This document shows, piece after piece, positions 1 through 34,662 of a stretch of DNA of 34,662 nucleotides. The stretch comes from an uncultured Candidatus Saccharibacteria bacterium (GTDB taxonomy: Bacteria > Patescibacteriota > Minisyncoccia > Phycocordibacterales > CAIZIN01), in NCBI GenBank assembly GCA_964525175.1, contig CAZGFB010000001.1, positions 1-34,662 on the forward strand, in the 5' to 3' direction. A program made the position numbers and the translations under genes. The notes under the pieces are model-generated. The model worked only from the letters and a program-made list of their open reading frames with translations. It did not search any database and had not been told where the DNA came from. Numbering within the stretch: the stretch's first letter is position 1; the number at the start of each line of letters is the position of its first letter.

Positions 1-82
1 TACACTTTTCGCTTTTTGAATACAAAACGCTCAAAGTCTTGCGCTTGGGTCCCATCCCCAAGCTCACCTTCGCGGGAATGAC
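1..82. repeat. Partial copy (cut by window edge) of long-loop hairpin repeat 'element A'
   Basis: Aligns with 32139..32219, differing at about 5 positions by eye. Ends in CGCGGGAATGAC (reverse complement of the GTCATTCC repeat terminus). Contains inner hairpin CTTGGG-TCCCATC-CCCAAG (44..62). Confidence 0.85.
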
Positions 83-177
83 AGCAGGGAAGTGGTTATT
101 TGGGGATGATATAACCCTAGCTAAATACCCCTAAATATTGTCTTAAATAGCGCAATATTAAATTTTACATAAAAGTA

Positions 178-186
178 TGTTAGAAT
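178..186 (+). promoter_or_regulatory. Extended -10 promoter element (TGtTAGAAT) upstream of ppdK
   Basis: TGnTAnAAT pattern 44 nt upstream of the ppdK ATG. The same extended -10 pattern recurs upstream of many genes in the window. Confidence 0.4.
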
Positions 187-229
187 CCAAGGACGTTAAA
201 TTATAAATAACAAACAAGAAAACAGTACG

Positions 230-2992
230 ATGAAATCAACAAAATACGTGTATTCGTTTGGAGGAAAAAAGGCTGACGGAAACGGCAGTATGAAACCACT
301 TCTAGGAGGAAAGGGTGCAAACCTCGCAGAAATGAGTCGAATCGGCTTGCCGGTGCCACCCGGCTTCACAATCACAACAGAAGTTTGTGGTTATTATTAT
401 GACAACAAAAAAACATATCCAAAGACTTTAGAACAAGAAGTTAAGGCTGGTATTTCTGCTATTGAAAAAAACATGGGTGTAAAGTTTGGAAACAAAAATG
501 CTTTACCTCTTCTTGTTTCTGTTCGTTCAGGTGCACGAGACTCAATGCCTGGAATGATGGATACGATTTTAAACCTTGGTCTAAATGATGAGACAGTTCT
601 TGCTTTAGCAAAAGCAACAAACAATGATCGATTCGCATGGGACTGTTACCGACGCTTCATTCAAATGTATGGAGATGTTGTGATGGGTGTTCAAAAGCGA
701 GAAGGTGAAGATCACGAACCTTTTGAAGTTGTGATTGAAACTCTTAAACATGAAACTTATAAAGAAGATATCGACGACTCAAAACTCACAGTTGAAGATT
801 TGAAAAAAATGGTTACTCGTTTCAAAGCTTTGATTAAAGAGCGAACAGGAAAAGCATTTCCACAAGATCCATGGCAACAGCTTTGGGGATCTACTGGAGC
901 AGTTTTTGGTTCATGGATGAACGACCGAGCTTCTGTTTACCGAAGAAAATATAATATTCCAACAGAATGGGGAACAGCGGTGAATATTCAGGCTATGGTA
1001 TATGGAAACACGGGTGTTAAATCTGGTTCAGGTGTGGCCTTTACTCGAAACCCAGCAAACGGTGATAAAGAATTCTGGGGTGAGTTCCTAATTAATGCAC
1101 AAGGTGAAGATGTGGTGGCTGGCGTTCGTACTCCAGAGCCAGTTGAGAAGCTTGTAAATTATTTACCTGAAGCTTACAAAGAATTAATGAAAATTCGAAA
1201 CACTCTTGAGACTCACTTTAAAGATGTGCAGGACCTTGAGTTTACAATTCAAGACGAAAAAGTTTTCATCCTACAAACTCGAAATGGTAAGCGAACAGCG
1301 ATGGCTGCTTTGAAAATTTCTATGGATATGGTGAAGGAAAAACTTATCGATTGGAAAACAGCTATTAAGCGAAACCCAGCAGAACAACTTGATCAACTTC
1401 TAGCGCCGATTTTTGATGTGAAAGCAGAAAAATCTGCAAGAGTTATTGCAAAAGGTTTGCCTGCAGGACCAGGAGCAGCTTCTGGAAAAATTTACTTCAG
1501 TGCAGAGCGTGCAGTTATTGCAGGGGACAAAGGTGAGAAAGTCTTGCTTGTTCGAGCAGAGACAACACCAGAAGACTTGCGAGGAATGATTGCTGCCGAA
1601 GGTATTCTTACAGCGAAAGGTGGAGTTTCTTCACATGCTGCGCTTGTGGCTCGCCAAATGGGTAAAGTTTGTGTTTGCGGAGTTTCATCTTTGCAAATTG
1701 ATTACGATAAAAAGACTTTGACAGCAGGTGGTAATGTATACAAAGAAGGAGACTTCATTTCGATTAACGGAACACTTGGTACTGTTTACGCTGGTGCAAT
1801 AAAAACTGCTCCATCAGAAATTGTTCAAGTTCTTATCGATAAAACACTTAAGCCAAAAGATAGCGAAACATATCAAATGTATGCGACTCTTATGGAATGG
1901 TGTGCAAAGGCAACAAAATTGCAGGTTCGCACAAACGCAGATACTCCTGAACAAGTAGAAAATGCTTTATCGTTTGGTGCAACGGGAGTAGGGCTTGTGC
2001 GTACAGAACATATGTTCTTCGAAGGTGACCGAATTGATGCGATGCGAGAAATGATTCTTGCAGATAATCTAGAAGATCGAAAGAAGGCTTTAGCAAAACT
2101 CTTGCCATATCAAAAAGCAGACTTTGCCGGAATCTTTAAAGCATTGAAAGGCTTCCCAGCAACTATTCGCTTCTTAGATCCACCACTTCACGAATTCCTT
2201 CCTCACGAAGAAAAAGCACAAAAAGATTTGGCTTCCAAAATGAATATTTCAGTTGATAAGATTAAACATCGAATCGAAGAGCTTCACGAGTTCAACCCAA
2301 TGCTTGGTTTTCGTGGATGCCGTTTGGGAATTATCCATCCTGAAATTTCAGAGATGCAGGCACGTGCAGTATTTGAAGCTGCTGTGATGATTCAAAAGAC
2401 AGGTGTGAAAGTAAAACCAGAAATCATGATTCCTCTTGTTGGTTTCAAGAAAGAGCTTGATCTTCAAGTTGAAGTTGTGCACCGAATTGCAAAAGAAGTA
2501 ATGGCAGAAAAGAAAACAAAAGTTGATTATATGGTCGGTACAATGATTGAAGTTCCTCGTGGAGCTTTGACAGCTGATGAAATTGCACAAACAGCACAAT
2601 TCTTTAGTTTTGGAACAAACGACTTAACACAAACATGTTTGGGTATGAGTCGAGACGATTCAGGTTCTTTCATTCCTTCATATCAAGAAAGTGAAATAAT
2701 CAAAATGAATCCTTTTGCTTCTATCGACCAGACTGGTGTTGGAGCGTTGATGAAGATTGCTGTAGAGAAGGGAAATGCTACACGACCTGGAATCAAGATG
2801 GGTATTTGTGGAGAGCACGGAGGCGACCCAGCTTCAGTGAAATTCTGCCACAAGCTTGGTCTTACATATGTAAGCTGTTCTCCATATCGTGTGCCTGTTG
2901 CAAGACTTGCAGCTGCACAATCTGCTCTTGAAGACGAAGCTGTCACAGTTAAAACTGTAAAGAAGGCAGTAAAGAAAGTTTCAAAGAAGTAG
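230..2992 (+). CDS. ppdK: Pyruvate, phosphate dikinase
   Basis: 920-aa ORF with N-terminal nucleotide-binding region ([21 protein letters not shown]), phospho-His swivel motif [15 protein letters not shown] and C-terminal PEP/pyruvate domain with [11 protein letters not shown] terminator hairpin follows. Confidence 0.96.
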
Positions 2993-3010
2993 AAAACTAG
3001 GTTTAAAAAG

Positions 3011-3044
3011 AAAAATCACACAACTTCAAAATTGTGTGATTTTT
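3011..3044. terminator. Bidirectional intrinsic terminator after ppdK
   Basis: AAAAATCACACAA / loop CTTCAAAA / TTGTGTGATTTTT: a 13-bp stem flanked by an A-run and a T-run. Confidence 0.8.
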
Positions 3045-3046
3045 CT

Positions 3047-3283
3047 TTATACATGTAAAAACCCACCGAGCCAAATCTTGGCTGGTGGGTTACGAGTGAG
3101 AGTTAAAGAAGTTTGCTGAGTCTGGACCTCTTTTGCCTCTTTAGCCTTCTCAGATAAGCGCATGTGCTTTCGATCTGATGTGCTTGTTGTTGGATGCAAA
3201 TTTCGAATTCGATTTCGGCGAGCTTTAGTCTTTTCATAATGTATCTCCTTCTTCATATTAAATTCATATTCATTTTGTGTCAA
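3047..3283 (-). CDS. Hypothetical small basic protein; frame uncertain (alternative 44-aa ORF at 3103..3237 in another frame)
   Basis: The 78-aa ORF from the track runs through the terminator hairpin at 3056..3091. The alternative ORF MKRLKLAEIEFEICIQQQAHQIESTCAYLRRLKRQKRSRLSKLL has AAGGAG 7 nt before its ATG and stops about 10 nt before the terminator. No recognisable family for either. Confidence 0.3.
   Translation of the reverse strand: MTQNEYEFNMKKEIHYEKTKARRNRIRNLHPTTSTSDRKHMRLSEKAKEAKEVQTQQTSLTLTRNPPAKIWLGGFLHV
3056..3091 (-). terminator. Intrinsic terminator (minus strand)
   Basis: Minus strand reads ACCCACCAGCC-AAGATTT-GGCTCGGTGGGT followed by TTTTT (stem with a one-base bulge). Confidence 0.7.
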
Positions 3284-3346
3284 ACGATAATCTGCTTTAC
3301 ATTCCGTAATTTTTGTTTTATGTGTGGTTATCCACAGGTATAATTG

Positions 3347-3375
3347 TTGACGGTGAACGGTTGTTCACCTATACT
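3347..3375 (+). promoter_or_regulatory. Near-consensus sigma70-type promoter (TTGACG-17-TATACT) with SOS box in the spacer
   Basis: -35 TTGACG at 3347..3352, exact 17-nt spacer, -10 TATACT at 3370..3375. It reads toward the 67-aa ORF and lexA. Confidence 0.7.
3352..3369. promoter_or_regulatory. LexA operator (Cheo/SOS box, GAAC-N4-GTTC type)
   Basis: Perfect palindrome GGTGAAC-GGTT-GTTCACC. The core GAACGGTTGTTC matches the Gram-positive-type LexA box CGAACnnnnGTTCG. It is the only GAAC-N4-GTTC I found in the window, and lexA lies about 0.55 kb downstream on the same strand. Confidence 0.7.
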
Positions 3376-3482
3376 ATATATATACAAATAATTTACCCAC
3401 CAAAATTTTAATGTCATCCTACAAAATTTTCTATTCGAAAATTTAGAAGGACAAGAAAACTTAGGGGGGGGCAAGCAATCAT

Positions 3483-3686
3483 ATGAGTAGCAACACTTTC
3501 AAAAAAGCCATAGAGCAAGAGTTAAGAAAACTCAATGAAGAAATCGATAGTAAAATCGTAAAAGGTCTTTCATATATGAAGGAGTCTAAAAGGCATAAAA
3601 CTTTGTTAAGACAATTGAATAGTTTTAATCGTCATACAAGTTTATTTCAAAGATCATTCAATTTAGTAACAACATTTCTATTATAA
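3483..3686 (+). CDS. Hypothetical 67-aa protein, first ORF downstream of the SOS-box promoter
   Basis: ORF with a coiled-coil-like N-terminal half and a short hydrophobic C-terminus (FNLVTTFLL). No family recognised. Its position between the SOS box and lexA is the only support. Confidence 0.4.
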   Translation: MSSNTFKKAIEQELRKLNEEIDSKIVKGLSYMKESKRHKTLLRQLNSFNRHTSLFQRSFNLVTTFLL

Positions 3687-3724
3687 TTCAATTAATTTCA
3701 TTTCCAATTAACCTCTTCGTATTT

Positions 3725-3881
3725 GTCATTCCTGCGGAGGCAGATTCACAAGTATTTTTCTGGAGAAAAATCTTCTGAACACGACTCAGCCCGTCGGCTT
3801 CCGTCCTTGCAGTCTGGTCCCATCCCGACTTCACCAGTCTGAAAATTTAAATCATGGATTCCCGATCAGGTCGGGAATGAC
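3725..3881. repeat. Composite hairpin repeat (element B + inverted short unit)
   Basis: Starts GTCATTCCTGCGGAGG and ends GGATTCCCGATCAGGTCGGGAATGAC. Homologous in inverted orientation to 8514..8671. Confidence 0.85.
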
Positions 3882-3893
3882 ATGCGGGGAGGG

Positions 3894-3918
3894 ATTCATA
3901 ATTCTTAATTCATAATTC
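3894..3918. repeat. Single arm of the AT-rich ATTCATAATTCTTAATTC repeat family
   Basis: ATTCATAATTCTTAATTCATAATTC lies immediately upstream of the lexA ATG. The same motif forms inverted-repeat pairs at 19252..19337, 20780..20887 and 31066..31144. Confidence 0.7.
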
Positions 3919-3926
3919 TACTCATC

Positions 3927-4490
3927 ATGAACGAATATAAAAATAAAATTGTTTCTTTCTACCATCGACATCGAAGAATGCCGAGCTATCAGGAGATTAT
4001 GGACTTGGTGGGTTTTAAGTCTAAAAATGCTGTATATAAACTAATTGAAAAACTCGTAGATGAGGGTATTGTCACAAAAGATAAAAAAGGGAAACTTATC
4101 CCAAGTAACAGGCTGGATGAAATCCCAATTCTTGGTCTGGTGGAGGCGGGCTTCCCAACCACTATGGATGAGGAAATGACAGACACAATGAGTATTGATG
4201 AATATTTAATTGATCATAAAGATTCCACATATCTACTAGAAGTTAAAGGGGATTCAATGATTGATGCTGGAATATATGAAAAAGATTTGGTGATTGTGGA
4301 AAGAAAAGGTGAAGCAAAAGTTGGTGATATTGTGATAGCCGAAGTTGATGGAGGATGGACAATGAAATATTACAGAATGGACGGACATAAAGCTTATCTT
4401 GAGCCTGCTAATAAAAAATACAAACCAATATATCCAAAAGAAGGCCTGCGTATTGCAGCTATTGTGAAAGGGGTGATTAGAAAATACTAA
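3927..4490 (+). CDS. lexA: LexA repressor (S24 peptidase)
   Basis: N-terminal winged-helix region (SYQEIMDLVGFKSKNAVYKLIEKLVDEGIV), Ala-Gly cleavage site in LVEAGFP, Ser nucleophile in GDSMIDAGI and Lys in TMKYY. Confidence 0.9.
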   Translation: MNEYKNKIVSFYHRHRRMPSYQEIMDLVGFKSKNAVYKLIEKLVDEGIVTKDKKGKLIPSNRLDEIPILGLVEAGFPTTMDEEMTDTMSIDEYLIDHKDSTYLLEVKGDSMIDAGIYEKDLVIVERKGEAKVGDIVIAEVDGGWTMKYYRMDGHKAYLEPANKKYKPIYPKEGLRIAAIVKGVIRKY

Positions 4491-4500
4491 TAAATAACAT

Positions 4501-4537
4501 ACAAAAAACTCTCAGACTAATTCTGAGAGTTTTTTGT
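4501..4537. terminator. Bidirectional terminator between convergent lexA and DUF1059 genes
   Basis: ACAAAAAACTCTCAGA-CTAAT-TCTGAGAGTTTTTTGT. Confidence 0.85.
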
Positions 4538-4544
4538 ATGGGCG

Positions 4545-4733
4545 CTATTCGTGCACTTTTGATTCGAGCGTTTTCATTATCTCATCGTTGCTCATTTTCA
4601 TTTCTTTCATTTCATCTGGATGTGCATTTTTCATGTGATTCATCATTTTCATAGCCACTTCTTCTTCTGATGCACCATGAGCCTCAAAACCACAGTCTAT
4701 ATTTGGATCAATATCCTTGCATGATAGTTTCAT
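4545..4733 (-). CDS. DUF1059-like small metal-binding protein
   Basis: 62 aa. MKLSCKDIDPNIDCGFEAHGASEEEVAMKMMNHMKNAHPDE matches the C-x-D-x-G-x-DCGF...H pattern remembered for DUF1059. Confidence 0.7.
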   Translation of the reverse strand: MKLSCKDIDPNIDCGFEAHGASEEEVAMKMMNHMKNAHPDEMKEMKMSNDEIMKTLESKVHE

Positions 4734-4905
4734 AATTTTAATATATTAACTTGATAATATTATTAGCAGATTATTACTAAAAAATTACGACCTTCTAACC
4801 TAATTATTATAAATAATTAATACTGAAATTATTGTGAAGATGAAATTTAATATTTTTTGCTTTTAAAAGAGGTGGTTGTAGAATGAAAAGAGAAATGAAA
4901 TATTA

Positions 4906-4986
4906 ATTAAGAGTTGTAATCAGCCACCACGCAAGATTTATCACGCATTTGTCTTTTGAAGGTGGTGGCTGATTACAACTCTTAAT
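4906..4986. repeat. Perfect 25-bp inverted repeat with 31-nt loop
   Basis: ATTAAGAGTTGTAATCAGCCACCAC (4906..4930) and its exact reverse complement (4962..4986), in the divergent region between the DUF1059 gene and the AI-2E transporter gene. Confidence 0.9.
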
Positions 4987-5027
4987 CTGTTACATTGAAT
5001 TGCAATTTGTTATATAATATTCAGTAT

Positions 5028-6047
5028 ATGGATAATAAGAAATCACAAATATTTTTTGGTGTGGCAATAAGTATATTTTTTGTTTTGTCGGTATTTATAC
5101 TTTCGCCTTTTTTAATTACATTAGCATTGGCTTTAATTGGAGCTATCATACTTGGTCCTGTATGCAAAAAAATTACAAGGGTGTCTTTTGGTAATAAATC
5201 TGTGGGTGCAATCATAACGATATTATTGTTTTATATAATTATTTTTATTCCAGTCTCACTTGTATCGTTTCAGTTATTTAAGGAGGCTCAAGGCGTCTAT
5301 GCTTCTTTAGACACTCCTAATGCGCCAAATGTTACAGTCATCAATCGAATAATTAATGATAACCTTAATTCAATAATTCCAAATAGTGACTTACGTATTG
5401 AAAAATATATTGGCGGATTTTCTTCTTGGATAGTTTCAAACCTAGGTAATTTTTTTGCAGGAACTTTTGATATATTCTTGAAAATATTATTAGCAACAAT
5501 TGCTTTGTTTTTCTTATTAAAAGATGGTGAAAAGTTTAAGAAAAATATAAAGGATTTAAGTCCGATTTCTGATGAGGCGTATGAATACCTAACTAAATCC
5601 ATAGAGACAGCTGTTAAATCTGTTGTTTTCGGCTCTATCATTATTGCTGTGGTACAAGGTGTTGTCTCTGGAATTGGAATGAGTATTTTTGGAATTCCGA
5701 ATGCAACTTTATGGGGGACCATTTCAATTATTGCTGCATTTATACCAGGAATTGGAACAGGAATAGTTTTTCTTCCAATAATAATTTATGCATTCTTTTA
5801 CGGAACATTATTCCAAGCCATTGGATTGCTATTATGGGCTCTTATTATTGTGAACGTAATCGATAATTTATTAAGACCTTTAATCATGCATAAGTCTGTG
5901 GGTATTCATCCTTTATTTATTTTGTTTTCAGTTCTCGGTGGTATTAGTTTTATTGGCCCAACAGGATTTATTATTGGTCCTTTGGTTTTGAGTGTGCTTT
6001 TTGCATTAATTAGGGTTTATAAGATGAAGGAGATTCAGGTTTCATAA
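5028..6047 (+). CDS. AI-2E family (PerM/UPF0118) membrane transporter
   Basis: Polytopic membrane protein with the C-terminal signature region LRPLIMHKSVGIHPLFILFSVLGGISFIGPTGFIIGPLVLSV. I prefer ATG 5028 over the TTG at 4995 in the ORF track, because TATAAT at 5013..5018 lies inside the longer version. Confidence 0.8.
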   Translation: MDNKKSQIFFGVAISIFFVLSVFILSPFLITLALALIGAIILGPVCKKITRVSFGNKSVGAIITILLFYIIIFIPVSLVSFQLFKEAQGVYASLDTPNAPNVTVINRIINDNLNSIIPNSDLRIEKYIGGFSSWIVSNLGNFFAGTFDIFLKILLATIALFFLLKDGEKFKKNIKDLSPISDEAYEYLTKSIETAVKSVVFGSIIIAVVQGVVSGIGMSIFGIPNATLWGTISIIAAFIPGIGTGIVFLPIIIYAFFYGTLFQAIGLLLWALIIVNVIDNLLRPLIMHKSVGIHPLFILFSVLGGISFIGPTGFIIGPLVLSVLFALIRVYKMKEIQVS

Positions 6048-6053
6048 GTAAAG

Positions 6054-6087
6054 AAAAACACCGCTCGAAATATCGTGCGGTGTTGTG
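6054..6087. terminator. Hairpin terminator between convergent genes
   Basis: AAAAACACCGC-loop-GCGGTGTTGTG. There is an A-run on the left, giving a T-run for the minus-strand gene. Confidence 0.6.
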
Positions 6088-6105
6088 ATTGTAAGAATTC
6101 AAATC

Positions 6106-6528
6106 TTAAACATTTTCCAATTTAAATTCTCTTTCAAGTCCTGCCCTAACAAGGTTGCATAGGCTTGCTGAAGCTTCCAGGAATTTAGGGTCATCACGAC
6201 TTCTGAGTAAGTATGCTTTTTCAGTGAATCGATTATATCCATTAATTCTTTCTGGAGATGTCACAATGACTTGCTTTCCATTAAGGTGGGGTTCGAAGTC
6301 TGTGTTTTTATAACACCACAAATTCTCGCTGAGAAGGATCAGATCCGCCTCTTCGATGTGTGAAACTATCGTTAGCATGTCTGGGCGAGCCGGCTTTTCT
6401 CTGGTTGTAGTGCAAACAACAATCTGGATTTCGTGAGGTAGTCCAATAAGTCCGGCAATAAGGATTGTATTCATTGCCCAAGCGGCTTCGGTGTTGCCTT
6501 CAAGTATGAGTACTGTCGTAGATTTCAT
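6106..6528 (-). CDS. Hypothetical protein (140 aa)
   Basis: Clean ORF followed by a terminator. The N-terminus VLILEGNTEAA...ADLILLS faintly resembles a CheY-like receiver but lacks the phospho-acceptor Asp pattern. No confident family. Confidence 0.5.
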   Translation of the reverse strand: MKSTTVLILEGNTEAAWAMNTILIAGLIGLPHEIQIVVCTTTREKPARPDMLTIVSHIEEADLILLSENLWCYKNTDFEPHLNGKQVIVTSPERINGYNRFTEKAYLLRSRDDPKFLEASASLCNLVRAGLEREFKLENV

Positions 6529-6660
6529 TTTTTCTTATGGTTGAGTTCTTACAGTTCAAGGATCTATTACTGCATTTATTGATACAGTATTTTAGCCGTT
6601 TTGTAAAGCATTATGAAAATTTGATGAAGAAATGATTTTAAGTGTAATTAATATATAAAA

Positions 6661-6669
6661 TGATATAAT
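6661..6669 (+). promoter_or_regulatory. Extended -10 (TGaTATAAT) 8 nt upstream of the NRAMP gene ATG
   Basis: TATAAT at 6664..6669, ATG at 6678, no SD sequence. Implies a leaderless or near-leaderless mRNA. Confidence 0.5.
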
Positions 6670-6677
6670 TTTAATAA

Positions 6678-7961
6678 ATGTTTAAATTTAATTGGAAATA
6701 TAAAAAAATTACAAAGAGTGTGGGGCCGGGATTAATTACTGGCGCCGCCGATGATGATCCTTCAGGTATTGCCACATACAGCCAGACAGGAGCACAATTT
6801 GGTTATGGGCAACTTTGGACAGTTATTTTTATGTTGCCTTTAGTAACTGCGATTCAAGAAGCTTGCGCAAGAATCGGCGCCGTGACAGGAAAGGGGATAG
6901 CTACTGTTATTCGCGAGAATTATTCGAAAAAAGTTTTATACGTAGCTGTGTTTCTTGTTTTGATTGCAAATACTATAAATATTGGTGCGGATATCGGGGC
7001 GATGGCTGCCGCTGCGGGTTTAATTATTCCTCTTCCTTTTGTTCTTCTTGCGTTAGGCTTCACGACTTTAATTTTGGTTTTAGAAATTTTTGTTTCTTAC
7101 AAAAATTATGCAAAACTTCTCAAATGGTTGGCTCTTGCACTCTTCTCTTATGTGCTTACTGTGTTTATTGTAAAACAGCCATGGAGTGAAATTTTACATG
7201 CGACATTTGTCCCGCATTTTGAGTTTACTTTTGCGTTTCTTTTCATTATTACTGGAGTGTTGGGCACTACAATTTCTCCGTATATGTTTTTCTGGGAGGC
7301 TTCAGAAGAAGTTGAGGAGGAGCATAAGAAAAATATGATTCATAATGGTAAGCCTGCTTTGACAAAATCTTTTATGAAGTCGATTCGTTTGGATAATGCG
7401 ATTGGGATGATTTCCTCACAAATTGCAACATGGTGTATTATCGTTGTTTCCGCCACGGTACTGCATAACAATGGCGTCACAAATATTGCAACTGCTGCAG
7501 ACGCGGCTCGAGCACTCGAACCGCTTGTTCAAACATTTCCATATGCAGGCTTTTTAGCAAAGTTACTATTTGCTGTTGGGGTTATCGGATTGGGCTTACT
7601 TGCTGTGCCTGTACTTTCAGCTTCAGCTTCTTATGCAATTTCAGAGGCTTTTTCTTGGCGAGAAGGTTTAAACCAGAAATTTAAAAGAGCTCACGGATTT
7701 TATGGAGTTATTACCGTTGCAACTTTGATCGGGCTCATGATTAATTTTATTGGTATAGACCCTGTGCGAGCGCTTGTGATTACTGCTGTGATTAATGGAA
7801 TTATTGCTGTACCTCTTATTTTCTTAATTGCAAAAATTGCCTCAAATGAAAAAATTATGGGAGAGTATAAAAGTAGTAAGCTTTCAAGTACTCTTGTTTG
7901 GTTAACATTTTTCTTAATGGCCACCGCCGTGGTTGCGATGTTTATTGCGTTTTTGATATAA
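6678..7961 (+). CDS. NRAMP-family divalent metal cation transporter
   Basis: 427-aa polytopic protein with N-terminal GPGLITGAADDDPSGIATYSQTGAQFGYGQLW, typical of the NRAMP/MntH-related family. Confidence 0.88.
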   Translation: MFKFNWKYKKITKSVGPGLITGAADDDPSGIATYSQTGAQFGYGQLWTVIFMLPLVTAIQEACARIGAVTGKGIATVIRENYSKKVLYVAVFLVLIANTINIGADIGAMAAAAGLIIPLPFVLLALGFTTLILVLEIFVSYKNYAKLLKWLALALFSYVLTVFIVKQPWSEILHATFVPHFEFTFAFLFIITGVLGTTISPYMFFWEASEEVEEEHKKNMIHNGKPALTKSFMKSIRLDNAIGMISSQIATWCIIVVSATVLHNNGVTNIATAADAARALEPLVQTFPYAGFLAKLLFAVGVIGLGLLAVPVLSASASYAISEAFSWREGLNQKFKRAHGFYGVITVATLIGLMINFIGIDPVRALVITAVINGIIAVPLIFLIAKIASNEKIMGEYKSSKLSSTLVWLTFFLMATAVVAMFIAFLI

Positions 7962-7962
7962 A

Positions 7963-8083
7963 GAATTATGAATCGACACAAAATAAGGAGTGGAGCGACT
8001 ATATTTTGTGTCGTCTTCGCGAATGCGGGGATCCAGGTCGATTCTGATTTTTCAGACTGGATTCCGGCCTTCGCCGGAATGAC
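7963..8083. repeat. Composite hairpin repeat (AT-rich motif + H hairpin + two inverted short units)
   Basis: GAATTATGAAT; H hairpin CGACACAAAATA-N16-TATTTTGTGTCG (7974..8013); unit GTCGTCTTCGCGAATGCGGGGATCCAGGTC (8010..8039); inverted unit CTGGATTCCGGCCTTCGCCGGAATGAC (8057..8083). Confidence 0.9.
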
Positions 8084-8250
8084 AGACGACATTTTTTTGA
8101 ATTTTGAACATTTGGATTTGTTTCGGATTTCGAATTTAGATATACTGTATCGCCAAAATAGCTAGTAAATTAGCCAATATTAGGACATATTTAATATATG
8201 TGTTACACTCAAAAAGTCGTTTTAATAGAAACCTAACTATAAACAAAATT

Positions 8251-8406
8251 ATGACAGATGACACAAACGTAGATGCAGTTGTAGCGGATGAAGTTGTTGA
8301 AGAAACAGCTCCTGTTGCAGAAGAAATCGAAACTCCAGTTGAAGGAGAAGAAGTTGCAGAAGAGGCTCCAGTAGCAGAAGCTCCTGAAGCAGAAGTTGCA
8401 GCGTAA
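8251..8406 (+). CDS. Hypothetical 51-aa highly acidic protein
   Basis: MTDDTNVDAVVADEVVEETAPVAEEIETPVEGEEVAEEAPVAEAPEAEVAA, followed 10 nt later by a strong terminator. The ATG at 8251 is preferred over the upstream start in the track. No family recognised. Confidence 0.4.
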   Translation: MTDDTNVDAVVADEVVEETAPVAEEIETPVEGEEVAEEAPVAEAPEAEVAA

Positions 8407-8416
8407 TCTTTTTTAC

Positions 8417-8452
8417 AACAAAAAACCCTTGAGCAATCGAGGGTTTTTTGTT
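8417..8452 (+). terminator. Intrinsic terminator
   Basis: AACAAAAAACCCTTGA-GCAA-TCGAGGGTTTTTTGTT. Confidence 0.8.
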
Positions 8453-8470
8453 GTCTGAATATTGTGTTCT

Positions 8471-8671
8471 GTCATTCCGGATTTAGTCCGGAATCCAGTC
8501 TCGCACTCGCATTGTCATTCTCGACCTGATCGAGAATCCATGAATTAATTTTTCAGACTGTGAAGTCGGGATAGGACCCGACTGCAAGACCGGAGGCTGA
8601 CGAGCCGAGGTGTGGCCAGAAGATTTTTCAGTAGAAAAATACTTGTGGATTCCCGTCTCTACGGGAATGAC
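8471..8671. repeat. Composite hairpin repeat (two tandem short units + inverted element B)
   Basis: GTCATTCCGGATTTAGTCCGGAATCCAG (8471..8498), linker TCTCGCACTCGCATT, GTCATTCTCGACCTGATCGAGAATCCATG (8514..8542), then the inverted copy of element B (8550..8671) ending GGGAATGAC. Confidence 0.9.
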
Positions 8672-8692
8672 AGTATAAAGAATTAAATACCA

Positions 8693-9475
8693 CTAACCAA
8701 CCAGTCCTAGATCGGTCAAAAAAACTTTTAATTCCGCTCCTTCAATTTTTCTGTAAGTTCCTTCGGCTGTTTTTCCTAAAATAATATTCATTATTCGAAC
8801 ACGTTTTAATGTATCTACTTCTTGGAAGAGTGCAACACACATTCTACGGATTTGATGTTTTTTTCCTTCGCCTAAAGTAATTCTAAAAGTATTTTCGTTT
8901 ATGATGTCTACCTTACATGGTTTTGTCATTTCGGCTTCAATTTTAACACCTACCTCCATTTTTGCTTTAAAGCTAGAACGAAGAGGGTTTTTTGTTGTAA
9001 CAATATATTCTTTATCGTGAGCGTGTTTTGGGTTGAGTAGACGGTCTGTGACACGTCCGTCGTTTGTAAGAATGAGTAAACCTGTTGAATCTTTATCAAG
9101 TCGCCCAACAGGGAACACATCTCGAATTGCTACGTTTTGTTTTATATCAACTTCTCCGTGTTGAGGTGAGTGTGTAATAATTCCACGAGGTTTATTGTAG
9201 GCTAAGTATATATATGCTTTTTGTTTTGCACTATTGTGTACTTCTACATGGTCACCTTCATTAACTTTATCTCCAAGTACTGCGCGTGCATTATTTATAA
9301 AAACTTTTCCACGTTCAACAAGCTCATCGGCGCCTCTTCGTGTAGCATAATTTTTTAAAGCGAGATATTTATTAATTCGCATAGGGTAGAGAGGGGCGCT
9401 TGGCTCTGGAGTTAAAGACGGATTAGGTCTTTGGGTTTTGGTTATTCTTAGTTTTTTGGGCTTAATGTTTTTCAT
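8693..9475 (-). CDS. Pseudouridine synthase, RsuA/RluB/RluF family
   Basis: S4-like N-terminal region (MRINKYLALKNYATRRGADELVERGKVFINN), catalytic motif PVGRLDKDSTGLLILTNDG and C-terminal GKKHQIRRMC. The true start may be the internal Met (MRINKY). Confidence 0.9.
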   Translation of the reverse strand: MKNIKPKKLRITKTQRPNPSLTPEPSAPLYPMRINKYLALKNYATRRGADELVERGKVFINNARAVLGDKVNEGDHVEVHNSAKQKAYIYLAYNKPRGIITHSPQHGEVDIKQNVAIRDVFPVGRLDKDSTGLLILTNDGRVTDRLLNPKHAHDKEYIVTTKNPLRSSFKAKMEVGVKIEAEMTKPCKVDIINENTFRITLGEGKKHQIRRMCVALFQEVDTLKRVRIMNIILGKTAEGTYRKIEGAELKVFLTDLGLVG

Positions 9476-9576
9476 TTGTAAGATAATTTGTACATCTAAT
9501 TATAGCATTTGCAGGCAAAAAAGTCAAATCAAGCCTTTGTTTTGAGCCATATTCTTAATTTCTAAATTAAAAAATG

Positions 9577-9657
9577 CTGGATCCCCGATAGCCTTCCTTT
9601 CAGTCAGGCTTCGAGGACGACACAAAATATAGTCGCTTCACTCCTTATTTTGTGTCG
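9577..9657. repeat. Composite hairpin repeat (inverted long-loop unit + H hairpin)
   Basis: CTGGATCCCCGATAGCC...CGAGGACGAC, then CGACACAAAATA-N16-TATTTTGTGTCG (9618..9657). Inverted relative to the copy at 7974..8039. Confidence 0.85.
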
Positions 9658-9780
9658 ATTTTTAATTCCACCTTTTTAATCGTTGCTTTTTTAAATTTAT
9701 GTGTTATACTTAAGCAATCAGTTTTCGGAGAGATTCGACCTCTAAAAAATCTGTTTTAAATACATTCCAATCGTCTTTGT

Positions 9781-9853
9781 GTCATCCTCGTGTAGTCACG
9801 GGGATCCAAGTCCTGAATTTTCAGACTGGATTCCGGACTAAATCCGGAATGAC
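9781..9853. repeat. Composite hairpin repeat (two inverted short units)
   Basis: GTCATCCTCGTGTAGTCACGGGGATCCAAGTC + CTGAATTTTCAGA + CTGGATTCCGGACTAAATCCGGAATGAC. The second unit is the exact reverse complement of 8471..8498. Confidence 0.9.
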
Positions 9854-9916
9854 ACGCAAAAAGAACAATTGTGAAAGTTAATGTTTCAATAATAATAAAA
9901 TATAAAAATAATATAT

Positions 9917-10528
9917 ATGGGAGATTTTAATAAACGTGGTGGAAATAGCTTTGGCGGAGGCCGAAGCGGTGGAGGTTTTAGAGGCGGAGATTCTCGAGGT
10001 TCATCATTTGGTGGTGGACGTTCGGGTGCTCGCCCAGGTAACAGAGATTTCAGAGAATCACAGATGTTTAGTGCTACTTGTGCTGAATGTGGAAAGACTT
10101 GTGAAGTTCCTTTTCGCCCAACTGGTGACAAGCCTGTGTACTGTAGTTACTGTTTCTCAAAGCATAAAGAAGATGGTGGAGATCACCCTCGAAGAAACGA
10201 TGGACGAGAAGCTCCTCGAAGAGAAGGTGGAAACAACAGTTTTGTAAGCCGTGGACCATCTATGGATCGCGCACCAAGACCACAAGTTGATAATTCACTA
10301 GTTCTCGATCTTAAAAAGCAAATTGATATGGTAAATAGTAAGCTTGATAAGGTAATGGAAATTCTAAAGAAGGCTGATTCACAAGAAGTGAAAAAAGTCC
10401 CAGAAAACAAAGTTGATGTTAAAGCACTTTCTTCAGTTGTTAAAAAAGTTGTTACAGCCCCAAAAGCTGTAGTTGCTAAAAAAGCAGTGAAGGTTGTTGC
10501 AAAACCAGCAAAGAAAGGAAAGAAATAA
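9917..10528 (+). CDS. RGG-rich zinc-ribbon protein with Lys/Ala/Val-rich tail (likely nucleic-acid binding)
   Basis: N-terminal GGRSGGGFRGGDSRGSSFGGGRSG repeats, CxxC-x17-CxxC ribbon (CAECGKTCEVPFRPTGDKPVYCSYC) and a histone-H1-like tail (AVVAKKAVKVVAKPAKKGKK). A terminator follows. Confidence 0.7.
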   Translation: MGDFNKRGGNSFGGGRSGGGFRGGDSRGSSFGGGRSGARPGNRDFRESQMFSATCAECGKTCEVPFRPTGDKPVYCSYCFSKHKEDGGDHPRRNDGREAPRREGGNNSFVSRGPSMDRAPRPQVDNSLVLDLKKQIDMVNSKLDKVMEILKKADSQEVKKVPENKVDVKALSSVVKKVVTAPKAVVAKKAVKVVAKPAKKGKK

Positions 10529-10540
10529 TTTTTAAAATAT

Positions 10541-10577
10541 ATAAAGCTGGATTAAGCTTTGCTTAATCCAGCTTTAT
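10541..10577 (+). terminator. Intrinsic terminator
   Basis: 17-bp stem ATAAAGCTGGATTAAGC-TTT-GCTTAATCCAGCTTTAT. Confidence 0.75.
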
Positions 10578-10627
10578 ATTATGGGAAAAAGCTAGAGCCT
10601 AGCGCCTAGTGCCTAAAAGCTAAAAAA

Positions 10628-12127
10628 ATGTCCAACACCGACACAGTCTTAAGATTTCAAAAAGCGTCCTTTGAGTATGGACACAATATTCCAATTCTAA
10701 ACGAAGTGGATTGTTCTGTGCGTCGAGGGTCAAAAATTACTATCATGGGTCAGAACGGTTCAGGAAAAAGTACAATCTTTGGAATAATTACTGGAAAGCT
10801 AAAACTTGAGAATGGAGATTTGTTTATTACAAATGGCGTAACTATTGCGATAGCAAGACAGGTGATTCCACGAGATGAACTAAATTTAACCCTAAGAGAA
10901 TTCTTTGAAAAAGCCTTTGATGATTCAGTGAATGCAGGGCTTCGAAAAAGTGCTGGTAAAATATACGATATTGATAAAAAAATTGATGATGTTCTTGAGG
11001 TCGTGAATCTGAAAGGTCATGAAAAATTACATGAAAGAATTGTAGATACTTTTTCAGGAGGTCAGCAGGCACGTATTCTTCTTGCTTCTGCATTAATACA
11101 AGATCCAGATATTTTACTTCTCGATGAGCCGACCAATAATTTAGATAAAGCGGGGATTGATCATCTTACACAGTTTTTGATTGACTATAAAAAGACAGTG
11201 CTTGTGATTTCTCACGAAGCTGAATTTTTGAATAAGTTTACCGATGGTGTGCTTTACCTAGATGTGTTTACGAAAAAACTCGAACAGTATGTAGGTAACT
11301 ATTTCGACGTGTCTGAACAAATTAAAATTCGTCTTGAAAAAGAAAATAGAAAAAATGCTCAATTAGCAAAAGAAATTCAAGAGAATAAAGATAAAGCAAA
11401 CTTCTTTGCAAACAAAGGAGGCCAGATGCGACTTGTGGCTCGACGTATGCGAGAAAAAGCTGAAGAACTTGAAGATGAAAAGGTGGATATTCGAAGAGAA
11501 GACAAAACAATTCGACCTTTTATAATTCCTTCTCAGCCAGAGATGATCGGTACAATAATTGCTATTTCTGAATTTGGAATAATTAGCCCGAAGACATATA
11601 AATTAATTCATAGAAAGGCAAATGTGATACTTAAGAAAAAACAGCATTTACTTTTGCGCGGTCCAAATGGTATTGGAAAAACGACCTTACTCGAACGAAT
11701 TGCAACAAGTAATGACAATGGCTCTGTGATCTCTTCAGGTGTGAGAGTTGGGTACTATAGGCAAGACTTTTCAACATTAAATTTTGAAGATACTGTTTAT
11801 GATTCTTTAATGTCTGTAATGGAGAAAAAAATAGAAGAAACAATGCGCGCAACAGCTGCTGGTTTTTTGATTACCAAAGAAATGATTCATGCAAAAATTG
11901 GCACACTTTCTGAGGGGCAAAAAGGTTTAGTTGCGTTTGCAAGGCTCGTACTTCAAAAACCGGGGTTGCTAATCTTGGATGAGCCCACAAATCACATAAA
12001 CTTTCGCCATCTTCCAATTATCGCCGAGGCTCTAAATAAATACGAAGGCGCAATGATTCTAGTTTCTCACGTCCCTGACTTTGTTAAGAAGATTAGAATT
12101 GATGAAACGTTAGATCTTGAAAAGTAA
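10628..12127 (+). CDS. ABC-F family ATPase (two ABC domains, no TMD)
   Basis: Walker A GQNGSGKST and GPNGIGKTT, signatures FSGGQQ and LSEGQK, Walker B LLLDEPTNNLD and LILDEPTNHIN, and a charged inter-domain linker (ENRKNAQLAKEIQENKDKANFFANKGG). Confidence 0.9.
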   Translation: MSNTDTVLRFQKASFEYGHNIPILNEVDCSVRRGSKITIMGQNGSGKSTIFGIITGKLKLENGDLFITNGVTIAIARQVIPRDELNLTLREFFEKAFDDSVNAGLRKSAGKIYDIDKKIDDVLEVVNLKGHEKLHERIVDTFSGGQQARILLASALIQDPDILLLDEPTNNLDKAGIDHLTQFLIDYKKTVLVISHEAEFLNKFTDGVLYLDVFTKKLEQYVGNYFDVSEQIKIRLEKENRKNAQLAKEIQENKDKANFFANKGGQMRLVARRMREKAEELEDEKVDIRREDKTIRPFIIPSQPEMIGTIIAISEFGIISPKTYKLIHRKANVILKKKQHLLLRGPNGIGKTTLLERIATSNDNGSVISSGVRVGYYRQDFSTLNFEDTVYDSLMSVMEKKIEETMRATAAGFLITKEMIHAKIGTLSEGQKGLVAFARLVLQKPGLLILDEPTNHINFRHLPIIAEALNKYEGAMILVSHVPDFVKKIRIDETLDLEK

Positions 12128-12168
12128 TCCAAGGTCTCCCCTTGGAATTTCCAAGGGGAGACCTTGGA
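12127..12168. repeat. REP doublet (left flank of RAYT)
   Basis: TCCAAGGTCTCCCCTTGGA-ATT-TCCAAGGGGAGACCTTGGA. Each half is a 7-bp-stem hairpin and the two halves are exact reverse complements. It starts at the ABC-F stop codon. Confidence 0.9.
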
Positions 12169-12213
12169 AAAACTTGTGGTTATGTAATTAAAAGTTTGGT
12201 ATGATTATATCGT

Positions 12214-12915
12214 ATGAACAGAGCCTTTGATTTTTCGATTGATGAATTTTATCACATCTATAGCCGGGGTGTTGATAAAAGAATTATTTTTCTCGAAACT
12301 TGTGATAAAGATAGGTTTGTAAAATTACTATACCTTTGTAATGGAGACAAACCAACTGTTTTTAAATCAATCCAAGGGGAGACCTTGGATAAAATTGATG
12401 TGGGTAAAAAGATAGTTTCTATAGGTGCATATTGCTTGATGGATAATCATTTTCATATTCTACTTAAGGAAATTGAGGAGGGTGGTATCAGTAAATTCAT
12501 GATGAGACTTCTAACAGCTTATTCAATGTATTTTAATAAAAAAAATAAAAGGACAGGCTCTTTGTTTGAAAGTGAATTTAAAGCAAAACATCTTGATACT
12601 GACGAATATTTAAAATATATTCTCTCATATATACATTTAAATCCGATAAAGATGATCCAACCTAATTGGAAAGAAGATGGTATTTTTGATAAAACTAAAG
12701 CAAAATTATTTTTAGATAAGTATAATTATTCTAGCTATTCTGATTACTTAGGCGCAGAAAGGGAAGAGGGGTTAATATTAGATAAAAAAGGATTACCTGA
12801 ATATTTTGCTGAATTTAAGGTTTTTGAGGATTTTATAGATGAATGGCTGTCTTTTATTCCTGACTCAGAAATCCAAGGTCTCCCCTTGGAAATTCCAAGG
12901 GGAGACCTTGGATAG
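12214..12915 (+). CDS. REP-associated tyrosine transposase (RAYT; IS200/IS605 Y1 family)
   Basis: YHIYSRGVDKRIIF, HUH motif in AYCLMDNHFHILL, TGSLFESEFKAKHL and catalytic-Tyr motif YILSYIHLNPIK. The last ~15 codons are translated REP sequence. Confidence 0.8.
   Translation: MNRAFDFSIDEFYHIYSRGVDKRIIFLETCDKDRFVKLLYLCNGDKPTVFKSIQGETLDKIDVGKKIVSIGAYCLMDNHFHILLKEIEEGGISKFMMRLLTAYSMYFNKKNKRTGSLFESEFKAKHLDTDEYLKYILSYIHLNPIKMIQPNWKEDGIFDKTKAKLFLDKYNYSSYSDYLGAEREEGLILDKKGLPEYFAEFKVFEDFIDEWLSFIPDSEIQGLPLEIPRGDLG
12371..12389. repeat. Single REP hairpin inside the RAYT coding sequence
   Basis: TCCAAGGGGAGACCTTGGA, encoding part of SIQGETLDK, within the loop preceding the HUH motif. Confidence 0.85.
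12872..12912. repeat. REP doublet (right flank of RAYT)
   Basis: TCCAAGGTCTCCCCTTGGA-AAT-TCCAAGGGGAGACCTTGGA, same orientation as the left doublet. Confidence 0.9.
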
Positions 12916-13360
12916 AGTACAAATTAAATCTTTAGATAGTTCTTTGGTAATTGGATCTCTAGGTAGTCCTTCAGACAGTCTTAATGTTATTGGAGACGTT
13001 GCTTTTGACGTGAAGGCTCTCACAGATTCAGCGACCACCTTAGATTCCTTTAGTCTTCCTGTAACTATCACATATCAATATTTAAACGAAGATATTTCGG
13101 GATTTAATGAATCAACTTTGTGGATGTATCACTATCATGGCGGAGCTTGGGTTGCTCTTGATGATTGTCAAATAAGCACCAGCACAAAAACGATTTCATG
13201 TACTGCTCCAAATTTTTCAATCTTTTCGTTATTTGCAGAAAGAACTCAAGAATCAACACCGACACCACCAACACCATCAATATCGACTCCTTCTAGATCT
13301 CAAGGAACTTCTGTTCAAACCAGAGTTAAGAACTTAATTTCTATGGGAAATACTAAATCA

Positions 13361-13657
13361 GCAGATGATTTAAAGAAACAATATTCGTATCTATTTCCAA
13401 ATGAAAATCAAATAGACACAAAAGCAAAAGAGACTTCACTTTCCCCAGCGTTTAATCGAGATCTTAAATTTGGTATGACAGGAGCGGATGTTAAGAAACT
13501 TCAACAATATTTAAACAATAATGGATATGTCGTTGCTAAAACAGGAGCTGGATCTAAAGGAAAAGAGACGACAACATTTGGACCTGCAACACGCTCAGCT
13601 TTAATTAAATTTCAAAAGGCAAACAAAATTACACCAGCAATCGGATATTTTGGTCCA
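13361..13657 (+). repeat. 297-nt near-identical direct repeat (copy 1), PG-binding domain coding
   Basis: Aligns without gaps to 17625..17921 with about 5 mismatches by eye. Weaker similarity extends upstream to about 13295 / 17559. Confidence 0.9.
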
Positions 13658-13837
13658 GTGACAAGAGCGTTTGTGGGGAAGTAATATTATTCCAGATTTA
13701 CTTCATTATCTTTTGAAACAAAAAGTGATGCAATGAAAAGAGAATGCACAATTAAGAAACTTAAGAGGAGAGAAAAATTAAGATTATTTAAGTAGTGGCA
13801 TTATTTGTGTATTATTTTTGGTATATCGGTAAGGTTC

Positions 13838-13846
13838 TGGTATAAT
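13838..13846 (+). promoter_or_regulatory. Extended -10 (TGgTATAAT) upstream of the large surface protein gene
   Basis: TGGTATAAT 40 nt upstream of ATG 13887. Confidence 0.45.
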
Positions 13847-13886
13847 TATAGTGTGTATTTTGTTAAAAATTATTACTACAAATTAA

Positions 13887-16800
13887 ATGAATGAAAAAAC
13901 CTATATCAGCCAAAAATCTGTTCAATCTTCTAATCTAGGATACGAGAGAGAAAATAGCTCCCGTTCAAAATTTAAATTATCTTTAGTAAAAACATTTGTA
14001 ATCTTTTTTGTGTTCCTTTTATTTTTTGTAGTTCGAGTAGAAAAAATTCACGCCGCGCAAATAACAGTTTATGCTACGGCAAATGGTGTAAAATGGATGG
14101 GTACTAATGCTGGTTGGAATACAAATCCAGATGGTGTGAGTGGAACTTTTTATAGTAATCCACAAAACAATTCAACTGATACGTTTATTGTTGATCTTAA
14201 TGGAAAATCTGGAATATCTATTGATACAGACATTGTTGTAGATAAAATACAAGATTCTTCAGCTACTGCAAGCGTTTCTCTTAATGCGCCAAGAACTATT
14301 TCTGTTTTAAATGGTGGTATTTACTATTCGGGTGCTAATACAGGGGGACTTATTAGTTCAAGTTATAATTTGACAGTTCTTGGTACTGTCACGAGCGCAG
14401 TTGGTGGTAAGCGTGTGATTATTACAAGTGGGACCGCATCGTTGACAATTAATGCTGGTGTTGGAAATACGGCAGTTCTCAATCAAGGAACGAGCTATGT
14501 AATTAATCATGCTGGTAGTGGCCAAATTACAGTTATTGGAAAAGTTGTTGGTTCAACAACACTTGCTGCCATTTACGTTACTACCGCATCCAATCAGCTT
14601 TATTACAATCCAGGATATGATGTTTTTAGTGATGGAGGCGCTTCTGCTGGTGGCCGTTCTTTACAAAATACTAGTGGCACAATTGTTGCAGTTGGAAATA
14701 TATCAGGTACATCTGCGAACGGGTCAAGCATAGAAATGATTCGAAATGATGGTGGAACCTTTGAATTAATTGGAAATATAGCAATTACAGGCTCAGCAGT
14801 TCGTGGTATTTGGAACCGCACAGGAGCTGTCGCACACGTGTATGGAAATGTTGATGTGTCAGGCAGTACCGGCGCCTCTTATGGTGTTTGGAATCAATCA
14901 GTCACTACAAGCAACACAATTACTGGTAACCTAAGCAATCCAAGTGGCTCACCAACAGCTGTCGCAGCTTTTTCTAGTGCTGGAATGGTAACAATATATG
15001 GAACAAAAACTGGAAGTGGAACTGTGAACTCAGCAACTTATACTACGATGGCAACGACTTATGTTTCAGTTTCCCCGGCATCATTACCTGCCGGAGCAAC
15101 TGGATATCTCGACACTAGTATTACTGGAGTAGGGACTACTTGGAACGGAAGTGAAACCCCAACAATAAATAATAGTGTAAGTAGCATTACTGCTGTATCA
15201 TCTGGTGAATGGACTACTACAGATGGCACACATGCCACCTTGCCTTTGCAAAATAGTGCAACAAGTAGCTTTGGTGCATTTAGTATAACTATAGGTACAG
15301 CTACTTCTGGTCCACTTGCTGTTTTTTCACCCTCACATATTTTGAGTCAAACAACCGGAGCGACAAGCAATTCCTATAACTTAACAATTACAGGAATAAA
15401 TACTCTTTGGGCGATGGATATTGCAAAAGGAAATCATACAGCTTCAAATTTATTCTCTGCCTCTACTGGAGGGACAATAAGCAATGTCCTAGTATCAAAT
15501 GATAATACAGTTACTTTAACATTAGCTACAGATGCAACTCAGCGTGTAATAACTATTACAGATAATAGTACAAATCAAACAAGTGCTTTTGATACAAATA
15601 ATATTTTAACGTACGATCTTAGTCCAACCGGAGGGAATGTAAATAATTATATTATGATCGAGGGAGGTATGAGATGGGATGGTGGTCGTTGGATCAGCAC
15701 TGCGCTTACTAGTGGTGCAGGAACTGCATTGGGAGCAGTACGCTTTGTTGGAAAGATAAATAAAATAGATGGCTATATTTCTCAGACTGGTAGTGCTGGA
15801 GCTGGTAATTTGGTTATTTTAAATATTGATGGTGAAAATGGGCCCACCTATTCTGTTCCTTATGTAGTTGGTGGGGCATTCCCAAATGCATGGCTTACAA
15901 TGTTTTCTGGATTAGATGACACAGCCACACATACATATATGTTAATTTGGCCAAACGGAGAAGTTGTGGGTAACCCAACTATTGGAAAAATTCGCACGAC
16001 AGGTGGTACAGGAATCAGCACTACAGCTCTTGTTCCACGGCCTGTGCTAGCGGTTTACGGTGATTCAATTACTCAAGGTGGAGCATACGAAAGTTCGCCA
16101 CATAACTCAACACTTTATTATGCTTATTTGTTAGCAAAAAAACTCAATTATCAAGTCGTTAACTTGGGAATTAGTGGAAGTACAGTTAGCTCACTGACTC
16201 ATGGAGGTCTTAATCCAACAACAAAAAATGGTGTAAGCAGAACAGCTGATATAACTAGCCTTAACCCAAAAGCAAGTATAGTATTAATTTTATATGGTAC
16301 CAATGATGTTACCTTTAACGCTAACCAAGGAGGAACACCCACAGAGGCCAATTTTCGAGCGGACTATGCTAGCATGCTCGCTGGTATTCGTGCGGGAAAC
16401 CCAAATGCATTAATTATTTCAGAGAGAATTTTGATGACGTCGCGAGTGGATGAAGCGACTAGAAATACATGGAGCCAAACAGATATTGCAGCAGCTGTAT
16501 CAGCACAATCAGATCCAAAGATTTTATATATGCATGGTGGGTGGGATAATTATCAAGACACCACAGGTAGTGATGGAGTGCACCCTCTTCCAAGTAAAAA
16601 CCAAGATATAGCGGATGGGATGTATTCTGACATTATCTCTGCAATTTCGACAACTGATTCAATTAAAGTTGCTACAACTACATTGACCAGCAGAGGTGGT
16701 ACATCTGCAACAATTACTTCTGCGGGTGGTATTCATGGTACGGCACCATACACATATCAATGGCTGCGTAGTGCAACGAGTAGCTGGTCTGGATTTCAAG

Positions 16801-17957
16801 TTGATGGAGCTACTGCAACAACATTAAATGACACAGGTTTAAATCCTTTGTCGACATACTATTACACACTTCAAACGACAGACAGCAACGGATTTTCAGC
16901 ACTTAGTAGTCCTGTTGAGGTTGGTCCTGCTTCAAACGACGCTACTCTTTCTGATTTAGTTATAAGTCAAGGAACTCTAAGTCCGGTATTTTCTTCAAGT
17001 ACAACTTCATACACCGTTGATGTTTTAAATGACGTCACAAGTTTGACTGTTACTCCAACTGCAAATCAGGCAAATGCAACAATCACAGTGAATGGTGAGG
17101 CCGTTAATAGTGGTGAAACATCAAGCCTAATAACATTAAATGTTGGTGACAACACTGTTTTGACGGTAACACTTGCTCAGGATGAGTCAACAACCAGAAC
17201 ATATACAATAACTGTAACAAGAGGGGCTGTAATAGTTATTCCACCAACATTAACCGTTCAAGACGCTTCATTGGTTGCAACGAGTTCCGCTGTCTTTAAT
17301 GGAACTATCACAGTTGATGGATATGCCTCTTCAACTATTGTTGGTTTTAATTATGGAACAACATTAGCATATGGTAGTACAGCTTCAACTACTGGAACAT
17401 TTGGTACAGAAACTTTCTCTAAAACAGTTACAGACCTGCTTCCAAATACTCTCTATCACTTTCAGGCTTTTGCAGAAAATAGTGCAGGGGTCGGAACATC
17501 AAGTGATGCTACAACTACCACCTCAGCACTTCCTGTATCTCCGGTACAAAGCACAACCAGATCCCAGGGTAGCTCAGTACAAAGCAGGCTTAAAAACCTA
17601 ATTTATATGGGCAAAACCCAAGCGGCAGATGATTTAAAGAAACAATATTCCTATCTATTTCCAAATGAAAATCAAATAGACACAAAAGCAAAAGAGACTT
17701 CACCTTCCCCAGCGTTTACTCGAGATCTTAAATTTGGTATGACAGGAGCGGATGTTAAGAAACTTCAACAATATTTAAACAATAATGGATATGTCGTTGC
17801 TAAAACAGGAGCTGGATCTAAAGGAAAAGAGACGACAACATTTGGACCTGCAACACGCTCAGCTTTAATTAAATTTCAAAAAGCAAACAAAATTACTCCA
17901 GCAATCGGATATTTTGGTCCAAAAACACGAGGTGTGGTGGAGAAATCTGCTTTGTAA
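13887..17957 (+). CDS. Large secreted/cell-surface multidomain protein with SGNH (GDSL) hydrolase and C-terminal peptidoglycan-binding domain
   Basis: Signal/anchor segment (VKTFVIFFVFLLFFVVRVEKIHA). About 650 aa Gly/Thr/Ser/Asn-rich repetitive region (beta-helix-like). SGNH blocks GDSITQGG (GDS at 16059..16067), GISGST, YGTNDV and DGVHPLP. FN3-like segments, a cadherin-like/Big segment (ATLSDLVISQGTLSPVFSSSTTSYTVDV) and a PG_binding_1-like C-terminus. Confidence 0.85.
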   Translation: MNEKTYISQKSVQSSNLGYERENSSRSKFKLSLVKTFVIFFVFLLFFVVRVEKIHAAQITVYATANGVKWMGTNAGWNTNPDGVSGTFYSNPQNNSTDTFIVDLNGKSGISIDTDIVVDKIQDSSATASVSLNAPRTISVLNGGIYYSGANTGGLISSSYNLTVLGTVTSAVGGKRVIITSGTASLTINAGVGNTAVLNQGTSYVINHAGSGQITVIGKVVGSTTLAAIYVTTASNQLYYNPGYDVFSDGGASAGGRSLQNTSGTIVAVGNISGTSANGSSIEMIRNDGGTFELIGNIAITGSAVRGIWNRTGAVAHVYGNVDVSGSTGASYGVWNQSVTTSNTITGNLSNPSGSPTAVAAFSSAGMVTIYGTKTGSGTVNSATYTTMATTYVSVSPASLPAGATGYLDTSITGVGTTWNGSETPTINNSVSSITAVSSGEWTTTDGTHATLPLQNSATSSFGAFSITIGTATSGPLAVFSPSHILSQTTGATSNSYNLTITGINTLWAMDIAKGNHTASNLFSASTGGTISNVLVSNDNTVTLTLATDATQRVITITDNSTNQTSAFDTNNILTYDLSPTGGNVNNYIMIEGGMRWDGGRWISTALTSGAGTALGAVRFVGKINKIDGYISQTGSAGAGNLVILNIDGENGPTYSVPYVVGGAFPNAWLTMFSGLDDTATHTYMLIWPNGEVVGNPTIGKIRTTGGTGISTTALVPRPVLAVYGDSITQGGAYESSPHNSTLYYAYLLAKKLNYQVVNLGISGSTVSSLTHGGLNPTTKNGVSRTADITSLNPKASIVLILYGTNDVTFNANQGGTPTEANFRADYASMLAGIRAGNPNALIISERILMTSRVDEATRNTWSQTDIAAAVSAQSDPKILYMHGGWDNYQDTTGSDGVHPLPSKNQDIADGMYSDIISAISTTDSIKVATTTLTSRGGTSATITSAGGIHGTAPYTYQWLRSATSSWSGFQVDGATATTLNDTGLNPLSTYYYTLQTTDSNGFSALSSPVEVGPASNDATLSDLVISQGTLSPVFSSSTTSYTVDVLNDVTSLTVTPTANQANATITVNGEAVNSGETSSLITLNVGDNTVLTVTLAQDESTTRTYTITVTRGAVIVIPPTLTVQDASLVATSSAVFNGTITVDGYASSTIVGFNYGTTLAYGSTASTTGTFGTETFSKTVTDLLPNTLYHFQAFAENSAGVGTSSDATTTTSALPVSPVQSTTRSQGSSVQSRLKNLIYMGKTQAADDLKKQYSYLFPNENQIDTKAKETSPSPAFTRDLKFGMTGADVKKLQQYLNNNGYVVAKTGAGSKGKETTTFGPATRSALIKFQKANKITPAIGYFGPKTRGVVEKSAL
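17625..17921 (+). repeat. 297-nt near-identical direct repeat (copy 2)
   Basis: See 13361..13657. Confidence 0.9.
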
Positions 17958-17980
17958 TTAATGGCTAGAAGTTGAAGAAA

Positions 17981-19237
17981 TTATCTTGAAGCGTTTGTTC
18001 CCGCCACATATCCTGTGGTCCAACAAATTTGCAAACTGTAGCCACCTGAAGGGCGGTTTATATTTAGTATGTCACCTGTGAGGTAAAGATTTGGGAATAG
18101 TTCTGATTGCATAGTTTTAAAATCAACTTCTTCGAGTGCAACTCCTCCTGATGCAACGATTGCGTTTTCTGGACTTTGTAAACTTTCCACTTGCATACGT
18201 ACGTCTTTAAGTACGTGCATTAATTTAATTCGTTCATCTCTGGTGACACTATGACAGAACGTATCTCCATTTATGTCAGATTTTTTAATTACAATTTCAA
18301 CAAGTCCAGATGGTATCAGATCTAATATTGCATTTCTAAATTTCTTATTGGTATGTTTTTTGAAAATCTTTTGTAGTTCTTCGTTTAAAGAAGAAAAATC
18401 AAATTTAGGAAGAAGATCGAGGGAAATATAAACATCACCATTTGGTATTATCTCATTTATTTTTCTGCTCATGTTTAAAATAGTTGGTCCACTTACGCCA
18501 AAATGTGTGAAAAGAATTTTTCCCAATTTTGTTTCAATTTTCTTATCATCCTCTAATATAGATATTTTAACTTCCGGCAAAGTAACGCCTTGGAGTTCTT
18601 TTACCCAGCTTTCTTTTATGTTTATAGGTACAAGTGCGGAATCGGGTTTTATAATTGTGTGGCCGAGCTTTTTAAGCCATACAAAGCCATCTCCAGTTGA
18701 GCCTGTCTTTGGGTATGATTTACCACCTGTTGCAATTATGAAGGATTTTGCAAAGATTTCTTCGCCGTTTTCAAGCACAACAGATGTGACGTTTTTATCA
18801 TCACTTTTAATTTCTGAAACAGGGGAATTAGTTAGAATTTTTACATTTCCTGCTTTCATATATGAGAGAAGTACGTTTAAAACAGAAGAAGATGAATTGC
18901 TCTCTGGAAAAACTCTTTTTTCATTTTCAATCTTTGTTGGCATTCCTTTTGAGTTGAAAAAATCTAGAGTTTCCTTAACAGAAAATTGGGAAAAAGCAGA
19001 AAAAAGAAATTTTCCATTTTCTTTAAATTTATCCAAAAGTACGCGAGTATCAAATTCTGCATTAGTAACATTACATCTTCCGTTTCCTGTAATTAATAGT
19101 TTCTTTCCGAGACTTTCATTTTTTTCTATGAGAATGACTTTGGCGCCTAATTCTGCCGAACGACCAGCGGAGATCATTCCCGCTGGCCCACCGCCTATTA
19201 CTGCTACATCCCAGATTTCTTGTTTCATTGAGAGCAT
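17981..19237 (-). CDS. BaiN/RdsA (HI0933-like) NAD(P)/FAD-dependent flavoprotein
   Basis: VAVIGGGPAGMISAGRSAELGAKVILIEKNESLGKKLLITGNGRCNVTN is the family-typical N-terminus. 418 aa. Confidence 0.88.
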   Translation of the reverse strand: MLSMKQEIWDVAVIGGGPAGMISAGRSAELGAKVILIEKNESLGKKLLITGNGRCNVTNAEFDTRVLLDKFKENGKFLFSAFSQFSVKETLDFFNSKGMPTKIENEKRVFPESNSSSSVLNVLLSYMKAGNVKILTNSPVSEIKSDDKNVTSVVLENGEEIFAKSFIIATGGKSYPKTGSTGDGFVWLKKLGHTIIKPDSALVPINIKESWVKELQGVTLPEVKISILEDDKKIETKLGKILFTHFGVSGPTILNMSRKINEIIPNGDVYISLDLLPKFDFSSLNEELQKIFKKHTNKKFRNAILDLIPSGLVEIVIKKSDINGDTFCHSVTRDERIKLMHVLKDVRMQVESLQSPENAIVASGGVALEEVDFKTMQSELFPNLYLTGDILNINRPSGGYSLQICWTTGYVAGTNASR

Positions 19238-19251
19238 AGTAGCATAATGGG

Positions 19252-19337
19252 GAAGAATTATGAATTATGAATTAGGAATTATGAATGGGGAGTAAGAAAG
19301 ATGTTCGAATTTATTCTTAATTCATAATTCCTAATTC
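19252..19337. repeat. AT-rich inverted repeat (GAATTATGAATTAGGAATTATGAAT ... ATTCATAATTCCTAATTC)
   Basis: Left arm 19252..19286 and right arm 19313..19337, with about 18 bp pairing and a ~33-nt loop. Member of the family also at 20780..20887 and 31066..31144. Confidence 0.8.
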
Positions 19338-19387
19338 TATTCTAAAATTTCTTCCAAATTTTGGAATTTAGTGTATACTGTCTTCAT

Positions 19388-19513
19388 ATGGCAAAAAGAT
19401 TAAGTCAAGATATTAAAAACAAAAAATCTCGTTCAAAAAAGACACCAAAGCGTCTTGCGGCAAAGCATGCAAGAAAGGCTGTTAAAGCTGCTAAGATAGG
19501 GAAGAAGAAATAA
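19388..19513 (+). CDS. Hypothetical 41-aa very basic protein
   Basis: MAKRLSQDIKNKKSRSKKTPKRLAAKHARKAVKAAKIGKKK (not in the ORF track because of its size). TATACT lies 8 nt upstream of the ATG and a strong terminator follows 23 nt downstream. Confidence 0.45.
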   Translation: MAKRLSQDIKNKKSRSKKTPKRLAAKHARKAVKAAKIGKKK

Positions 19514-19536
19514 TTTGTTTTATATCACAATTAGAG

Positions 19537-19570
19537 AAAAAACAGGCTAAATTTTCTTAGCCTGTTTTTT
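19537..19570 (+). terminator. Intrinsic terminator
   Basis: AAAAAACAGGCTAA-ATTTTC-TTAGCCTGTTTTTT. Confidence 0.85.
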
Positions 19571-19580
19571 CTTTGATATC

Positions 19581-19589
19581 TGGTATAAT
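19581..19589 (+). promoter_or_regulatory. Extended -10 (TGgTATAAT) with no ORF behind it
   Basis: Followed by a 13-bp perfect inverted repeat (19615..19627 / 19695..19707) and then a second extended -10 (TGcTATAAT, 19753..19760) that serves the cupin gene. Confidence 0.4.
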
Positions 19590-19823
19590 TCATCCTTCAA
19601 AATTTTTATTAAGACATTATGCAATACATATTTTCATGTGTGTATATTTGTAAAATGTGAGTGTAAATATGTAATAGAAAGAAGTATGTGGGTAGTATTG
19701 CATAATGCGAAAAAGTTGTAATGAAAATTTGAGGTATTTTAATTATTTCTTTGCTATAATATATATGTAGGTAAGCAACTAGGATCGAACAACTTTTTTA
19801 TTAATAAAAACTTATAAGGATAA

Positions 19824-20228
19824 ATGAAAGGCTACAAAGACAATATAGAGAAATTAACAACAGAAAATAATAATTTTCGCAAAGTGCTATATTCTAGTAC
19901 TCATAGCCAGCTCGTGCTTATGAGTCTTCGCCCGCTTGAGGATATTGGTATGGAAGTTCATGAGGAGAATGATCAATTTTTTAGATTTGAATCTGGTGAG
20001 GGAAAAGTATTTATTGATGGAAATGAATATGATGTGAGAGATGGCGACGCCGTTGTTGTGCCAGCAGGAGCAGAGCATAATGTTATAAATACTTCTGAAA
20101 CAGAATCTTTAAAACTTTACACTATTTATTCTCCAGCACATCATAAAGATGGAATTGTTCGAGAAACAAAAGCTGACGCAATGAAAAATGAAGCAGAGTT
20201 TGACGGCGTAACAACAGAGACTAGATAA
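19824..20228 (+). CDS. Cupin domain protein
   Basis: EVHEENDQFFRFESGEGKVFIDGNEYDVRDGDAVVVPAGAEHNVIN (cupin_2 motifs), with AAGGA SD upstream. Confidence 0.85.
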   Translation: MKGYKDNIEKLTTENNNFRKVLYSSTHSQLVLMSLRPLEDIGMEVHEENDQFFRFESGEGKVFIDGNEYDVRDGDAVVVPAGAEHNVINTSETESLKLYTIYSPAHHKDGIVRETKADAMKNEAEFDGVTTETR

Positions 20229-20229
20229 G

Positions 20230-20793
20230 ATGCTTCTCAATCCAAAAATTCAAAAAGCAATTTATGTTGCTACGCATCAACATCGCCATCAAGAAAGAAA
20301 AGTGAGTGGAATGCCATATATTGTACATCCTTTTTCTGTTGCCTGGCTTTTGTCAGAGCAAACAAAAGATGAAGATATTATTGTAGCGGGCTTGCTTCAT
20401 GACGTGCTCGAGGATACAGACGGCTATGATTACAATGATATTGTGAGAGATTTTGGAGAAAGAGTTGCCGAAATTGTTTCCGAGGTAACAGAATTTAAAG
20501 ATTTGCCTTGGCATGAAAGAAAAGAGAAGTATATTAAAGTCTTTGAAAATTCATCACAAGAATCTTTGATGGTTGCAACAGCGGATAAGATTCATAATTT
20601 ATCTTCACTTTATGAGGAGATTTTGGAGACAGGAGAGAATCCCTTTGGTACTAAGTTTAAATCATATGATGAGTCAAAATGGTTTTATGAATCTGTATAC
20701 GAGGTGATGGAAAGAAGACTAGGGAATAAAATCCTTTTGGCAGAATTTAAGGAGATGTTGGAGTTGGTTTTTAAGGGTAGAATTAAGAATTAG
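20230..20793 (+). CDS. HD-domain protein, RelA/SpoT-type (p)ppGpp-hydrolase-like (small alarmone hydrolase-like)
   Basis: YIVHPFSVAWLL...GLLHDVLEDT...ATADKIHNL pattern of the HD_4/SpoT hydrolase domain. The ATG is 1 nt after the cupin gene stop. Confidence 0.8.
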   Translation: MLLNPKIQKAIYVATHQHRHQERKVSGMPYIVHPFSVAWLLSEQTKDEDIIVAGLLHDVLEDTDGYDYNDIVRDFGERVAEIVSEVTEFKDLPWHERKEKYIKVFENSSQESLMVATADKIHNLSSLYEEILETGENPFGTKFKSYDESKWFYESVYEVMERRLGNKILLAEFKEMLELVFKGRIKN

Positions 20794-20887
20794 GAATTAT
20801 GAATTATGGAAATACCGGGGCCGAATGGTCCGGCATTTTATAGTATTCTTAATCTATTCTTAATTCCTAATTCATAATTCTTAATTC
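20780..20887. repeat. AT-rich inverted repeat of the GAATTAAGAATTAGGAATTATGAAT family
   Basis: Left arm 20780..20809 overlaps the HD-gene stop codon; right arm 20845..20887. The loop contains a small GC hairpin (GCCG-AATGGTC-CGGC). Confidence 0.8.
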
Positions 20888-20952
20888 TGTTACGATTGAA
20901 TTTATGCTGTTTTTCGTGTATTATGAAATTATTATAAGTAACTTATAAAAAC

Positions 20953-21552
20953 ATGGACACAACAAAAAGAACCCCAATATCTATTTTAAAATGGTCTCTC
21001 ATTATCGGGATTGTAATAGTTCTCAATCTTTTCTATAACTACACACTCTCCCTTGTCTTTTCTGCTCCAGAATATAATACATATTGTGAACAAAAGCAGG
21101 TAAATATTTCTCCAGATACTCAAGAAAAATGTGTTGCTGAAGGCGGTGCCTGGACTCAATATCCCGCAAATGCGAATCCAAAACTAATCAACCAACCTGT
21201 TATTGTTGATCCAAACAACAACACTAACGTACTTGGTTATTGCGACCAGACATTTTCATGTAGTCAAAAATTTGAAGACGCAAGTAAAAAATACGACAGA
21301 AATGTTTTCATCACCCTTGTCGTTCTTGGCGTACTCACTTTTGTTGCCAGTTTGTTTTTTGTGAATTTTGAAATTGTTTCTGTTGCGCTTTCGATTGGTG
21401 CAGTGCTTGATTTTGTAATTGCTTCCATTCGTTATTGGGCAAGAGCAGATGATTTGATCAAAGTTTTAATTCTCGGTGTTGCTCTCGCTGTACTTATTTG
21501 GGTGGCAATTAAAAAATTTAACATCAAAGCTGAAAATGAACCCCGCGTCTAA
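20953..21552 (+). CDS. Hypothetical membrane protein (199 aa)
   Basis: N-terminal TM segment (WSLIIGIVIVLNLFYNY), a Cys-containing extracytoplasmic segment and three C-terminal TM segments. Overlaps the leuS start by 17 nt. Confidence 0.6.
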   Translation: MDTTKRTPISILKWSLIIGIVIVLNLFYNYTLSLVFSAPEYNTYCEQKQVNISPDTQEKCVAEGGAWTQYPANANPKLINQPVIVDPNNNTNVLGYCDQTFSCSQKFEDASKKYDRNVFITLVVLGVLTFVASLFFVNFEIVSVALSIGAVLDFVIASIRYWARADDLIKVLILGVALAVLIWVAIKKFNIKAENEPRV

Positions 21553-24500
21553 AGATTACGATCATAAAGAAATAGAGCCAAAGTGGCAAAAAGAATGGGA
21601 AGAGAAAGGCGCATTTAAAGCCTCGATTGACCTCTCTAAGCCTAAAAAATACGTACTCGATATGTTCCCGTATCCTTCGGGTGCGGGGCTTCATGTGGGG
21701 CATCCTCGTGGCTATATTGCCTCTGATGTTTATGCACGCTTGATGCGAACGAAAGGTTTTAACATTCTTCACCCGATGGGTTTTGACTCTTTTGGTTTGC
21801 CCGCAGAACAATATGCAATCAAAACAGGCAACAATCCAAAAATTTTTACAGATGAACTTGTAAAACAATATCGAAAACAATTAGACATAATTGGTTTTAG
21901 TTATGATTGGGAAAGACAAATAGCGACTCACAGACCTGAATACTACAAATGGACACAGTGGATTTTTTTGAAGCTATATGGATCTTGGTATAACAAAGCT
22001 CACGATAAAGCGGAAGCGATTGAAACTCTGGAAGCTATTTTTGAAAAAGATGGAAATGAAAATGTAAATGCAATTTGTGATTCTGATACAAAAATTGTAA
22101 CCGCTTCTGAGTGGAAAGAAATGGACACTTTAGCGAAACATCAATTATTGATGAAGTATCGATTGGCCTACGAAGGGATGAGCTCGGTAAACTGGTGCCA
22201 AGAGCTTGGAACAGTGCTCGCCAACGATGAAATTGTGGACGGTCCAGACGGCGCGCCTGTTTCAGAGCGTGGAGGCTTTCCTGTTGAGAAAAAAACTTTA
22301 AGACAATGGTTTTTAAGAATTACAGCTTATGCCGACAGATTGTTAAGTGGATTAGAAACAATTGATTGGCCTTCGCATATAAAAGAAATTCAAAAGAATT
22401 GGATAGGGAAATCTGAGGGTACTCAGATTAAATTTAAAATTAAAAATGAAAAATTTAAAATTGAGGCAGAAAAAGAAATAAATCTACCCAACCCTGTGTC
22501 ATCCTCGGGTACTCCCGGGGATCCAAGTCTGGATTCTTCTGTAGAAGTCTTCACAACCCGAGTAGATACTCTTTTTGGCGTCACCTATGTTGTTATTGCA
22601 CCAGAACATGAATTAGTACAAAAACTTTTAGAGTCTGTTTCAAACAAGGAGGAAGTTTTGAAATATATTGAAGAAGTAAAAAATAAAACAGCAGAAGATC
22701 GCACTGCTGAAAATAAAGAAAAAACAGGTGTGCCACTTAAAGGTGTAACAGCCGTAAATCCTGCAAATGGAGAAGAGGTGCCTGTGTGGATTGCTGATTA
22801 TGTTTTGGCTTCATACGGTACAGGTGCAGTGATGGCAGTGCCAGCTCACGATGATCGAGATTTTGCTTTTGCGAAGAAGTATGGATTGGAGATTAAGGAG
22901 GTTGTTATTTCAGAGAGGATTGATAAGAGAAATCCTCCAGTTGCCAATAAAGAAAAAGTTGAAAGAAAAAATGTTCAAGCGGTGGTATTTGATCCTAAAA
23001 CTGAGAAATATTTGTGTTTACATTCTATTAAACATCTGTGGAATACTTTTCCAATGGGTGGAGTGAACGACGGGGAAGATTTAATTGAAGCAGCTAAAAG
23101 AGAAGTTTTAGAAGAGACCGGATATAAAAATTTGATAAAAGGTAAAATTCTTGGAGGTTCCGTACGCGCTGAATATTTTGCTAAACATAAAGATCAAAAT
23201 AGAGTTTCATTCACAAATTTAGTTTATTTTGAATTAGATGGGTATAGTCAGGATGAAATTTCAGAAGAAGAAAAAGGAGAGAATGAAATATTATGGGTAG
23301 ATAAAGGCAACTTGAATTGTGATTTTATGTGTCATGCGGAAATGGATGTGTGGCTTGAGAGATTAAACAATGCTGAAGGTTCATACAACGATGACGGTGT
23401 GCTTGTAAATTCTCAAAAATTCGACAGCCTTTCTTCCGAAGAAGCACGAAAAGAAATTACGAAAGCTGTGGGTGGAAAATTTGTTACAAAATATAAAATG
23501 CGAGATGCTGTGTTTGCAAGACAAAGATATTGGGGAGAGCCGATTCCAATTATTCACGAAAAAGACGGAACGATAAAGGCTCTTTCTCCAAAAGATTTAC
23601 CGCTAGAACTTCCAGATGTTAAATCTTATGCTCCAACAGGTAATGCAGAATCTCCACTTTCAGCCGTTGAGGATTGGATGGAAAAAGGTTATGAAACAAA
23701 TACAATGCCGGGCTGGGCGGGTTCATCTTGGTACTTCCTACGATATATGGATCCTAAAAATGAAAATGCTTTTGCGAGTGAAGAAGCGTTAAAATATTGG
23801 GGGCAGGTAGATATGTATGTGGGAGGAGCTGAGCACGCAACAGGGCATCTTTTGTATTCAAGATTTTGGAATAAGTTCTTACACGATTTGAATCTTGTGC
23901 CAAATGAAGAACCTTTCAAAGTTCTTCGAAATCAAGGAATGATTCTCGGTGCCGATCATAAAAAAATGTCAAAAAGATGGGGGAATGTTGTTAATCCTGA
24001 TGATGTAGTAAATACATTTGGTGCAGATACACTTCGAGTTTTTGAAATGTTCATCGGGCCATTTGATTCACAACTTCCTTGGTCCACAGATGGTATAATT
24101 GGTTCAAGAAGATTTATTGAAAAAGTTTGGCGACTTCAGTATAAGGTTGTAGAAGATAACGGCGACCCTTCAAACTTTTTGCCATTACATCATTTGGATA
24201 CAAATGATGCAGAAAAGAATCAGACGGCAAAAACTTTTAAGGGCAAGTATCCTTACGAGCAAAGTCTCCATAAAACTATAAAAAAAGTTGGAGAGGATAT
24301 TGAATCATTTAATTTCAACACAGCAATTTCAGCAATGATGATTTGTTTGAATGAAATGGAAAAATCTGATAAAGTTTACAAAGAAGATTTCGAAAAATTT
24401 CTACAAATTCTTTCTCCATTTGCCCCACACATTACAGAAGAGATTTGGAGCACACTCGGTAAAGAGAAAATATTACAGGATTCTGGCTGGCCGGAATTTG

Positions 24501-24721
24501 ATGAAAGTAAGCTTACAAGTGAGACTGTAACAATGGTGGTACAGGTCAATGGAAAGGTTCGTGGGGAGCTAATTGTGCCTACAAATGTGGATGAAAATAC
24601 CGCATTAGAATTAGCAAAAAATTCTGAACAAGTCGCAAAATGGCTTGAAAAAGCTGAAATTATCAAGGTCGTTTTTGTCCCGGGTAGACTTGTCAACATT
24701 GTTGTCAAGGTTTCCCCTTGA
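21536..24721 (+). CDS. leuS: Leucine--tRNA ligase with extra in-frame insertions (repeat-derived peptide; Nudix domain)
   Basis: HIGH motif ([14 protein letters not shown]), editing domain ([44 protein letters not shown]), [10 protein letters not shown], KMSKS as KMSKRWGN and the C-terminal VQVNGKVRG domain. ATG 21536 ([21 protein letters not shown]) is preferred over GTG 21476. Confidence 0.95.
   Translation: [1061 protein letters not shown]
22498..22529. repeat. Short hairpin repeat unit inside the leuS coding sequence
   Basis: GTCATCCTCGGGTACTCCCGGGGATCCAAGTC followed by TGGATTC. Differs by one loop base from the intergenic unit at 32063..32093. Translated in frame as [14 protein letters not shown]. 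Confidence 0.9.
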
Positions 24722-24763
24722 CGATAATATAAATAAGTGATAAGGTGTACATATAAACATTTT

Positions 24764-25795
24764 ATGAATTCAATAACATTTAAACCAAAACAAGTAGTGA
24801 AGAGGCTTTTAACAGCTTTACCTCCACGTGCGAAGGATGTCATTATTGGACGATATGGTCTTGGAGAAGATGCTCACAAAATGACACTGGAGTCTATTGG
24901 AAAAACCTATAAAATCACTCGTGAGCGCGTGCGTCAGATTGAAAGTTATGCAATCAACGTCATTCGTAAATCAGAATTTTACAAAAAAGAACAAGCTGTT
25001 TTTGATGAACTCGAACAATACCTAAGGAAGATGGGGGGTGTAGTTCCTGAGGTAGAATTGCTAGCATCTTTAGCAAAAGATAAAAGTACTCAGAATTATA
25101 TTCATTTCTTGCTAGTTATTGGTGAATCCTTCAAGAAGGACAAAGAAGATGATGAATTCCAGCACCGATGGCATGTAGATGAGAAGCTTTCAACAAGTGT
25201 TCATGAAGCTTTGAAAAAATTATACAAAGGACTTAAGGATGACGAAATTCTTCCAGAGAGTGAAATGATTTCAGCTTTTCTAGAACATGTAAAAGAAATA
25301 AACGAAGAATATAAAAAAGAAGAGATTTTGAAGCGATGGCTTTCATTGTCTAAACTTATTGATAAAAATCCACTAGGAGAATGGGGAAGAGCGGAATCAA
25401 CAAGTATTAGAGCAAAAGGTATTCGAGATTATGCATACTTGGTTATCCGAAAGCATGGTTCACCAATTCACTTCCGAGAAGTAGCAAAGGCTATCACTCG
25501 AGTATTTGGAAAGAAGGCTCACATTGCAACAACTCACAACGAACTTATAAAAGATTCACGATTTGTATTGGTAGGACGCGGACTTTACGCTCTATCAGAA
25601 TGGGGATACCTAACAGGTATTGTCCGAGATGTTATTAAAGGCATTTTGGAAAAACATGGCCCTCTACACAAAAAAGATATCATTGATAAAGTTTTGAAAG
25701 AAAGATATGTTAAGGAAAATACAATTCTAGTCAATCTTCAAAATACAAAACATTTTAAGAAGGACAAAGAAGGAAGATACGCAACATCGAAATAA
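24764..25795 (+). CDS. Sigma-70 region-4-like HTH protein with C-terminal HARE-HTH-like domains
   Basis: LPPRAKDVIIGRYGLGEDAHKMTLESIGKTYKITRERVRQIESYAI (sigma70_r4 pattern). C-terminal IRDYAYLVIRKHGSPIHFREVAKAI...FVLVGRGLYALSEWGY resembles the RpoE-delta/HARE-HTH fold. ATG 24764 preferred. Confidence 0.7.
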   Translation: MNSITFKPKQVVKRLLTALPPRAKDVIIGRYGLGEDAHKMTLESIGKTYKITRERVRQIESYAINVIRKSEFYKKEQAVFDELEQYLRKMGGVVPEVELLASLAKDKSTQNYIHFLLVIGESFKKDKEDDEFQHRWHVDEKLSTSVHEALKKLYKGLKDDEILPESEMISAFLEHVKEINEEYKKEEILKRWLSLSKLIDKNPLGEWGRAESTSIRAKGIRDYAYLVIRKHGSPIHFREVAKAITRVFGKKAHIATTHNELIKDSRFVLVGRGLYALSEWGYLTGIVRDVIKGILEKHGPLHKKDIIDKVLKERYVKENTILVNLQNTKHFKKDKEGRYATSK

Positions 25796-25796
25796 T

Positions 25797-25832
25797 AAAA
25801 AAATACCACTCGACGAGAGTGGTATTTTTTTT
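25797..25832 (+). terminator. Intrinsic terminator
   Basis: AAAAAAATACCACTC-GACGA-GAGTGGTATTTTTTTT. Confidence 0.85.
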
Positions 25833-25849
25833 ATCTGTATCTTTGTATT

Positions 25850-25926
25850 GTCATTCCGAATTTAGTCCCGAATCCAGTCTCGCGCCCGCATTGTCATCTT
25901 CGCTGTACTCAGCGGAGATCCAAGTC
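25850..25926 (+). repeat. Tandem pair of short hairpin repeat units
   Basis: GTCATTCCGAATTTAGTCCCGAATCCAG, linker TCTCGCGCCCGCATT, GTCATCTTCGCTGTACTCAGCGGAGATCCAAGTC. Confidence 0.9.
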
Positions 25927-26234
25927 CTGCATTTTTACTAACTAATAAAATTACTCTCGGTATAAGTTTTTTGGAACACGATAAAATTCTGCTGAATTTT
26001 CTCTCTGTCCGTCGTCGCCACTCCTCCCAAGTTTCCAAAAAACTTACACCTTCGATTAATTTTAAACAACGGCTACCATTCCGATAGAGAATTAGTGGAA
26101 GCGGTGGCGGGTTGTATCTCTCGACTACGAGAAATACAGTCATTTGAATTGGCCATGCAAAAAAGCCTCTGTTGAGCTCGTTTTTGCGTGGCGGACTCGA
26201 AATACTTGTATAAATTGCATAACTATGTTATAAT
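25927..26234 (+). repeat. Conserved intergenic module C (copy 1), ending in a strong promoter
   Basis: Blockwise homologous to 34285..34590, with conserved hairpins at 26112..26139 and 26152..26192. Confidence 0.7.
26206..26234 (+). promoter_or_regulatory. Promoter TTGTAT-17-TGtTATAAT
   Basis: -35 at 26206..26211, 17-nt spacer, extended -10 with TATAAT at 26229..26234. Drives the 26311 gene. Positionally equivalent to the promoter at 34562..34590. Confidence 0.6.
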
Positions 26235-26310
26235 ATAGAGAAATAGAACAAATCAAAGTCTTGGGGTCCACGGTTGGATTTTTAGATTTTGAACAGCAGA
26301 AAGGTTAATT

Positions 26311-26628
26311 ATGAGCATTATAGGTAAAATATTTTTAGGAGTTGTTGGAATACTTGGTTTATTATTTATTGCTTTGGTTTTAGGTGCTTACACCGATAAT
26401 TCGAATAGAAATTCAAATACGAATGCCCTCCCTGAAGGAGAAACTATAGAATTCCTATATATTGGTGAAGGAGATACATTTGTTGCCAAAATCAAGGATG
26501 TAACTAGTTATCGGAAGTACAAGTTTTCCGGTGAACAACCTAAAGTTGGGAAATATCGAATTGTCGGTGTTGGAAAAGATAAGCGTGAACTTATCCCCAT
26601 CTCTGATACAACCGAAGCTTCAAAATAG
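26311..26628 (+). CDS. Hypothetical small membrane-anchored protein (105 aa)
   Basis: N-terminal TM helix (IIGKIFLGVVGILGLLFIALVLGAY), AAAGG SD-like sequence, and two terminator hairpins downstream. Confidence 0.55.
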   Translation: MSIIGKIFLGVVGILGLLFIALVLGAYTDNSNRNSNTNALPEGETIEFLYIGEGDTFVAKIKDVTSYRKYKFSGEQPKVGKYRIVGVGKDKRELIPISDTTEASK

Positions 26629-26646
26629 CCAGCATCATCATTTTTC

Positions 26647-26680
26647 AAAGTCGTGTCCATTCGTGGCACGACTTTTTCTT
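26647..26680 (+). terminator. Intrinsic terminator (first of two in tandem)
   Basis: AAAGTCGTG-loop-CACGACTTTTT. Confidence 0.7.
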
Positions 26681-26688
26681 TTGATTGT

Positions 26689-26737
26689 AAAATACTGATA
26701 CACTTTTAAGGTCTTGAAAAGTGCATCAGTATTTTTT
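26689..26737 (+). terminator. Intrinsic terminator (second of two in tandem)
   Basis: AAAATACTGATACACTTTT-loop-AAAAGTGCATCAGTATTTTTTT (one mismatch in a 17-bp stem). Confidence 0.7.
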
Positions 26738-26809
26738 TGGGACTTATTCCTGAATCTTAAATCATAAATCTTAAATCATCAAAAATTATTTTGCTTCGCT
26801 TCTAATTTT

Positions 26810-26818
26810 TGATACAAT
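26810..26818 (+). promoter_or_regulatory. Extended -10 (TGaTACAAT) 7 nt upstream of ATG 26826
   Basis: TACAAT at 26813..26818 and TTTGCT at the -35 position. No SD. Confidence 0.5.
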
Positions 26819-26825
26819 ATACCTA

Positions 26826-28088
26826 ATGAACGGGTCAAATGATCTTTTGATAACATCACTACAATATATTTTTCTTGTTGCTCCTTTGTGGTTGCCTGCT
26901 GTTTTGGCGTATGTGTTTTGGCATATGTTTGTTCGATATAATCGAAAGAAGTTTTTTGCTGCACAAAAATATGCACTTTTAGAAATTCGTGTTCCAAAGG
27001 AAGTCGCAAAATCTCCAGTGGCAATGGAATTATTTCTAAATACTGTATGGCAAACAAGTGGGGAGAGTACATGGTACGATAGAAATTTTTTGGGTAAAAC
27101 TCGAGCGTGGTTTTCTTTAGAAATTGTTTCCGTCGATGGTTTTATTCATTTTTATATTTGGACAAGAGCAGCTTTTCAAAAACATATCGAGTCACAAATA
27201 TATGCTCAATATCCGGGCGCTGAAGTTTCTTTTGTTTCAGATTATTCAAAAATGATTCCTGAATTTGATCCAAGTATTTATGGAATGATGGGTACAGAAT
27301 ATACTCTAACAAAAGCAGATCCGTATCCAATAAAAACATATGTTGATTACGGTCTTCATGAGACAGCTACAAAAGAGGAGCAAAAAGTTGATCCGATTTC
27401 TCAGGTTTTAGAATTTATGGGTCAGCTTGGAAAAAGTGAACAATTTTGGTTCCAAATCATTTGTCGTGCTCATAATCCAAAAGGAGAAGATCCTGATTTT
27501 TCAAAACGTATTTGGTGGAAGCCTCAAACATGGAATAAAAATAAGGATAATTGGAAAGAAAACGCTACTAAAATCGTAAAAGAAATACGAAGTGAGAACA
27601 CTTCAAAATATAAAGACCCTATGACAGGTAAAGAGCAGGATGGCTTTCCAAATCTTACAAAAGGGCAGATGGAAATAATTTCTGCACTTGAAAGAAGTGT
27701 TTCAAAGCCTGGATTTGATATTGGTTTACGTTCGATTTATATTGCTCCAAAAGATAATTTTAATGGTACAAATATTGCAGTACAAATGTCTCTTTTGAAA
27801 CCATTTAGTTCTCCAACTTTGAATGGTTTTAAGCCAAAGAACAACACGTCCTTCGACTATCCTTGGCAAGATTGGAATAATATTCGTGCAAATAAATTAA
27901 AAAAGGATTTGCTATATGCCTATCAAAAACGCGCATACTTTTTCGCTCCAAACAAAGAAGCTCATTGTGTTTTGAATGCTGAAGAACTAGCAACGATTTA
28001 CCACTTCCCAGGAACTGTTGTTCTTACACCAACTCTCGGAAGACTATTGTCAAAGAAAGCTGAACCACCATCGAACTTGCCGATATAG
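26826..28088 (+). CDS. Conserved-looking hypothetical protein with N-terminal membrane anchor (420 aa)
   Basis: N-terminal TM segment (ITSLQYIFLVAPLWLPAVLAYVFW), then a Trp/Lys-rich soluble domain (LLEIRVPKEVAKSPVAMELFLNTVWQ..., FSLEIVSVDGFIHFYIW...). Family not recognised with confidence. mltG starts 2 nt after its stop. Confidence 0.7.
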   Translation: MNGSNDLLITSLQYIFLVAPLWLPAVLAYVFWHMFVRYNRKKFFAAQKYALLEIRVPKEVAKSPVAMELFLNTVWQTSGESTWYDRNFLGKTRAWFSLEIVSVDGFIHFYIWTRAAFQKHIESQIYAQYPGAEVSFVSDYSKMIPEFDPSIYGMMGTEYTLTKADPYPIKTYVDYGLHETATKEEQKVDPISQVLEFMGQLGKSEQFWFQIICRAHNPKGEDPDFSKRIWWKPQTWNKNKDNWKENATKIVKEIRSENTSKYKDPMTGKEQDGFPNLTKGQMEIISALERSVSKPGFDIGLRSIYIAPKDNFNGTNIAVQMSLLKPFSSPTLNGFKPKNNTSFDYPWQDWNNIRANKLKKDLLYAYQKRAYFFAPNKEAHCVLNAEELATIYHFPGTVVLTPTLGRLLSKKAEPPSNLPI

Positions 28089-28089
28089 T

Positions 28090-29079
28090 ATGGATTATTT
28101 TTCTAAACACTCATTAATAATAAAAGATTTTATTAAAGCTTATAAAAAAAGTATTCTTATTTTAATTGCCTTTCTAATTTTTTCTTTCTGTGTTTTGTTT
28201 TTTGTTTCCGCTCCGTCAAACCAAAAATCAAAACATGATGTAAATATTTCAAGCGGGCTTTCACTTATGCAGGTTTCGTTATTATTGAAAGATAATAATA
28301 TCATTCGCTCAAGTGAGATTTTCAGAGCTGTGGTAATTCTTCTTGGTGGAGAAGGTTCTATCAAGGCTGGTCCATATTTATTTGATGGGACTGACAATGT
28401 GTTTAAAATTGCAATTAGGATTATTAAAGCTGATTACGGTGTGCCGGTAAAAAAAGTCACAATCATAGAGGGTATGCGAGGCAGAGACTTGCTTAACCTT
28501 TTTGGTTCTGAATTTACGAATTTGGATAAGGTTGAATTTGAGAAAGAAGTACTTTCTCGCGAGGGTTACCTTTTCCCAGATACATATTTTATTCCTCTTT
28601 CTTCTTCCTCAAGCGACATAATTAAAATGCTATCAGATAATTTTGATAAACATCTAAAAAATATTGATTTAAATAAATCTAAAACTTCGAAAGAGTTAAA
28701 AGAAATATTAACTATGGCCTCGATCATAGAAGGTGAGGCGATGAAGGATGAAGATAGAAAAATTATTTCAGATATTTTATGGAGACGTATCGAAATTGGT
28801 ATGATGCTTCAAGTTGATACCGTATTTATGTATATAAACGGAAGAGCCTCGTCAGAAATTACTAAAGCAGATTTAAAAATTGACTCTTTGTATAACACAT
28901 ATCTTTACAAAGGCCTTCCGCCAACCCCTATAAGCAACCCCGGAATTCTTGCTATTAAAGCATCTATGTTCCCAACACCAAATAAATATTTGTATTATCT
29001 TTCAGACAAAGAAGGAACAATGCATTATGCAGAGACCTTTGCTGAACATAAAAATAATATAAGTAAATATTTGAAATAA
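28090..29079 (+). CDS. mltG: Endolytic murein transglycosylase MltG (YceG-like)
   Basis: N-terminal TM anchor, GYLFPDTYFIP, ILTMASIIEGEA (catalytic Glu region), LQVDTVFMYING and YNTYLYKGLPPTPISNPG. ATG 28090 is preferred over the overlapping upstream start. Confidence 0.9.
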   Translation: MDYFSKHSLIIKDFIKAYKKSILILIAFLIFSFCVLFFVSAPSNQKSKHDVNISSGLSLMQVSLLLKDNNIIRSSEIFRAVVILLGGEGSIKAGPYLFDGTDNVFKIAIRIIKADYGVPVKKVTIIEGMRGRDLLNLFGSEFTNLDKVEFEKEVLSREGYLFPDTYFIPLSSSSSDIIKMLSDNFDKHLKNIDLNKSKTSKELKEILTMASIIEGEAMKDEDRKIISDILWRRIEIGMMLQVDTVFMYINGRASSEITKADLKIDSLYNTYLYKGLPPTPISNPGILAIKASMFPTPNKYLYYLSDKEGTMHYAETFAEHKNNISKYLK

Positions 29080-29120
29080 AGTTAATTATTGATAATGAAA
29101 ATTTAATTTAAGGTTTATAT

Positions 29121-29152
29121 CAAAAATGCTATTGTTTACGATAGCATTTTTG
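29121..29152. promoter_or_regulatory. Palindrome S1 (CAAAAATGCTAT-TGTTTACG-ATAGCATTTTTG); also a plausible mltG terminator
   Basis: 12-bp arms with a T-run after the hairpin. The core TGCTATTGTTTACGATAGCA recurs at 29216, 29703 (inverted) and 29748 (inverted). Confidence 0.6.
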
Positions 29153-29215
29153 ATATTTTATAAAATTTATATATACAAATATATAAATATAATATATATA
29201 TATTACTACCTAGGA

Positions 29216-29235
29216 TGCTATTGTTTACAATAGCA
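29216..29235. promoter_or_regulatory. Palindrome S2 (TGCTATTG-TTTA-CAATAGCA), candidate operator of the TrpR-like gene
   Basis: Perfect 8-bp arms. It overlaps the -35 position of the TATAAT at 29253..29258, which sits 6 nt before ATG 29265. Confidence 0.55.
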
Positions 29236-29264
29236 AATATTTTTTATTGGTTTATAATTATTCT

Positions 29265-29684
29265 ATGAAGAATCTCACTAATATTAGGATTGACAAAAAT
29301 GTTTATAATAAAATATATGGTCAATTTGTTTCCTCGTTGATTTGTCTGGATAATAAGGAAAAGAGTATATTATTTGTGAATGAATTATTTACTGAATCCG
29401 AAAAAATGATGCTAGCAAAAAGATTGGCTATCATAATAATGCTTAAAGAAGGATTATCAAACCGCGTAATCAGTAATTCTCTCAATGTTAGTCCCGCCAC
29501 TGTTACAAGAGCTTCTGTCGCTCTAAAAAGGAATTCATATAACATTATTGATGATTTCTTTGGGGATAAAGAAACAAGAAGAAAGATAATCAAAAAGATT
29601 CTGATTTTAAGACACGAACTTTTACCAACTCGGCCTAGAGGGGCCAGTTTTGAATACTTACGAAATAATAAGTATCCAAAATAG
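29265..29684 (+). CDS. TrpR-like (YerC/YecD family) HTH regulator
   Basis: LFTESEKMMLAKRLAIIIMLKEGLSNRVISNSLNVSPATVTRASVALK matches the Trp-repressor-like helix pattern. ATG 29265 is preferred over TTG 29247. Confidence 0.7.
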   Translation: MKNLTNIRIDKNVYNKIYGQFVSSLICLDNKEKSILFVNELFTESEKMMLAKRLAIIIMLKEGLSNRVISNSLNVSPATVTRASVALKRNSYNIIDDFFGDKETRRKIIKKILILRHELLPTRPRGASFEYLRNNKYPK

Positions 29685-29702
29685 AATCTGTGAATATAAA
29701 TA

Positions 29703-29724
29703 ATGCTATCGTAAACAATAGCAT
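29703..29724. promoter_or_regulatory. Palindrome S3 (exact reverse complement of the S1 core)
   Basis: ATGCTATCGTAAACAATAGCAT, 19 nt after the TrpR-like stop codon. Confidence 0.55.
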
Positions 29725-29747
29725 ATTAGAATTCATCATCTGGTGAA

Positions 29748-29767
29748 TGCTATCGTAAACAATAGCA
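29748..29767. promoter_or_regulatory. Palindrome S4
   Basis: TGCTATCGTAAACAATAGCA. Confidence 0.55.
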
Positions 29768-29890
29768 AATTTTAGAATGGAGATAAGAGAAATAAAGGGG
29801 CCTAATTAAAGTGTTTTGGATTTAGGACAAAATAACAAATAATGAACCGCTTTAGCTTTTGGTTAAATTTATGTTATAACTATTGGATTA

Positions 29891-31066
29891 ATGCAGAATT
29901 TAAAAGGTAAAAAGATATATGTTGGTCTTTCTGGTGGAGTGGATAGCTCTGTGGCTGCGGCTCTTTTGCTGGAAGCTGGCGCTCTCGTGACGGGAGTCTT
30001 TATAAAAGGCTGGTATCCGGAATTTTTGAAATGTGACTGGAAGGAAGAGAGGCGAGATGCGATGCGTGTGGCTGCACATTTAGGAATACCATTTTTGACT
30101 TGTGATGCGGAAGAGGCATATAAAAAGAATGTGATTGATTATATGATTTCTGAATATAAAGCAGGGCGAACTCCTAACCCAGATGTGATGTGTAATAAGT
30201 ATGTAAAATTTGGAACATTCTTTGATTTTGCTATGGAGCGTGGTGCGGATTTTGTGGCGACAGGGCACTACGCTCGCTCCGCTCGAATTAAAAATGAAAA
30301 ATTGACACAAAACAACGAGCGAAGCGACTATGTTTTGTGTCATCCTCGCGAATGCGGGGATCCAGGTTCGGATTCGGATGCTCAGCTATTGAAAGGGGAG
30401 GATGGGAATAAGGATCAGAGTTATTTCTTGTGGGCAGTATCAAAAGATCAATTAGAAAAAACTCTTTTCCCGATTGGAGAAATTGATAAATCTGAAGTTA
30501 GAAAAATTGCTAGAAAATATAAACTTTTTACTGGTGAAAAAAAAGACAGCCAAGGTTTATGTTTTCTTGGTAAGGTTGATTTGGATGAATTTTTATCTCA
30601 TTATATTCCAAAAAATAAAGGAGATGTCTTAAATAAAGACGGTGAAGTAATTGGCCATCATGACGGTGTGCATCTATACACATTGGGAGAAAGACATGGA
30701 TTTACTGTCACAAAAAAAGGCATAGAAGATAAGCCGAACTATATTGTTGCAAAGGACATAGAAAAAAACACACTTACCGTCTCTGATTCAATTATCGAGA
30801 TTCAAAAAACCTCCTGCTCTGGTGTTATTCTTCGTGAGGTGAATTGGATCATAAAACCGGAGTTAAATAAAGAATATATGTGTCGAGTTAGATATCGACA
30901 ACCACTTTTTCGATGCTCGGTTCATCGTGAGGCTAAGCCTCACGATGTAGAAGGTTGTATTGTGAATTTTGTGAACAAACAAGATTTTGTATCAACTGGC
31001 CAATCTCTGGTTTTGTATGACGGGGATATTTGTTTGGGAGGAGGAATAATTGAGGGTAGAATATAG
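29891..31066 (+). CDS. mnmA: tRNA-specific 2-thiouridylase MnmA with in-frame repeat insertion
   Basis: PP-loop VGLSGGVDSSVAA, EYKAGRTPNPDVMCNKYVKF, ATGHYAR, KDQSYFL, KKDSQGLCFLG and C-terminal GQSLVLYDGDICLGGGII. Confidence 0.93.
   Translation: MQNLKGKKIYVGLSGGVDSSVAAALLLEAGALVTGVFIKGWYPEFLKCDWKEERRDAMRVAAHLGIPFLTCDAEEAYKKNVIDYMISEYKAGRTPNPDVMCNKYVKFGTFFDFAMERGADFVATGHYARSARIKNEKLTQNNERSDYVLCHPRECGDPGSDSDAQLLKGEDGNKDQSYFLWAVSKDQLEKTLFPIGEIDKSEVRKIARKYKLFTGEKKDSQGLCFLGKVDLDEFLSHYIPKNKGDVLNKDGEVIGHHDGVHLYTLGERHGFTVTKKGIEDKPNYIVAKDIEKNTLTVSDSIIEIQKTSCSGVILREVNWIIKPELNKEYMCRVRYRQPLFRCSVHREAKPHDVEGCIVNFVNKQDFVSTGQSLVLYDGDICLGGGIIEGRI
30304..30367. repeat. H hairpin + short hairpin unit inside the mnmA coding sequence
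   Basis: GACACAAAACA-N16-TGTTTTGTGTC (30304..30341) and GTCATCCTCGCGAATGCGGGGATCCAGGT (30339..30367). Homologous to the intergenic composite at 7974..8039. Translated as ...TQNNERSDYVLCHPRECGDPG... Confidence 0.9.
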
Positions 31067-31144
31067 AATTATGAATTAAGAATTATGAATTCATTAAGAG
31101 GCGTGCTTCTGTTTTGTCCATTCTTAATTCCTAATTCCTAATTC
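31066..31144. repeat. AT-rich inverted repeat of the GAATTATGAATTAAGAATT family
   Basis: Left arm 31066..31094 begins at the last base of the mnmA stop codon. Right arm 31120..31144 ends 6 nt before TATAAT at 31151..31156. Confidence 0.8.
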
Positions 31145-31162
31145 TTGAAGTATAATACTTCT

Positions 31163-32002
31163 ATGACCCCAGAAACATACATCAAAAAATCGTCAGGCGT
31201 ACTAGAATTGTTTAACAAAGCTAAGCTCATTGACTCCCTAGAAAAAGCGGGAGCCTCAATGTTTGTTGCAGAAGATGTCGCAAACAAAATTGAAGAAAAA
31301 TTAAAAGAAGGAATGCCTACCTCAATGATTTATTCTCAATCATTCAAACTTCTCCGTAAAAAGGAAAGTCGACCAGCTATTCGATATTCACTTCGCCGAT
31401 CGATCGCAGATTTAGGTCCAACAGGATTTCCGTTTGAAGATTTTATTGGGGAAATATTTAGAGAGAAAGGTTTTAATATTATAAATGACTTAATGGTGCA
31501 AGGAAAATGTATTGAGCATGAAATAGATATTGTTGCACATAATGAAGACCATTTAATAATGACAGAAATTAAATTTCATAATCAGCTCATGCTAAAGTCT
31601 GATGTGAAAGTTGCTTTATATATCAAGGCTCGTTTTGATGACTTAGAAGGTGTTGATTTTGTAATTGATGGAAAGAAAAGAAAGATGACACAAGGTTTAC
31701 TTTTGACTAATACAAAATTTACTGAACATGCTATTAAATTTGGTGCTTGTGCGGGTGTAAATATGATCGGTTGGAACTACCCTGCAAAAGGTAATTTGCA
31801 CGATCTTATTGAAGAGACAGGTCTTCATCCACTAACATGCCTCACTACACTTTCAGGAAGAGAGAAAAAAGTGCTTTTGGAAAAAGAGATTGTTACATGT
31901 AAAGCTCTTAAATTGAAGAAAGAAGTTTTGATTGAAATGCAATTGTCGGAGGGTAGAGTAGCTAGGGTGTTGAAGGAGATAGAAGAAGTCGCATCGTTTT
32001 AA
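31163..32002 (+). CDS. ATP-cone domain + PD-(D/E)xK (Mrr-like restriction endonuclease fold) protein
   Basis: The N-terminus IKKSSGVLELFNKAKLIDSLEKAGASMFVAEDVANKIEEKLKEGMPTSMIY resembles an ATP-cone. The central FEDFIGEIFREKGF...HEIDIVAH...IMTEIKFH gives a D...E-x-K nuclease motif. ATG 31163 preferred. Confidence 0.7.
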   Translation: MTPETYIKKSSGVLELFNKAKLIDSLEKAGASMFVAEDVANKIEEKLKEGMPTSMIYSQSFKLLRKKESRPAIRYSLRRSIADLGPTGFPFEDFIGEIFREKGFNIINDLMVQGKCIEHEIDIVAHNEDHLIMTEIKFHNQLMLKSDVKVALYIKARFDDLEGVDFVIDGKKRKMTQGLLLTNTKFTEHAIKFGACAGVNMIGWNYPAKGNLHDLIEETGLHPLTCLTTLSGREKKVLLEKEIVTCKALKLKKEVLIEMQLSEGRVARVLKEIEEVASF

Positions 32003-32036
32003 ATGTTCTAAATGTTCAAGTTGTTCTAGGTGTTCT
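32001..32036 (+). repeat. Four tandem 9-nt repeats (ARRTGTTCW)
   Basis: AAATGTTCT AAATGTTCA AGTTGTTCT AGGTGTTCT, starting inside the stop codon of the nuclease gene. Confidence 0.8.
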
Positions 32037-32062
32037 AAATGAGAAAGAATTCGATCCTTTCT

Positions 32063-32264
32063 GTCATCCTCGGGTAATCCCGGGGATCCAAGTTTGAATT
32101 CAGAATTTTCAGACTGGATTCCTGCCTTACAGGCACTGTACACTTTTCGCTTTTTGAATACAAAATGCTCAAAGTCTTGCGCTTGGGTCCCGCCCCAAGC
32201 TCACCTCCGCAGGAATGACAAGCGGGCTCAGACTTGGATCCCCGCTGAGTACAGCGAGGATGAC
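32063..32264. repeat. Full-length composite hairpin element (short unit + long-loop unit containing element A + inverted short unit)
   Basis: Left end GTCATCCTCGGGTAATCCCGGGGATCCAAGT (32063..32093). Right end is the inverted unit ACTTGGATCCCCGCTGAGTACAGCGAGGATGAC (32232..32264). The interior CTGGATTCCTGC...GCAGGAATGAC encloses the ~81-nt element A (32139..32219). Confidence 0.9.
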
Positions 32265-32315
32265 AAACAAGCGACCTTTATAATTTCCTAAAATCTGGTA
32301 TAAATAGAGGACTTG

Positions 32316-32417
32316 TCCCGTTAGAAGTTTACCATAGGTACAGCTTGGATCTTCGGGATAATTTAGTTAAATAAATGAATTAGTGTAAATATATTAATAA
32401 GTAAACTTCTAACGGGA
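32316..32417 (+). promoter_or_regulatory. alaS leader: 17-bp perfect long-range inverted repeat ending at the A of the start codon
   Basis: TCCCGTTAGAAGTTTAC (32316..32332) pairs with GTAAACTTCTAACGGGA (32401..32417) around a 68-nt loop. Extended -10-like TGgTATAAA at 32296..32304 lies just upstream. Confidence 0.6.
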
Positions 32418-34162
32418 TGAACTCAAACGAAATTCGACAAAAATTCTTAAGTTTTTTTAAAGAGCGGGGGCACGCGGTTATTCCTTCCGCCTCGCTAATT
32501 CCAGAAAACGATCCTTCTGTACTCTTCACCACAGCTGGTATGCACCCTCTGGTGCCATATTTACTCGGAGAGAAGCATCCGTTAGGGGCAAGGCTCACAG
32601 ACGTCCAAAAGTGCGTCAGGACAGGGGATATTGATGAAGTGGGTGATTATGCACACCACACTTTTTTTGAAATGCTCGGTAACTGGTCCTTGGGTGACTA
32701 TTTTAAAAAAGAGGTGATAGCTTGGAGTTATGAATTCTTAACATCTCCAGACTATCTTGGTTTAGACAAAAATCGAATTGCTGTTTCAGTATTTGAAGGT
32801 GATGCAGATGCACCCTTTGATCAAGAAGCTTATGATGCATGGAAAAATTTAGGAATTAGTGAAAAAAGAATTGCAAAACTTCCAAAGAAAAATAACTGGT
32901 GGGGTCCTGCTGGAGAAGCTGGTCCTTGTGGTCCTGACACCGAAATGTTTTATTGGGTAGGGAGCCCTGAGGAAGTTCCAGAAAGTTTCAACGATGACAA
33001 TGATCTTTGGCTTGAAATTTGGAATGACGTTTTCATGCAATATGATAAATCAAAGGAAGGAAAATTTTCTGAATTGCAACAAAAAAATATCGATACCGGA
33101 ATGGGTCTTGAAAGAACCCTTGCTGTTGTAAATGGTTTGGATGATAACTATAAAACTGAATTATTCTGGCCGATCATAGAAAAGATTGAAAGTCTTTCTG
33201 GTAAAAAATATGATGATGATAAAAAAGCAATGCGAATTATTGCTGATCACATAAAAGCTTCTGTGTTTATTTTGGGTGACAATATGGGTATTGCTCCCTC
33301 AAACTCTGGGCAAGGCTATGTTTTGCGCAGGCTCATAAGACGAGCTGTTCGATATGGCAAACAATTAGGAATGGCTTCTTTTACAGGAGATGTTGCTAAA
33401 GTTGTGATTGAAATTTATAAGGATGTCTATCCGGAACTTATAAAGAATCAGGATTTTGTTTTGAATAATCTTTCTCAAGAAGAAGAGAAATTTGAAAAGA
33501 CTTTGGAAAAAGGTTTGAAAGAATTTGAAAAAGGAATTAGTCCTTTTGTGCTTTTCACTACTTATGGTTTTCCATTTGAAATGACTAAGGAATTGGCGAT
33601 GGAAAAAGGGGTTGAGATAAATGAAGAAGAATTTAATAATGAATTCAAAAAACATCAGGAGCTATCCCAAACTTCATCCGCAGGAATGTTTAAGGGTGGA
33701 CTTTCGGATTCTGGAGAGGAAACAAAAAGACTCCATACCGCTACACATCTTTTGCGACAAGCACTAGAAAATGTTCTTGGCGAAACCATTGTTCAAAAGG
33801 GAAGTAATATCAACGCTGAAAGACTTCGTTTTGACTTTGCATTTTCTCGAAAACTGACAGATGAAGAAAAACAAAAAGCTGAAGATTTAGTAAATGAAAA
33901 AATTAAAGAAGCTTTGCCAGTTCATCGAGTCGAGCTTCCAAAGGAGGAAGCTATAAAGACTGGTGCTGTACATTCATTTAGCGACAAGTATGGAGATGTT
34001 GTTTCTGTCTATTATATTGGGGATTCTATTGAAACAGCTTTCTCAAAAGAATTCTGTGGCGGTCCGCATGTTTCAAATACAAGCGAACTAGGGAAATTTA
34101 AAATTGCAAAAGAAGAAGCTGTATCTGCGGGAGTACGAAGAATTAAGGCTGTGTTGGAATAA
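32417..34162 (+). CDS. alaS: Alanine--tRNA ligase, compact form (no C-Ala domain)
   Basis: FLSFFKERGHAVIPSASLIP, FTTAGMHPLVPYLLG, HHTFFEMLGNWSLGDYFK, DTGMGLERT and the editing-site motifs HTATHLL and CGGPHV. It is only 581 aa and ends right after the editing core. Confidence 0.92.
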   Translation: MNSNEIRQKFLSFFKERGHAVIPSASLIPENDPSVLFTTAGMHPLVPYLLGEKHPLGARLTDVQKCVRTGDIDEVGDYAHHTFFEMLGNWSLGDYFKKEVIAWSYEFLTSPDYLGLDKNRIAVSVFEGDADAPFDQEAYDAWKNLGISEKRIAKLPKKNNWWGPAGEAGPCGPDTEMFYWVGSPEEVPESFNDDNDLWLEIWNDVFMQYDKSKEGKFSELQQKNIDTGMGLERTLAVVNGLDDNYKTELFWPIIEKIESLSGKKYDDDKKAMRIIADHIKASVFILGDNMGIAPSNSGQGYVLRRLIRRAVRYGKQLGMASFTGDVAKVVIEIYKDVYPELIKNQDFVLNNLSQEEEKFEKTLEKGLKEFEKGISPFVLFTTYGFPFEMTKELAMEKGVEINEEEFNNEFKKHQELSQTSSAGMFKGGLSDSGEETKRLHTATHLLRQALENVLGETIVQKGSNINAERLRFDFAFSRKLTDEEKQKAEDLVNEKIKEALPVHRVELPKEEAIKTGAVHSFSDKYGDVVSVYYIGDSIETAFSKEFCGGPHVSNTSELGKFKIAKEEAVSAGVRRIKAVLE

Positions 34163-34172
34163 ATACGCATTT

Positions 34173-34284
34173 GTCATTCCGGCGAAGGCCGGAATCCAGT
34201 CTCGCATCCTCTGTCATTCTTATGTACTCATGGGAATCCAAGTTAATCCGCATTGTCATCTTCGAGTACTCTCGGAGATCCAAG
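34173..34284 (+). repeat. Tandem array of three short hairpin repeat units
   Basis: GTCATTCCGGCGAAGGCCGGAATCCAG (34173..34199), GTCATTCTTATGTACTCATGGGAATCCAAG (34213..34242) and GTCATCTTCGAGTACTCTCGGAGATCCAAG (34255..34284), with 12-13-nt linkers. Confidence 0.9.
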
Positions 34285-34590
34285 TTCGTATCTTTAATTT
34301 ACAAAATCTTTCTCGGTGAAAGTTTTGTGTCGCACGGATATTTTTCTGGTGAAAAATTCCTCGAGCTCGCGCCGTCGCGCTCGCTAGGCTCCCCAAAACT
34401 TCCACGCTCAACAATTTTGTAAATACATTCGAGAGCTTCTTTTGCTGGTGGGGAGGTGGTGGAGGTAGTGGGCTGTATTTTTCGATTACAAAAATACAGG
34501 CTGTTTTATTGTGCCGAAAAAGCCTCTGCTGAGGGCTTTTTCGGCACGGGAATTCATGGGCTTGCATAAATCAGTAAAACATGCTATAAT
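34285..34590 (+). repeat. Conserved intergenic module C (copy 2), ending in a strong promoter
   Basis: Blockwise homologous to 25927..26234. Hairpins at 34473..34499 (10-bp stem) and 34511..34547 (14-bp stem). Confidence 0.7.
34562..34590 (+). promoter_or_regulatory. Promoter TTGCAT-17-TGcTATAAT
   Basis: -35 at 34562..34567, 17-nt spacer, extended -10 with TATAAT at 34585..34590. Confidence 0.6.
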
Positions 34591-34605
34591 ATAGTTTGAT
34601 TCAAA

Positions 34606-34662
34606 ATGAGCCTCCTTACCCCCAAATACGAATATCAGGAAAGTTTACTGATAATGATTCGA
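34606..34662 (+). CDS. Possible 5' end of a gene running off the window (MSLLTPKYEYQESLLIMIR...)
   Basis: ATG 15 nt downstream of the promoter -10, open to the window edge (19 codons only). Confidence 0.25.
   Translation, partial: MSLLTPKYEYQESLLIMIR

What the first reader, a model, noticed from the sequence alone, without database searches (positions are those of the whole stretch)
3328..3686. Perfect Gram-positive-type SOS box embedded in a consensus promoter driving a small ORF and lexA
TTGACG-17-TATACT (3347..3375) has its spacer filled by the perfect palindrome GGTGAAC-GGTT-GTTCACC. Its core GAAC-N4-GTTC is the established LexA (Cheo) box of Firmicutes, Actinobacteria and related groups. 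I found no other GAAC-N4-GTTC in the 34.7 kb. Downstream on the same strand lie a 67-aa ORF (3483..3686), a repeat element and lexA (3927..4490), with no terminator until 4501. The likely unit is therefore an autoregulated smallORF-lexA operon. Small SOS-induced proteins next to lexA are often division inhibitors (YneA, SidA, ChiZ), so this ORF is a candidate, though that is only an analogy. The box could also control the divergent small ORF at 3047..3283. A consensus DnaA box TTATCCACA sits 12 nt upstream (3328..3336).
Basis: partly seen in the sequence, partly recalled or inferred. Interest (0 to 1): 0.6.

Follow-up and report, generated by a model that had tools for sequence, protein, structure and literature searches.

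The report
LexA- and DnaA-box SOS operon promoter
This is the self-repressed DNA-damage (SOS) operon of a tiny uncultured Patescibacteria bacterium: the LexA site is an ordinary, already described kind, but related genomes also keep a replication-initiator (DnaA) box beside it and an uncharacterised small basic protein as the first gene.

Summary
The sequence is as described. TTGACG(3347)-17-TATACT(3375) has its spacer filled by the perfect palindrome GGTGAAC-GGTT-GTTCACC. A 67-aa ORF, a repeat and lexA follow, and the first terminator is at 4498-4540. One claim is wrong: the window holds three more GAAC-N4-GTTC sites, all inside long ORFs.

- In 76 of 80 related Patescibacteria lexA loci the same box fills the same promoter spacer.
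- 66 of the 80 carry a homologue of the small ORF next to lexA.
- In 25 of the 80 a Y-family polymerase gene follows lexA.
- In this genome the extended motif TGAAC-N4-GTTCA occurs 7 times against about 1 expected. Six sites are intergenic, next to lexA, a Y-family polymerase, dprA, the RNase Y gene and others.

The DnaA-type box is not incidental. It is present with at most one mismatch in 64 of 77 promoters, always in the same orientation. In 52 of the 64 it lies 15-18 nt before GAAC, and in 8 more 8-10 nt before it.

The small protein is a basic helical hairpin with no Pfam family and no membrane segment. That does not fit a YneA/SidA-type membrane division inhibitor.

In this genome two dispersed repeats have been inserted into the operon. 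Transcript data could not be obtained. This scan has recorded the same arrangement in at least 60 other genomes.

The parts
3328..3336 (+). DnaA-box-type 9-mer TTATCCACA, 10 nt upstream of the -35
   Evidence: Exact match. Present with at most one mismatch in 64 of 77 orthologous promoters, always in forward orientation. The gap to GAAC is 15-18 nt in 52 loci and 8-10 nt in 8 loci; controls gave 0-3 hits. Of 47 exact copies in 413 kb of related loci, 39 lie within 60 nt of the lexA box. The dnaA-dnaN spacer of this genome holds the densest cluster of such boxes.
3347..3352 (+). -35 hexamer TTGACG
   Evidence: The consensus in relatives is TTGaca or TTGcag at the same place.
3352..3369 (.). LexA operator: perfect palindrome GGTGAAC-GGTT-GTTCACC filling the -35/-10 spacer
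   Evidence: 76 of 80 related lexA loci carry GGTGAAC-N4-GTTCAC at the same place, with conserved arms and a variable N4. TGAAC-N4-GTTCA occurs 7 times in the genome against about 1 expected.
3370..3375 (+). -10 hexamer TATACT; the transcript start is inferred near 3382
   Evidence: In 5 relatives the small-ORF ATG lies 6-7 nt after this hexamer, giving leaderless mRNAs. That supports the -10 assignment.
3407..3482 (+). Dispersed-repeat insertion in the 5' untranslated region, absent from the nearest relative
   Evidence: Gap in the alignment with L002. The same sequence recurs at G000:C15 and C27 and in same-genus genomes.
3483..3686 (+). Conserved 67-aa small basic protein, first gene of the operon
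   Evidence: Homologues lie next to lexA in 66 of 80 loci. Alignment A1 has invariant N18, D22, I25, Y31, H38 and L41. 392 cluster representatives match at E<=1e-3. There is no Pfam or PDB match. AlphaFold2 gives a helical hairpin with pLDDT 84.6. Median net charge is +9 and there is no transmembrane stretch.
3690..3926 (+). Composite dispersed repeat (hairpin-forming, MITE-like) inserted between the small ORF and lexA
   Evidence: At least 46 matches in the genome. Absent from L002, where the gap is 64 nt. It folds as a long hairpin (-62.9 kcal/mol, z -2.3) and has no terminator-like site.
3927..4490 (+). lexA (187 aa)
   Evidence: Peptidase_S24 at 1.4e-26; LexA_DNA_bind scores 18.9 bits, below its cut-off. 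Best PDB matches are LexA repressors (6e-17), and the VEAGFP, GDSM and TMKYY motifs align to the E. coli cleavage site, Ser and Lys.
4498..4540 (.). Hairpin terminator shared with the convergent DUF1059 gene (4545-4733, minus strand)

Best explanation
Positions 3328-3375 form the control region of the SOS master operon of a Patescibacteria (Paceibacteria-type) bacterium. A LexA dimer binds the palindrome GGTGAAC-N4-GTTCACC, which occupies the whole spacer between a near-consensus -35 and -10. This blocks RNA polymerase. After DNA damage, RecA-stimulated self-cleavage of LexA frees the promoter. The transcript encodes a conserved 67-residue basic helical-hairpin protein and then LexA itself, so the circuit is autoregulated. 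A DnaA-type box about 50 nt upstream of the inferred start is a second, conserved input. It most likely couples the operon to replication status through DnaA. In this genome two dispersed repeats have been inserted, one into the 5' leader and one between the two genes. Neither has a recognisable terminator, so read-through to lexA is the likeliest state.

What is shown:
- The sequence features.
- Their conservation and fixed spacing in relatives.
- The LexA hallmarks of the gene product.
- The genome-wide enrichment of the motif.

What is inferred:
- Binding of LexA and of DnaA to these sites.
- Co-transcription in this genome.
- The role of the small protein. My best guess is a nucleic-acid- or LexA/RecA/polymerase-binding modulator of the damage response, not a membrane division inhibitor.
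For: **Promoter and palindrome.** They are exact in the sequence.

**Related loci.**
- 76 of 80 related lexA loci have the same box in the same promoter spacer.
- The small ORF is conserved as a protein in 66 of 80 loci. It is usually 3-60 nt from lexA or overlaps it.
- In a sample of the order, 53 of 201 genomes have the small ORF. 51 of those also have an orthologous lexA, nearly always adjacent.
- A Y-family polymerase gene directly follows lexA in 25 of 80 loci.

**This genome.**
- The separate Y-family polymerase gene has its own TGAAC-N4-GTTCA box, with a DnaA box 13 nt away.
- TGAAC-N4-GTTCA occurs 7 times against about 1 expected, and 6 of the 7 sites are intergenic.
- The LexA gene product has an S24 domain and aligned cleavage-site and catalytic motifs.
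- There is no terminator between 3375 and 4498.

**DnaA box.**
- It is present in 64 of 77 promoters, in fixed orientation. The gap to GAAC is 15-18 nt in 52 and 8-10 nt in 8; control motifs gave 0-3 hits.
- About 42 of 47 exact copies in 413 kb of related loci lie at lexA promoters.
- Six boxes with at most one mismatch lie in the 229-nt dnaA-dnaN spacer of this genome.
Against:
- recA shows no GAAC-N4-GTTC within 300 nt upstream in 28 relatives. The regulon is therefore small and atypical, and the link to RecA is assumed.
- The own-genome recA promoter is missing, because the gene is cut at a contig end.
- Sites with one mismatch are not enriched: 19 found against about 30 expected.
- About 240 nt of structured repeat now lies between the small ORF and lexA, and it could attenuate read-through.
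- Three of the six intergenic sites share a longer 26-38-nt palindrome and lack an obvious -35. They may be something other than LexA operators.
- The 9-mer TTATCCACA may be bound by a factor other than DnaA.
Confidence: 0.8

Rival explanations
1. In this genome the repeat insertion has uncoupled lexA from the SOS promoter. lexA is then transcribed from a start inside or at the end of the repeat (for example CATAAT at 3911-3916), and only the small ORF remains under LexA control.
For: - A 237-nt structured repeat lies between the genes. It is absent from the nearest relative, where the gap is 64 nt.
- CATAAT hexamers lie at 3897-3902 and 3911-3916.
Against: - The consensus scan finds no promoter-like site on the + strand between 3400 and 4045.
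- It finds no terminator-like site before 4498.
- No -35 lies at the right distance from either CATAAT.
Confidence: 0.15
2. The conserved TTATCCACA is not a DnaA site. It is instead an upstream promoter element, or the site of another factor specific to these SOS promoters.
For: - There is only one box per promoter, whereas DnaA usually acts on pairs or clusters of boxes.
- The fixed spacing to the -35 would also suit an RNA-polymerase contact or a class I activator.
Against: - The 9-mer is the exact consensus DnaA box.
- The same box type clusters in the dnaA-dnaN spacer of this genome: 6 within 229 nt, the densest cluster in the genome.
- It is rare elsewhere in related loci, about 5 copies in 413 kb, so it is not a general promoter element.
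- DnaA and LexA are already known to share a promoter at E. coli uvrB (PMC6015884).
Confidence: 0.25
3. The small ORF is an SOS cell-division inhibitor, as the first reader suggested by analogy with YneA, SidA and ChiZ.
For: - It is a small gene under the LexA box, next to lexA, and conserved with it.
- Its C-terminal tail is rich in aromatic and hydrophobic residues and weakly amphipathic, with a mean z of 0.67.
Against: - It has no transmembrane-length hydrophobic stretch; the longest run is 13 residues and the median is 7.
- Median net charge is +9.
- It has no LysM or any other Pfam domain.
- The fold is a soluble-looking helical hairpin.
Confidence: 0.2
4. The palindrome is the operator of a different repressor, and its link to lexA is only positional.
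For: Binding was not tested. Three other sites with this core sit in longer palindromes.
Against: - The window's gene is the only HTH-S24 LexA homologue found in this genome; the other strong S24 match has no HTH.
- The GAAC-N4-GTTC core is the established LexA motif of Gram-positive-type lineages.
- The box is conserved upstream of lexA in 76 of 80 loci, and also upstream of a Y-family polymerase gene.
Confidence: 0.04

Closest known systems
Autoregulated lexA (dinR) promoter with a Cheo box in Bacillus subtilis and other Gram-positive-type lineages (established knowledge; reviewed in PMC9578287)
   Same: It shares the palindromic GAAC-N4-GTTC core, an operator that overlaps the lexA promoter, and an S24 self-cleaving wHTH repressor that controls its own gene and a translesion polymerase.
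   Different: - The flanking bases are T/A (GTGAAC...GTTCAC), not C/G (CGAAC...GTTCG).
- The operator fills the -35/-10 spacer exactly.
- lexA is the second gene, after a small protein gene.
- recA shows no box in the 28 relatives examined.
SOS network of the Patescibacteria: Sanchez-Osuna, Barbe and Erill 2017, Environ Microbiol 19:3465 (PMID 28618189; cited in PMC8565304 and PMC7739468; full text not held, so details are from memory only)
   Same: It concerns the same phylum, and it defined a LexA-binding motif and a small SOS regulon by comparative genomics.
   Different: I could not read the paper. I therefore cannot say whether it reports the small upstream ORF or the DnaA box. I recall neither, and that recollection is a lead, not a test.
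E. coli uvrB promoter region, co-regulated by DnaA and LexA (PMC6015884)
   Same: A DnaA box and a LexA box lie in one SOS promoter region.
   Different: In E. coli this is one downstream SOS gene with several promoters. Here the pairing sits at the master lexA operon (and at the Y-family polymerase gene), with one box at a fixed orientation and spacing, conserved across an order.
B. subtilis yneA-yneB-ynzC operon next to lexA (YneA division inhibitor: PMC13396833, PMC6051672; YnzC as a small helical-hairpin SOS protein is from memory)
   Same: Small SOS-induced genes lie beside lexA. YnzC, like this protein, is recalled to be a short two-helix hairpin.
   Different: - That operon is divergent from lexA; here the genes are co-directional.
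- This protein has no transmembrane segment or LysM domain, unlike YneA.
- It has no Pfam DUF896 match, unlike YnzC.
DdrR, the small co-regulator encoded beside the LexA-like repressor UmuDAb in Acinetobacter (from memory; UmuDAb is described in PMC8565304)
   Same: A small lineage-restricted protein gene is linked to the SOS repressor gene. This gives a precedent for a small partner that modulates the repressor.
   Different: No sequence similarity was tested. The gene arrangement and the lineage differ.

Membership tests
LexA repressor (wHTH + Peptidase S24) | C-terminal S24 self-cleaving domain with an Ala-Gly site and a Ser/Lys dyad | tested here: met
   PF00717 at 1.4e-26. VEAGFP, GDSM and TMKYY align to VAAGEP, GMSM and TVKRL of E. 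coli LexA.
LexA repressor (wHTH + Peptidase S24) | N-terminal LexA-type winged helix-turn-helix | tested here: inconclusive
   PF01726 scores 18.9 bits, below the 23.7 cut-off. The phmmer alignment to E. coli LexA does run from residue 18 through the HTH.
LexA repressor (wHTH + Peptidase S24) | RecA-stimulated cleavage and operator binding | not testable with these tools
   Needs protein biochemistry.
Gram-positive-type (Cheo) LexA operator | Palindromic GAAC-N4-GTTC core overlapping the promoter of lexA | tested here: met
   Positions 3355-3366 lie inside the 17-nt spacer. The same holds in 76 of 80 relatives.
Gram-positive-type (Cheo) LexA operator | B. subtilis-type flanks CGAAC...GTTCG | tested here: not met
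   Here and in most relatives the flanks give GTGAAC...GTTCAC. Only L063 and L069 have CGAAC...GTTCG.
Gram-positive-type (Cheo) LexA operator | Genome-wide enrichment at DNA-damage genes | tested here: met
   7 sites against about 1 expected, 6 of them intergenic: lexA, Y-family polymerase, dprA, rny and two others. recA is not included in the relatives examined.
DnaA box | 9-mer matching TTATCCACA | tested here: met
   Exact match at 3328-3336.
DnaA box | The same box type clusters at the replication origin next to dnaA in the same genome | tested here: met
   Six boxes with at most one mismatch lie in the 229-nt dnaA-dnaN spacer of C6. This is the densest cluster in the genome.
DnaA box | DnaA binding and an effect on transcription | not testable with these tools
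   Conservation and fixed spacing indicate function but do not identify the factor.
Membrane-anchored SOS division inhibitors (YneA, SidA, ChiZ, SosA) | Small LexA-controlled gene beside lexA | tested here: met
Membrane-anchored SOS division inhibitors (YneA, SidA, ChiZ, SosA) | Transmembrane segment (and LysM in YneA and ChiZ) | tested here: not met
   The longest stretch without charged or amide residues in the last 30 residues has a median of 7 and a maximum of 13. Net charge is +9. No Pfam domain was found.
Membrane-anchored SOS division inhibitors (YneA, SidA, ChiZ, SosA) | Blocks division when expressed | not testable with these tools
   Needs expression in a laboratory strain.
YnzC / DUF896 | Sequence membership in the Pfam family | tested here: not met
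   None of the 55 members hits DUF896 at E<=1. No YnzC chain appears in the PDB profile search, nor in the top 50 Foldseek hits.

The most novel reading that the evidence does not exclude
In this order of Patescibacteria the SOS master promoter is gated by two proteins, LexA in the spacer and DnaA at about -50. Its first product is then a new class of basic helical-hairpin effector that acts on DNA or on LexA, RecA or the Y-family polymerase. Together these would form a minimal damage-and-replication checkpoint in bacteria with genomes of about 0.7 Mb.
Probability: 0.35. Interest if true: 0.65.

Novelty: new variant of a known kind. Interest (0 to 1): 0.45.

Why it matters
LexA autoregulation through a GAAC-N4-GTTC box is textbook and has been described for Patescibacteria, so the operator itself adds little. 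Two things are worth keeping.

- **A constant DnaA-type box on the master SOS promoter.** Its orientation and spacing are fixed. This would tie the damage response directly to replication initiation, in organisms with very few regulators.
- **A conserved, unnamed small basic protein that travels with lexA.** I found 392 cluster representatives, and an intact copy only in genomes that also have lexA. It is a concrete candidate for a missing SOS function in bacteria that show no LexA box at recA and have only a handful of LexA sites.

Both points can be tested with simple biochemistry, because the parts are short.

Tried and rejected
- **Rfam.** Searches of the window and of three other box-bearing loci found nothing.
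- **Function of the small protein.**
  - Pfam on the protein and on all 55 aligned members gave nothing above noise.
  - A PDB profile search gave only ribosomal protein bS20 at E=0.3, which I put down to composition.
  - Foldseek on the AlphaFold2 model gave only generic helical hairpins at E>1.
- **recA as a regulon member.** The gene is cut at a contig end here. 28 relatives show no box within 300 nt upstream.
- **The divergent ORFs at 3047-3283 and 3103-3237.** They have no homologue in the 80 loci, and the region is not conserved even within the genus. I found no support for their being part of the system.
- **Synteny.** The flanking genes (pyruvate phosphate dikinase, DUF1059) are not linked to lexA in relatives.
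- **Relaxed motif.** Allowing one mismatch gave no enrichment.
- **A second LexA-like repressor.** I looked for one to explain the three long palindromes. The only other strong S24 protein is a helicase fusion without an HTH.
- **Other TTATCCACA copies in the genome.** I looked for a DnaA regulon among them, but the result was uninformative.
- **The 2017 Patescibacteria SOS paper.** It is not held in the library.

Full report
**1. Observation**

The sequence reads gg-TTATCCACA-ggtataattg-TTGACG-GTGAACGGTTGTTCACC-TATACT. The features and their coordinates are:

| Feature | Coordinates |
|---|---|
| TTATCCACA | 3328-3336 |
| -35 TTGACG | 3347-3352 |
| Palindrome GGTGAAC/GGTT/GTTCACC | 3352-3369 |
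| -10 TATACT | 3370-3375 |

- This is the best promoter-like match in 2950-4750, at 10 of 12 positions with a 17-nt spacer. The only terminator-like hairpin in that stretch is at 4498-4540.
- The 67-aa ORF (3483-3686) and the 187-aa ORF (3927-4490) are as described.
- One statement is wrong. GAAC-N4-GTTC occurs four times in the window (2006, 3355, 13305, 28012) against 0.42 expected. The other three sites lie inside long ORFs.
- The DnaA-type box is 10 nt, not 12, from the -35.

**2. The organism and the repressor**

- The window is contig C1 of a 767-kb, 36% G+C, 98-contig genome that is 77% complete.
- Relatives of the 187-aa protein all come from Patescibacteria, Paceibacterota or Parcubacteria metagenome-assembled genomes.
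- The protein has a Peptidase_S24 domain (1.4e-26) and a sub-threshold LexA DNA-binding match.
- Its best solved relatives are LexA repressors (6e-17). The cleavage site (VEAGFP), the Ser motif (GDSM) and the Lys motif (TMKYY) all align.
- It is the only HTH-S24 protein found in the genome. The other strong S24 match is a helicase fusion.

**3. The operator**

*Across relatives.* I fetched 80 related lexA loci, with LexA identity of 56-90%.
- 76 of them have GAAC-N4-GTTC upstream of lexA. In nearly all it takes the form TTGaca-GGTGAAC-N4-GTTCACc-TATAcT.
- The arms are conserved and the central four bases vary freely. That pattern fits a dimeric repressor site that fills a promoter spacer.
- In five relatives the first start codon lies 6-7 nt after the -10. 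This gives leaderless mRNAs and supports the promoter assignment.

*In this genome.*
- The core GAAC-N4-GTTC occurs 16 times.
- The extended TGAAC-N4-GTTCA occurs 7 times against about 1 expected. One-mismatch variants are not enriched.
- Six of the seven sites are intergenic:

| Site | Context |
|---|---|
| C1 (this window) | small ORF and lexA |
| C2:6633 | 16 nt before a Y-family (IMS) polymerase gene; a TATAAT lies 6 nt before its ATG |
| C12:4251 | overlaps the ribosome-binding site of the RNase Y gene; conserved in three other genomes of the genus with a variable N4 |
| C25:7650 | next to dprA |
| C28:2910 | next to an unknown 164-aa ORF |
| C8:17250 | next to a 251-aa ORF and an FtsW/RodA gene |

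- The last three sites share a 26-38-nt palindrome and nothing else. Their status as LexA operators is open.

*Size of the regulon.*
- Relatives carry only 0-4 perfect sites each.
- recA has no box within 300 nt upstream in 28 relatives.
- The regulon is therefore very small.

**4. The operon**

- A homologue of the small ORF lies next to lexA in 66 of the 80 loci. It is usually upstream, with a gap of 3-60 nt or an overlap, and occasionally downstream.
- The 14 loci without it have the box 27-61 nt before lexA itself.
- In 25 loci a Y-family polymerase gene directly follows lexA.
- In an even sample of the order, 53 of 201 genomes have the small ORF. 51 of those have an orthologous lexA, nearly always adjacent. 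The two exceptions look like remnants.
- In a phylum-wide sample it was found only in the two same-order genomes.
- These genomes are related to one another, so the counts describe the distribution and are not independent trials.

**5. What is special in this genome**

- The nearest relative is L002, with 90% LexA identity. Against it, this genome has two insertions:
  - about 76 nt in the leader (3407-3482);
  - about 240 nt between the small ORF and lexA (3690-3926).
- Both insertions belong to dispersed repeat families of this genome. The second has at least 46 matches.
- The second insertion folds as a long hairpin, but no U-tract terminator follows it, and no promoter-like site was found inside it.
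- Read-through to lexA is therefore likely but not shown.

**6. The DnaA-type box**

This is the most interesting part.
- Exact TTATCCACA lies just upstream of the -35 in 40 of 77 promoters. With one mismatch allowed, the count is 64 of 77.
- It is always in the same orientation. The gap to GAAC is 15-18 nt in 52 loci and 8-10 nt in 8 loci. Reverse-complement and reversed control motifs gave 0-3 hits.
- In 413 kb of related loci there are 47 exact copies. 39 lie within 60 nt of the lexA box, and three more lie at lexA promoters with degenerate or duplicated sites.
- The Y-family polymerase promoter of this genome also has the box, in the opposite orientation. The promoter of a same-genus relative has a one-mismatch forward copy.
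- The 229-nt dnaA-dnaN spacer of this genome holds six boxes with at most one mismatch, the densest cluster in the genome. The organism's DnaA very probably recognises this sequence.
- A shared DnaA and LexA promoter is known for E. coli uvrB (PMC6015884). I found no paper that reports it for a lexA operon.

**7. The small protein**

- Alignment A1 (55 sequences) has invariant N18, D22, I25, Y31, H38 and L41.
- A profile search of 1.84 billion representatives finds 392 proteins at E<=1e-3. All of the 150 best that are listed are short, 48-130 residues.
- There is no Pfam family, no PDB sequence match and no source annotation beyond 'hypothetical protein'.
- AlphaFold2 with this alignment gives a two-helix hairpin (helices 3-27 and 32-66) with mean pLDDT 84.6; the tail is less confident. 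Foldseek returns only generic hairpins.
- The family is strongly basic, with a median net charge of +9. It has no hydrophobic stretch long enough to span a membrane, and its aromatic C-terminal tail is only weakly amphipathic.
- These features argue against a YneA/SidA/ChiZ-type membrane inhibitor. They leave open a nucleic-acid-binding protein or a modulator that binds LexA, RecA or the polymerase. The function remains inferred.

**8. Comparison and novelty**

- The operator and the autoregulation are a known kind: the Cheo-box type, but with T/A rather than C/G flanks.
- An SOS network for Patescibacteria was published in 2017 (PMID 28618189, cited in PMC8565304). I could not read that paper.
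- The constant DnaA box and the conserved small first gene look like a lineage-specific variant of the SOS master operon.
- This scan has already recorded the same arrangement in at least 60 other genomes. I re-tested each element here and did not rely on those notes.

**9. Verdict**

- This is a real, conserved SOS control region.
- Interest is moderate: the operator is ordinary, while the DnaA coupling and the unknown protein are worth an experiment.

Noticed in passing
G000:C37:5349-7445 (open frame, + strand; own genome, outside the window): A 676-aa protein joins a Schlafen-group-3/DUF2075-type helicase domain (PF09848, 4e-70) to a C-terminal LexA-like Peptidase_S24 domain (5e-20). It has CG, GDSM and K motifs and no HTH. 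Similar S24-tailed frames of 450-700 aa occur in many genomes of the same order. It may be a RecA-activated helicase or a defence protein.
   Followed up: partly
G000:C8:17238-17263, C25:7638-7675, C28:2898-2924 (own genome): Three intergenic sites share ATACATCTATACTGAACGATCGTTCA, and the C25 copy is a perfect 38-bp palindrome. Only these 26-27 nt are shared among the three. They lie next to dprA, an unknown 164-aa ORF, and a 251-aa ORF with FtsW/RodA. Whether they are LexA operators or sites for another factor is unexplained.
   Followed up: partly
G000:C12:4247-4272 (own genome); L118, L119, L120: TGAAC-N4-GTTCA overlaps the ribosome-binding site of the RNase Y gene and ends 5 nt before its ATG. 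It is conserved in four genomes of the genus, with a variable N4. This suggests LexA control of RNase Y.
   Followed up: partly
window 3690-3926 and 3407-3482: Two dispersed-repeat insertions lie inside the SOS operon and are absent from the nearest relative. The larger one belongs to a modular family with at least 46 matches in 767 kb.
   Followed up: yes
G000:C6:10289-10517 (own genome): The dnaA-dnaN spacer holds six DnaA-type boxes with at most one mismatch and is the likely replication origin. ATATCCACAGGGTATAAT before dnaN resembles TTATCCACAGGTATAAT at window 3328-3344.
   Followed up: partly
window 3047-3283 (minus strand): The divergent 78-aa and 44-aa ORFs have no homologue in the 80 related loci. 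The region is not conserved at the DNA level even within the genus.
   Followed up: partly
L004, L026, L038, L048, L064: In these relatives the small-ORF ATG lies 6-7 nt after the -10 hexamer, which implies leaderless mRNAs from the SOS promoter.
   Followed up: no
L087-L114 (recA loci of 28 relatives): recA has no GAAC-N4-GTTC within 300 nt upstream. In many relatives a co-directional coding region runs up to it. recA seems to lie outside the LexA regulon in this order.
   Followed up: partly

What the first reader, a model, noticed from the sequence alone, without database searches (positions are those of the whole stretch)
12127..12915. RAYT transposase bracketed by its own REP doublets, with a REP copy inside its own coding sequence
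The 233-aa product has the Y1/HUH hallmarks of REP-associated tyrosine transposases (AYCLMDNHFHILL; YILSYIHLNPIK). It is flanked by identical palindromic doublets TCCAAGGTCTCCCCTTGGA-N3-TCCAAGGGGAGACCTTGGA (12127..12168 and 12872..12912). A single hairpin TCCAAGGGGAGACCTTGGA also lies in frame inside the gene (12371..12389, peptide SIQGETLDK) in the loop before the HUH motif. The ORF reads through the right doublet, so its C-terminus is REP-encoded. This REP is unrelated to the abundant GTCATYC family, so the genome holds at least two independent hairpin-repeat systems. The left doublet abuts the ABC-F stop codon, and the right one abuts a truncated surface-protein gene.
Basis: partly seen in the sequence, partly recalled or inferred. 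Interest (0 to 1): 0.6.

Follow-up and report, generated by a model that had tools for sequence, protein, structure and literature searches.

The report
Transposase gene carrying its own hairpin
A transposase-like gene in a tiny-genome (Patescibacteria) bacterium is flanked by the short DNA hairpin it presumably acts on and also holds a translated copy of it at a fixed spot inside the gene; many relatives do the same, each with its own matching hairpin.

Summary
The 19-nt hairpin TCCAAGGGGAGACCTTGGA occurs five times: doublets at 12128-12168 and 12872-12912, and one in-frame copy at 12371-12389. The doublets are exact reverse complements of each other, not identical.

The 233-aa product is a Y1/HUH nuclease. 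It passes Pfam Y1_Tnp, keeps HUH and YIHLNP, and its model best matches E. coli TnpA-REP (4ER8). The hairpin also lies at five other sites in this 0.77-Mb genome, once as an in-frame doublet in a transketolase gene. This is a REP/RAYT unit of a non-canonical kind: no GTAG foot, low copy number, and a score below the NCBIfam RAYT cut-off.

The in-gene copy is not a recent insertion. In 47 of 71 homologous loci with flanking hairpins, the locus's own flank hairpin recurs at the same codon position (33 exactly; 2 exact with swapped loci). The stem co-varies and the peptide changes with it.

The most likely reading is an old, position-fixed REP copy kept in step with the others, probably a site for the enzyme on its own gene. 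That function is inferred.

REPs inside RAYT genes are published only for another subclass, at another position. This scan has already reported the same layout on other genomes.

The parts
12128..12168 (.). Left REP doublet (REPIN-like). It consists of hairpin TCCAAGG-TCTCC-CCTTGGA (12128-12146), spacer ATT, and hairpin TCCAAGG-GGAGA-CCTTGGA (12150-12168). It starts directly after the ABC-F stop codon.
   Evidence: Exact matches. It folds as one 19-bp hairpin of -24.6 kcal/mol, z -8.8. It is the exact reverse complement of the right doublet. Homology to a congener that lacks the unit (L100) ends at 12128.
12197..12205 (+). Possible extended -10 promoter element TGgTATGAT, 8 nt before the ATG, which would give a leaderless mRNA. 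This is inferred only.
   Evidence: Read from the sequence. The same TGaTATGAT / TGaTATCAT lies 7-8 nt before the ATG in L092 and L093. The consensus scan, which needs a -35 hexamer, did not list it.
12214..12915 (+). Gene for a 233-aa Y1/HUH nuclease of the RAYT type. HUH is H79-F80-H81 (12448-12456). The catalytic Tyr candidate is Y139 in YIHLNP (12628-12630).
   Evidence: Pfam PF01797 scores 34.2 bits against a cut-off of 23. NCBIfam NF047646 scores 39.5 bits against a cut-off of 80. H79, H81, Y139 and the NP are invariant in 25 homologs. The AlphaFold model has pLDDT 87.9 and its best fold match is 4ER8.
12370..12390 (+). In-frame internal REP copy A-TCCAAGG-GGAGA-CCTTGGA-T, which encodes S-I-Q-G-E-T-L-D (residues 53-60). 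It lies in the loop between helix 1 and the strand before HUH, with its centre 65 nt before the Asn codon of NHFH.
   Evidence: The homologous position holds the locus's own flank hairpin in 47 of 71 loci. Stem covariation is shown.
12872..12912 (.). Right REP doublet (spacer AAT), inverted relative to the left one. It is translated as the last 14 residues of the protein and is followed by the stop TAG at 12913-12915.
   Evidence: The encoded tail, residues 219-233, has pLDDT below 50. Most homologs end near residue 215-220.
12916..17976 (+). Variable 5-kb segment that begins within about 8 nt of the right doublet. It holds a truncated surface-protein gene (to 13684), a remnant of the 3' end of a GIY-YIG gene (13708-13789) and a 1356-aa surface-protein gene (13887-17957). 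It is not part of the unit but marks a rearrangement breakpoint at its edge.
   Evidence: A blastn comparison with L092 aligns window 10591-12919 and then resumes at 17977. L092 has a 79-aa GIY-YIG gene there instead. The GIY-YIG remnant was seen against L100.

Best explanation
This is a REP/RAYT unit (a 'REPtron') of a Patescibacteria lineage. It is a single-copy gene for a Y1/HUH single-strand-DNA nuclease, flanked on both sides by inverted doublets of its cognate 19-nt hairpin. That hairpin is also scattered at low copy number through the genome.

The enzyme presumably binds and cuts the hairpin as single-stranded DNA and so spreads or renews the copies. This is inferred from the solved E. 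coli TnpA-REP/REP complex and the IS608 family.

The copy inside the gene is an old member of the same repeat family. It sits in frame at one fixed place, a loop before the HUH motif. It is kept letter for letter in step with the flanking copies while the repeat sequence drifts between lineages, so the repeat dictates about eight residues of the protein.

I think the in-gene copy is most likely kept because it serves as a site for the enzyme on its own gene. That would give either feedback on expression or a protected template copy that ties the repeat to the gene. This last step is inference only.
For: Shown:
- Enzyme family: the Pfam Y1_Tnp score is above threshold. HUH and Y-x-x-x-N-P are invariant. 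The model's best fold match is 4ER8, E 3e-6, followed by IS608 and ISDra2 TnpA.
- Repeat family: there are 11 hairpins at 7 sites in the genome, against 0 for the control pattern. One doublet lies in frame in a transketolase gene, and three congeners have no insert there.
- Copy number: only one other paralog exists, at 57% identity. The gene sits at the same ABC-F locus in relatives whose RAYT is 91% identical (ABC-F found upstream) and 75% identical (same downstream genes).
- Other genomes: ten genomes hold 2-20 cognate hairpins per 0.5-1 Mb (nine of them 7-20), against 0-3 for the control. Where loops could be compared they are mostly those of the local RAYT locus, and three of the genomes listed show two RAYT-type hairpin triples with different loops.
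- In-gene copy: the 17-nt core of a locus's own flank hairpin recurs at +155 to +206 in 47 of 71 loci (33 exactly). With swapped loci there were 2 exact matches and 10 within three mismatches.
- Covariation: the score is 0.312 against 0.181+-0.014 in shuffles (0 of 500 reached it) and 0.09-0.16 in slid controls.
- In 35-45%-identical paralogs, unrelated hairpins occupy the same loop.
- Some in-gene stems are far longer than the part shared with the flanks: 17 bp in L057 and 11 bp in L068. This points to selection on the hairpin itself.

Inferred: DNA binding and cutting, and any regulatory role.
Against: - The protein scores 39.5 bits against NCBI's RAYT equivalog cut-off of 80.
- The hairpins lack the 5' GT[AG]G foot of canonical REPs and number only about a dozen per genome.
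- 24 of 71 loci keep flanking hairpins without an in-gene copy, so that copy is not needed to maintain the unit.
- Loop orientation of the flanking copies relative to the in-gene copy is not constant: upstream 26 minus / 14 plus, downstream 24 plus / 12 minus.
- Presence of the in-gene copy is scattered on a poorly resolved tree, which cannot tell gain from loss.
- Between the window and its 91% relative, the 7 synonymous sites of the in-gene hairpin are all unchanged. Given 78.7% third-position identity this has P about 0.19, so it is not significant on its own.
- No expression or activity data exist.
Confidence: 0.65

Rival explanations
1. The in-gene hairpin is a neutral passenger. A repeat landed once, or repeatedly, in a permissive surface loop of the nearest gene, the enzyme's own. 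It stays similar to the flanking copies only through gene conversion or template switching between repeats a few hundred bases apart. It has no function.
For: - The same repeats sit in frame in other genes, such as the transketolase on C53.
- One third of loci have lost the in-gene copy yet keep their flank hairpins.
- The loop length varies freely among distant paralogs with and without a copy.
- Quentin et al. 2018 (PMC6006769) treat in-gene REPs of subclass 2.4 as tolerated insertions.
Against: - The position and frame are fixed over homologs down to about 50% identity, and the same loop is used in 35-45% paralogs with unrelated hairpins.
- Some in-gene stems extend 8 or more pairs beyond the part shared with the flanks (L057), which conversion from the flanks cannot produce.
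- 43 of 81 in-gene hairpins are still perfect.
Confidence: 0.25
2. The whole 785-bp unit is an autonomous IS200-like insertion sequence. The two hairpin doublets would be its left and right ends and the unit would move as a block.
For: - The hairpins hug both gene ends as in IS200/IS605.
- The unit is missing downstream of ABC-F in a congener (G012), and homology stops exactly at the first base of the left doublet.
- Distribution among relatives is patchy: 16 of 31 genomes, and 3 of 5 in the genus.
Against: - There is no second near-identical copy in the genome; the only paralog is 57% identical.
- The unit is at the same locus in relatives with 91% and 75% identical proteins.
- Solo hairpins and doublets without a gene are dispersed through the genome.
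- The tyrosine motif is Y-x-x-x-N-P (class 2, RAYT-like), not the Y-x-x-x-Q of IS200 transposases (Table 1 of PMC6006769).
- G012 holds a different gene (HAD-like) at the site, so there is no clean empty site.
Confidence: 0.08
3. The hairpins act in the mRNA rather than in DNA. They would form stem-loops that control translation, stability or processing of the transposase message, as described for IS200.
For: - The in-gene and 3' hairpins are certainly transcribed.
- The 3' doublet would form a 20-bp stem at the message's end.
- In many homologs the upstream hairpin ends only 13-30 nt before the start codon.
Against: - In this clade a conserved TGnTATGAT lies 7-8 nt before the ATG. This suggests a leaderless message that excludes the upstream doublet, though it is an inference.
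- The same hairpin is dispersed in unrelated places and on both strands.
- A test for strand-specific G-T over A-C mismatches had too few cases to decide: 3 against 1.
- No Rfam family reached its threshold.
Confidence: 0.1
4. The in-gene hairpin is a recent insertion of a REP into this particular gene. The first reader left this possibility open.
For: The copy is identical to the flanking copies.
Against: - The same position holds a hairpin in relatives at 91%, 75% and 50-64% identity.
- There is no length difference between loci with and without a hairpin.
Confidence: 0.02

Closest known systems
REPtrons: RAYT / TnpA-REP genes flanked by their cognate REPs. Examples are E. coli yafM (PDB 4ER8) and the REPIN-RAYT systems of Pseudomonas (Nunvar 2010 PMC2817692; Bertels and Rainey 2011 PMC3116915; Messing 2012 PMC3479197).
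   Same: - It is a Y1/HUH fold with a Y-x-x-x-N-P tyrosine motif.
- The gene is single-copy and flanked by inverted hairpin doublets that fold as one long hairpin, like a REPIN.
- The same hairpin is dispersed in the genome.
- Each paralog has its own hairpin family.
- The gene keeps its locus among close relatives.
   Different: - There is no GT[AG]G foot.
- The hairpin is short and perfect (7-9 bp stem, 5-nt loop) with no bulge.
- There are only about 10-20 copies per genome.
- The protein is about 70 residues longer, with a conserved C-terminal part, and falls below the NCBIfam RAYT cut-off.
- A cognate copy lies in frame inside the gene.
TnpA-Y1 subclass 2.4 of Quentin, Siguier, Chandler and Fichant 2018 (PMC6006769). 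It is found in Cyanobacteria and Bacteroidetes. That paper calls REPs inserted in frame within tnpA-REP 'a unique feature' of this subclass.
   Same: Cognate REPs lie inside the enzyme's own reading frame without breaking it, in a peripheral part of the protein.
   Different: [quoted passage not shown]
- Here the copy lies before HUH at one fixed codon position, without added length within the family, and it co-varies with the flanks.
- The motifs differ: YIHLNP here against YIxNNP there.
- A few distant Patescibacteria paralogs do carry a second copy between HUH and Y (L118, L112).
TnpA-Y1 subclass 2.1 (Bertels group 1; the 'TIRYT' of Di Nocera 2013, PMC3733652)
   Same: The motifs NH[YF]H and Y[IV]HLNP, a length near 238 aa, a conserved Ser-Ser in the tail and low-abundance flanking repeats all fit (Table 1 of PMC6006769; about 12 occurrences of the flanking 16-mer in Bertels 2017).
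   Different: - Subclass 2.1 is reported to have no REP-like hairpins and to carry a helix-turn-helix-like C-terminal domain.
- Here hairpins flank the gene, and Pfam found no such domain.
- I could not run the authors' profiles.
Rickettsia palindromic elements and other REPs inserted in frame into host genes (summarised in PMC3733652)
   Same: A palindromic repeat is translated in frame in loops of functional proteins. Here that includes the transketolase gene on contig C53.
   Different: Those cases are scattered insertions in unrelated genes. Here one copy is a fixed, co-varying part of the gene for the enzyme presumed to act on the repeat.

Membership tests
Y1/HUH transposase superfamily (Pfam PF01797, Y1_Tnp) | Profile score above Pfam's gathering threshold | tested here: met
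   34.2 bits against a cut-off of 23, E 3e-8, residues 66-141.
Y1/HUH transposase superfamily (Pfam PF01797, Y1_Tnp) | HUH metal-binding motif and a single catalytic tyrosine on a following helix | tested here: met
   H79-F80-H81 and Y139 are invariant in 25 homologs. Y139 lies in helix 130-147 of the model.
Y1/HUH transposase superfamily (Pfam PF01797, Y1_Tnp) | RRM-like fold shared with solved TnpA structures | tested here: met
   Foldseek's best hits are 4ER8 (E 3e-6), then 2VIC, 2A6M and 2VJV (IS608) and 2XM3 (ISDra2), all with probability 1.00. A sequence-only search of the PDB found nothing.
RAYT / TnpA-REP (REPtron) | Class-2 tyrosine motif Y-x-x-x-N-P, as opposed to the Y-x-x-x-Q of IS200 | tested here: met
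   YIHLNP is invariant. The criterion comes from PMC6006769.
RAYT / TnpA-REP (REPtron) | Gene flanked by palindromic repeats in inverted orientation | tested here: met
   The doublets at 12128-12168 and 12872-12912 are exact reverse complements. 71 of 81 homologous loci have flanking hairpins.
RAYT / TnpA-REP (REPtron) | The same repeat dispersed elsewhere in the genome, mostly outside genes | tested here: met
   There are five further sites on five contigs, against 0 for the control pattern. C39 and C51 lie at gene ends and C53 lies in frame in a gene. The copy number is low: 11 hairpins in 0.77 Mb of a genome that is 77% complete.
RAYT / TnpA-REP (REPtron) | Single copy, with no near-identical duplicates in the genome | tested here: met
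   Only one other homolog exists, at 57% identity. The assembly is fragmented, so collapsed copies cannot be excluded.
RAYT / TnpA-REP (REPtron) | Score above NCBIfam's equivalog cut-off (NF047646) | tested here: not met
   39.5 bits against a cut-off of 80.
RAYT / TnpA-REP (REPtron) | Conserved 5' GT[AG]G tetranucleotide at the foot of the hairpin (canonical REPs) | tested here: not met
   The flanks of all copies are T- or A-runs, and no GTAG/GTGG is present.
RAYT / TnpA-REP (REPtron) | The enzyme binds and cuts its REP as single-stranded DNA | not testable with these tools
   This needs purified protein and oligonucleotides.
IS200/IS605 TnpA (TnpA-Y1 subclass 1.1) | Y-x-x-x-Q motif, about 150 aa, and several near-identical copies per genome | tested here: not met
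   The motif is YIHLNP, the length is 233 aa, and the only paralog is 57% identical.
TnpA-Y1 subclass 2.4 (REPs inserted in tnpA-REP) | [quoted passage not shown] | tested here: not met
   The motif is YIHLNP. The in-gene copy lies 65 nt before the HUH motif.
TnpA-Y1 subclass 2.1 | NH[YF]H, Y[IV]HLNP, about 238 aa, Ser-Ser in the tail, an HTH-like C-terminal domain and no REPs | tested here: inconclusive
   The motifs, the length and S173-S174 fit. Pfam detected no HTH domain and REPs are present. The authors' profiles were not available.

The most novel reading that the evidence does not exclude
The in-gene hairpin is a working part of the system. Either it is the enzyme's binding or cutting site on its own gene, giving self-limiting control, or it is a selection-protected master copy from which the dispersed repeats are renewed. 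In the second case gene and repeat would form one self-contained replicator whose recognition sequence is written into its own protein.
Probability: 0.3. Interest if true: 0.75.

Novelty: new variant of a known kind. Interest (0 to 1): 0.55.

Why it matters
How REPs and their domesticated transposases stay matched over long times is an open question. Almost all data come from Proteobacteria.

Here each of many natural enzyme/hairpin pairs carries a copy of the hairpin at a fixed place inside the enzyme's gene. In the loci examined that copy changes in step with the outside copies. This offers three things:
- a ready-made catalogue of cognate pairs for specificity studies;
- a simple handle for testing whether such enzymes act on their own gene, by breaking the stem with synonymous changes;
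- an extension of REP/RAYT biology to ultra-small genomes, where the repeats are even written into essential genes.

The practical point for annotation is that about eight residues inside these proteins, and their C-terminal tails, are dictated by a repeat rather than by protein function.

Tried and rejected
- **DNA or RNA?** I counted G-T against A-C mismatches in near-perfect hairpins to tell mRNA or strand-specific function from double-strand function. There were too few cases to decide: 3 against 1 in the gene, 4 against 5 upstream, 3 against 2 downstream.
- **Gain or loss?** A tree of the 81 proteins, with the hairpin columns removed, is nearly a star (9 of 78 branches well supported). 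Presence of the in-gene copy needs 22 changes on it, so neither gain nor loss can be inferred.
- **Loop length.** The loop before HUH varies in length among distant paralogs, with no clear link to having a copy.
- **Which flank does the in-gene copy follow?** Mostly a tie: 6 closer to the upstream copy, 3 closer to the downstream copy, 28 equal.
- **Synonymous-site conservation.** Against the 91% relative, 7 of 7 hairpin third positions are unchanged, which is not significant on its own (P about 0.19).
- **Rfam.** Only sub-threshold matches to animal and plant microRNA hairpin families, which I take as chance.
- **PDB by sequence.** A sequence search of the PDB found nothing.
- **Terminator reading.** Rejected. 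The T-run precedes and the A-run follows the hairpin on both strands. The scan found only the left doublet on the minus strand.
- **Specificity residue.** I make no claim about which residue reads which base.
Full report
**1. The observation**

The region was read directly. The hairpin TCCAAGGGGAGACCTTGGA (7-bp stem, 5-nt loop) occurs five times without a mismatch: 12128-12146(-), 12150-12168(+), 12371-12389(+), 12872-12890(-) and 12894-12912(+). None appeared in 100 shuffles.

The left doublet begins one base after the ABC-F stop codon (TAA, 12125-12127). Their spacers are ATT and AAT, so each doublet is the exact reverse complement of the other.

As single-stranded DNA each doublet folds into one 19-20-bp hairpin of about -24.5 kcal/mol (z near -9). 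This is the shape described for REP doublets (REPINs). The internal copy folds at -7.7 kcal/mol.

The ORF 12214-12915 reads through the right doublet, so its last 14 residues are hairpin-encoded.

**2. The protein**

- The 233-aa product passes Pfam Y1_Tnp, at 34.2 bits against a cut-off of 23.
- It stays below NCBI's cut-off for the canonical REP-associated tyrosine transposase, at 39.5 bits against 80.
- About 3,700 homologs were found, nearly all unnamed or named 'transposase' from Patescibacteria.
- In an alignment of 25 of them, H79, H81 and Y139-I-H-L-N-P are invariant. So is a set of residues in a C-terminal part of about 90 residues that the Pfam model does not cover.
- An AlphaFold model is confident (pLDDT 87.9, pTM 0.85) except for residues 1-3 and the hairpin-encoded tail 219-233.
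- Its best structural match is E. coli TnpA-REP bound to a REP hairpin (4ER8, E 3e-6), followed by the IS608 and ISDra2 transposases.

**3. The repeat family in this genome**

The assembly has 0.77 Mb in 98 contigs, 36% G+C, and is 77% complete. The hairpin recurs at five more sites: C37, C39, C53 (a doublet), and C9 and C51 with one mismatch each. The control pattern gave none.

- C39 lies 3 nt after a gene's stop codon.
- C51 lies between convergent genes.
- The 39-nt C53 doublet lies in frame inside the gene for the C-terminal transketolase subunit, giving the peptide IPRSPLGIQGETLE.
- Three genomes of the same genus have no insert there (VFFEEENPKVTIIATG).
- A fourth congener (G012) has, at the same site, a doublet of a different hairpin, ATCAAGGT-CAG-ACCTTGAT. 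That is the hairpin of its own RAYT-type gene.

There is one other homolog in the genome (C15, 57% identical). It has no hairpins and a shortened N-terminus.

**4. The in-gene copy is a family feature, not a local accident**

The peptide that the hairpin encodes (IQGxxLD) is conserved in the alignment, and several homologs end in similar hairpin-like tails. I therefore fetched 80 homologous loci with their DNA, at 50-64% protein identity.

In most of them a perfect hairpin lies at the same codon position. The same hairpin, loop included, lies just upstream of the start and at or just past the stop. The hairpin differs between loci:
- TCCAAGG-ACTCC
- CATAGGG-GTA
- ACAAGGT-TCA
- CAAAGG-TCTTT
- GTACAAGGG-CGA
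- GAAGG-GCGGT

The encoded peptide changes with it, to PIGxPYV, PKGxxFV, REGxxFxEL or LQGSTL.

I then ran a test that starts from the flanks. Of the 81 loci, 71 have a perfect flanking hairpin. The best match to its 17-nt core anywhere in the coding sequence lies at +155 to +206, with at most three mismatches, in 47 loci (33 exact). With loci paired at random there are 2 exact matches and 10 within three mismatches. The background is 6-7 mismatches.

The hairpin centre sits 65 nt before the Asn codon of NHFH in most loci. Loci with and without a hairpin have the same length there.

On a MAFFT alignment of all 81 segments, results were as follows:

| Measure | Observed | Shuffled | Slid controls |
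|---|---|---|---|
| Cells forming a pair | 69.8% | 59.4% (0 of 500 shuffles reach the observed value) | 29.5-50.7% |
| Covariation score | 0.312 | 0.181+-0.014 (0 of 500) | 0.09-0.16 |

Some in-gene stems are much longer than the part shared with the flanks (17 bp in L057, 11 bp in L068). Copying from the flanks cannot explain this.

In paralogs only 35-45% identical, from genomes of the same order, wholly unrelated hairpins occupy the same loop together with both flanks. Examples are GGACAT-CGG-ATGTCC, GGAAGT-GAG-ACTTCC and TAAACAC-CGA-GTGTTTA. [quoted passage not shown]

**5. Behaviour in relatives**

- A genome of the same genus (RAYT 91% identical) has the unit at the same place after ABC-F, with the same hairpins in all five positions but spacer CACT in both doublets.
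- A contig with a 75% identical protein has loop ACCGT upstream, its complement ACGGT in the gene, and ACCCA/TGGGT in the 3' doublet.
- Another congener (G012) has no unit after ABC-F. Homology to the window stops at 12128, the first base of the left doublet, and a HAD-like gene lies there instead.
- Homologs were found in 16 of 31 related genomes, and in 3 of 5 of the genus.
- In ten other genomes the cognate hairpins number 2-20 per 0.5-1 Mb (nine of them 7-20), against 0-3 for the control. Their loops are mostly those of the local gene, and three of the genomes listed show two RAYT-type hairpin triples with different loops.

**6. The right-hand edge**

Compared with the 91% relative, the window is colinear up to 12919 and again from 17977. 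In between lies a 5-kb segment with a truncated surface-protein gene, a remnant of the GIY-YIG gene that follows the unit in the relatives, and a 1356-aa surface-protein gene. A rearrangement breakpoint therefore lies within about 8 nt of the right doublet's outer edge.

**7. What it is and how it probably works**

The evidence shows:
- a single-copy Y1/HUH nuclease gene;
- its private hairpin on both flanks, inside it, and dispersed in the genome;
- the same layout in many relatives, each with its own matching hairpin.

That is the REPtron pattern. By analogy with the solved E. coli complex and IS608, the enzyme most likely binds and cuts the hairpin as single-stranded DNA. This is inferred.

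The in-gene copy is an old, position-fixed member of the repeat family. It stays matched to the others while the family drifts. I favour the reading that it is kept as a site for the enzyme on its own gene, either for feedback or as a protected template. The reasons are that its position is conserved far beyond what repeated chance insertion would give, and that some lineages have lengthened its stem within the coding sequence.

The main rival is a neutral passenger in a permissive loop, homogenised by conversion. One third of loci have lost the copy, which speaks for that rival.

An autonomous IS200-like element is unlikely. There are no near-identical copies, the locus is stable among close relatives, the tyrosine motif is Y-x-x-x-N-P, and solo hairpins exist.

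A purely mRNA-level role is possible but not favoured. A conserved TGnTATGAT lies 7-8 nt before the ATG, which suggests a leaderless message that leaves the upstream doublet out.

**8. Comparison with what is known**

REPtrons and REPINs are well described for Proteobacteria (PMC2817692, PMC3116915, PMC3479197).

Quentin et al. 2018 (PMC6006769) report REPs inserted in frame within tnpA-REP genes as 'a unique feature' of their subclass 2.4. [quoted passage not shown]

The present family has the motifs and length of their subclass 2.1 (NHFH, YIHLNP, Ser-Ser). That subclass is reported to have no REPs. I could not run their profiles.

No paper found with 'RAYT' and 'Patescibacteria' deals with these genes.

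Relative to the literature I could search, this is a new variant: another subclass, another position, fixed and co-varying, in another phylum.

Earlier notes of this scan describe the same layout on several other genomes. My results were reached before reading them and agree with them. One of those notes records that a proposed residue-to-base specificity rule failed a later test, and I make no such claim.

**9. Limits**

- The genomes are fragmented metagenome assemblies, so copy numbers are lower bounds.
- The tree is unresolved.
- No expression, binding or cleavage data exist.

Noticed in passing
own genome, contig C53:3358-3396 (inside the minus-strand ORF 2985-4010): A 39-nt doublet of the same hairpin lies in frame inside the gene for the C-terminal transketolase subunit (peptide IPRSPLGIQGETLE). 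Three congeners have no insert there. A fourth (G012, L102) has at the same site a doublet of the hairpin that belongs to its own RAYT-type gene (L095). G000 and G012 also share the altered flanks FDS...G.
   Followed up: partly
window 12916-17976: A 5-kb segment that is absent from the closest relative starts within about 8 nt of the right doublet's outer edge. It contains a truncated surface-protein gene, a remnant of the 3' end of a GIY-YIG gene (13708-13789) and a 1356-aa surface-protein gene. In relatives a 79-aa GIY-YIG gene follows the unit directly.
   Followed up: partly
own genome, contig C15:8180-8788 (minus strand): A second RAYT-type gene, 57% identical, has a shortened N-terminus and no hairpin in or around it. 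It lies next to an IS110-like transposase gene that is interrupted by a run of N. It resembles the intact, hairpin-bearing gene of congener G012 (L095), so it may be a decaying copy.
   Followed up: partly
L107, L110, L118, L122, L112 (genomes of the same order): Paralogs only 35-45% identical show the same layout with wholly different hairpins. [quoted passage not shown]
   Followed up: partly
L057:1648-1709 (also L032 and L068): The in-gene hairpin has a perfect 17-bp stem (37 nt) within the coding sequence, 8 pairs longer than the part shared with that locus's flanking hairpins.
   Followed up: no
There are 22 sites in the window and 387 in the genome, with arms such as GTCATTCCGG...CCGGAATGAC. 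No enzyme gene was linked to it here.
   Followed up: no
window 12197-12205; L092 and L093 at the homologous place: A conserved TGnTATGAT / TGnTATCAT lies 7-8 nt before the ATG and there is no Shine-Dalgarno sequence. This suggests a leaderless message for this gene.
   Followed up: no

Follow-up and report, generated by a model that had tools for sequence, protein, structure and literature searches.

A Nudix hydrolase domain nested in the editing domain of leucyl-tRNA synthetase in Patescibacteria

Introduction

Aminoacyl-tRNA synthetases (aaRS) are among the most conserved enzymes, and accessory domains are well known in the eukaryotic synthetases. To our knowledge, no complete second enzyme has been described within a bacterial editing domain, and our literature searches found no published description of a leucyl-tRNA synthetase (LeuRS) with a nested Nudix domain. 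Among curated models, the isoleucyl-tRNA synthetase with an N-acetyltransferase (NF040702, "ileS_w_GNAT") is a precedent for class Ia synthetases with a small enzyme domain added. Both the synthetase and the accessory domain are different there, and the LeuRS that we describe scores 59 bits against this model, whose cutoff is 1999.

The closest functional analogy is NadM-Nudix, a bifunctional NMN adenylyltransferase / ADP-ribose pyrophosphatase (PMC7824862). In NadM-Nudix, the partner of an adenylyl-transferring enzyme of the HIGH superfamily is a Nudix domain, which breaks down an adenylylated product. However, NadM-Nudix is an end-to-end fusion to another host enzyme, not an insertion in an editing domain, and its HMM matches to our protein are insignificant. 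As for the chemistry, aaRS synthesize Ap3-5N, and Nudt2, RppH/NudH, and MutT1 are asymmetric Ap4A hydrolases of the Nudix type (PMC7705103).

Here we describe a leuS gene from an uncultured Candidatus Saccharibacteria bacterium. The stretch of DNA that we analyzed (the window) is 34,662 nucleotides long.

Results

The LeuRS body

These are the features of the gene, with the basis for each in parentheses:

21536..24721, + strand: leuS, bacterial-type LeuRS with a nested Nudix domain (translation; 1061 aa without an internal stop, the coordinates including the stop codon)
21692..21703, + strand: HIGH-type signature HVGH of the class I synthetic site, aa 53-56 (translation)
22403..22906, + strand: CP1 editing domain, N-terminal part, aa ~290-457 (PF13603; T. 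thermophilus LeuRS 243-362)
22463..22540, + strand: "site A" loop at the N-edge of CP1, aa 310-335 (unaligned to T. thermophilus LeuRS)
22907..23374, + strand: Nudix insert, a predicted autonomous Nudix-fold domain, aa 458-613, 156 aa (T. thermophilus alignment and the insert-less orthologue L094)
23057..23125, + strand: Nudix box GGVNDGEDLIEAAKREVLEETGY, metal-binding and catalytic motif, aa 508-530 (translation)
23174..23203, + strand: subfamily motif YFAKHKDQNR, aa 547-556 (aromatic at +17 from the box, then K552, N555, and R556)
23375..23500, + strand: CP1 editing domain, C-terminal part, leading back to the catalytic core (RDAVFARQRYWGEPIP), aa 614-~655 (T. thermophilus LeuRS from residue 374)
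23963..23977, + strand: KMSKS-type loop KMSKR, aa 810-814 (translation)
24263..24595, + strand: anticodon-binding domain, aa 910-1020 (PF08264, 82.7 bits)

The window gene is the orthologue of the housekeeping leuS locus, as indicated by shared gene order: genes for an HI0933-like protein, a cupin, an HD_4 protein, and a membrane protein, followed by leuS and the gene for a sigma70_r4 protein, are common to leuS loci with and without the insert. In a search with equivalog profiles, the window LeuRS scored 948.7 bits against TIGR00396 (leuS_bact; curated cutoff 548.4). The AlphaFold2 (AF2) model of the full-length protein has a pLDDT of 86.9 and a pTM of 0.78, and a Foldseek comparison to the E. 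coli LeuRS-tRNA complexes 5on2/4aq7 gave a TMt of 0.82. The window protein shares its family and its fold with the canonical bacterial LeuRS (E. coli 4AQ7/4ARI/5ON2 and T. thermophilus 1H3N/2BYT; TMt of 0.79-0.82), and also the HIGH, KMSKS, CP1 T-rich, and AHDxRD motifs.

As judged by alignment, the motifs of both the synthetic site and the editing site are intact. Across 85 aligned LeuRS, H53, G55, H56, M811, and K813 are invariant and the other residues of the HIGH and KMSKS motifs are at least 90% conserved. In the N-terminal part of CP1, the T-rich motif FTTRVDT is at aa 339-345 and the AHDDRD motif is at aa 437-442, and the editing-domain residues T340, T341, R342, T345, H438, D439, R441, and D442 are invariant in the same alignment. 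Presumably, the editing residues of the window protein correspond to T247/T248/T252/D342/D345 of E. coli LeuRS. The editing-domain model PF13603 scored 205.3 bits, with the best stretch (aa 333-467) matching positions 20-149 of 185 in the profile. The end of CP1 near aa 655 was extrapolated from the end of CP1 in T. thermophilus, which we take to be near residue 417; F660-P671, after CP1, is invariant in the aligned LeuRS.

The window LeuRS differs from T. thermophilus LeuRS in that the leucine-specific domain (Tt ~580-637) is missing, because KMSKR comes straight after QGMILG; in the alignment to 1h3n, residues 805 and 811 of the query pair with Tt 579 and 638. It also carries extra segments that the canonical LeuRS do not have, at aa 149-208, 310-335, and ~873-903. 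The second of these is the site A loop, which is disordered in the AF2 model (pLDDT below 50 at aa 318-332). In other LeuRS, site A holds Ham1, ASCH, GNAT, alpha/beta-hydrolase, DUF559, or extra Nudix domains, which makes it a second insertion hot spot of the LeuRS editing domain.

A predicted Nudix hydrolase within CP1

Where canonical LeuRS have a short CP1 loop, the window protein has the 156-aa Nudix insert. In the alignment to T. thermophilus LeuRS (1h3n), query residues 336-457 match Tt 243-362 and residues 614-805 match Tt 374-579, with the insert standing in place of 11 residues (Tt 363-373). A natural insert-less orthologue, L094, has 8 residues at this position (SGGNILDK). A preliminary description of this DNA had rightly noticed the extra segment but made it about 165 aa long, instead of about 156 aa, and had labelled the preceding AVPAHDDRD block "post-editing". 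This label was wrong: AVPAHDDRD is the very motif of the editing site, which places the insert within CP1 and not after it. The full-length solved bacterial LeuRS chains that we matched have 822-880 aa, and none of them has a Nudix domain.

The Pfam model NUDIX (PF00293) matches aa 477-589 (nt 22964..23302) with 44.9 bits (E = 1.4e-11; gathering cutoff 21.1), and the excised insert alone scores 49.5 bits. This match is nested within PF13603, which is split into stretches with a break at around position 149 of 185 in the profile. The Nudix box of the window insert fits the pattern GX5EX7REUXEEXGU perfectly, and translation confirms the exact position that the preliminary description gave for it. 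The AF2 model of the insert as a separate domain (pLDDT 93.1, pTM 0.85) has the alpha/beta/alpha sandwich of the Nudix fold, and the insert also folds as a Nudix domain within the LeuRS model. A fold search with the domain model gave 459 PDB matches at E <= 1e-3, and all of the listed ones are Nudix proteins. With the stop-free reading frame, the nested Pfam match, the confident fold, the survey of orthologues, and independent re-assemblies in place of mapped reads (the last two are given below), the original proposal that a Nudix domain lies in frame within LeuRS, as part of one polypeptide, holds up. The insert is apparently a complete, self-folding, and active Nudix hydrolase module on a surface loop of the proofreading domain of LeuRS. 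Its GC content is 0.33-0.34, as compared to 0.39-0.41 in the flanks.

The best relative in the PDB is 2AZW, a MutT/nudix protein from Enterococcus faecalis that was solved by structural genomics (TM 0.72; profile E = 7.5e-11 over the full length). 2AZW and the insert have a common F-Y-x-x-H-[KR] motif, but 2AZW is free-standing and is just 18% identical to the insert. The function of 2AZW is unassigned, so it gives no information about the substrate. The fold and profile searches also placed the Ap4A hydrolases and RppH (NUDT2, NudH/RppH, Aquifex 3I7U, T. thermophilus Ndx1, and MutT1/Rv2985) among their best matches. These enzymes share the fold, the box, the aromatic residue at +17, and the subsequent lysine, yet they are only 16-26% identical to the insert. 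Unlike these free-standing enzymes, the insert is embedded in another enzyme, and its subfamily has motifs of its own (R477, HKxxNR, E579, and W587).

Among the 79 insert-bearing LeuRS that we aligned, position 547 of the subfamily motif is aromatic (Y or F) in 73, K552 and N555 are each present in 77, and R556 is present in 71. K552 pairs with the lysine of "LKGE" in the Ap4A hydrolase of Aquifex (3i7u), and the HK pair aligns with AtNUDT7. Position 547, K552, N555, and R556 probably take part in base stacking and phosphate binding.

Distribution, exchange, and loss of the insert

PF00293 is present in 112 of the 120 best LeuRS homologues, and the strict Nudix box in 108. Among GTDB genomes, the box lies inside one long leuS ORF at 77 of 80 loci (Patescibacteria/Paceibacteria), although this survey was queried with close sequences and sampled one insert type only. 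Nearly all of the 77 ORFs have HxGH upstream and KMSKS downstream of the box. The preliminary description was aware of no described LeuRS with this architecture, which fits our literature searches, but the architecture is not unique to this contig, and PF00293 is already auto-annotated in the databases. Most LeuRS in a large clade of Patescibacteria are of the Nudix-containing type, and over 100 uncultured Patescibacteria share this layout. At NCBI, such proteins are labelled merely as "class I tRNA ligase family protein." Among independent re-assemblies, a protein identical to the window LeuRS (P0005) is on 2 contigs, and the protein P0006 is on 8.

The identity of the inserts of the 79 aligned proteins to the window insert ranges from 18 to 77% (mean 41%), as compared to a mean of 63% for the LeuRS body. 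Nevertheless, G508, G509, E514, R522, E523, E526, E527, and G529 are invariant in 79/79, so the catalytic residues of the Nudix domain are under strong purifying selection across more than 100 species.

The Nudix insert behaves as an exchangeable cassette that is swapped or lost between close relatives. In one syntenic relative, the LeuRS body is 96% identical to that of the window and the insert is 41% identical; for this pair, synonymous sites are saturated in the insert while dS is 0.45 in the flanks. More generally, pairs with 95-96% identical bodies have inserts that are 28-41% identical. Across 3081 pairs, the similarity of the body and of the insert are uncoupled (Spearman correlation of -0.08), and the 79 proteins contain 29 insert types; within a single insert type, the body and insert of close relatives co-vary normally. 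Since the 120 homologues were selected on their total score against the window protein, correlations between body and insert can be biased, and the conclusion that cassettes are shuffled rests mainly on the individual pairs and on the dS test. Also, some syntenic orthologues with about 80% identical LeuRS lack the insert.

Homologues outside LeuRS

Relatives of the insert were gathered by exhaustive HMMER search; a word-index search with the insert only gave 4 fragment matches. LeuRS accounts for 99 of the 149 closest cluster representatives. P0242 is a prolyl-tRNA synthetase with the same Nudix subfamily inserted, and P0218 is an M17 aminopeptidase with this subfamily and two GNAT domains.

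Six of the nine free-standing homologues are encoded within two genes of an aaRS gene, while the chance expectation for such adjacency is, roughly, 5-10% per gene. P0267 is 3 nt upstream of an insert-less leuS, P0141 is directly upstream of a leuS, and P0287 is directly upstream of thrS. P0275 is directly downstream of argS, with an ileS-like gene close by that is itself flanked by a Nudix gene, and P0162 and P0183 are each two genes away from proS. Of the other members, one is directly after fpg and one adjoins a kinase gene. The neighbours of free-standing members also include miaA. That members of the subfamily are also encoded separately, next to leuS and other aaRS genes, indicates a functional link to aminoacylation.

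Discussion

What the Nudix domain might do

Our best explanation, to which we give a probability of roughly 0.45, is that the nested Nudix domain of this housekeeping LeuRS, from a Patescibacteria (CPR) bacterium of the Paceibacteria type, is an accessory hydrolase of adenylylated by-products that the synthetase makes, namely Ap4A/ApnN. The LeuRS active site would make Ap4A and related ApnN from Leu-AMP and nucleotides, and the tethered Nudix domain would split the Ap4A-type by-products into ATP and AMP. In cells that are unable to make nucleotides de novo, this would recycle adenine nucleotides, and it would prevent the build-up of ApnN and of RNA caps that derive from ApnN. The Nudix domain would add a third, accessory activity to the enzyme, one that neither aminoacylation nor editing needs.

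A tyrosine some 17 residues past the Nudix box is reportedly a signature of Ap4A/ApnA hydrolases (Dunn et al. 1999), and Y547 of the window insert is at this +17 position. Because RppH shares this feature, it is suggestive only. Fold neighbours of the insert include RppH, MutT1/Rv2985, and Ap4A/Ap6A hydrolases, and the profile matches include the lupin enzyme 1f3y (E = 8e-10), which matches in the box region only, and Aquifex 3i7u (E = 5e-8), which matches over nearly its full length. Matches of comparable strength were obtained for the ADPR/NADH enzyme AtNUDT7 and for 2azw. None of the curated Nudix models (RppH, YtkD, NudE, NudI, MutT, and NadM-Nudix) came near its cutoff for the insert, and the fold neighbours are too varied, with MutT-, ADPR-, NDP-sugar-, and RNA-specific enzymes among them, so we do not assign a substrate by homology. 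The preliminary description had offered, as speculation, that the Nudix module could clear Ap4A or adenylates, or work on the 5' ends of RNA. Hydrolysis of aminoacyl-adenylates by the Nudix domain is unlikely, because the bond in aa-AMP is an acyl-phosphate, not a pyrophosphate; HIT enzymes hydrolyze these compounds.

Against our best explanation, LeuRS is only a modest producer of Ap4A, and ArgRS is not known to make any. Two further observations count against it. The insert is dispensable, given its absence from syntenic orthologues, and the same subfamily is found in an M17 peptidase or free-standing beside fpg or a kinase gene. These two observations favour the view that LeuRS, an essential protein with constitutive expression, is a mere scaffold for expression or stability, with a permissive loop that in a streamlined genome has come to house a general house-cleaning Nudix enzyme (a MutT/ITPase-like sanitizer) that has no mechanistic tie to leucylation. 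The unrelated small enzymes in the neighbouring loop of other LeuRS (including Ham1/ITPase) fit such opportunistic hitch-hiking, and 16-17 of 32 inserts have weak matches to MutT/MutT1 models. For the models of E. coli-type MutT, the 8-oxo-dGTP diphosphatase (TIGR00586 / NF008044), 14-16 of the 32 have weak matches, and the window insert itself has none at E <= 0.01. We consider this view unlikely: besides the fusion to leuS, adjacency to leuS, thrS, argS, proS, and ileS exceeds the rough chance expectation, and LeuRS dominates the closest cluster representatives. It is quite unlikely, in our judgment, that the Nudix domain, carried on the mobile CP1 close to the acceptor end of the tRNA, resembles RppH in its activity and turns the 5'-triphosphate or Np4A/NAD-capped ends of RNAs, such as tRNA(Leu) or its precursors, into monophosphates. 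RppH and YtkD are the most consistent, though weak, curated-model matches for all 32 inserts; the top fold matches include RppH structures, also in complex with Ap4A; CP1 binds the 3' end of the tRNA, which is beside the 5' end (LeuRS-tRNA structures, e.g. 4aq7/4ari); and miaA, which encodes a tRNA enzyme, is among the neighbours of free-standing members. Also, aaRS can cap 5'-ppp RNA from the aminoacyl-adenylate (PMC7705103). However, the best RppH score is 28.9 bits, against a cutoff of 116 (NF001934-NF001938), and this match is mainly to the Nudix box. Furthermore, no RNA-binding extension is evident in the insert, and mature bacterial tRNAs normally have a 5'-monophosphate after cleavage by RNase P.

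The exchange of inserts raises the question of conflict. A cassette that guards the cell, or LeuRS itself, against some changing threat, such as nucleotide-like aaRS inhibitors or phage- or host-derived nucleotide signals, would be swapped and lost frequently. The uncoupled similarities, the near-identical bodies with divergent inserts, the saturated synonymous sites, the many insert types, the polymorphic presence at syntenic loci, and the GNAT and hydrolase modules in the neighbouring loop could all be read this way. We still think it very unlikely, as the known adenylate-mimic inhibitors do not have the pyrophosphate bond that Nudix enzymes cut, close relatives within one insert type co-vary normally, and competent bacteria could swap inserts by recombining the conserved flanks, with no conflict involved. 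There was no real match to known defence families: the sole match was to the candidate PDC-S07, at the level of the box (19 bits), and phage Nudix families gave generic matches only. That the Nudix fold is a non-catalytic nucleotide sensor, or a structural cap that modulates editing or aminoacylation, would agree with its location inside the mobile CP1 and with its faster divergence than the body. But non-catalytic Nudix-fold proteins often lose box residues, and here all of the metal-binding and catalytic residues of the box are invariant, which makes this highly improbable. Finally, we see next to no chance of an artefact, in the form of a chimeric assembly, separate translation of the segment as its own gene, or an element akin to an intein. 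The contig is metagenome-derived and the GC content of the insert is slightly below that of its flanks, but the reading frame is continuous, identical proteins recur on separate contigs, and the same architecture is found in over 100 independent assemblies besides the GTDB genomes. Chimeric assembly and a separate gene are ruled out by the continuous frame and this recurrence. An intein or homing element was rejected too: there is no match to Hint/intein models in Pfam, and the junctions (EVV/ISE and AEG/SYN) lack splice residues.

Implications

Returning to the clearance of Ap4A-type by-products by the tethered Nudix domain: if this is correct, the synthesis and the degradation of an alarmone would be physically coupled. 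CPR bacteria cannot make nucleotides themselves, and the coupling would offer a handle on their nucleotide economy. We also speculate, tentatively, that enzyme cassettes which are exchanged horizontally dock, in frame, at the two surface loops of the editing domain of Patescibacteria LeuRS. The Nudix domain would then be a dedicated partner of aaRS, either fused or adjacent, and a third catalytic site of LeuRS that clears dinucleoside polyphosphates made by the synthetase, or RNA caps. If so, this would be an unrecognized layer of control over the side products of aaRS and a new mode of modular evolution in an essential gene.

The swapping of cassettes between near-identical LeuRS genes shows that exchangeable modules can be accommodated even by an essential gene of translation; this matters for the use of leuS as a phylogenetic marker. 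Nudix-containing LeuRS also matters for automated annotation. For protein engineering, the CP1 loop offers a naturally permissive position into which enzymes of 150 aa can be inserted.

A Nudix domain inside leucyl-tRNA synthetase

The ORF at 21536..24721 encodes a bacterial leucyl-tRNA synthetase (LeuRS). The product scores 948.7 bits against the NCBIfam equivalog TIGR00396 (cutoff 548.4), and Pfam identifies the editing domain (PF13603, 205.3 bits), tRNA-synt_1, and the anticodon-binding domain. The preliminary description had placed a Nudix domain in frame within a single uninterrupted ORF of 1061 aa, and this architecture is supported: translation bears out the continuous frame, the Nudix box matches exactly, and PF00293 is nested within LeuRS. 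The features are:

21536..24721 (+): leuS, a continuous frame of 1061 residues
aa 53-56 (+): HVGH, in the leuS translation
aa 458-613, nt 22907..23374 (+): Nudix insert, from alignment to Thermus thermophilus LeuRS (1h3n)
aa 477-589 (+): NUDIX domain PF00293, 44.9 bits (Pfam cutoff 21.1), E = 1.4e-11
aa 508-530, nt 23057..23125 (+): Nudix box GGVNDGEDLIEAAKREVLEETGY, in the leuS translation
aa 810-814 (+): KMSKR, in the leuS translation

In the alignment to 1h3n, residues 336-457 correspond to residues 243-362 of the Thermus protein and residues 614-805 correspond to 374-579, so residues 458-613 stand in place of 11 Thermus residues. The match to PF13603 is broken at about position 149 of 185 in the profile. 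Given this break, and taking the Thermus editing domain to be about residues 224-417, the Nudix domain lies within the editing domain (CP1) and not C-terminal to it. CP1, in turn, is inserted in the Rossmann fold. The AVPAHDDRD block that flanks the insert, which had been described as a post-editing block, is actually an editing-site motif. T340, T341, R342, T345, H438, D439, R441, and D442 are invariant across 85 aligned LeuRS; their counterparts by homology in E. coli are presumably the editing residues T247, T248, T252, D342, and D345. Judging from these residues, the editing site looks intact.

A full-protein AlphaFold2 model, built with an 85-sequence alignment, has a mean pLDDT of 86.9 and a pTM of 0.78, and resembles E. 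coli LeuRS-tRNA complexes (target-normalised TM score of 0.82). The solved full-length bacterial LeuRS chains that it matched have 822-880 residues and no Nudix domain, whereas the window protein has 1061 residues and includes one. Within this model, pLDDT is 90-96 across residues 460-610. Structure prediction also agrees with the expected Nudix fold when the insert is modelled alone (pLDDT 93.1, pTM 0.85): the order of strands and helices is that of a Nudix fold. The excised sequence scores 49.5 bits against PF00293. Foldseek found 459 matches in the PDB at E ≤ 0.001, and all of the matches listed are Nudix proteins. The top match is 2azw, a MutT/nudix protein from E. faecalis without an assigned function (TM 0.72), followed by M. 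smegmatis MutT1, RppH, an NDP-sugar hydrolase, and the ApnA hydrolase Rv2985 from M. tuberculosis; further matches include NUDT15 and Ap4A/Ap6A hydrolases.

The gene has some other features. G+C content is slightly lower across the insert (0.33-0.34) than in flanking leuS (0.39-0.41; 22900..23500). The leucine-specific domain (about residues 580-637 in Thermus) is missing, and QGMILG nearly adjoins KMSKR (23948..23977, aa 805-814). Two segments are absent from the Thermus protein: a well-folded block of 60 residues that is conserved in the family (aa 149-208, 21980..22159), and a disordered loop (aa 873-903, 24152..24244; pLDDT below 50 at 880-903) that is 26-27 residues longer than its counterparts in L081 and L094, both syntenic relatives. 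The 5' end of leuS overlaps an upstream ORF for a 199-aa membrane protein (20953..21552) by 17 nt (21536..21552). This overlap recurs in L081 and L094 and suggests that translation of the two genes is coupled. Elsewhere in the window, AlaRS (32417..34162) has just 581 aa, with the catalytic core and tRNA_SAD; it is much shorter than E. coli AlaRS (about 875 aa) and apparently lacks the C-terminal part. A single ORF at 31145..32002 combines an ATP-cone with an Mrr_cat restriction-endonuclease-like domain, and the 1356-aa product of 13887..17957 has GDSL-lipase, cadherin-like, and peptidoglycan-binding domains.

Distribution of Nudix-bearing LeuRS

A full-protein search found the identical sequence in NCBI and JGI (P0005, on 2 contigs). 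The survey of orthologs that had been proposed found PF00293 in 112 of the 120 best LeuRS homologues (46-82% identity) and a strict Nudix box in 108 of the 120; those with a named source come from MAGs of "Candidatus Paceibacterota" and "Patescibacteria group bacterium." We also scanned GTDB species representatives with two peptide patterns, both from one insert type, and kept 80 of 106 loci. The box lies within one long ORF in 77/80, nearly all with HxGH upstream and KMSKS downstream, from Yonath-, Kaiser-, Wolfe-, Vogel-, Yanofsky-, Buchanan-, Kerfeld-, and Tayloriibacteria-type genomes. When only the insert was used as query, an exhaustive HMMER search yielded 420 cluster representatives at E ≤ 0.001, and among the best 149 new ones, 99 are LeuRS or fragments of LeuRS. 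Nudix-bearing LeuRS is neither rare nor an artefact, the chance of which we put close to nil.

Databases already tag these proteins with PF00293. NCBI names P0009, P0012, P0020, P0033, and others only "class I tRNA ligase family protein," not leucine--tRNA ligase; our guess is that the insertions may cause this annotation gap.

Full-text literature searches on Nudix with LeuRS or aminoacyl-tRNA synthetases (aaRS), or with CPR/Parcubacteria/Patescibacteria, yielded no relevant paper on this arrangement. The nearest analogies are NadM-Nudix, in which a HIGH-family adenylyltransferase is fused to a Nudix domain (PMC7824862), and the curated IleRS model "ileS_w_GNAT." Nudix-LeuRS should surprise aaRS specialists and is directly testable, yet its parts (bacterial LeuRS and the Nudix fold) are known and it is visible in automated annotation; the newest elements are the exchange of the cassette and the pattern of aaRS neighbourhoods.

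The Nudix cassette is exchangeable and dispensable

The JGI contig L081 (whose LeuRS, P0006, is on 8 contigs) matches the window in gene order: HI0933-like, cupin, HD_4, membrane protein, leuS, and a sigma70_r4/HARE-HTH protein, with YceG and MnmA farther downstream. The two leuS genes are 86-100% identical in DNA except for the segments encoding aa 301-360, 451-624, and 865-895. Across the Nudix insert, identity drops, with sharp edges, to 52-59% for DNA and 36-59% for protein. By the Nei-Gojobori method, dS is 0.45 and dN is 0.022 for the body (LeuRS without the insert), while the insert has a saturated pS of 0.77 and a dN of 0.48. Because synonymous sites are also more divergent, the segment seems to have been replaced by a distant allele rather than to have undergone fast adaptive change in place. 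The insert is absent from two syntenic orthologues, P0018 and P0017 (L094; about 80% identical), which have GLEIKEVI-SGGNILDK-SFNDDGILINS where the window has GLEIKEVV-[156 aa]-SYNDDGVLVNS. The small HD_4 gene (RelA/SpoT-type hydrolase-like; 20230..20793), two genes upstream of leuS, keeps its position in each of the three syntenic relatives, whether or not the insert is present.

Across 3081 pairs of 79 proteins, identities of body and insert are uncorrelated (Spearman -0.08), a statistic that can be distorted because homologues were chosen for their total score against the window protein; neither the individual pairs nor the dS test depends on this choice. In three pairs, the bodies are 95-96% identical and the inserts 28-41%; in opposite pairs, the bodies are 57-60% identical and the inserts 72-77%. 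Only 12/79 proteins have the same nearest neighbour by body and by insert. The inserts form 29 types (60% single linkage). Among close relatives within one type, body and insert co-vary normally, which implies mostly vertical inheritance with occasional replacement and loss.

Conservation of catalytic residues

Relative to the window protein, 79 aligned inserts are 18-77% identical (mean 41%), versus 56-92% (mean 63%) for the LeuRS bodies. G508, G509, E514, R522, E523, E526, E527, and G529 are conserved in all 79. Also conserved are K552 and N555 (77/79 each), R477 (76/79), W587 (74/79), an aromatic residue at 547 (73/79), and R556 and E579 (71/79 each). Such conservation is typical of an enzyme that purifying selection keeps catalytic, as opposed to a decaying or purely structural insert, so the Nudix domain looks active.

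No curated Nudix family among the NCBIfam models scores above its cutoff for the insert. All 32 inserts tested match the RppH model NF001938, and 29-30 match YtkD and NudE; these sub-cutoff matches rest on the Nudix box, and the window's insert scores 28.9 bits against NF001938, far under the cutoff of 116. With a profile of the inserts, the best match is to the whole length of 2azw (E = 7.5e-11), followed by lupin Ap4A hydrolase, AtNUDT7 (ADPR/NADH), and Aquifex Ap4A hydrolase. In the alignments, K552 falls opposite a lysine of the Aquifex enzyme, and the HK pair has its counterpart in AtNUDT7. The aromatic residue 17 positions past the box fits a signature of ApnA hydrolases and RppH, although it is not decisive.

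Relatives outside LeuRS

Free-standing Nudix proteins of the same subfamily have 155-200 aa. Their identity to the insert that each matches best is 31-49%, similar to that between insert types. We examined the neighbourhoods of nine:

P0267: 3 nt upstream of an insert-less leuS
P0141: directly upstream of an insert-bearing leuS
P0287: directly upstream of thrS and miaA
P0275: directly downstream of argS, near an ileS-like gene that has a His_Phos_1 insertion and a Nudix of its own beside it
P0162: two genes away from a Nudix-bearing proS
P0183: two genes from a bacterial-type proS
P0176: after fpg
P0194: beside another Nudix
P0204: beside a PRK-family kinase

An aaRS gene lies within two genes of 6/9 members, versus roughly 5-10% expected for a random gene, in a small sample. 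The subfamily is fused to synthetases in some genomes and adjacent to them in others, a Rosetta-stone pattern that favours a functional tie to aminoacylation. At L083, a Nudix of this subfamily comes after argS; the locus also encodes a 1167-aa IleRS/ValRS-like class I synthetase with an inserted histidine-phosphatase domain (His_Phos_1; 6386..9889), directly followed by a 141-aa Nudix gene (9891..10316). The latter two are also found at L084 and L085.

In other LeuRS of the Patescibacteria clade, the N-terminal edge of the editing domain (site A) is a second point of insertion; in the window protein this site is a disordered loop of 26 residues (aa 310-335, nt 22463..22540; pLDDT below 50 at 318-332). 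Elsewhere, site A holds Ham1/ITPase, ASCH, GNAT, alpha/beta-hydrolase, or DUF559 nuclease-like domains, or one or two extra Nudix domains (P0057, P0068, P0059, P0040, P0112, P0125-P0128), so that a single LeuRS can hold as many as three Nudix copies. Nudix domains of the subfamily seen in the window's LeuRS are also inserted in ProRS P0242 and M17 aminopeptidase P0218. In P0242, which is archaeal-type (L093, 2762..4693), the domain lies between the anticodon-binding and C-terminal domains; P0218 (1318 aa) is leucyl-aminopeptidase-like and has two inserted GNAT domains as well, so in-frame insertion of small enzymes is not confined to aaRS. This variety tempers the argument for a functional link: the pattern may partly reflect small enzymes that entered permissive loops in essential proteins opportunistically.

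Possible functions

If insertion is partly opportunistic, the Nudix domain might be a general house-cleaning hydrolase that is uncoupled from LeuRS; given the association with aaRS genes, we consider this possible but unlikely. The RppH-like features of the insert would also suit an enzyme acting on the 5' ends of tRNA or RNA, or on Np4A caps. We think this role is rather improbable. Exchange of the cassette might reflect a module driven by conflict, which seems quite unlikely and gained no support from PADLOC. A non-catalytic Nudix domain is very unlikely given the conserved catalytic residues. Direct hydrolysis of Leu-AMP is unlikely as well because Leu-AMP lacks a pyrophosphate bond.

The protein is one polypeptide whose synthetic and editing motifs are intact and whose Nudix domain keeps every catalytic residue. 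We infer that the insert is a third active site, beside the synthetic and editing sites, and our preferred reading (with a probability of roughly 45%) is that it acts as a hydrolase on adenylylated by-products of the synthetase. aaRS produce Ap3-5N from aminoacyl-adenylate and nucleotides, and the asymmetric Ap4A hydrolases (Nudt2, RppH/NudH, and MutT1) are Nudix enzymes that yield ATP and AMP (PMC7705103). Similarly, LeuRS would form Ap3-5N from its aminoacyl-adenylate, and the tethered Nudix domain would split Ap4A-type by-products to ATP and AMP, so that adenine nucleotides would be recycled.

What the first reader, a model, noticed from the sequence alone, without database searches (positions are those of the whole stretch)
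22438..22535. Intergenic hairpin repeat inserted in frame in the leuS editing-domain region (RPE-like selfish DNA in an essential gene)
GTCATCCTCGGGTACTCCCGGGGATCCAAGTC (22498..22529) differs only in one loop base from the intergenic unit at 32063..32093. It is followed by TGGATTC, the start of the usual inverted partner unit. It is translated as ...NPVSSSGTPGDPSLDSS... between GKSEGTQIKF and VEVFTTRVDT. E. coli LeuRS has about 10 residues there (from memory); this protein has about 35. The insert begins with ATTAAAAATGAAAAATT, the same 17-mer that starts the mnmA insert at 30287. In-frame palindromic elements inside protein genes are established for Rickettsia (RPEs). Here the same behaviour appears in an unrelated AT-rich lineage with a different repeat.
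Basis: partly seen in the sequence, partly recalled or inferred. Interest (0 to 1): 0.7.

Follow-up and report, generated by a model that had tools for sequence, protein, structure and literature searches.

The report
Selfish hairpin repeat inside leuS
A small hairpin-forming repeat that litters the spaces between genes of this tiny-genome (Patescibacteria/CPR) bacterium has also been copied in frame into a surface loop of the essential leucyl-tRNA synthetase, the behaviour first described for Rickettsia palindromic elements, here in an unrelated lineage with a different repeat.

Summary
22498-22529 matches intergenic copies at 32063-32094 (2 mismatches) and 9781-9812 (3 mismatches); none is expected by chance. 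It belongs to a hairpin family, GTCAT-stem-loop-stem-ATCCA, with 16 copies in the window. Fourteen are intergenic, one is in leuS and one in mnmA.

LeuRS carries 26 residues (nt 22463-22540) with no counterpart in T. thermophilus LeuRS. The loop is 27 residues longer than the baseline of 120 Paceibacteria homologues. A syntenic sister genome lacks the unit. AlphaFold2 models the repeat-encoded residues as a disordered loop in an otherwise confident model. leuS is under purifying selection.

Related genomes show the same behaviour in LeuRS (same loop, other mosaics), LigA, TruB, UvrC, RecO, IleRS and a flavoprotein. One 163-nt composite is 95.7% identical in two unrelated genes of two genomes.

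One correction. The 17-mer ATTAAAAATGAAAAATT encodes native residues in both proteins and is not the start of the element. Only 22492-22531 is demonstrably repeat-derived.

Best reading: an RPE-like, REP/REPIN-like selfish element tolerated in permissive loops. How it moves is not resolved; a RAYT-like gene is present but is flanked by a different palindrome. It is a new member of a known kind, of moderate interest.

The parts
21536..24721 (+). leuS (LeuRS, 1061 aa), the host gene. It has a NUDIX domain nested in the editing domain.
   Evidence: Intact ORF. Pfam finds tRNA-synt_1g, the LeuRS editing domain at aa 333-467, NUDIX at aa 477-589, tRNA-synt_1 and Anticodon_1. Against the sister genome, aa identity is 96-98% and nt identity 91-94% outside the variable patches.
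22463..22540 (+). In-frame insert (aa 310-335, EAEKEINLPNPVSSSGTPGDPSLDSS). The boundaries are uncertain by about 10 nt on each side, and the net gain is 23-27 codons.
   Evidence: HMMER aligns aa 209-309 to T. thermophilus LeuRS 147-243 and aa 336-457 to 243-362, leaving aa 310-335 unaligned. The loop is 27 aa longer than the 30-31 aa baseline. AF2 gives pLDDT <50 for aa 318-332.
22492..22531 (+). Core that is demonstrably repeat-derived: one GTCAT hairpin unit with its conserved flanks.
   Evidence: BLAST gives 97-100% matches of 32-38 nt to copies in the window (32062-32093, 9778-9812, 34254-34285) and in 28 related loci (L001-L004 and 24 of L006-L031). Nothing matches the part to its left.
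22503..22520 (+). Hairpin: stem CCTCGGG / CCCGGGG (one T-G wobble) with loop TACT.
   Evidence: Folded as RNA and as DNA. Across the family, 107 of 129 GTCAT...ATCCA spans have a stem of at least 6 bp, against 0.4% of shuffles, and many stem variants are compensatory.
22521..22536 (+). ATCCA-AGTC-TGGAT(TC): the end of the unit joined to the first 7 nt of a truncated inverted partner unit.
   Evidence: A mini-hairpin appears in the folds. Intergenic copies show full inverted doublets...ATCCAAGTC-spacer-AGACTGGATTCC...GGAATGAC. The mnmA copy ends in the same way, GGTTCGGATTCG.
22439..22455 (+). The 17-mer ATTAAAAATGAAAAATT. This is native loop-coding sequence (IKNEKF), not part of the element.
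   Evidence: It aligns to T. thermophilus VEGKEV. KIKNxxxKIK is common in homologues that have no insert.
32063..32094 (+). The closest intergenic copy in the window. It lies in a mosaic of hairpin units spanning 32060-32270.
9781..9853 (.). An intergenic inverted doublet (REPIN-like): a unit at 9781-9808 (+), a palindromic spacer, and a unit at 9827-9853 (-).
30293..30370 (+). A second in-frame insert, in mnmA (aa 135-160, NEKLTQNNERSDYVLCHPRECGDPGS). It is a composite of a GACACAAAA hairpin and a GTCAT unit.
   Evidence: It is unaligned against MnmA structures 9hlv, 2hma and 2der. 30298-30370 matches intergenic composites at 7975-8038 (89%), at 9612-9663, and in L029 (90% over 67 nt). The mnmA loop is 58 aa against a 27-aa baseline.
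7958..8085 (.). The intergenic composite that is homologous to the mnmA insert, followed by its inverted partner unit.
   Evidence: (D5, I2)
24158..24238 (+). A second in-frame insert unique to this leuS (about 27 aa, NGDPSNFLPLHHLDTNDAEKNQTAKTFKG). It is an imperfect palindrome of about 80 nt and does not belong to the GTCAT family.
   Evidence: It is absent from the sister genome and from the 39 of the top 60 homologues whose flanking motifs could be located. The RNA fold is -26.7 kcal/mol with a 9-bp perfect stem. AF2 gives pLDDT <50 for aa 879-903.
12214..12915 (+). A RAYT-like Y1 (HUH) transposase gene. It is a candidate mobiliser of hairpin repeats, but no link to the GTCAT family has been shown.
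   Evidence: Pfam Y1_Tnp 3e-8. NCBIfam REP-associated tyrosine transposase 4.8e-10, below the curated cut-off. HFH and YIHLNP motifs are present. It is flanked by its own 42-nt palindromes at 12127-12168 and 12872-12913.

Best explanation
The segment is a copy of a lineage-specific, REP/REPIN-like hairpin repeat. A unit has conserved flanks, TGTCAT and ATCCA(A)GTC, around a stem that covaries. In intergenic DNA the units are assembled into mosaics of inverted doublets. One unit, about 30 nt of unique sequence to its left, and the first bases of a truncated inverted partner were copied into leuS. They landed in the beta-hairpin at the N-terminal edge of the CP1 editing domain, a few residues upstream of the TTRxDT editing motif. 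The net insertion is a multiple of three and has no stop codon. It is therefore translated as 23-27 extra residues that form a disordered surface loop, and the enzyme stays functional. The element is selfish or neutral DNA. Most insertions into coding sequence are removed by selection, and the survivors sit in a few permissive loops. Those loops are hit repeatedly and then remodelled by further repeat modules. Shown here: the homology, the insertion polymorphism, the position in the protein, the recurrence in other genes, and the purifying selection on the host gene. Inferred: that the insert is translated, that it is neutral, and how it moves. Movement could be ssDNA-hairpin transposition by a Y1/HUH (RAYT-type) enzyme, or copying from intergenic mosaics by recombination or template switching at AT-rich microhomology.
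For: - Match to the repeat: 0 expected by chance.
- Distribution in the window: 16 family members, 14 of them in the roughly 18% of the window that is intergenic.
- Hairpin: conserved, with compensatory stem variants; 107 of 129 spans have a stem of at least 6 bp, against 0.4% of shuffles.
- Insert position: between T. thermophilus LeuRS residues 243 and 244, inside the first 20 positions of Pfam's editing-domain model.
- Orthologues: 120 homologues have a baseline loop of 30-31 aa, and none carries this peptide. The syntenic sister genome L001 (LeuRS 82% identical) lacks the unit.
- Recurrence: L004 (LeuRS 69% identical, same sample) has a 163-nt composite of the same family in the same loop. 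That composite is 95.7% identical to an in-frame insert in L001's HI0933-like flavoprotein gene, which the window's orthologue lacks. L005 has a reversed unit in the same loop.
- Other host genes: units lie in frame inside LigA (two genomes), TruB, UvrC, RecO and IleRS.
- Reading frames: five of the six frames of a unit are open, and all five are seen among the in-gene copies (peptides; frames read by hand, no tool call). This argues against selection for one particular peptide.
- Structure: AF2 mean pLDDT is 84.6, with pLDDT <50 only at aa 1-3, 49-54, 318-332 (the repeat peptide), 813-817 and 879-903 (the second insert).
- Selection on leuS: in the N-terminal 290 codons there are 66 synonymous codon differences against 7 amino-acid differences from the sister genome.
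- Range: the exact unit occurs in only 4 MAGs of about 185,000 species representatives, with up to 15 loci in one MAG.
Against: No empty-site allele close enough to fix the boundaries was found. No target-site duplication is visible. The left 29 nt of the insert (22463-22491) match nothing else, so part of the extra loop may have another origin. The RAYT-like gene in the window is flanked by a different palindrome, and no transposase has been tied to the GTCAT family. Translation of the insert and its neutrality are inferred and have not been observed. Whether leuS is single-copy cannot be checked from one contig.
Confidence: 0.85

Rival explanations
1. The insert was copied by recombination, not transposition. 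Intergenic mosaics are flanked by AT-rich sequence such as AATTAAAAAT or AATTATGAAT, which resembles the K/N/I/E-rich coding sequence of these loops. Gene conversion or template switching at such microhomology would copy the neighbouring hairpin modules into the gene. This rival concerns only the mechanism and is compatible with the main reading.
For: The identical 17-mer lies just upstream of both the leuS and mnmA inserts. In L001 the leuS loop repeat, AAATTCGAAATTCGAAGCACGAAATCC..., overlaps the native KFEI codons, and the match to other copies starts inside them. No target-site duplication is seen. Closely related genomes carry different mosaics at the same site in leuS, mnmA and LigA, as expected if resident repeats recombine with other copies.
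Against: The 17-mer is low-complexity, and a 16-mer of it occurs at an unrelated site. In leuS it lies about 8 nt upstream of the unaligned insert rather than adjacent to it. No donor locus with the same junction was found.
Confidence: 0.35
2. The insert is adaptive. Either the extra loop next to the editing site modulates editing, tRNA handling or partner binding, or the mRNA hairpin regulates translation of leuS.
For: The loop lies a few residues upstream of the TTRxDT editing motif. Across Paceibacteria the same loop hosts whole extra domains, so the site can carry function.
Against: The sequence is lineage-specific and absent from an 82%-identical sister genome. It is predicted to be disordered. 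All five open frames of the unit are used in different genes, so no peptide is conserved. Copies are more than 30-fold depleted in coding DNA.
Confidence: 0.1
3. Assembly artefact: a repeat-induced chimera or mis-join within a metagenome contig.
For: Short dispersed repeats do cause mis-assemblies, and the contig comes from a metagenome.
Against: The reading frame is preserved exactly, and both flanks are collinear leuS. The identical 1061-aa protein is on two contigs of different length, 34,662 and 22,646 nt. A 28-nt repeat is shorter than a read. Analogous in-frame inserts occur in independent assemblies held by JGI, ENA and NCBI.
Confidence: 0.03
4. The loop is ancestral and only resembles the repeat by coincidence, or the intergenic copies derive from the gene.
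For: None beyond the fact that this loop varies among LeuRS sequences.
Against: None of 120 homologues has the peptide. The match is 30 of 32 nt with 0 expected by chance. There are 14 intergenic copies in the window and dozens in relatives.
Confidence: 0.01
5. The segment is removed after transcription or translation, like an intron or intein, so the protein is unaffected.
For: CPR bacteria are known to carry intervening sequences in rRNA genes (general knowledge, not tested here).
Against: No Rfam family matches, including group I and II introns. At 26 aa the segment is far too short for an intein. Every in-gene copy keeps the frame and avoids the one closed frame, a constraint that would not be needed if the segment were spliced out.
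Confidence: 0.02

Closest known systems
Rickettsia palindromic elements (RPEs; Ogata et al. 2000 Science 290:347, as summarised in PMC10969869)
   Same: These are dispersed palindromic repeats found in intergenic DNA and also inserted in frame into unrelated housekeeping genes. They are translated as extra peptides in positions compatible with the protein fold. They occur in a small, reduced genome.
   Different: The phylum is unrelated (Patescibacteria/Paceibacteria), and there is no sign of a sequence relationship: the exact unit occurs only in 4 CPR MAGs. The building block is a 26-30-nt REP-like hairpin assembled into mosaics of 40-165 nt, not a fixed element of 100-150 bp. Five reading frames are used, rather than one conserved peptide per family. 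The same loops are invaded repeatedly by different mosaics.
REP / REPIN elements with RAYT transposases (e.g. PMC3733652)
   Same: The units are imperfect palindromes of 20-40 nt with conserved flanks and covarying stems. Copy number is high, and most copies are extragenic. Inverted doublets are common. A RAYT-like Y1 transposase gene, itself flanked by palindromes, lies in the same window.
   Different: The units carry no GTAG or CGTC tag; the flanks are TGTCAT and ATCCAGTC. The RAYT-like gene is flanked by a different palindrome (CCAAGGTCTCCCCTTGG). REPs are by definition extragenic, whereas here a substantial minority of copies is intragenic and in frame.
Neisseria intergenic mosaic elements (NIMEs) with dRS3 repeats, and E. 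coli BIMEs (from general knowledge; not tested)
   Same: Intergenic mosaics are built from short hairpin or inverted-repeat units with variable modules between them. The core ATTCC(C)-N-GG(G)AAT resembles dRS3 (ATTCCC-N8-GGGAAT) in form.
   Different: The lineages are unrelated. The resemblance is recalled from memory and was not tested. NIMEs and BIMEs are not known for in-frame coding insertions.
Intragenic MITEs that make in-frame fusions (ERIC, pneumococcal BOX, Coxiella QMITE1, Anabaena MITEs; reviewed in PMC10969869)
   Same: Small non-autonomous repeats with terminal inverted repeats are occasionally tolerated inside ORFs. The 163-nt composite found here has inverted terminal units.
   Different: No target-site duplication and no cognate IS element have been identified. 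The units behave as modules rather than as one fixed element.

Membership tests
RPE-like in-frame palindromic elements (a behavioural class) | The same repeat is present both in intergenic DNA and inside ORFs. | tested here: met
   There are 14 intergenic and 2 intragenic copies in the window. In-gene copies in relatives were confirmed by Pfam.
RPE-like in-frame palindromic elements (a behavioural class) | The insertion preserves the reading frame, and the host gene remains under purifying selection. | tested here: met
   The 1061-aa ORF is intact. In the N-terminal 290 codons there are 66 synonymous against 7 non-synonymous differences from the sister genome.
RPE-like in-frame palindromic elements (a behavioural class) | Insertion polymorphism: orthologues lack the element. 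| tested here: met
   The sister genome L001 and 119 other homologues lack it.
RPE-like in-frame palindromic elements (a behavioural class) | The inserted peptide lies on the protein surface, away from the core fold. | tested here: met
   The insert sits between T. thermophilus LeuRS residues 243 and 244, in a beta-hairpin. AF2 gives pLDDT <50 at aa 318-332 in a model with mean pLDDT 84.6. Solvent exposure itself was not computed.
Rickettsia RPE families proper (RPE-1 to RPE-10) | Sequence homology to an RPE consensus. | tested here: not met
   This was tested only indirectly. The exact 28-nt unit occurs in just 4 CPR MAGs among 185,579 species representatives and in no Rickettsia genome. No RPE consensus was at hand for a sensitive comparison.
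REP / REPIN | A short (20-40 nt) imperfect palindrome, repeated, with a conserved structure. | tested here: met
   Units are 26-30 nt. 107 of 129 have a stem of at least 6 bp, with compensatory variants.
REP / REPIN | Inverted doublets separated by a short spacer (REPIN). | tested here: met
   Examples are 9781-9808 with 9827-9853, 8010-8035 with 8058-8083, and 32063-32090 with the TGGATTCC partner.
REP / REPIN | A conserved GTAG or CGTC tetranucleotide tag at one end. | tested here: not met
   The flanks are TGTCAT and ATCCA(A)GTC. The tags are defined in PMC3733652 (abstract).
REP / REPIN | A cognate RAYT gene flanked by the same REPs. | tested here: not met
   The RAYT-like ORF at 12214-12915 is flanked by CCAAGGTCTCCCCTTGG palindromes, not GTCAT units. 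The rest of the genome was not available.
MITE | Terminal inverted repeats. | tested here: met
   The 163-nt composite starts with TGTCATTCC... and ends with ...GAGGATGACA. The leuS copy has only one full unit.
MITE | Target-site duplication. | tested here: inconclusive
   No direct repeat is visible at the junctions in L001, L004 or the window. No clean empty site was available.
MITE | A parent IS element with matching terminal inverted repeats. | not tested
   An IS30-like gene lies just beyond the window on the JGI contig, but its ends were not available.
Intein / self-splicing intron | Splicing motifs or a catalytic RNA fold. | tested here: not met
   No Rfam match at E<=1 in 22380-22620. 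A 26-aa segment is too short for an intein.

The most novel reading that the evidence does not exclude
In Paceibacteria, hairpin repeats may do more than sit in proteins as tolerated junk. Permissive loops of aminoacyl-tRNA synthetases and other core enzymes may serve as recurrent landing pads. Resident repeats there would seed further recombination, and through it the capture of whole foreign domains. The same LeuRS loop carries alpha/beta-hydrolase, GNAT, Ham1-like, ASCH and extra Nudix domains, and other unidentified large inserts, in other lineages. In one case (L042) a hairpin unit sits exactly at the junction between LeuRS and the inserted hydrolase domain. Repeat-mediated domain accretion would then be a general route of protein innovation in CPR bacteria.
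Probability: 0.12. Interest if true: 0.8.

Novelty: new member of a known kind. Interest (0 to 1): 0.55.

Why it matters
In-frame invasion of essential genes by selfish palindromic DNA has been regarded as a peculiarity of Rickettsia, with scattered MITE examples elsewhere. It now appears in Patescibacteria with an unrelated REP-like repeat. It hits at least nine genes, mostly core ones: LeuRS, IleRS, MnmA, LigA, TruB, UvrC, RecO and an HI0933-like flavoprotein. This suggests the phenomenon is a general outcome when hairpin repeats proliferate in small genomes. There are three practical consequences. These inserts inflate and diversify CPR proteins and can mislead alignments, phylogenies and domain annotation. 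They mark loops that tolerate insertion, which is useful for engineering. They also offer strain-level markers. The coincidence with loops that host whole extra domains in related LeuRS enzymes raises a testable idea about how CPR proteins acquire nested domains.

Tried and rejected
1. The 17-mer as the left end of the element. Rejected. It aligns to native residues in LeuRS. In MnmA, 'ARIKNxK' is shared by homologues without the unit. A 16-mer of it occurs elsewhere by chance.
2. A search for an empty-site allele or another copy of the left part. The exact 29-mer AATCTACCCAACCCTGTGTCATCCTCGGG had 0 hits in metagenome contigs. The search for related loci with the editing-domain segment returned only relatives at or below 71% identity. 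Those loci served only to show that palindromic loop expansions recur in more distant LeuRS sequences.
3. Linking the RAYT-like gene to the GTCAT family. Its flanking palindromes are different, and no homologue was found in the 31 related loci.
4. Target-site duplications at the L001 and L004 composite insertions. None is visible.
5. Known RNA families. There is no Rfam hit in the window or at the insert.
6. Literature on in-frame repeats, MITEs or LeuRS-Nudix fusions in CPR/Patescibacteria. Nothing relevant is in the held library.
7. The DNA of the source JGI contig could not be fetched because the file is too large.
Full report

Yes. The 32-mer GTCATCCTCGGGTACTCCCGGGGATCCAAGTC at 22498-22529 recurs at 32063-32094 with 2 mismatches. 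It recurs again at 9781-9812 with 3 mismatches. No match appeared in 100 dinucleotide-preserving shuffles. The segment lies inside an intact ORF, 21536-24721, whose 1061-aa product is a leucyl-tRNA synthetase. It is read as ...KFKIEAEKEINLPNPVSSSGTPGDPSLDSSVEVFTTRVDT.

**2. What the repeat is**

- **Copy number and location.** A loose pattern (GTCAT, pyrimidine-rich arm, 8-22 nt, purine-rich arm, ATCCA) finds 16 units in the window. Fourteen lie in intergenic clusters at 3855-3881, 8010-8083, 8471-8671, 9781-9853, 25893-25922, 32063-32264 and 34173-34282. Two lie inside genes, leuS and mnmA. About 82% of the window is coding by my tally of the ORFs, so units are roughly 30-fold depleted in coding DNA.
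- **Structure.** When only the flanks GTCAT and ATCC[AG] are fixed, 107 of 129 spans in the window and related loci enclose a perfect stem of at least 6 bp. Only 0.4% of shuffled inner sequences do so. The stems come in many mutually compensating versions, such as CCGGC/GCCGG, CCCGC/GCGGG, CCTGC/GCAGG and CTCGA/TCGAG. The family is therefore defined by its structure.
- **Organisation.** Units often form inverted doublets around a palindromic spacer. They combine with other modules, such as a GACACAAAA...TTTTGTGTC hairpin and a GAGCTYGGGG...CCCRAGC hairpin, into mosaics.
- **Known families.** No Rfam family matches.
- **Range.** The exact unit occurs in only four MAGs among 185,579 species-representative genomes, with up to 15 loci in one MAG.
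- **Organism.** Names attached to the closest LeuRS and MnmA homologues place the organism in Patescibacteria/Paceibacterota.

**3. Where the insert sits in LeuRS**

HMMER aligns aa 209-309 to T. thermophilus LeuRS residues 147-243, ending ...FKIKNEKFKI = ...FPVEGKEVRI. It aligns aa 336-457 to residues 243-362, starting VEVFTTRVDT = IPVFTTRPDT. That leaves aa 310-335 (nt 22463-22540) without a counterpart.

Pfam's LeuRS editing-domain model resumes at its position 20 immediately after the insert. The site is therefore the beta-hairpin at the N-terminal edge of CP1, just before the threonine-rich editing motif.

Among the 120 best homologues, the NWIG...FTTRxDT stretch is most often 30-31 aa. 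Here it is 58 aa, and none of the other sequences carries this peptide.

An AlphaFold2 model built on 60 homologues is confident overall (mean pLDDT 84.6, pTM 0.76). It falls below pLDDT 50 at aa 318-332, which is PNPVSSSGTPGDPSL, exactly the repeat-encoded residues. These are flanked by strands 292-304 and 334-340.

**4.

The 17-mer ATTAAAAATGAAAAATT is indeed present exactly twice, at 22439 and 30287. It is probably not part of the element, for these reasons:
- In LeuRS it encodes IKNEKF. This aligns to native T. thermophilus residues and fits the KIKNxxxKIK pattern of many insert-free homologues.
- In MnmA the motif ARIKNxK is shared by homologues that lack the unit, namely P0122, P0126 and P0131.
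- A 16-mer of it occurs at an unrelated site in the sister genome.

BLAST against all related loci shows that only 22492-22531 is homologous to other copies. The 29 nt to its left (22463-22491) are unique.

Depending on whether the native loop had 10 or 14 residues (compare P0012-P0014, which end ...TSIEVFTTR), the net gain is 23-27 codons. Without an empty-site allele the ends cannot be fixed more precisely than about 10 nt.

Downstream, ATCCA-AGTC-TGGAT forms a mini-hairpin. The mnmA copy ends in the same way.

**5. Comparative evidence that this is a mobile insertion**

- **Sister genome L001.** L001 is syntenic with the window. Outside three variable patches its LeuRS is 96-98% identical in protein and 91-94% in DNA. 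It lacks the unit. Its own loop instead carries 13 extra residues encoded by a different dispersed repeat, AAATTCGAAATTCGAAGCACGAAATCC..., which recurs in nine other loci.
- **L004.** This relative comes from the same sample and its LeuRS is 69% identical. In the same loop it has a 163-nt composite bounded by inverted GTCAT units.
- **One composite in two unrelated genes.** That composite is 95.7% identical to an in-frame insert in L001's HI0933-like flavoprotein gene, which the window's orthologue (17981-19237) lacks. The two unrelated proteins share the peptide SVIPAEAGELGxGPERKDGGGRAESWSGDFSAEKYSGLQSENxNLDPRIREDD.
- **L005.** This LeuRS is 54% identical and has a reversed unit (WIPGQARDD) in the loop.
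- **Other host genes.** In the loci returned by the genome scan, units lie in frame inside genes confirmed by Pfam: LigA in two genomes (same loop, different mosaics), TruB, UvrC, RecO, and an IleRS.
- **Reading frames.** A unit has five open frames; the sixth contains TGA, from the reverse complement of GTCAT. All five are seen among the in-gene copies: VIPA..., SSSGTPGDPS/LSFQRR..., CHPRE......EDD and ...RMT (frames read by hand, no tool call). This fits random insertion followed by selection against stop codons and frameshifts. It does not fit selection for one peptide.
- **Selection on leuS.** In the N-terminal 290 codons there are 66 synonymous codon differences against 7 amino-acid differences from L001.

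**6. The mnmA insert**

MnmA aa 135-160 (nt 30293-30370) have no counterpart in the solved MnmA structures. Nt 30298-30370 match intergenic composites of a GACAC hairpin plus a GTCAT unit, at 7975-8038 (89%), at 9612-9663, and in L029 (90% over 67 nt).

At the same place, L001's mnmA carries a different palindrome with perfect 17-bp arms. P0127 carries the unit alone (CHSRECRNPG). The loop is hypervariable across Paceibacteria, from 27 to 62 aa.

**7. Mechanism**

It is shown that a dispersed, structure-defined repeat has been copied into permissive loops repeatedly and recently. Element copies are 96% identical even between genomes whose LeuRS proteins are only 69-82% identical to the window's.

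How it moves is inferred. There are two candidates:
- **ssDNA-hairpin transposition by a Y1/HUH enzyme.** The window encodes a RAYT-like protein at 12214-12915 with HFH and YIHLNP motifs. Pfam Y1_Tnp scores 3e-8. The NCBIfam REP-associated tyrosine transposase model scores 4.8e-10, below its cut-off. However, the gene is flanked by its own palindrome, CCAAGGTCTCCCCTTGG, and not by GTCAT units.
- **Recombination or template switching with intergenic mosaics at AT-rich microhomology.** This would fit the shared 17-mer, the overlap of L001's loop repeat with native codons, the lack of target duplications, and the different mosaics at the same sites in close relatives.

I cannot decide between them.

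**8. Comparison with what is known**

The behaviour is that of Rickettsia palindromic elements and of occasional intragenic MITEs (PMC10969869). The anatomy is closest to REP/REPIN elements. The GTAG/CGTC tag and a cognate RAYT were looked for and not found. Sequence membership in the Rickettsia RPE families is not supported.

The library searches found nothing describing such elements in CPR/Patescibacteria. I therefore classify the finding as a new member of a known kind.

**9. Rivals**

- **Ancestral loop or coincidence.** Excluded.
- **Assembly artefact.** Unlikely. The frame is kept, the same protein is on two contigs of different length, the repeat is shorter than a read, and analogous inserts occur in independent assemblies.
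- **Splicing.** Unlikely. There is no RNA-family match, the segment is too short for an intein, and the frame constraint is universal among in-gene copies.
- **An adaptive role.** This cannot be excluded, but nothing supports it.

**10. A wider pattern**

The same LeuRS loop holds whole extra domains in other Paceibacteria. Loops of 143-240 aa occur there, and the precomputed Pfam hits for those proteins include alpha/beta-hydrolase, GNAT, Ham1-like and ASCH domains, and a second Nudix-like segment.

In L042, a hairpin unit (CTGGATTCCCGACTCCGCGGGAATGA, read as LDSRLRGND) sits exactly at the 5' junction of an inserted hydrolase domain. Three other such loci show none. This is the basis of the speculative reading given in the section on the most novel reading.

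Noticed in passing
window 22964-23302 (LeuRS aa 477-589): A NUDIX domain (PF00293, 1.4e-11) is nested inside the LeuRS editing domain. Most of the 120 closest homologues carry it. Between the window and its sister genome this region is only 47% identical in protein (56% in DNA), while the flanks are 96-98% identical. That suggests cassette-like replacement or very fast evolution. No paper on a LeuRS-Nudix fusion was found in the held library.
   Followed up: partly
LeuRS homologues P0036, P0041, P0052, P0053, P0055, P0064, P0067, P0075, P0078 and others; loci L042, L056, L063, L102: The loop that carries the repeat here carries whole inserted domains of 143-240 aa in other Paceibacteria. The precomputed Pfam hits include alpha/beta-hydrolase, GNAT, Ham1-like, ASCH and a second Nudix. 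In L042 a GTCAT-type hairpin unit lies at the 5' junction of the inserted hydrolase domain.
   Followed up: partly
window 24158-24238: A second in-frame insert is unique to this leuS, between the catalytic core and the anticodon-binding domain. It is about 27 aa and is an imperfect palindrome of about 80 nt with a 9-bp perfect inner stem, unrelated to the GTCAT family. AF2 gives pLDDT <50 there. Homologues P0040 and P0044 have other palindromic-looking inserts at the same site.
   Followed up: partly
window 30293-30370 (mnmA): An in-frame 26-aa insert consists of a GACAC hairpin plus a GTCAT unit and is homologous to intergenic composites at 7975-8038 and 9612-9663. The sister genome has a different 17-bp-arm palindrome at the same site. 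The loop is hypervariable across Paceibacteria.
   Followed up: yes
window 12127-12915: A RAYT-like Y1 transposase gene is flanked by perfect 42-nt double palindromes at 12127-12168 and 12872-12913. The same 17-nt hairpin also occurs inside its own ORF (12372-12388, read as IQGETL), and its C-terminus is encoded by the downstream palindrome. The region from about 12.1 to 18 kb has no counterpart at the corresponding place in the sister locus L001.
   Followed up: partly
L001 5936-6151 (minus strand) vs window 17981-19237: The sister genome's HI0933-like flavoprotein is 59 aa longer because of a 163-nt composite repeat inserted in frame. That composite is 95.7% identical to the one in the leuS loop of a third genome (L004).
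   Followed up: yes
L030 4892-7999: An IleRS in a related MAG carries a histidine-phosphatase (His_Phos_1) domain nested in the synthetase, plus an in-frame doublet of hairpin units. This is another aaRS with both kinds of insertion.
   Followed up: no
window 13295-13594 and 17559-17858: A 300-nt direct repeat (93% identical) lies at the 3' ends of two neighbouring genes. Both encode a C-terminal PG_binding_1 domain, so this is probably a recent duplication or conversion of the domain-coding segment.
   Followed up: no
window 29125-29150, 29214-29239, 29702-29727, 29746-29771: Four copies of a 26-nt palindromic motif (AATGCTATCGTAAACAATAGCAT) lie in pairs on both sides of the small Trp-repressor-like gene (29247-29684). 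They may be operator sites.
   Followed up: no
window 3894-3933, 19243-19363, 20771-20895, 26746-26785, 31050-31166: AT-rich runs of a 7-8-nt period (AATTATG / AATTAAG / AATTAGG) occur in both orientations at gene boundaries. They often lie next to the hairpin mosaics. Their function is unknown.
   Followed up: no

What the first reader, a model, noticed from the sequence alone, without database searches (positions are those of the whole stretch)
30287..30378. Two-hairpin repeat module inserted in frame in mnmA, with compensatory stem changes
Between ATGHYAR and LLKGEDGNKDQSYFL, E. coli MnmA has about 9 residues (from memory) and this ORF has 36: SARIKNEKLTQNNERSDYVLCHPRECGDPGSDSDAQ. The DNA holds the H hairpin GACACAAAACA-N16-TGTTTTGTGTC (30304..30341) fused to the unit GTCATCCTCGCGAATGCGGGGATCCAGGT (30339..30367). 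This is the same arrangement as the intergenic composite at 7974..8039. Relative to the intergenic copies (CGACACAAAATA/TATTTTGTGTCG), the coding copy has T->C on one arm matched by A->G on the other, and C-G replaced by T-A at the stem end. The hairpin is therefore preserved even inside a CDS. This points either to recent insertion from a diverged master copy or to selection on the nucleic-acid structure.
Basis: partly seen in the sequence, partly recalled or inferred. Interest (0 to 1): 0.7.

Follow-up and report, generated by a model that had tools for sequence, protein, structure and literature searches.

The report
Palindromic repeats translated inside mnmA
A tRNA-modification gene of a tiny uncultured (Patescibacteria) bacterium carries two hairpin-forming junk-DNA repeats in frame in a floppy surface loop; this is known from Rickettsia, but one of the two hairpins belongs to a widespread family that seems undescribed.

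Summary
The mnmA ORF (29891-31066) is intact. Its loop between HYAR and LLKG carries a 40-nt hairpin "H" (30303-30342) fused to a 27-nt hairpin unit (30338-30364). The same composite occurs in intergenic DNA at 7974-8035 and 9578-9657.

The unit meets the defining features of CGTC-tagged REP elements: TGTC tag, 8-bp stem starting AT, 4-nt loop and CCA tail. This is the family of Rickettsia RPE-4 and RPE-6, which are known to sit in frame in genes.

H belongs to a family found in many Patescibacteria lineages (plus one DPANN archaeal IS200-like element). Its 16-nt tip is conserved and both of its helices covary. I found no Rfam family or paper describing it.

The compensatory changes hold up: 19 compensated changes against 4 unpaired ones among 10 arm haplotypes. 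However, the mnmA haplotype is identical to copies elsewhere, so it was inherited rather than evolved in situ.

The insert lies at the tip of a beta-hairpin and is the only segment with pLDDT below 50. This loop ranges from 7 to 42 aa among 120 homologues. Relatives carry nothing, a REP alone, or other palindromes at the same place.

Verdict: a mosaic of selfish palindromic repeats tolerated in a permissive loop. It is a new variant of a known phenomenon, with a probably new hairpin family attached.

The parts
29891..31066 (+). mnmA CDS (tRNA 2-thiouridine synthase), intact, 391 aa
   Evidence: ORF list. PDB MnmA hits at E about 1e-83. PP-loop SGGVDSS and Cys101/Cys224 are invariant in the orthologue alignment.
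30278..30385 (+). Repeat-derived hypervariable loop (aa 130-165) at the tip of a beta-hairpin
   Evidence: The loop is 5 aa in L145 and 36 aa here. It is 7-42 aa in 120 homologues. The only AlphaFold segment with pLDDT below 50 is aa 135-160, between strands 128-133 and 163-168.
30287..30302 (+). AT-rich 16-mer ATTAAAAATGAAAAAT (IKNEK); it pre-exists in orthologues that lack H and is the left flank of the composite
   Evidence: Shared with L001 and L144. The identical 16-mer lies in the leuS insert at 22438-22453.
30303..30342 (+). H hairpin: 5' arm 30303-30314, conserved tip 30315-30330 (ACGAGCGAAGCGACTA, containing the GC-GAA-GC mini-helix), 3' arm 30331-30342
   Evidence: Sequence. CM hit at 55 bits, E 2e-11. 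Predicted fold.
30338..30364 (+). CGTC-class REP: tag TGTC 30338-41, stem ATCCTCGC 30342-49, loop GAAT 30350-53, stem GCGGGGAT 30354-61 (one T.G pair), tail CCA 30362-64
   Evidence: Strict REP scan. Family definition from PMC3733652.
30365..30381 (+). REP 3' extension GGTTCGGATTCGGATGC (G-SDSDA), collinear with the tail that follows the REP in orthologues
   Evidence: Alignment with L142, L143 and L144. Similar tails (CCARGTYYTGAATT) follow intergenic REPs.
7958..8036 (+). Intergenic composite 1, just after the stop of ORF 6678-7961: AT-rich flank, H 7974-8013, REP 8009-8035
   Evidence: (family D5, 84% over 81 nt).
9578..9657 (-). Intergenic composite 2: H 9618-9657 and a REP 9578-9621 whose loop holds a further small hairpin
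   Evidence: (I2, I3).
22497..22525 (+). Second in-frame REP of the same family, in leuS (PVSSSGTPGDPSLDSS), read in a different frame from the mnmA copy
   Evidence: LeuRS comparison with orthologue L001 shows the extra residues. REP scan. Sequence.

Best explanation
The extra 27-31 residues of MnmA are translated selfish DNA. A permissive loop at the tip of a surface beta-hairpin has accumulated a mosaic of three dispersed repeat types:
- an AT-rich piece;
- the conserved-tip hairpin H;
- a CGTC-class REP with its tail.

These pieces are non-autonomous: no transposase is present in the window. They have no terminal inverted repeats and cause no target duplication, and they sit next to A-rich sequence.

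**Shown.**
- The composite is multi-copy.
- It is absent from, or different at, the orthologous site in relatives.
- It is in frame and free of stop codons.
- It lies in a disordered loop of an otherwise intact enzyme.
- Its stem complementarity is a property of the whole family and was inherited from a source copy.

**Inferred.**
- The copies spread either as single-stranded DNA hairpins handled by an HUH/Y1-type transposase supplied in trans (as proposed for REP/RAYT and IS200/IS605 derivatives), or by ectopic recombination between the flanking repeats already in the loop (AT-rich piece on the left, REP on the right).
- Only insertions whose length is a multiple of three and which lack stop codons survive in an essential gene.
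- The hairpins are kept because copies that cannot fold are not propagated, not because mnmA needs them.
- The mRNA must carry two stable hairpins, and the ribosome reads through them.
For: **The repeat families are real.**
- There are three H copies and 15 strict REPs in 34.6 kb, against 0-1 REPs in shuffles.
- The REP meets the published CGTC definition, and that family is documented inside genes, including tRNA synthetase and tRNA-modification genes.
- The window has a second in-frame REP in leuS.

**Presence/absence at the orthologous site.**
- The site is empty in L145, holds a perfect REP alone in L143, a decayed REP in L142, only the AT-rich piece in L144, and an unrelated 20-bp palindrome in L001.
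- Removing 30303-30365 (63 nt) restores GAAAAATGT as in L001 and L144, with no duplication.

**The loop tolerates insertions.**
- The loop is 7-42 aa and non-conserved in 120 homologues.
- AlphaFold gives mean pLDDT 85.8, and only aa 135-160 fall below 50.
- Catalytic motifs are invariant.

**Structure is a family property.**
- H stem covariation is 0.488 against 0.19 for shuffles.
- There are 19 compensated against 4 unpaired changes, and the mnmA haplotype is identical in L123 and L133.
- The tip mini-helix also covaries.
- REP stems are 89% paired against 69 +/- 1.6% when partners are shuffled.

**Link to a Y1 transposase.**
- An H hairpin with the same tip lies about 30 nt after the tnpA stop, inside the right end of an IS200-like element. 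It is seen in nine loci spanning about four distinct flanking contexts.
Against: - No transposase is encoded in the window (tblastn).
- A related IS200 family (P0236) lacks H. H may therefore simply have landed downstream of tnpA, as it does downstream of many genes.
- The order of events in mnmA is unresolved. Against L142 and L143 the difference is 54 nt (AT-rich piece, 5' arm and tip); against L001 and L144 it is H plus REP. Either way, at least two events or a recombination are needed.
- Translation of the insert, and activity of the enzyme, are inferred and not shown.
- The H tip is conserved across very distant lineages. That is unusual for purely selfish DNA and leaves room for a host function.
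Confidence: 0.75

Rival explanations
1. H (and perhaps the H+REP pair) is a host-functional structured element rather than selfish DNA. It would be an RNA or DNA motif bound by a conserved factor and acting at gene boundaries (3'-end formation or stabilisation, tRNA trailer processing, translational control). On this view the mnmA copy is a stray.
For: - The 16-nt tip is conserved in Saccharibacteria, Paceibacteria, Taylor-, Nomura-, Campbell- and Kaiserbacteria, while both helices covary.
- The 5' side of H abuts ORF stops on the same strand (18 cases within 15 nt) or ORF starts on the opposite strand (15 cases within 3 nt).
- H directly follows tRNA 3' ends in at least 6 loci.
- The tip has tandem G.A pairs next to a small helix, a common type of protein-binding motif.
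Against: - H occurs in both orientations relative to the adjacent gene.
- The long stem is almost purely Watson-Crick, with no excess of G.T (24) over A.C (30), unlike typical RNA families.
- Copies within a genome are near-identical and sit in unrelated contexts. They are nested in REP loops (L014) and carried by an IS.
- No Rfam family matches.
Confidence: 0.2
2. The hairpins are maintained by selection acting on the mnmA mRNA itself, for example as a pause site, a stability element or a regulatory element for this gene.
For: Both hairpins are intact and very stable in the sense strand (-28.9 kcal/mol, z = -3.6). The REP's T.G pair would be a G.U pair in the mRNA.
Against: - The exact haplotype exists outside mnmA.
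- Close orthologues have no H, a decayed REP, or different palindromes.
- H inside a long ORF is unique among about 80 H copies.
- A search for the peptide found no other large protein carrying it among 5.8 billion proteins, only 8 short ORFs.
Confidence: 0.05
3. The insert is an adaptive protein extension: a new functional peptide on MnmA.
For: The gene is intact, and the loop is expanded in most Patescibacteria homologues.
Against: The loop sequences are unrelated between lineages and often low-complexity or repeat-derived. The segment is predicted to be disordered. The same DNA occurs in non-coding regions.
Confidence: 0.04
4. The finding is an artefact or a dead gene: either a mis-assembly across a repeat, or mnmA is a pseudogene.
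For: Repeats can cause chimeric joins in metagenome assemblies. The protein is known from one cluster with two contig records.
Against: - The ORF is uninterrupted, and both flanks are collinear with orthologues in conserved synteny.
- Relatives assembled independently carry a REP at the same codon position.
- All catalytic motifs are kept.
Confidence: 0.03
5. The segment is removed before or during translation, as an intron-like element or by translational bypassing over the hairpins.
For: Stable hairpins sit at the site.
Against: - The segment is in frame and free of stop codons.
- The tip variant GAGCGAAGC avoids the TGA that the GAGTGAAGC variant (9.6-kb copy) would place in this frame.
- There is no Rfam intron match here.
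- REPs in orthologues and in leuS are also in frame.
Confidence: 0.03

Closest known systems
CGTC-tagged REP superfamily (Di Nocera et al. 2013, PMC3733652), which includes Rickettsia conorii RPE-4 and RPE-6 and Neisseria dRS3
   Same: The unit has the published anatomy: a CGTC/TGTC tag, an 8-9 bp stem beginning A-T, a 4-5 nt loop, a CCA tail and G.T pairs in the stem. It is multi-copy and mostly intergenic and close to ORF ends, with some copies in frame in genes, including tRNA synthetase and tRNA-modification genes. No dedicated transposase is known for the family.
   Different: The host phylum (Patescibacteria) is not among the five phyla listed in that paper. Tail-to-tail and head-to-tail pairs are seen here rather than the predominant head-to-head dimers. 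In the composite, the tag is base-paired with the H 5' arm. I had no RPE or dRS3 sequences to test sequence relatedness.
Rickettsia palindromic elements (RPE-1; Ogata et al. 2000, cited from my own knowledge and through PMC3733652)
   Same: These are palindromic repeats inserted in frame in essential genes. They are translated and thought to lie on protein surfaces without destroying function.
   Different: RPE-1 is a single element of 100-150 bp. Here the insert is a mosaic of short modules (16-mer, 40-nt H, 27-nt REP) that accumulated at one hypervariable loop, and different lineages carry different palindromes at that loop.
REP/RAYT systems and IS200/IS605 elements with their palindrome-associated derivatives (PATE)
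   Same: There are no terminal inverted repeats and no target duplication. Hairpins occupy both ends of the 63-nt module. The left flank is consistently A-rich. An H hairpin with the same tip forms part of the right end of an IS200-like element that encodes a Y1 transposase.
   Different: There is no GTAG tag. No Y1 gene is present in the window or near the other H copies sampled. The left end of that IS has no H-like hairpin, and a sister IS family lacks H, so recognition of H by the transposase is not shown.
DDE-type MITEs (for example Neisseria Correia elements)
   Same: They are short, non-autonomous, dispersed, sometimes intragenic, and able to fold.
   Different: MITEs are defined by terminal inverted repeats and target-site duplications. 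Neither is present here.

Membership tests
CGTC-tagged REP superfamily | Terminal tetranucleotide tag CGTC (often TGTC or CCTC) at the head | tested here: met
   TGTC at 30338-30341, and TGTC in all 15 strict copies in the window. In the composite the tag pairs with GACA of the H arm.
CGTC-tagged REP superfamily | Stem of 8-9 bp with A-T residues in the first and second positions | tested here: met
   ATCCTCGC/GCGGGGAT, 8 bp with one T.G pair.
CGTC-tagged REP superfamily | Loop of 4-5 nt | tested here: met
   GAAT here. Other copies have GAAG, TTTAG, CCTGA, AGAG, TACT.
CGTC-tagged REP superfamily | Short unpaired 3' tail, consensus CCA | tested here: met
   CCA at 30362-30364 and in all 15 strict copies.
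CGTC-tagged REP superfamily | Dispersed multi-copy family whose stems covary and carry G.T pairs | tested here: met
   43 distinct inner sequences were anchored on the flanks only. They are 89% paired against 69% when shuffled, with 23 T.G against 10 C.A pairs.
CGTC-tagged REP superfamily | Predominantly head-to-head dimers | tested here: not met
   The window shows tail-to-tail pairs (8009-8084, 9780-9854) and head-to-tail pairs (8470/8513, 34172-34282). This is a tendency in the paper, not a strict criterion.
Rickettsia palindromic elements (RPE) | In-frame insertion in a conserved gene, absent from orthologues, at a surface position | tested here: met
Rickettsia palindromic elements (RPE) | Sequence similarity to RPE-1..RPE-8 consensus sequences | not tested
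Only the structural class (CGTC-1 = RPE-6, CGTC-4 = RPE-4) could be compared, through PMC3733652.
DDE-type MITE | Terminal inverted repeats plus a target-site duplication | tested here: not met
   The ends TGACAC... and ...ATCCAG are not inverted copies of each other. The flanks GAAAAAT / GTTCGG show no duplication, and the same holds for the other copies.
IS200/IS605-derived element or REP-RAYT system | No TIR or TSD, subterminal hairpins, insertion next to a fixed short target | tested here: inconclusive
   The hairpins and the lack of TIR/TSD are met. The left flank is A-rich (AAAW) in all 16 composite contexts, but no fixed tetranucleotide could be defined.
IS200/IS605-derived element or REP-RAYT system | A cognate Y1 (HUH) transposase that recognises the hairpin | tested here: inconclusive
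   None is present in the window or in the Patescibacteria loci sampled. H lies inside the right end of a DPANN IS200-like element in 9 loci but is absent from a sister family.
REP-RAYT system | GTAG tag at the head of the palindrome | tested here: not met
   There is no GTAG at either hairpin.
Any Rfam RNA family | Match to a curated covariance model | tested here: not met
   No hits at gathering score in the window or in 17 H-bearing loci apart from tRNAs and one group I intron elsewhere. At E up to 10, H gave only noise.

The most novel reading that the evidence does not exclude
The H hairpin may be a previously undescribed structured element found in many Patescibacteria lineages. It has a fixed internal loop (5' AAGGA / 3' GACUA, with tandem G.A pairs) flanked by two helices that are free to change sequence. 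It sits with its 5' side exactly at gene boundaries: stop codons, start codons (antisense, between a GGGTG Shine-Dalgarno-like box and the ATG of rpsJ, rpmE, rpmI, nusB, secE, yebC and others), and tRNA 3' ends. It may be either the recognition hairpin of an unrecognised HUH-transposase/REP-like system shared by CPR bacteria and DPANN archaea, or a host motif bound by a conserved protein that controls RNA ends or translation. On this reading the mnmA copy is simply the rare case that landed in frame.
Probability: 0.3. Interest if true: 0.8.

Novelty: new variant of a known kind. Interest (0 to 1): 0.6.

Why it matters
In-frame palindromic repeats have mostly been documented in Rickettsia and some Proteobacteria. 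Finding the same phenomenon in the reduced genomes of Patescibacteria has several implications.
- It occurs in mnmA, in leuS and, judging from loop lengths, in MnmA of many lineages. This suggests that selfish hairpin repeats are a general source of protein-loop expansion even in streamlined genomes.
- It gives a simple explanation for some of the odd insertions seen in CPR proteins.
- It warns annotators that 'CHPRECGDP'-type peptides are repeat-derived.

The H family is potentially the more important result. It is a hairpin with a conserved tip, covarying stems and precise placement at gene boundaries, and it is shared with a DPANN IS element. It could be either a new mobile-element recognition structure or a new regulatory motif. 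It is directly testable with existing metatranscriptomes and with the few cultivated Saccharibacteria.

Tried and rejected
- **Rfam.** The gathering-score scan of the whole window, the E<=10 scan of 7900-8700 and the scan of 17 H-bearing loci gave nothing for H or the REP.
- **Literature.**
  - The tip sequence gave one irrelevant hit.
  - REP-derived peptides gave no hits.
  - Among the papers listed for CPR terms plus MITE/REP terms, none mentions MITEs or REPs.
- **Viral contigs.** A scan with the tip motif gave 72 hits. None had flanking stems; they are coding-sequence coincidences, for example ...NERSDY in a conserved phage gene. This served as a negative control.
- **Peptide search.** The H+REP peptide found only 8 short ORFs among 5.8 billion proteins and no other large protein.
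- **RNA versus DNA.** A test of G.T against A.C mismatches in the long H stem showed no asymmetry (24 vs 30), so it does not support an RNA-only structure.
- **K-turn reading of the tip.** Rejected on inspection. The three unpaired nucleotides lie 3' of the GA on the wrong strand, and with N14 = G the tip is a near-continuous helix with one bulged A.
- **Promoter or intrinsic-terminator reading of H.** There is no consistent -35 box or spacing and no trailing U-tract across subfamilies. This was judged by eye only; the promoter/terminator scan tool was not run.
- **tRNA-intron or variable-arm reading.** Some H copies (L019, L088, L097, L101, L103) lie in tRNA-like surroundings, but ARAGORN and Rfam call no tRNA across them, so this is left open.
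- **Y1 transposases.** The sister IS family P0236 has no H.
- **Two-hairpin architecture.** A second hairpin directly 3' of H is only moderately general: 49% of cases against 32% on the 5' side, p = 0.013.
- **History of the locus.** I could not settle it. The 63-nt excision and the 54-nt insertion are both consistent with the alignments.
Full report
**1. The observation**

The window is a low-GC (about 36%) contig of a Patescibacteria (Paceibacteria-like) bacterium.
- ORF 29891-31066 encodes a complete MnmA. PDB MnmA chains match at E about 1e-83. The PP-loop SGGVDSS and both catalytic cysteines are invariant in an alignment of 30 orthologues.
- HMMER splits the match to solved structures exactly at the finding. 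Query residues 135-160 have no counterpart, falling between chain residues 138 and 139 of 9hlv.
  - H is TGACACAAAACA - ACGAGCGAAGCGACTA - TGTTTTGTGTCA (30303-30342);
  - it overlaps the unit TGTC-ATCCTCGC-GAAT-GCGGGGAT-CCA (30338-30364).
- The same order of parts occurs at 7958-8036 on the plus strand (84% identity over 81 nt) and at 9578-9657 on the minus strand.
- The 92 nt fold into both hairpins, with z = -3.6 as RNA and -3.5 as DNA.

**2. What the unit is**

The unit fits the published definition of CGTC-tagged REPs point by point (PMC3733652):
- a tag CGTC, often TGTC;
- an 8-9 bp stem whose first two residues are A-T;
- a 4-5 nt loop;
- a CCA tail;
- G.T pairs in the stem.

Supporting counts:
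- A strict scan finds 15 such elements in the window, against 0-1 in shuffled sequence.
- Anchoring only on the flanks gave 43 distinct copies from the window and relatives. Their stems are 89% paired, against 69 +/- 1.6% with shuffled partners. T.G pairs on the tag strand (23) outnumber the reciprocal C.A (10).

[quoted passage not shown] The paper also reports CGTC and GTAG REPs lying in frame in genes, among them tRNA synthetase and pseudouridine synthase genes.

The window has a second case. leuS carries a REP in frame at 22497-22525, read in a different frame (PVSSSGTPGDPSLDSS), and this REP is absent from the orthologue in L001.

**3. What H is**

I scanned one genome per GTDB species with the tip alone (AANGAGYGRAGCGACTAT), so that the arms were not constrained.

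*A family with covarying stems:*
- The scan returned more than 118 hits, mostly in Saccharibacteria, Paceibacteria and Taylor-, Nomura-, Campbell- and Kaiserbacteria.
- In 76 of 124 hits the flanks form a stem of at least 4 bp, usually 7-13 bp. Only 3 of 121 controls with displaced flanks do so.
- The stem sequences differ completely between subfamilies, for example GCCCGATTTAT/ATAAATCGGG, GGCTGATTTTT/AAAAATCGCC and CCGCAAAAC/GTTTTGCG.
- On the ungapped alignment of all 123 hits, chance hits included, the covariation score is 0.488. Shuffles give 0.19 (0 of 500 reach the observed value) and slid partners give 0.13-0.29.
- Diverged copies found with a covariance model show that the small helix inside the tip also covaries:
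  - G-C changes to A-T;
  - C-G changes to T-A;
  - the helix lengthens to TCCAC/GTGGA, GAC/GTC, CAC/GTG or TGG/CCA.
- The flanking AAGGA and GACTA stay fixed throughout.
- H is therefore a long hairpin with a conserved internal loop (tandem G.A) and two sequence-free helices.

*Specificity and prior description:*
- The same tip motif in IMG/VR viral contigs never has stems (0 of 72). This serves as a negative control.
- I found no Rfam family and no paper containing the sequence.

*DNA or RNA:*
- The long stem is almost purely Watson-Crick and shows no excess of G.T (24) over A.C (30).
- H occurs in both orientations relative to neighbouring genes.
- I therefore cannot say that it acts as RNA.

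**4. The compensatory changes**

I scanned metagenome contigs for the tip followed, 11 nt later, by the REP head (TCYYCG). Both arms were again left free.
- Sixteen of the 20 matches are H+REP composites.
- Together with the local copies they give 10 distinct hairpin haplotypes, with 19 compensated double changes, 4 unpaired single changes, 2 wobbles and 1 unpaired double change.
- The mnmA haplotype, with the same REP, is identical in L123 and L133, which lie in other contexts. The paired differences therefore came in with the copy.

**5. The site in the protein**

AlphaFold, run with the 30-sequence alignment, gives mean pLDDT 85.8 and pTM 0.84. The only segment below 50 is residues 135-160, a coil between strands 128-133 and 163-168.

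Among the 120 best homologues this loop ranges from 7 to 42 residues, with unrelated and often repeat-like sequences.

In syntenic orthologues the DNA of the loop varies as follows:
- L145: 15 nt, with no repeat.
- L143: a perfect REP alone (TGTC-ATTCCCGC-GAAG-GCGGGAAT-CCA).
- L142: a decayed REP.
- L144: only the AT-rich piece.
- L001: the AT-rich piece plus an unrelated 20-bp palindrome.
- L146: a different repeat.

The site is a sink for palindromic repeats.

**6. How the copy got there**

Two comparisons are both clean.
- Against L001 and L144, removing 30303-30365 (63 nt, 21 codons) restores GAA AAA TGT, with no target duplication.
- Against L142 and L143, the REP, its 5' flank GTTTTNTGTCAT (which here forms the H 3' arm) and the tail are collinear and in the same frame. 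The window has 54 extra nt: the AT-rich piece, the H 5' arm and the tip.

The locus is therefore a mosaic that needed at least two events.

Sequence features bearing on the mechanism:
- All 16 composite contexts have an A-rich left flank. In three window or relative copies this flank is GAATTAWRAAT-like.
- The same 16-mer ATTAAAAATGAAAAAT precedes the leuS REP insert.

Two routes fit these facts: transposition of hairpin DNA next to A-rich targets, or ectopic recombination between repeats that already flank the site.

Reading frames within the module:
- Frame 0 is open.
- The arm's TGA is out of frame here, whereas in many other copies it serves as the stop codon of the upstream ORF.
- The tip variant GAGCGAAGC avoids the in-frame TGA that the GAGTGAAGC variant carries.

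**7. Link to a transposase**

A tblastn search with Y1 transposases found none in the window. It did find one next to H in L033, a Pacearchaeota contig. That ORF is an IS200-like Y1_Tnp (Pfam E = 1e-25).
- Eight further loci encode a 91%-identical TnpA. Together with L033 they span about four different flanking contexts.
- All eight carry H at the same place, about 30 nt after the stop codon and inside the conserved right end of the element. That end terminates in ...GGATGTCA.
- A sister family (68% identical TnpA) has no H.

This shows that H can be part of, and travel with, an IS200/IS605-type element shared by DPANN archaea. It does not prove that the transposase recognises H, because H also sits after the stop codons of many ordinary genes.

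**8. Comparison with known systems, and verdict**

The phenomenon works like the Rickettsia RPEs and the intragenic REPs of Di Nocera et al. The unit is a member of the CGTC REP class by every structural criterion tested. The exception is the tendency to form head-to-head dimers.

It is not a DDE-type MITE, since it has no TIR and no TSD. It has no GTAG tag. Dependence on a Y1 transposase is unproven.

What is new:
- the host lineage: none of the papers listed for CPR search terms mentions REPs or MITEs;
- the stepwise mosaic at a single hypervariable loop;
- above all, the H family.

I rate the finding itself as a new variant of a known kind, with interest 0.6. The best explanation, selfish palindromic repeats tolerated and translated in a permissive loop with stem complementarity inherited as a family property, has confidence about 0.75.

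Noticed in passing
window 22415-22545 and about 24164-24250 (leuS, about 21536-24721): LeuRS has an in-frame CGTC-REP (22497-22525), preceded by the same 16-mer ATTAAAAATGAAAAAT as in mnmA. It also has a second 27-aa insert with no obvious hairpin. LeuRS of this clade carries a NUDIX domain inside the protein, according to the precomputed Pfam lists.
   Followed up: partly
L011, L015, L021, L030, L040, L047, L071, L072, L080, L093, L104-L107, L112, L116 (coordinates): In 16 loci of other Patescibacteria, H lies antisense exactly between a GGGTG Shine-Dalgarno-like box and the ATG of real genes (rpmE, rpsJ, rpmI, nusB, secE, yebC, parB, a lysS-like gene and others). The base of the stem pairs the SD-like box with the start-codon region.
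   Followed up: partly
L006:633-672, L036:4863-4902, L037:5510-5549, L070:858-897, L098:3206-3245, L100:5900-5939: H begins within a few nucleotides of the 3' end of tRNA genes, so that the tRNA's last bases form the outer part of the 5' arm. L006 has three tandem tip motifs with a period of 62 nt.
   Followed up: partly
L019:6190-6400, L088:29-267, L101:2140-2340, L097:5040-5150, L103:3140-3300: Some H copies are embedded in tRNA-like sequence (T-arm or D-arm motifs on one side), but ARAGORN and Rfam call no tRNA across them. These may be disrupted tRNA genes or unannotated RNAs.
   Followed up: partly
L014:5700-5800; window 9578-9621: Nested insertions occur. In L014 a whole H element sits in the loop of a REP (TGTCATTCTGAAC[...]GATTCAGAATCCA), next to an intact copy of that REP. 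In the window, the REP at 9578-9621 has a further small hairpin in its loop.
   Followed up: no
L033:2380-3060; L219-L226: An IS200-like element of DPANN archaea (Y1_Tnp) has sharply defined ends (ATACGCTTGCG... to ...GGGAGGATGTCA). Its right end contains an H hairpin with the same 18-nt tip as the Patescibacteria copies.
   Followed up: yes
window 3894-3933, 19246-19363, 20771-20895, 31050-31166: Heptamer-type AT-rich repeats (NGAATTA)n occur, often as inverted pairs just after genes. The last codons and the stop codon of mnmA (GGIIEGRI*) lie in one of them.
   Followed up: no
window 29125-29150, 29214-29239, 29702-29727, 29746-29771: Four copies of the palindrome AATGCTATCGTAAACAATAGCATT flank the Trp_repressor-family ORF 29247-29684. 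They look like operator sites.
   Followed up: no
window 1-84 and 32139-32220; 13295-13594 and 17559-17858: The first 58 nt of the window recur at 32139-32196 (95% identity). This belongs to a longer REP-like variant, TGTCATTCC(C/T)GCG(A/G)AGGTGAGCTTGGGG. A 300-nt direct duplication (93% identity) lies in and near the 1356-aa ORF.
   Followed up: no
L008, L020, L027, L049, L058, L084, L094 (Bacteroidaceae MAGs): The same 18-nt tip motif recurs in rumen Bacteroidaceae, without stems. It is embedded in direct repeats (TATCTCCC ... CTCCCTTTA), which is unexplained.
   Followed up: no
L001:10440-10500 (mnmA of the closest relative): A different perfect palindrome, CAGAGTTAACAAACTC-AGCGATAGCA-GAGTTTGTTAACTCTG, is translated as SELTNSAIAEFVNSES in the same MnmA loop. 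Related peptides occur in P0004, P0005 and P0008.
   Followed up: partly

What the first reader, a model, noticed from the sequence alone, without database searches (positions are those of the whole stretch)
31066..32264. ATP-cone fused to a PD-(D/E)xK nuclease, on an islet bounded by repeats (candidate nucleotide-sensing defence gene)
The 31163..32002 product combines an N-terminal segment resembling the ATP-cone (the ATP/dATP-sensing module of ribonucleotide reductases and NrdR) with an Mrr-like restriction-endonuclease core (FEDFIGEIF...EIDIVAH...TEIKF). No methyltransferase or partner gene is adjacent. The gene sits between two housekeeping genes (mnmA, alaS). It is flanked by an AT-rich inverted repeat (31066..31144) and by a tandem 9-mer array plus the largest composite repeat (32001..32264), which looks like an insertion islet. 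An allosteric nucleotide sensor wired to a nuclease would fit a stand-alone abortive-infection or defence effector responding to dNTP-pool perturbation. This is inference; to my knowledge the architecture is functionally uncharacterised.
Basis: inference. Interest (0 to 1): 0.6.

Follow-up and report, generated by a model that had tools for sequence, protein, structure and literature searches.

The report
ATP-cone nuclease: old resident gene
The gene really does join an ATP/dATP-sensing domain to an intact DNA- or RNA-cutting enzyme. However, it is an old, stably inherited gene of this tiny-genome bacterial lineage, surrounded by the genome's ordinary junk repeats, and not a recently inserted anti-phage island.

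Summary
Observation confirmed. Window 31163..32002 (+) encodes a 279-aa protein with three parts: an N-terminal ATP-cone, a PD-(D/E)xK (Mrr_cat) core with invariant E92/D122/E135/K137, and an AF1548-like C-terminal domain. The flanking hairpin, 9-mer array and composite repeat are all present.

The "insertion islet / stand-alone defence gene" reading is not supported.
- All three flanking repeats belong to families dispersed on dozens of contigs of this 0.77-Mb genome. Relatives lack them at this site, where the mnmA-to-gene gap is 0-47 nt.
- The gene is single-copy and found in 31 of 41 genomes of the order.
- It sits directly or one small gene after mnmA in 19 of the 22 loci of the order examined, inside a conserved leuS...alaS block.
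- Its tree follows taxonomy.
- Its divergence tracks mnmA (r = 0.79), and its dN/dS is 0.05-0.10.
- Neighbours of distant homologues are housekeeping genes. No phage record carries it.

In Bacteroidota, on a Criblamydia plasmid and in one MAG of doubtful label, it heads an operon with a beta-CASP nuclease, a thymidine/AMP-phosphorylase-family enzyme and a PRPP-synthetase-like enzyme.

The best reading is an adenine-nucleotide-gated housekeeping nuclease for nucleic-acid turnover, salvage or repair. The biochemistry is untested. This scan has already flagged the family in about 250 other genomes, and the follow-up notes shown reached the same conclusion.

The parts
31163..32002 (+). Gene X: 279-aa ATP-cone / PD-(D/E)xK (AF1548-type) nuclease, stop codon included
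   Evidence: ORF list. Pfam. PDB 1Y88 E = 1.6e-26. More than 2000 homologues, about 280 aa in the rows listed. N-terminus MTPETYIKK matches orthologues.
31178..31408 (+). ATP-cone domain (aa 6-82)
   Evidence: Pfam PF03477. A profile of the N-terminal domain hits E. coli NrdR (E = 0.014, aa 6-82 aligned to 50-135) and an anaerobic RNR cone. Superposes on the NrdR cone at 1.8 A rmsd over 81 residues. The NrdR inner-site residues V51/K53/E59/F61/K65/L66/I108 align to I7/K9/E15/F17/K21/L22/I56. The last six are invariant or nearly invariant; position 7 is hydrophobic.
31424..31759 (+). PD-(D/E)xK nuclease core (aa 88-199) with catalytic E92 (31436-31438), D122 (31526-31528), E135 (31565-31567) and K137 (31571-31573)
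   Evidence: Mrr_cat is above its cut-off. E92, D122, E135 and K137 are invariant in 32 sequences down to 48% identity. D122/E135/K137 align to the predicted catalytic D38/E51/K53 of AF1548.
31775..31990 (+). C-terminal helical domain (AF1548-like_C), a probable nucleic-acid-binding module
   Evidence: Weak PF22357 hit at aa 237-276, listed for some homologues. Aligned to AF1548 residues up to 195. The model shows five helices at 212-277. The nucleic-acid-binding role is inference.
31058..31145 (.). Hairpin with heptad-repeat arms (GAATTAN)n / (NTAATTC)n between mnmA and X; one copy of a dispersed intergenic repeat
   Evidence: Full copies also lie at 19250-19345 and 20775-20890, with half copies at 3894-3920 and 26746-26785. 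There are 84 arm matches on 39 contigs. It is absent at this site in relatives. No T-run terminator was found.
31996..32041 (.). Tandem 9-mer array (GTTCTAAAT x 5.1) overlapping the stop codon; also a dispersed element
   Evidence: TRF. Copies on 5 other contigs, for example C6 at 94.7% over 38 nt. A similar array lies downstream of X in the congener G003.
32042..32264 (.). Composite of palindromic GTCATYC...GRATCCA units and an 82-nt block; a dispersed REP/MITE-like family
   Evidence: 32139-32220 is about 95% identical to window 1-83. Units lie at 9778, 22495, 25892, 32060, 34210 and 34252. The block matches 45 contigs and there are 179 units on 55 contigs.
29891..31066 (+). mnmA (tRNA 2-thiouridylase), the conserved upstream neighbour
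   Evidence: Pfam tRNA_Me_trans and its M and C domains. Directly or one small gene upstream of X in 19 of the 22 loci of the order.
32417..34162 (+). alaS (short, 581 aa), the downstream neighbour
   Evidence: ORF and homology clusters. In other families of the order, 1-6 further genes lie between X and alaS: MGMT-like, Cas4-like PD-(D/E)xK, PCMT, UDG, pepF.

Best explanation
Gene X is a long-resident, vertically inherited chromosomal gene of this Patescibacteria (Paceibacteria-type) order. It encodes a three-module enzyme. An NrdR-like ATP-cone binds adenine nucleotides (ATP/dATP). It is fused to a catalytically intact AF1548-type PD-(D/E)xK endonuclease and a small helical C-terminal domain that probably holds the nucleic acid.

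The most likely mechanism follows what ATP-cones do in RNRs and NrdR. Nucleotide occupancy of the cone would change the oligomeric state or domain packing, and so switch the nuclease on or off. That would tie cleavage of DNA (or RNA) to the cell's ATP/dATP status.

The most likely role is housekeeping nucleic-acid turnover that feeds nucleotide salvage, with DNA repair as the close alternative. It is not phage defence.

Shown here: the architecture, the conserved active-site and nucleotide-site residues, vertical inheritance, conserved synteny, purifying selection, and the dispersed nature of the flanking repeats. Inferred: nucleotide binding, gating by oligomerisation, the substrate, and the salvage role.
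For: Architecture and residues.

Family: more than 2000 hits in one search and 402 clusters at 50% identity with E < 1e-30; the rows listed are almost all about 265-310 aa and match over nearly the whole query.

Distribution: single copy in the genome. Present in 31 of 41 genomes of the order, with identity falling with taxonomic distance: 84-88% for three congeners and 75% for a fourth, 50-59% within the family, mostly 42-51% within the order.

Synteny: the block leuS-sigma4/HARE-unk420-mltG-mnmA-X-...-alaS is conserved, and X follows mnmA directly or after one small gene in 19 of 22 loci of the order. mnmA-X gaps are 0-47 nt in several relatives.

Tree: the order, family f1 and the genus are each one well-supported clade.

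Rates: pairwise identity of X tracks mnmA (r = 0.79, Mantel p = 5e-4). Mean identity is 47.6%, between mnmA at 51.4% and mltG at 40.5%. dN/dS is 0.05-0.10 against 0.10-0.15 for mnmA.

Repeats are genome-wide.

No defence signal: the neighbours of 20 distant homologues are mostly housekeeping genes (enolase, PGK, SHMT, aaRS, LGT), with no recurrent PADLOC family. Phage hits 0; plasmid hits 2 of 72,556.

Salvage lead: in four loci X is followed directly by the full set of a beta-CASP/RMMBL nuclease, a thymidine/AMP-phosphorylase-family protein and a PRPP-synthetase-like protein. These are Cyclobacterium lianum, a MAG labelled Citrobacter freundii, and the Pontibacter actiniarum and Criblamydia sequanensis plasmids. 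A Sediminibacterium MAG (contig ends after the beta-CASP gene) and a Flammeovirgaceae MAG (beta-CASP and phosphorylase genes about 2.7 kb downstream; no PRPP-synthetase match, the phosphorylase match running to the end of the fetched stretch) show part of it. Single cases have a LOG/SLOG nucleotide hydrolase overlapping X, an Endo IV-like gene, PilB, PilC or NrdD/NrdG nearby.

The order has no bona fide NrdR. X and the RNR are therefore the recurrent ATP-cone proteins there, and the only two matches in this genome.
Against: No biochemical datum exists for any member; AF1548 is only a structural-genomics structure.

The salvage operon is not seen in the window's order (one distant Patescibacteria locus has a beta-CASP gene about 3 kb from X). 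The own genome's beta-CASP homologue is unlinked (contig C72). It shows no co-occurrence with X: it is present in 37 of 41 relatives, including all X-less ones, and absent in 4 X-positive ones.

Conserved synteny within the order may simply reflect genome collinearity rather than functional linkage.

At phylum level the gene is patchy, in 25 of 401 sampled genomes, so it is dispensable.

The equivalent of NrdR Tyr131, the outer-site ATP/dATP discriminator, is not clearly conserved in the alignment. dATP discrimination is therefore uncertain.

The ATP-cone HMM score of the window protein itself is borderline.
Confidence: 0.55

Rival explanations
1. One reading: a stand-alone abortive-infection or defence nuclease on an inserted islet. 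It would sense dNTP-pool perturbation during phage infection through the ATP-cone and then degrade DNA.
For: The logic of a sensor domain fused to a PD-(D/E)xK effector is that of CARF nucleases. Foldseek lists Can2, Cdn1 and VC1899 at E = 1e-4 to 1e-3, and PADLOC CARF_PDDEXK matches the nuclease part at E = 2.7e-5. Mrr_cat is a restriction-enzyme family. Distribution across the phylum is patchy, 25 of 401. X-less genomes of the order have mnmA directly next to alaS. One distant locus (L049) has Fic and PrimPol-helicase neighbours.
Against: The position is fixed and the tree follows taxonomy across the order. All four congeners whose mnmA region is assembled carry it. dN/dS is lower than for mnmA. 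There is no integrase or transposase, and GC is within the local range. The flanking repeats are genome-wide and are absent at the site in relatives. No defence family recurs among 109 neighbours. There are no phage copies. The PADLOC and Foldseek CARF-nuclease matches cover only the nuclease half.
Confidence: 0.1
2. A DNA-repair or recombination endonuclease, specific for a structure or a lesion, whose activity is licensed by ATP/dATP. It would belong to a repair gene cluster rather than to nucleotide salvage.
For: Within the order, the genes just downstream of X are often repair-type: an MGMT-like DNA-binding (alkyltransferase-like) protein, a Cas4-like PD-(D/E)xK nuclease (PDDEXK_1) and a UDG-superfamily glycosylase. 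A Cas4-like gene lies two genes upstream of X, on the opposite strand, in another family of the same class (L042). An Endo IV-like gene lies upstream in L045. There are weak Pfam hits to Hjc and YraN.
Against: X is not a substitute Holliday-junction resolvase: RuvC is present in 40 of 41 relatives whether or not X is, and RecU in none. The repair genes are missing beside X in the window's own genus and in most distant loci. The linkage could be collinearity alone. The operon outside Patescibacteria is catabolic or salvage, not repair.
Confidence: 0.25
3. A non-catalytic, NrdR-like regulator. The ATP-cone would control DNA binding by the nuclease-fold and C-terminal domains, repressing RNR or other genes in a lineage that lacks NrdR.
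For: No NrdR over the cut-off was found in 41 genomes of the order, while each has an RNR with an ATP-cone. The cone is most similar to that of NrdR. One X-less genome (G020) has a distant NrdR-like ORF. A database source names one homologue as an NrdR-type regulator.
Against: The full catalytic set E92/D122/E135/K137 is invariant over the family. A mere DNA-binding scaffold would not be expected to keep it. There is no Zn-ribbon. Matches to the NrdR model cover only the cone and lie far below the cut-off. No repeated operator-like site is specific to this gene or to RNR promoters; this was examined only in the window.
Confidence: 0.05

Closest known systems
AF1548 of Archaeoglobus fulgidus (PDB 1Y88; Pfam Mrr_cat PF04471 + AF1548-like_C PF22357)
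   Same: The nuclease core and C-terminal domain are homologous: phmmer E = 1.6e-26 over aa 94-276 and Foldseek E = 1.9e-13, TM 0.74, 33% identity. The catalytic D/E/K predicted for AF1548 (D38, E51, K53; PMC1821046) align with D122, E135, K137.
   Different: AF1548 (199 residues) has no ATP-cone. It is itself a structural-genomics protein with no tested function.
NrdR and the ATP-cones of ribonucleotide reductases (Pfam PF03477)
   Same: Same fold: 1.8 A over 81 residues against E. coli NrdR. The inner-site adenine-nucleotide residues are conserved. By analogy, the same regulatory logic is expected, namely nucleotide-dependent oligomerisation.
   Different: The output domain is a nuclease, not a Zn-ribbon DNA binder or a reductase. 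The NrdR model is matched only over the cone and far below its cut-off. The outer-site Tyr131 equivalent is unclear.
CARF-PD-(D/E)xK effector nucleases (Can2/Card1, Cdn1, VC1899)
   Same: An N-terminal small-molecule sensor domain is fused to a PD-(D/E)xK nuclease. There are weak structural and profile matches.
   Different: The sensor is an ATP-cone, not CARF. The matches cover only the nuclease half. There is no CRISPR or cyclic-oligoadenylate context. Inheritance is housekeeping-like.
Mrr-type (Type IV) restriction endonucleases
   Same: The catalytic domain belongs to the same Pfam family, above the cut-off. No methyltransferase partner is needed.
   Different: There is no N-terminal domain that reads modified DNA. 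Synteny is conserved, inheritance is vertical, and there is no defence-island context.

Membership tests
ATP-cone (PF03477) | Profile match at or above the curated cut-off | tested here: met
   hmmscan on the protein gives 24.9 bits, just under the 25.8 cut-off. The six-frame search of the same gene gives 27.3 bits, over the cut-off. 27 of the other 30 orthologues in the order are also over it, at up to 41 bits. So this is borderline for this sequence and clear for the family.
ATP-cone (PF03477) | Beta-hairpin lid plus four-helix cone fold | tested here: met
   In the AF2 model (pLDDT about 90 in this part), 81 residues superpose on the E. coli NrdR cone at 1.8 A rmsd with 26% identity. RNR cones are also listed.
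ATP-cone (PF03477) | Conserved adenine-nucleotide binding residues (inner site) | tested here: met
   NrdR V51, K53, E59, F61, K65, L66, I108 (preprint 10.1101/2025.03.28.645925) align to I7, K9, E15, F17, K21, L22, I56. The last six are invariant or at least 90% conserved; position 7 is hydrophobic but variable.
ATP-cone (PF03477) | Binds ATP/dATP and changes oligomeric state | not testable with these tools
   Needs purified protein: ITC or filter binding, and SEC-MALS or mass photometry with and without ATP/dATP.
PD-(D/E)xK nuclease, Mrr_cat (PF04471) | Profile match above the cut-off | tested here: met
   23.2 bits against a cut-off of 21, aa 88-199.
PD-(D/E)xK nuclease, Mrr_cat (PF04471) | Catalytic E ... 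D ... (D/E)xK residues present and conserved | tested here: met
   E92, D122, E135 and K137 are invariant in 32 sequences down to 48% identity.
PD-(D/E)xK nuclease, Mrr_cat (PF04471) | Metal-dependent phosphodiesterase activity | not testable with these tools
   Needs an enzyme assay.
AF1548-like proteins (PDB 1Y88) | Homology over the nuclease core and C-terminal domain | tested here: met
   E = 1.6e-26 over aa 94-276 against residues 23-195. Foldseek TM 0.74 normalised to the target.
Type IV (Mrr-like) restriction / defence gene | DNA-modification reader domain, patchy strain-level distribution, and a defence-island or mobile context | tested here: not met
   The N-terminal domain is an ATP-cone. 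Synteny is fixed and the tree is congruent with taxonomy. No defence neighbour recurs. No phage copies.
CARF-nuclease effectors (Can2/Card1) | CARF sensor domain; link to cyclic-oligoadenylate signalling | tested here: not met
   The PADLOC hit covers only aa 87-180, aligned to profile positions 205-298, the nuclease part. No CARF hit in Pfam.
NrdR (TIGR00244) | N-terminal Zn-ribbon plus ATP-cone; score over the equivalog cut-off | tested here: not met
   X orthologues match only model positions of about 48-128, at 18-25 bits against a cut-off of 124.65. The sequence has no Cys4 ribbon.
Holliday-junction resolvase (Hjc/RecU type) | Profile match; the role is needed because other resolvases are absent | tested here: not met
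   Hjc E = 0.051, 14 bits against a cut-off of 21.1. RuvC is present in 40 of 41 relatives whether or not X is.
Genomic islet / mobile insertion | Boundary repeats specific to the element, mobility genes, composition shift, and presence/absence among close relatives | tested here: not met
   The repeats are dispersed genome-wide and absent at the site in relatives. There is no integrase or transposase. GC is 0.29-0.38, within the local range. All four congeners with the region assembled carry X; G004 lacks the whole mnmA region.

The most novel reading that the evidence does not exclude
This family is the first ATP-cone-regulated nuclease. The ATP/dATP signal that throttles ribonucleotide reductase would also gate an endonuclease, so that degradation of DNA or RNA is switched on when the adenine-nucleotide or dNTP pool runs low. 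The substrate could be imported or the cell's own. In Bacteroidota and Chlamydiota the products would pass to a beta-CASP exonuclease, a nucleotide/nucleoside phosphorylase and a PRPP-synthetase-like enzyme. In Patescibacteria, which must scavenge nucleotides, it would be a control point of salvage.
Probability: 0.3. Interest if true: 0.55.

Novelty: new member of a known kind. Interest (0 to 1): 0.3.

Why it matters
As a defence-islet claim it does not hold, so this locus is ordinary: one more orthologue of a large, catalogued family annotated as 'ATP cone domain-containing protein / restriction endonuclease'.

The family itself is still worth an experiment. It has strictly conserved catalytic and nucleotide-site residues and is kept in 0.5-1 Mb genomes, yet it has no tested function. 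It would extend ATP-cone allostery beyond ribonucleotide reduction to nucleic-acid cleavage. The operon found here in culturable Bacteroidota (Cyclobacterium lianum, Pontibacter actiniarum) offers tractable hosts for testing the salvage hypothesis.

Tried and rejected
1. Holliday-junction resolvase replacement. Rejected: RuvC is in 40 of 41 relatives independent of X, and RecU in 0 of 41.

2. Functional partnership with the beta-CASP nuclease, tested by co-occurrence in the order. No association: X+MBL+ 27, X+MBL- 4, X-MBL+ 10, X-MBL- 0.

3. NrdR substitution. NrdR is absent from the whole order, so no contrast is available. Only one X-less genome has a distant NrdR-like ORF.

4. Conserved neighbours outside the order. 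BLAST clustering of 20 loci gave no recurrent neighbour. Pfam and PADLOC scans of 109 neighbours gave only singletons.

5. The upstream hairpin as an intrinsic terminator. No T-run follows and the scan found none. A TATAAT lies 7 nt before the ATG (31151-31156), which could mean a leaderless transcript, but the -35 is poor. Left as a possibility.

6. Literature searches for ATP-cone with nuclease, endonuclease, restriction endonuclease or Patescibacteria found no description of the fusion. AF1548 is mentioned only as a predicted endonuclease.

8. One strand folding and one search_protein_families call failed on my input. The first was repeated correctly. The two Bacteroidota downstream stretches were not re-examined.


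Full report
1. WHAT IS AT THE COORDINATES

The + strand carries mnmA (29891..31066), a 279-aa ORF that I call X (ATG 31163 to stop 32002), and a short alaS (32417..34162).

- Pfam gives ATP-cone at aa 6-61 with 24.9 bits, just under the 25.8 cut-off.
- Pfam gives Mrr_cat at aa 88-199 with 23.2 bits, over the cut-off of 21, and a weak AF1548-like_C hit at the C-terminus.
- The six-frame genome search scores the same ATP-cone at 27.3 bits, over the cut-off. Orthologues reach 41 bits.
- phmmer against PDB sequences finds AF1548 (1Y88) at E = 1.6e-26 over aa 94-276.
- An AlphaFold2 model built on 32 homologues has mean pLDDT 89.3 and pTM 0.82.
- Foldseek places the C-terminal two thirds on 1Y88 (E = 1.9e-13, TM 0.74). 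It places the first 81 residues on the ATP-cone of E. coli NrdR at 1.8 A rmsd. RNR cones are also listed, as are, more weakly, CARF-nucleases such as Can2, Cdn1 and VC1899.

The flanking inverted repeat, the 9-mer array and the composite repeat are all present.

2. ARE THE FUNCTIONAL RESIDUES KEPT?

In 32 family members down to 48% identity, E92, D122, E135 and K137 are invariant. They form the canonical E...D...ExK set. D122/E135/K137 align with D38/E51/K53, predicted as catalytic in AF1548 (PMC1821046; alignment).

A profile of the N-terminal domain aligns aa 6-82 with E. coli NrdR 50-135 (E = 0.014) and with an anaerobic RNR cone. A structural preprint on E. coli NrdR (10.1101/2025.03.28.645925) names V51, K53, E59, F61, K65, L66 and I108 as lining the inner nucleotide site. 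These fall on I7, K9, E15, F17, K21, L22 and I56 of X. The last six are invariant or at least 90% conserved; position 7 is hydrophobic but varies (I/V/T).

The equivalent of Tyr131, which discriminates ATP from dATP at the outer site in NrdR, is not clearly conserved; R78 aligns there and an invariant Y75 lies nearby. ATP versus dATP discrimination is therefore open.

Both halves look functional. Whether they are can only be settled at the bench.

3. IS IT AN ISLET BOUNDED BY REPEATS? NO

- The upstream hairpin has arms made of heptads, (GAATTAN)n and their complement. Full copies lie at 19250-19345 and 20775-20890, and half copies at 3894-3920 and 26746-26785.
- In the whole 0.77-Mb assembly the arm occurs 84 times on 39 contigs.
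- The GTCATYC...GRATCCA palindromic unit occurs 179 times on 55 contigs.
- The 223-nt downstream composite matches 45 contigs, and window 1-83 is a 94-95% copy of 32139-32220.
- The 9-mer array has copies on 5 other contigs.
- In relatives the mnmA-X spacer is 0, 7, 10, 21 or 47 nt, with no repeat. Congeners carry different repeats, or none, at the two spacers.

The repeats are lineage-specific colonisers of intergenic space around an older gene. No integrase or transposase is nearby, and the GC content of the gene (0.29-0.38) lies within the local range.

4. INHERITANCE

X is single-copy. It is found in 31 of 41 genomes sampled from the order and in 25 of 34 genera. Identity is 84-88% for three congeners and 75% for a fourth, 50-59% within the family, and mostly 42-51% within the order, with one outlier at 34%. 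The one congener without it (G004, 75% complete) lacks the whole mnmA region, so that is an assembly gap.

I fetched about 12 kb around X in 22 genomes of the order.
- In 19 of them X follows mnmA, directly or after one small gene, on the same strand.
- It sits inside a conserved block: leuS, a sigma-70 region 4/HARE-HTH protein, an unknown 420-aa protein, mltG (YceG), mnmA, X, then alaS.
- Most families have 1-6 further genes between X and alaS: an MGMT-like DNA-binding protein, a Cas4-like PD-(D/E)xK nuclease, PCMT, a UDG-superfamily glycosylase, and pepF.
- X-less genomes of the order keep the same block, with mnmA abutting alaS or one of those genes.

A maximum-likelihood tree of 50 sequences recovers the order (99/92), family f1 (98/89) and the genus (98/89) as clades. 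With the fixed position, this points to ancestral presence with several losses, although neither an explicit gain/loss reconstruction nor a rooted test was done.

Pairwise identity of X tracks that of mnmA (r = 0.79, Mantel p = 5e-4). That is at least as well as mnmA tracks mltG (0.63). The mean identity of X (47.6%) lies between mnmA (51.4%) and mltG (40.5%). dN/dS among congeners is 0.05-0.10 for X and 0.10-0.15 for mnmA. dS is saturated in most pairs; the least saturated pair gives 0.08 against 0.13.

This is the behaviour of a vertically inherited housekeeping-type gene.

5. WIDER DISTRIBUTION AND CONTEXT

Across the phylum X is patchy: 25 of 401 evenly drawn genomes. Outside the order its neighbours change.

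I scanned 109 neighbours (up to three genes on each side, two ORFs with ambiguous residues left out) of 20 distant homologues.
- Pfam gave mostly housekeeping families: enolase, PGK, SHMT, aldolase, aminoacyl-tRNA synthetases and LGT.
- PADLOC gave only singleton hits, apart from two families with two members each.
- One locus (L049) does have Fic and PrimPol-helicase neighbours.
- Immediately adjacent, co-directional neighbours include single cases of a LOG/SLOG nucleotide hydrolase (overlapping X by 14 nt), an Endo IV-like protein and PilB. PilC is adjacent and NrdD/NrdG lie nearby in another locus. Unrelated genes also occur.

No phage record among 50,697 encodes a relative. Two plasmids among 72,556 do.

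Those two plasmids, from Pontibacter actiniarum and Criblamydia sequanensis, show the same tight, co-directional four-gene cluster. X comes first. Then come an MBL-fold hydrolase that Pfam resolves as a beta-CASP nuclease with the RMMBL RNA-specificity domain, a thymidine-phosphorylase-family protein of about 500 aa, and a ribose-phosphate pyrophosphokinase-like protein.

Most are Patescibacteria of the Paceibacteria type, and several are Bacteroidota. Of the 10 non-Patescibacteria loci examined:
- Four carry the full cluster: the two plasmids, Cyclobacterium lianum, and a MAG labelled Citrobacter freundii that may be mis-binned.
- Two carry part of it. In a Sediminibacterium MAG the contig ends after the beta-CASP gene. 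In a Flammeovirgaceae MAG the beta-CASP and phosphorylase genes lie about 2.7 kb downstream of X; no PRPP-synthetase match was found there, and the phosphorylase match runs to the end of the fetched stretch.

In the tree these non-Patescibacteria sequences form one clade (100/99), sister to the window's order. Taxonomy inside that clade is scrambled, which implies horizontal spread of the operon there.

The window's own genome encodes the beta-CASP homologue (33% identity over 452 aa), but unlinked, on contig C72. The ORF beside it looks like a SLOG/TIGR00725-family protein to my eye, but I did not test that. In the order the beta-CASP gene is present in 37 of 41 genomes and does not co-vary with X.

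The salvage association is therefore a lead from other phyla, not something shown for this genome.

6. MECHANISM

What follows from established knowledge: in RNRs and NrdR, ATP-cones act by nucleotide-dependent oligomerisation (summarised), and PD-(D/E)xK nucleases usually cut as dimers.

What I infer: adenine-nucleotide occupancy of the cone sets the quaternary state or domain packing of X, and so gates cleavage. The C-terminal helical domain would hold the nucleic acid.

The order lacks a bona fide NrdR, and each genome has an RNR with an ATP-cone. X and the RNR are therefore the recurrent readers of the ATP/dATP signal there, and the only two ATP-cone matches in this genome.

On the role:
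- Nucleic-acid turnover feeding nucleotide salvage fits the operon in Bacteroidota and Chlamydiota, and fits the scavenging lifestyle of Patescibacteria (the latter from general knowledge).
- A repair role fits the MGMT-like/Cas4-like/UDG neighbours within the order.
- X is not a replacement Holliday-junction resolvase.
- Defence is not excluded in principle, but nothing in distribution, context or evolutionary rate supports it.

7. COMPARISON WITH WHAT IS KNOWN; NOVELTY

The closest solved relative is AF1548, which has no cone and no tested function. The closest cone is that of NrdR. The fusion is annotated in public databases as 'ATP cone domain-containing protein' or 'restriction endonuclease'. 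I found no paper describing it.

This scan has already noted the family 261 times, in at least 250 genomes. The follow-up notes shown reached the same conclusion: real architecture, housekeeping-like inheritance, and salvage or repair rather than defence. I stated my reading before seeing those notes, and tested it independently here.

This locus is therefore a new member of a known, uncharacterised kind.

8. VERDICT

Interest is 0.3. The family merits a biochemical test, but this locus adds little beyond the synteny, tree and operon evidence gathered here.

Noticed in passing
window 30287-30367 (inside mnmA): An 81-nt copy (84% identical) of the intergenic repeat at 7958-8038 lies in frame inside mnmA. 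mnmA searches in the congener G004 hit only this translated repeat, on many contigs. Earlier notes of the scan already cover it (e1-3840926).
   Followed up: partly
window 29247-29684 with sites at 29125-29150, 29214-29239, 29702-29727, 29746-29771: A TrpR-like gene (Pfam Trp_repressor) is bracketed by four copies of a 26-nt palindromic site. Among the loci examined, the gene lies between mltG and mnmA only in the window and two of the three congeners examined at this site. It looks more like a lineage-specific insertion in this block than X does.
   Followed up: partly
window 32316-32332 / 32401-32417: A perfect 17-bp inverted repeat lies in the alaS leader, and its 3' arm ends at the A of the alaS ATG.
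   Followed up: no
window 13295-13594 and 17559-17858: A 300-nt direct repeat at 93% identity, 4.3 kb apart. One copy is in the 281-aa ORF 12839-13684 and the other near the end of the 1356-aa ORF 13887-17957. Unexplained.
   Followed up: no
window 32417-34162 and orthologues: AlaRS is only 581 aa here and 581-628 aa across the order. From memory, typical bacterial AlaRS is about 870 aa, so it presumably lacks the C-terminal domain.
   Followed up: no
L060 (Pontibacter actiniarum plasmid NZ_CP021236, 1972-6597), L061 (Criblamydia sequanensis plasmid NZ_LK031773, 5995-10602), L128, L138: A conserved operon: ATP-cone nuclease, beta-CASP/RMMBL nuclease, thymidine/AMP-phosphorylase-family protein, PRPP-synthetase-like protein. 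It is shared by Bacteroidota and a chlamydial plasmid. In Pontibacter it sits next to an IS5 transposase, and in Criblamydia among phosphoketolase, glycogen phosphorylase and acetate kinase genes.
   Followed up: partly
own genome contig C72:1301-2665 (-) and 561-1124 (-): A beta-CASP MBL nuclease (454 aa) homologous to the operon partner of X in other phyla. The 187-aa ORF that follows looks like a SLOG/TIGR00725-type protein, but it was not profiled.
   Followed up: partly
L014 (G001), mnmA-X spacer: A congener carries, at the same spot, a different long hairpin whose arms are built from another heptad (AAATCCG-like). The heptad-arm hairpin design therefore recurs with a different sequence in a sister species.
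   Followed up: no
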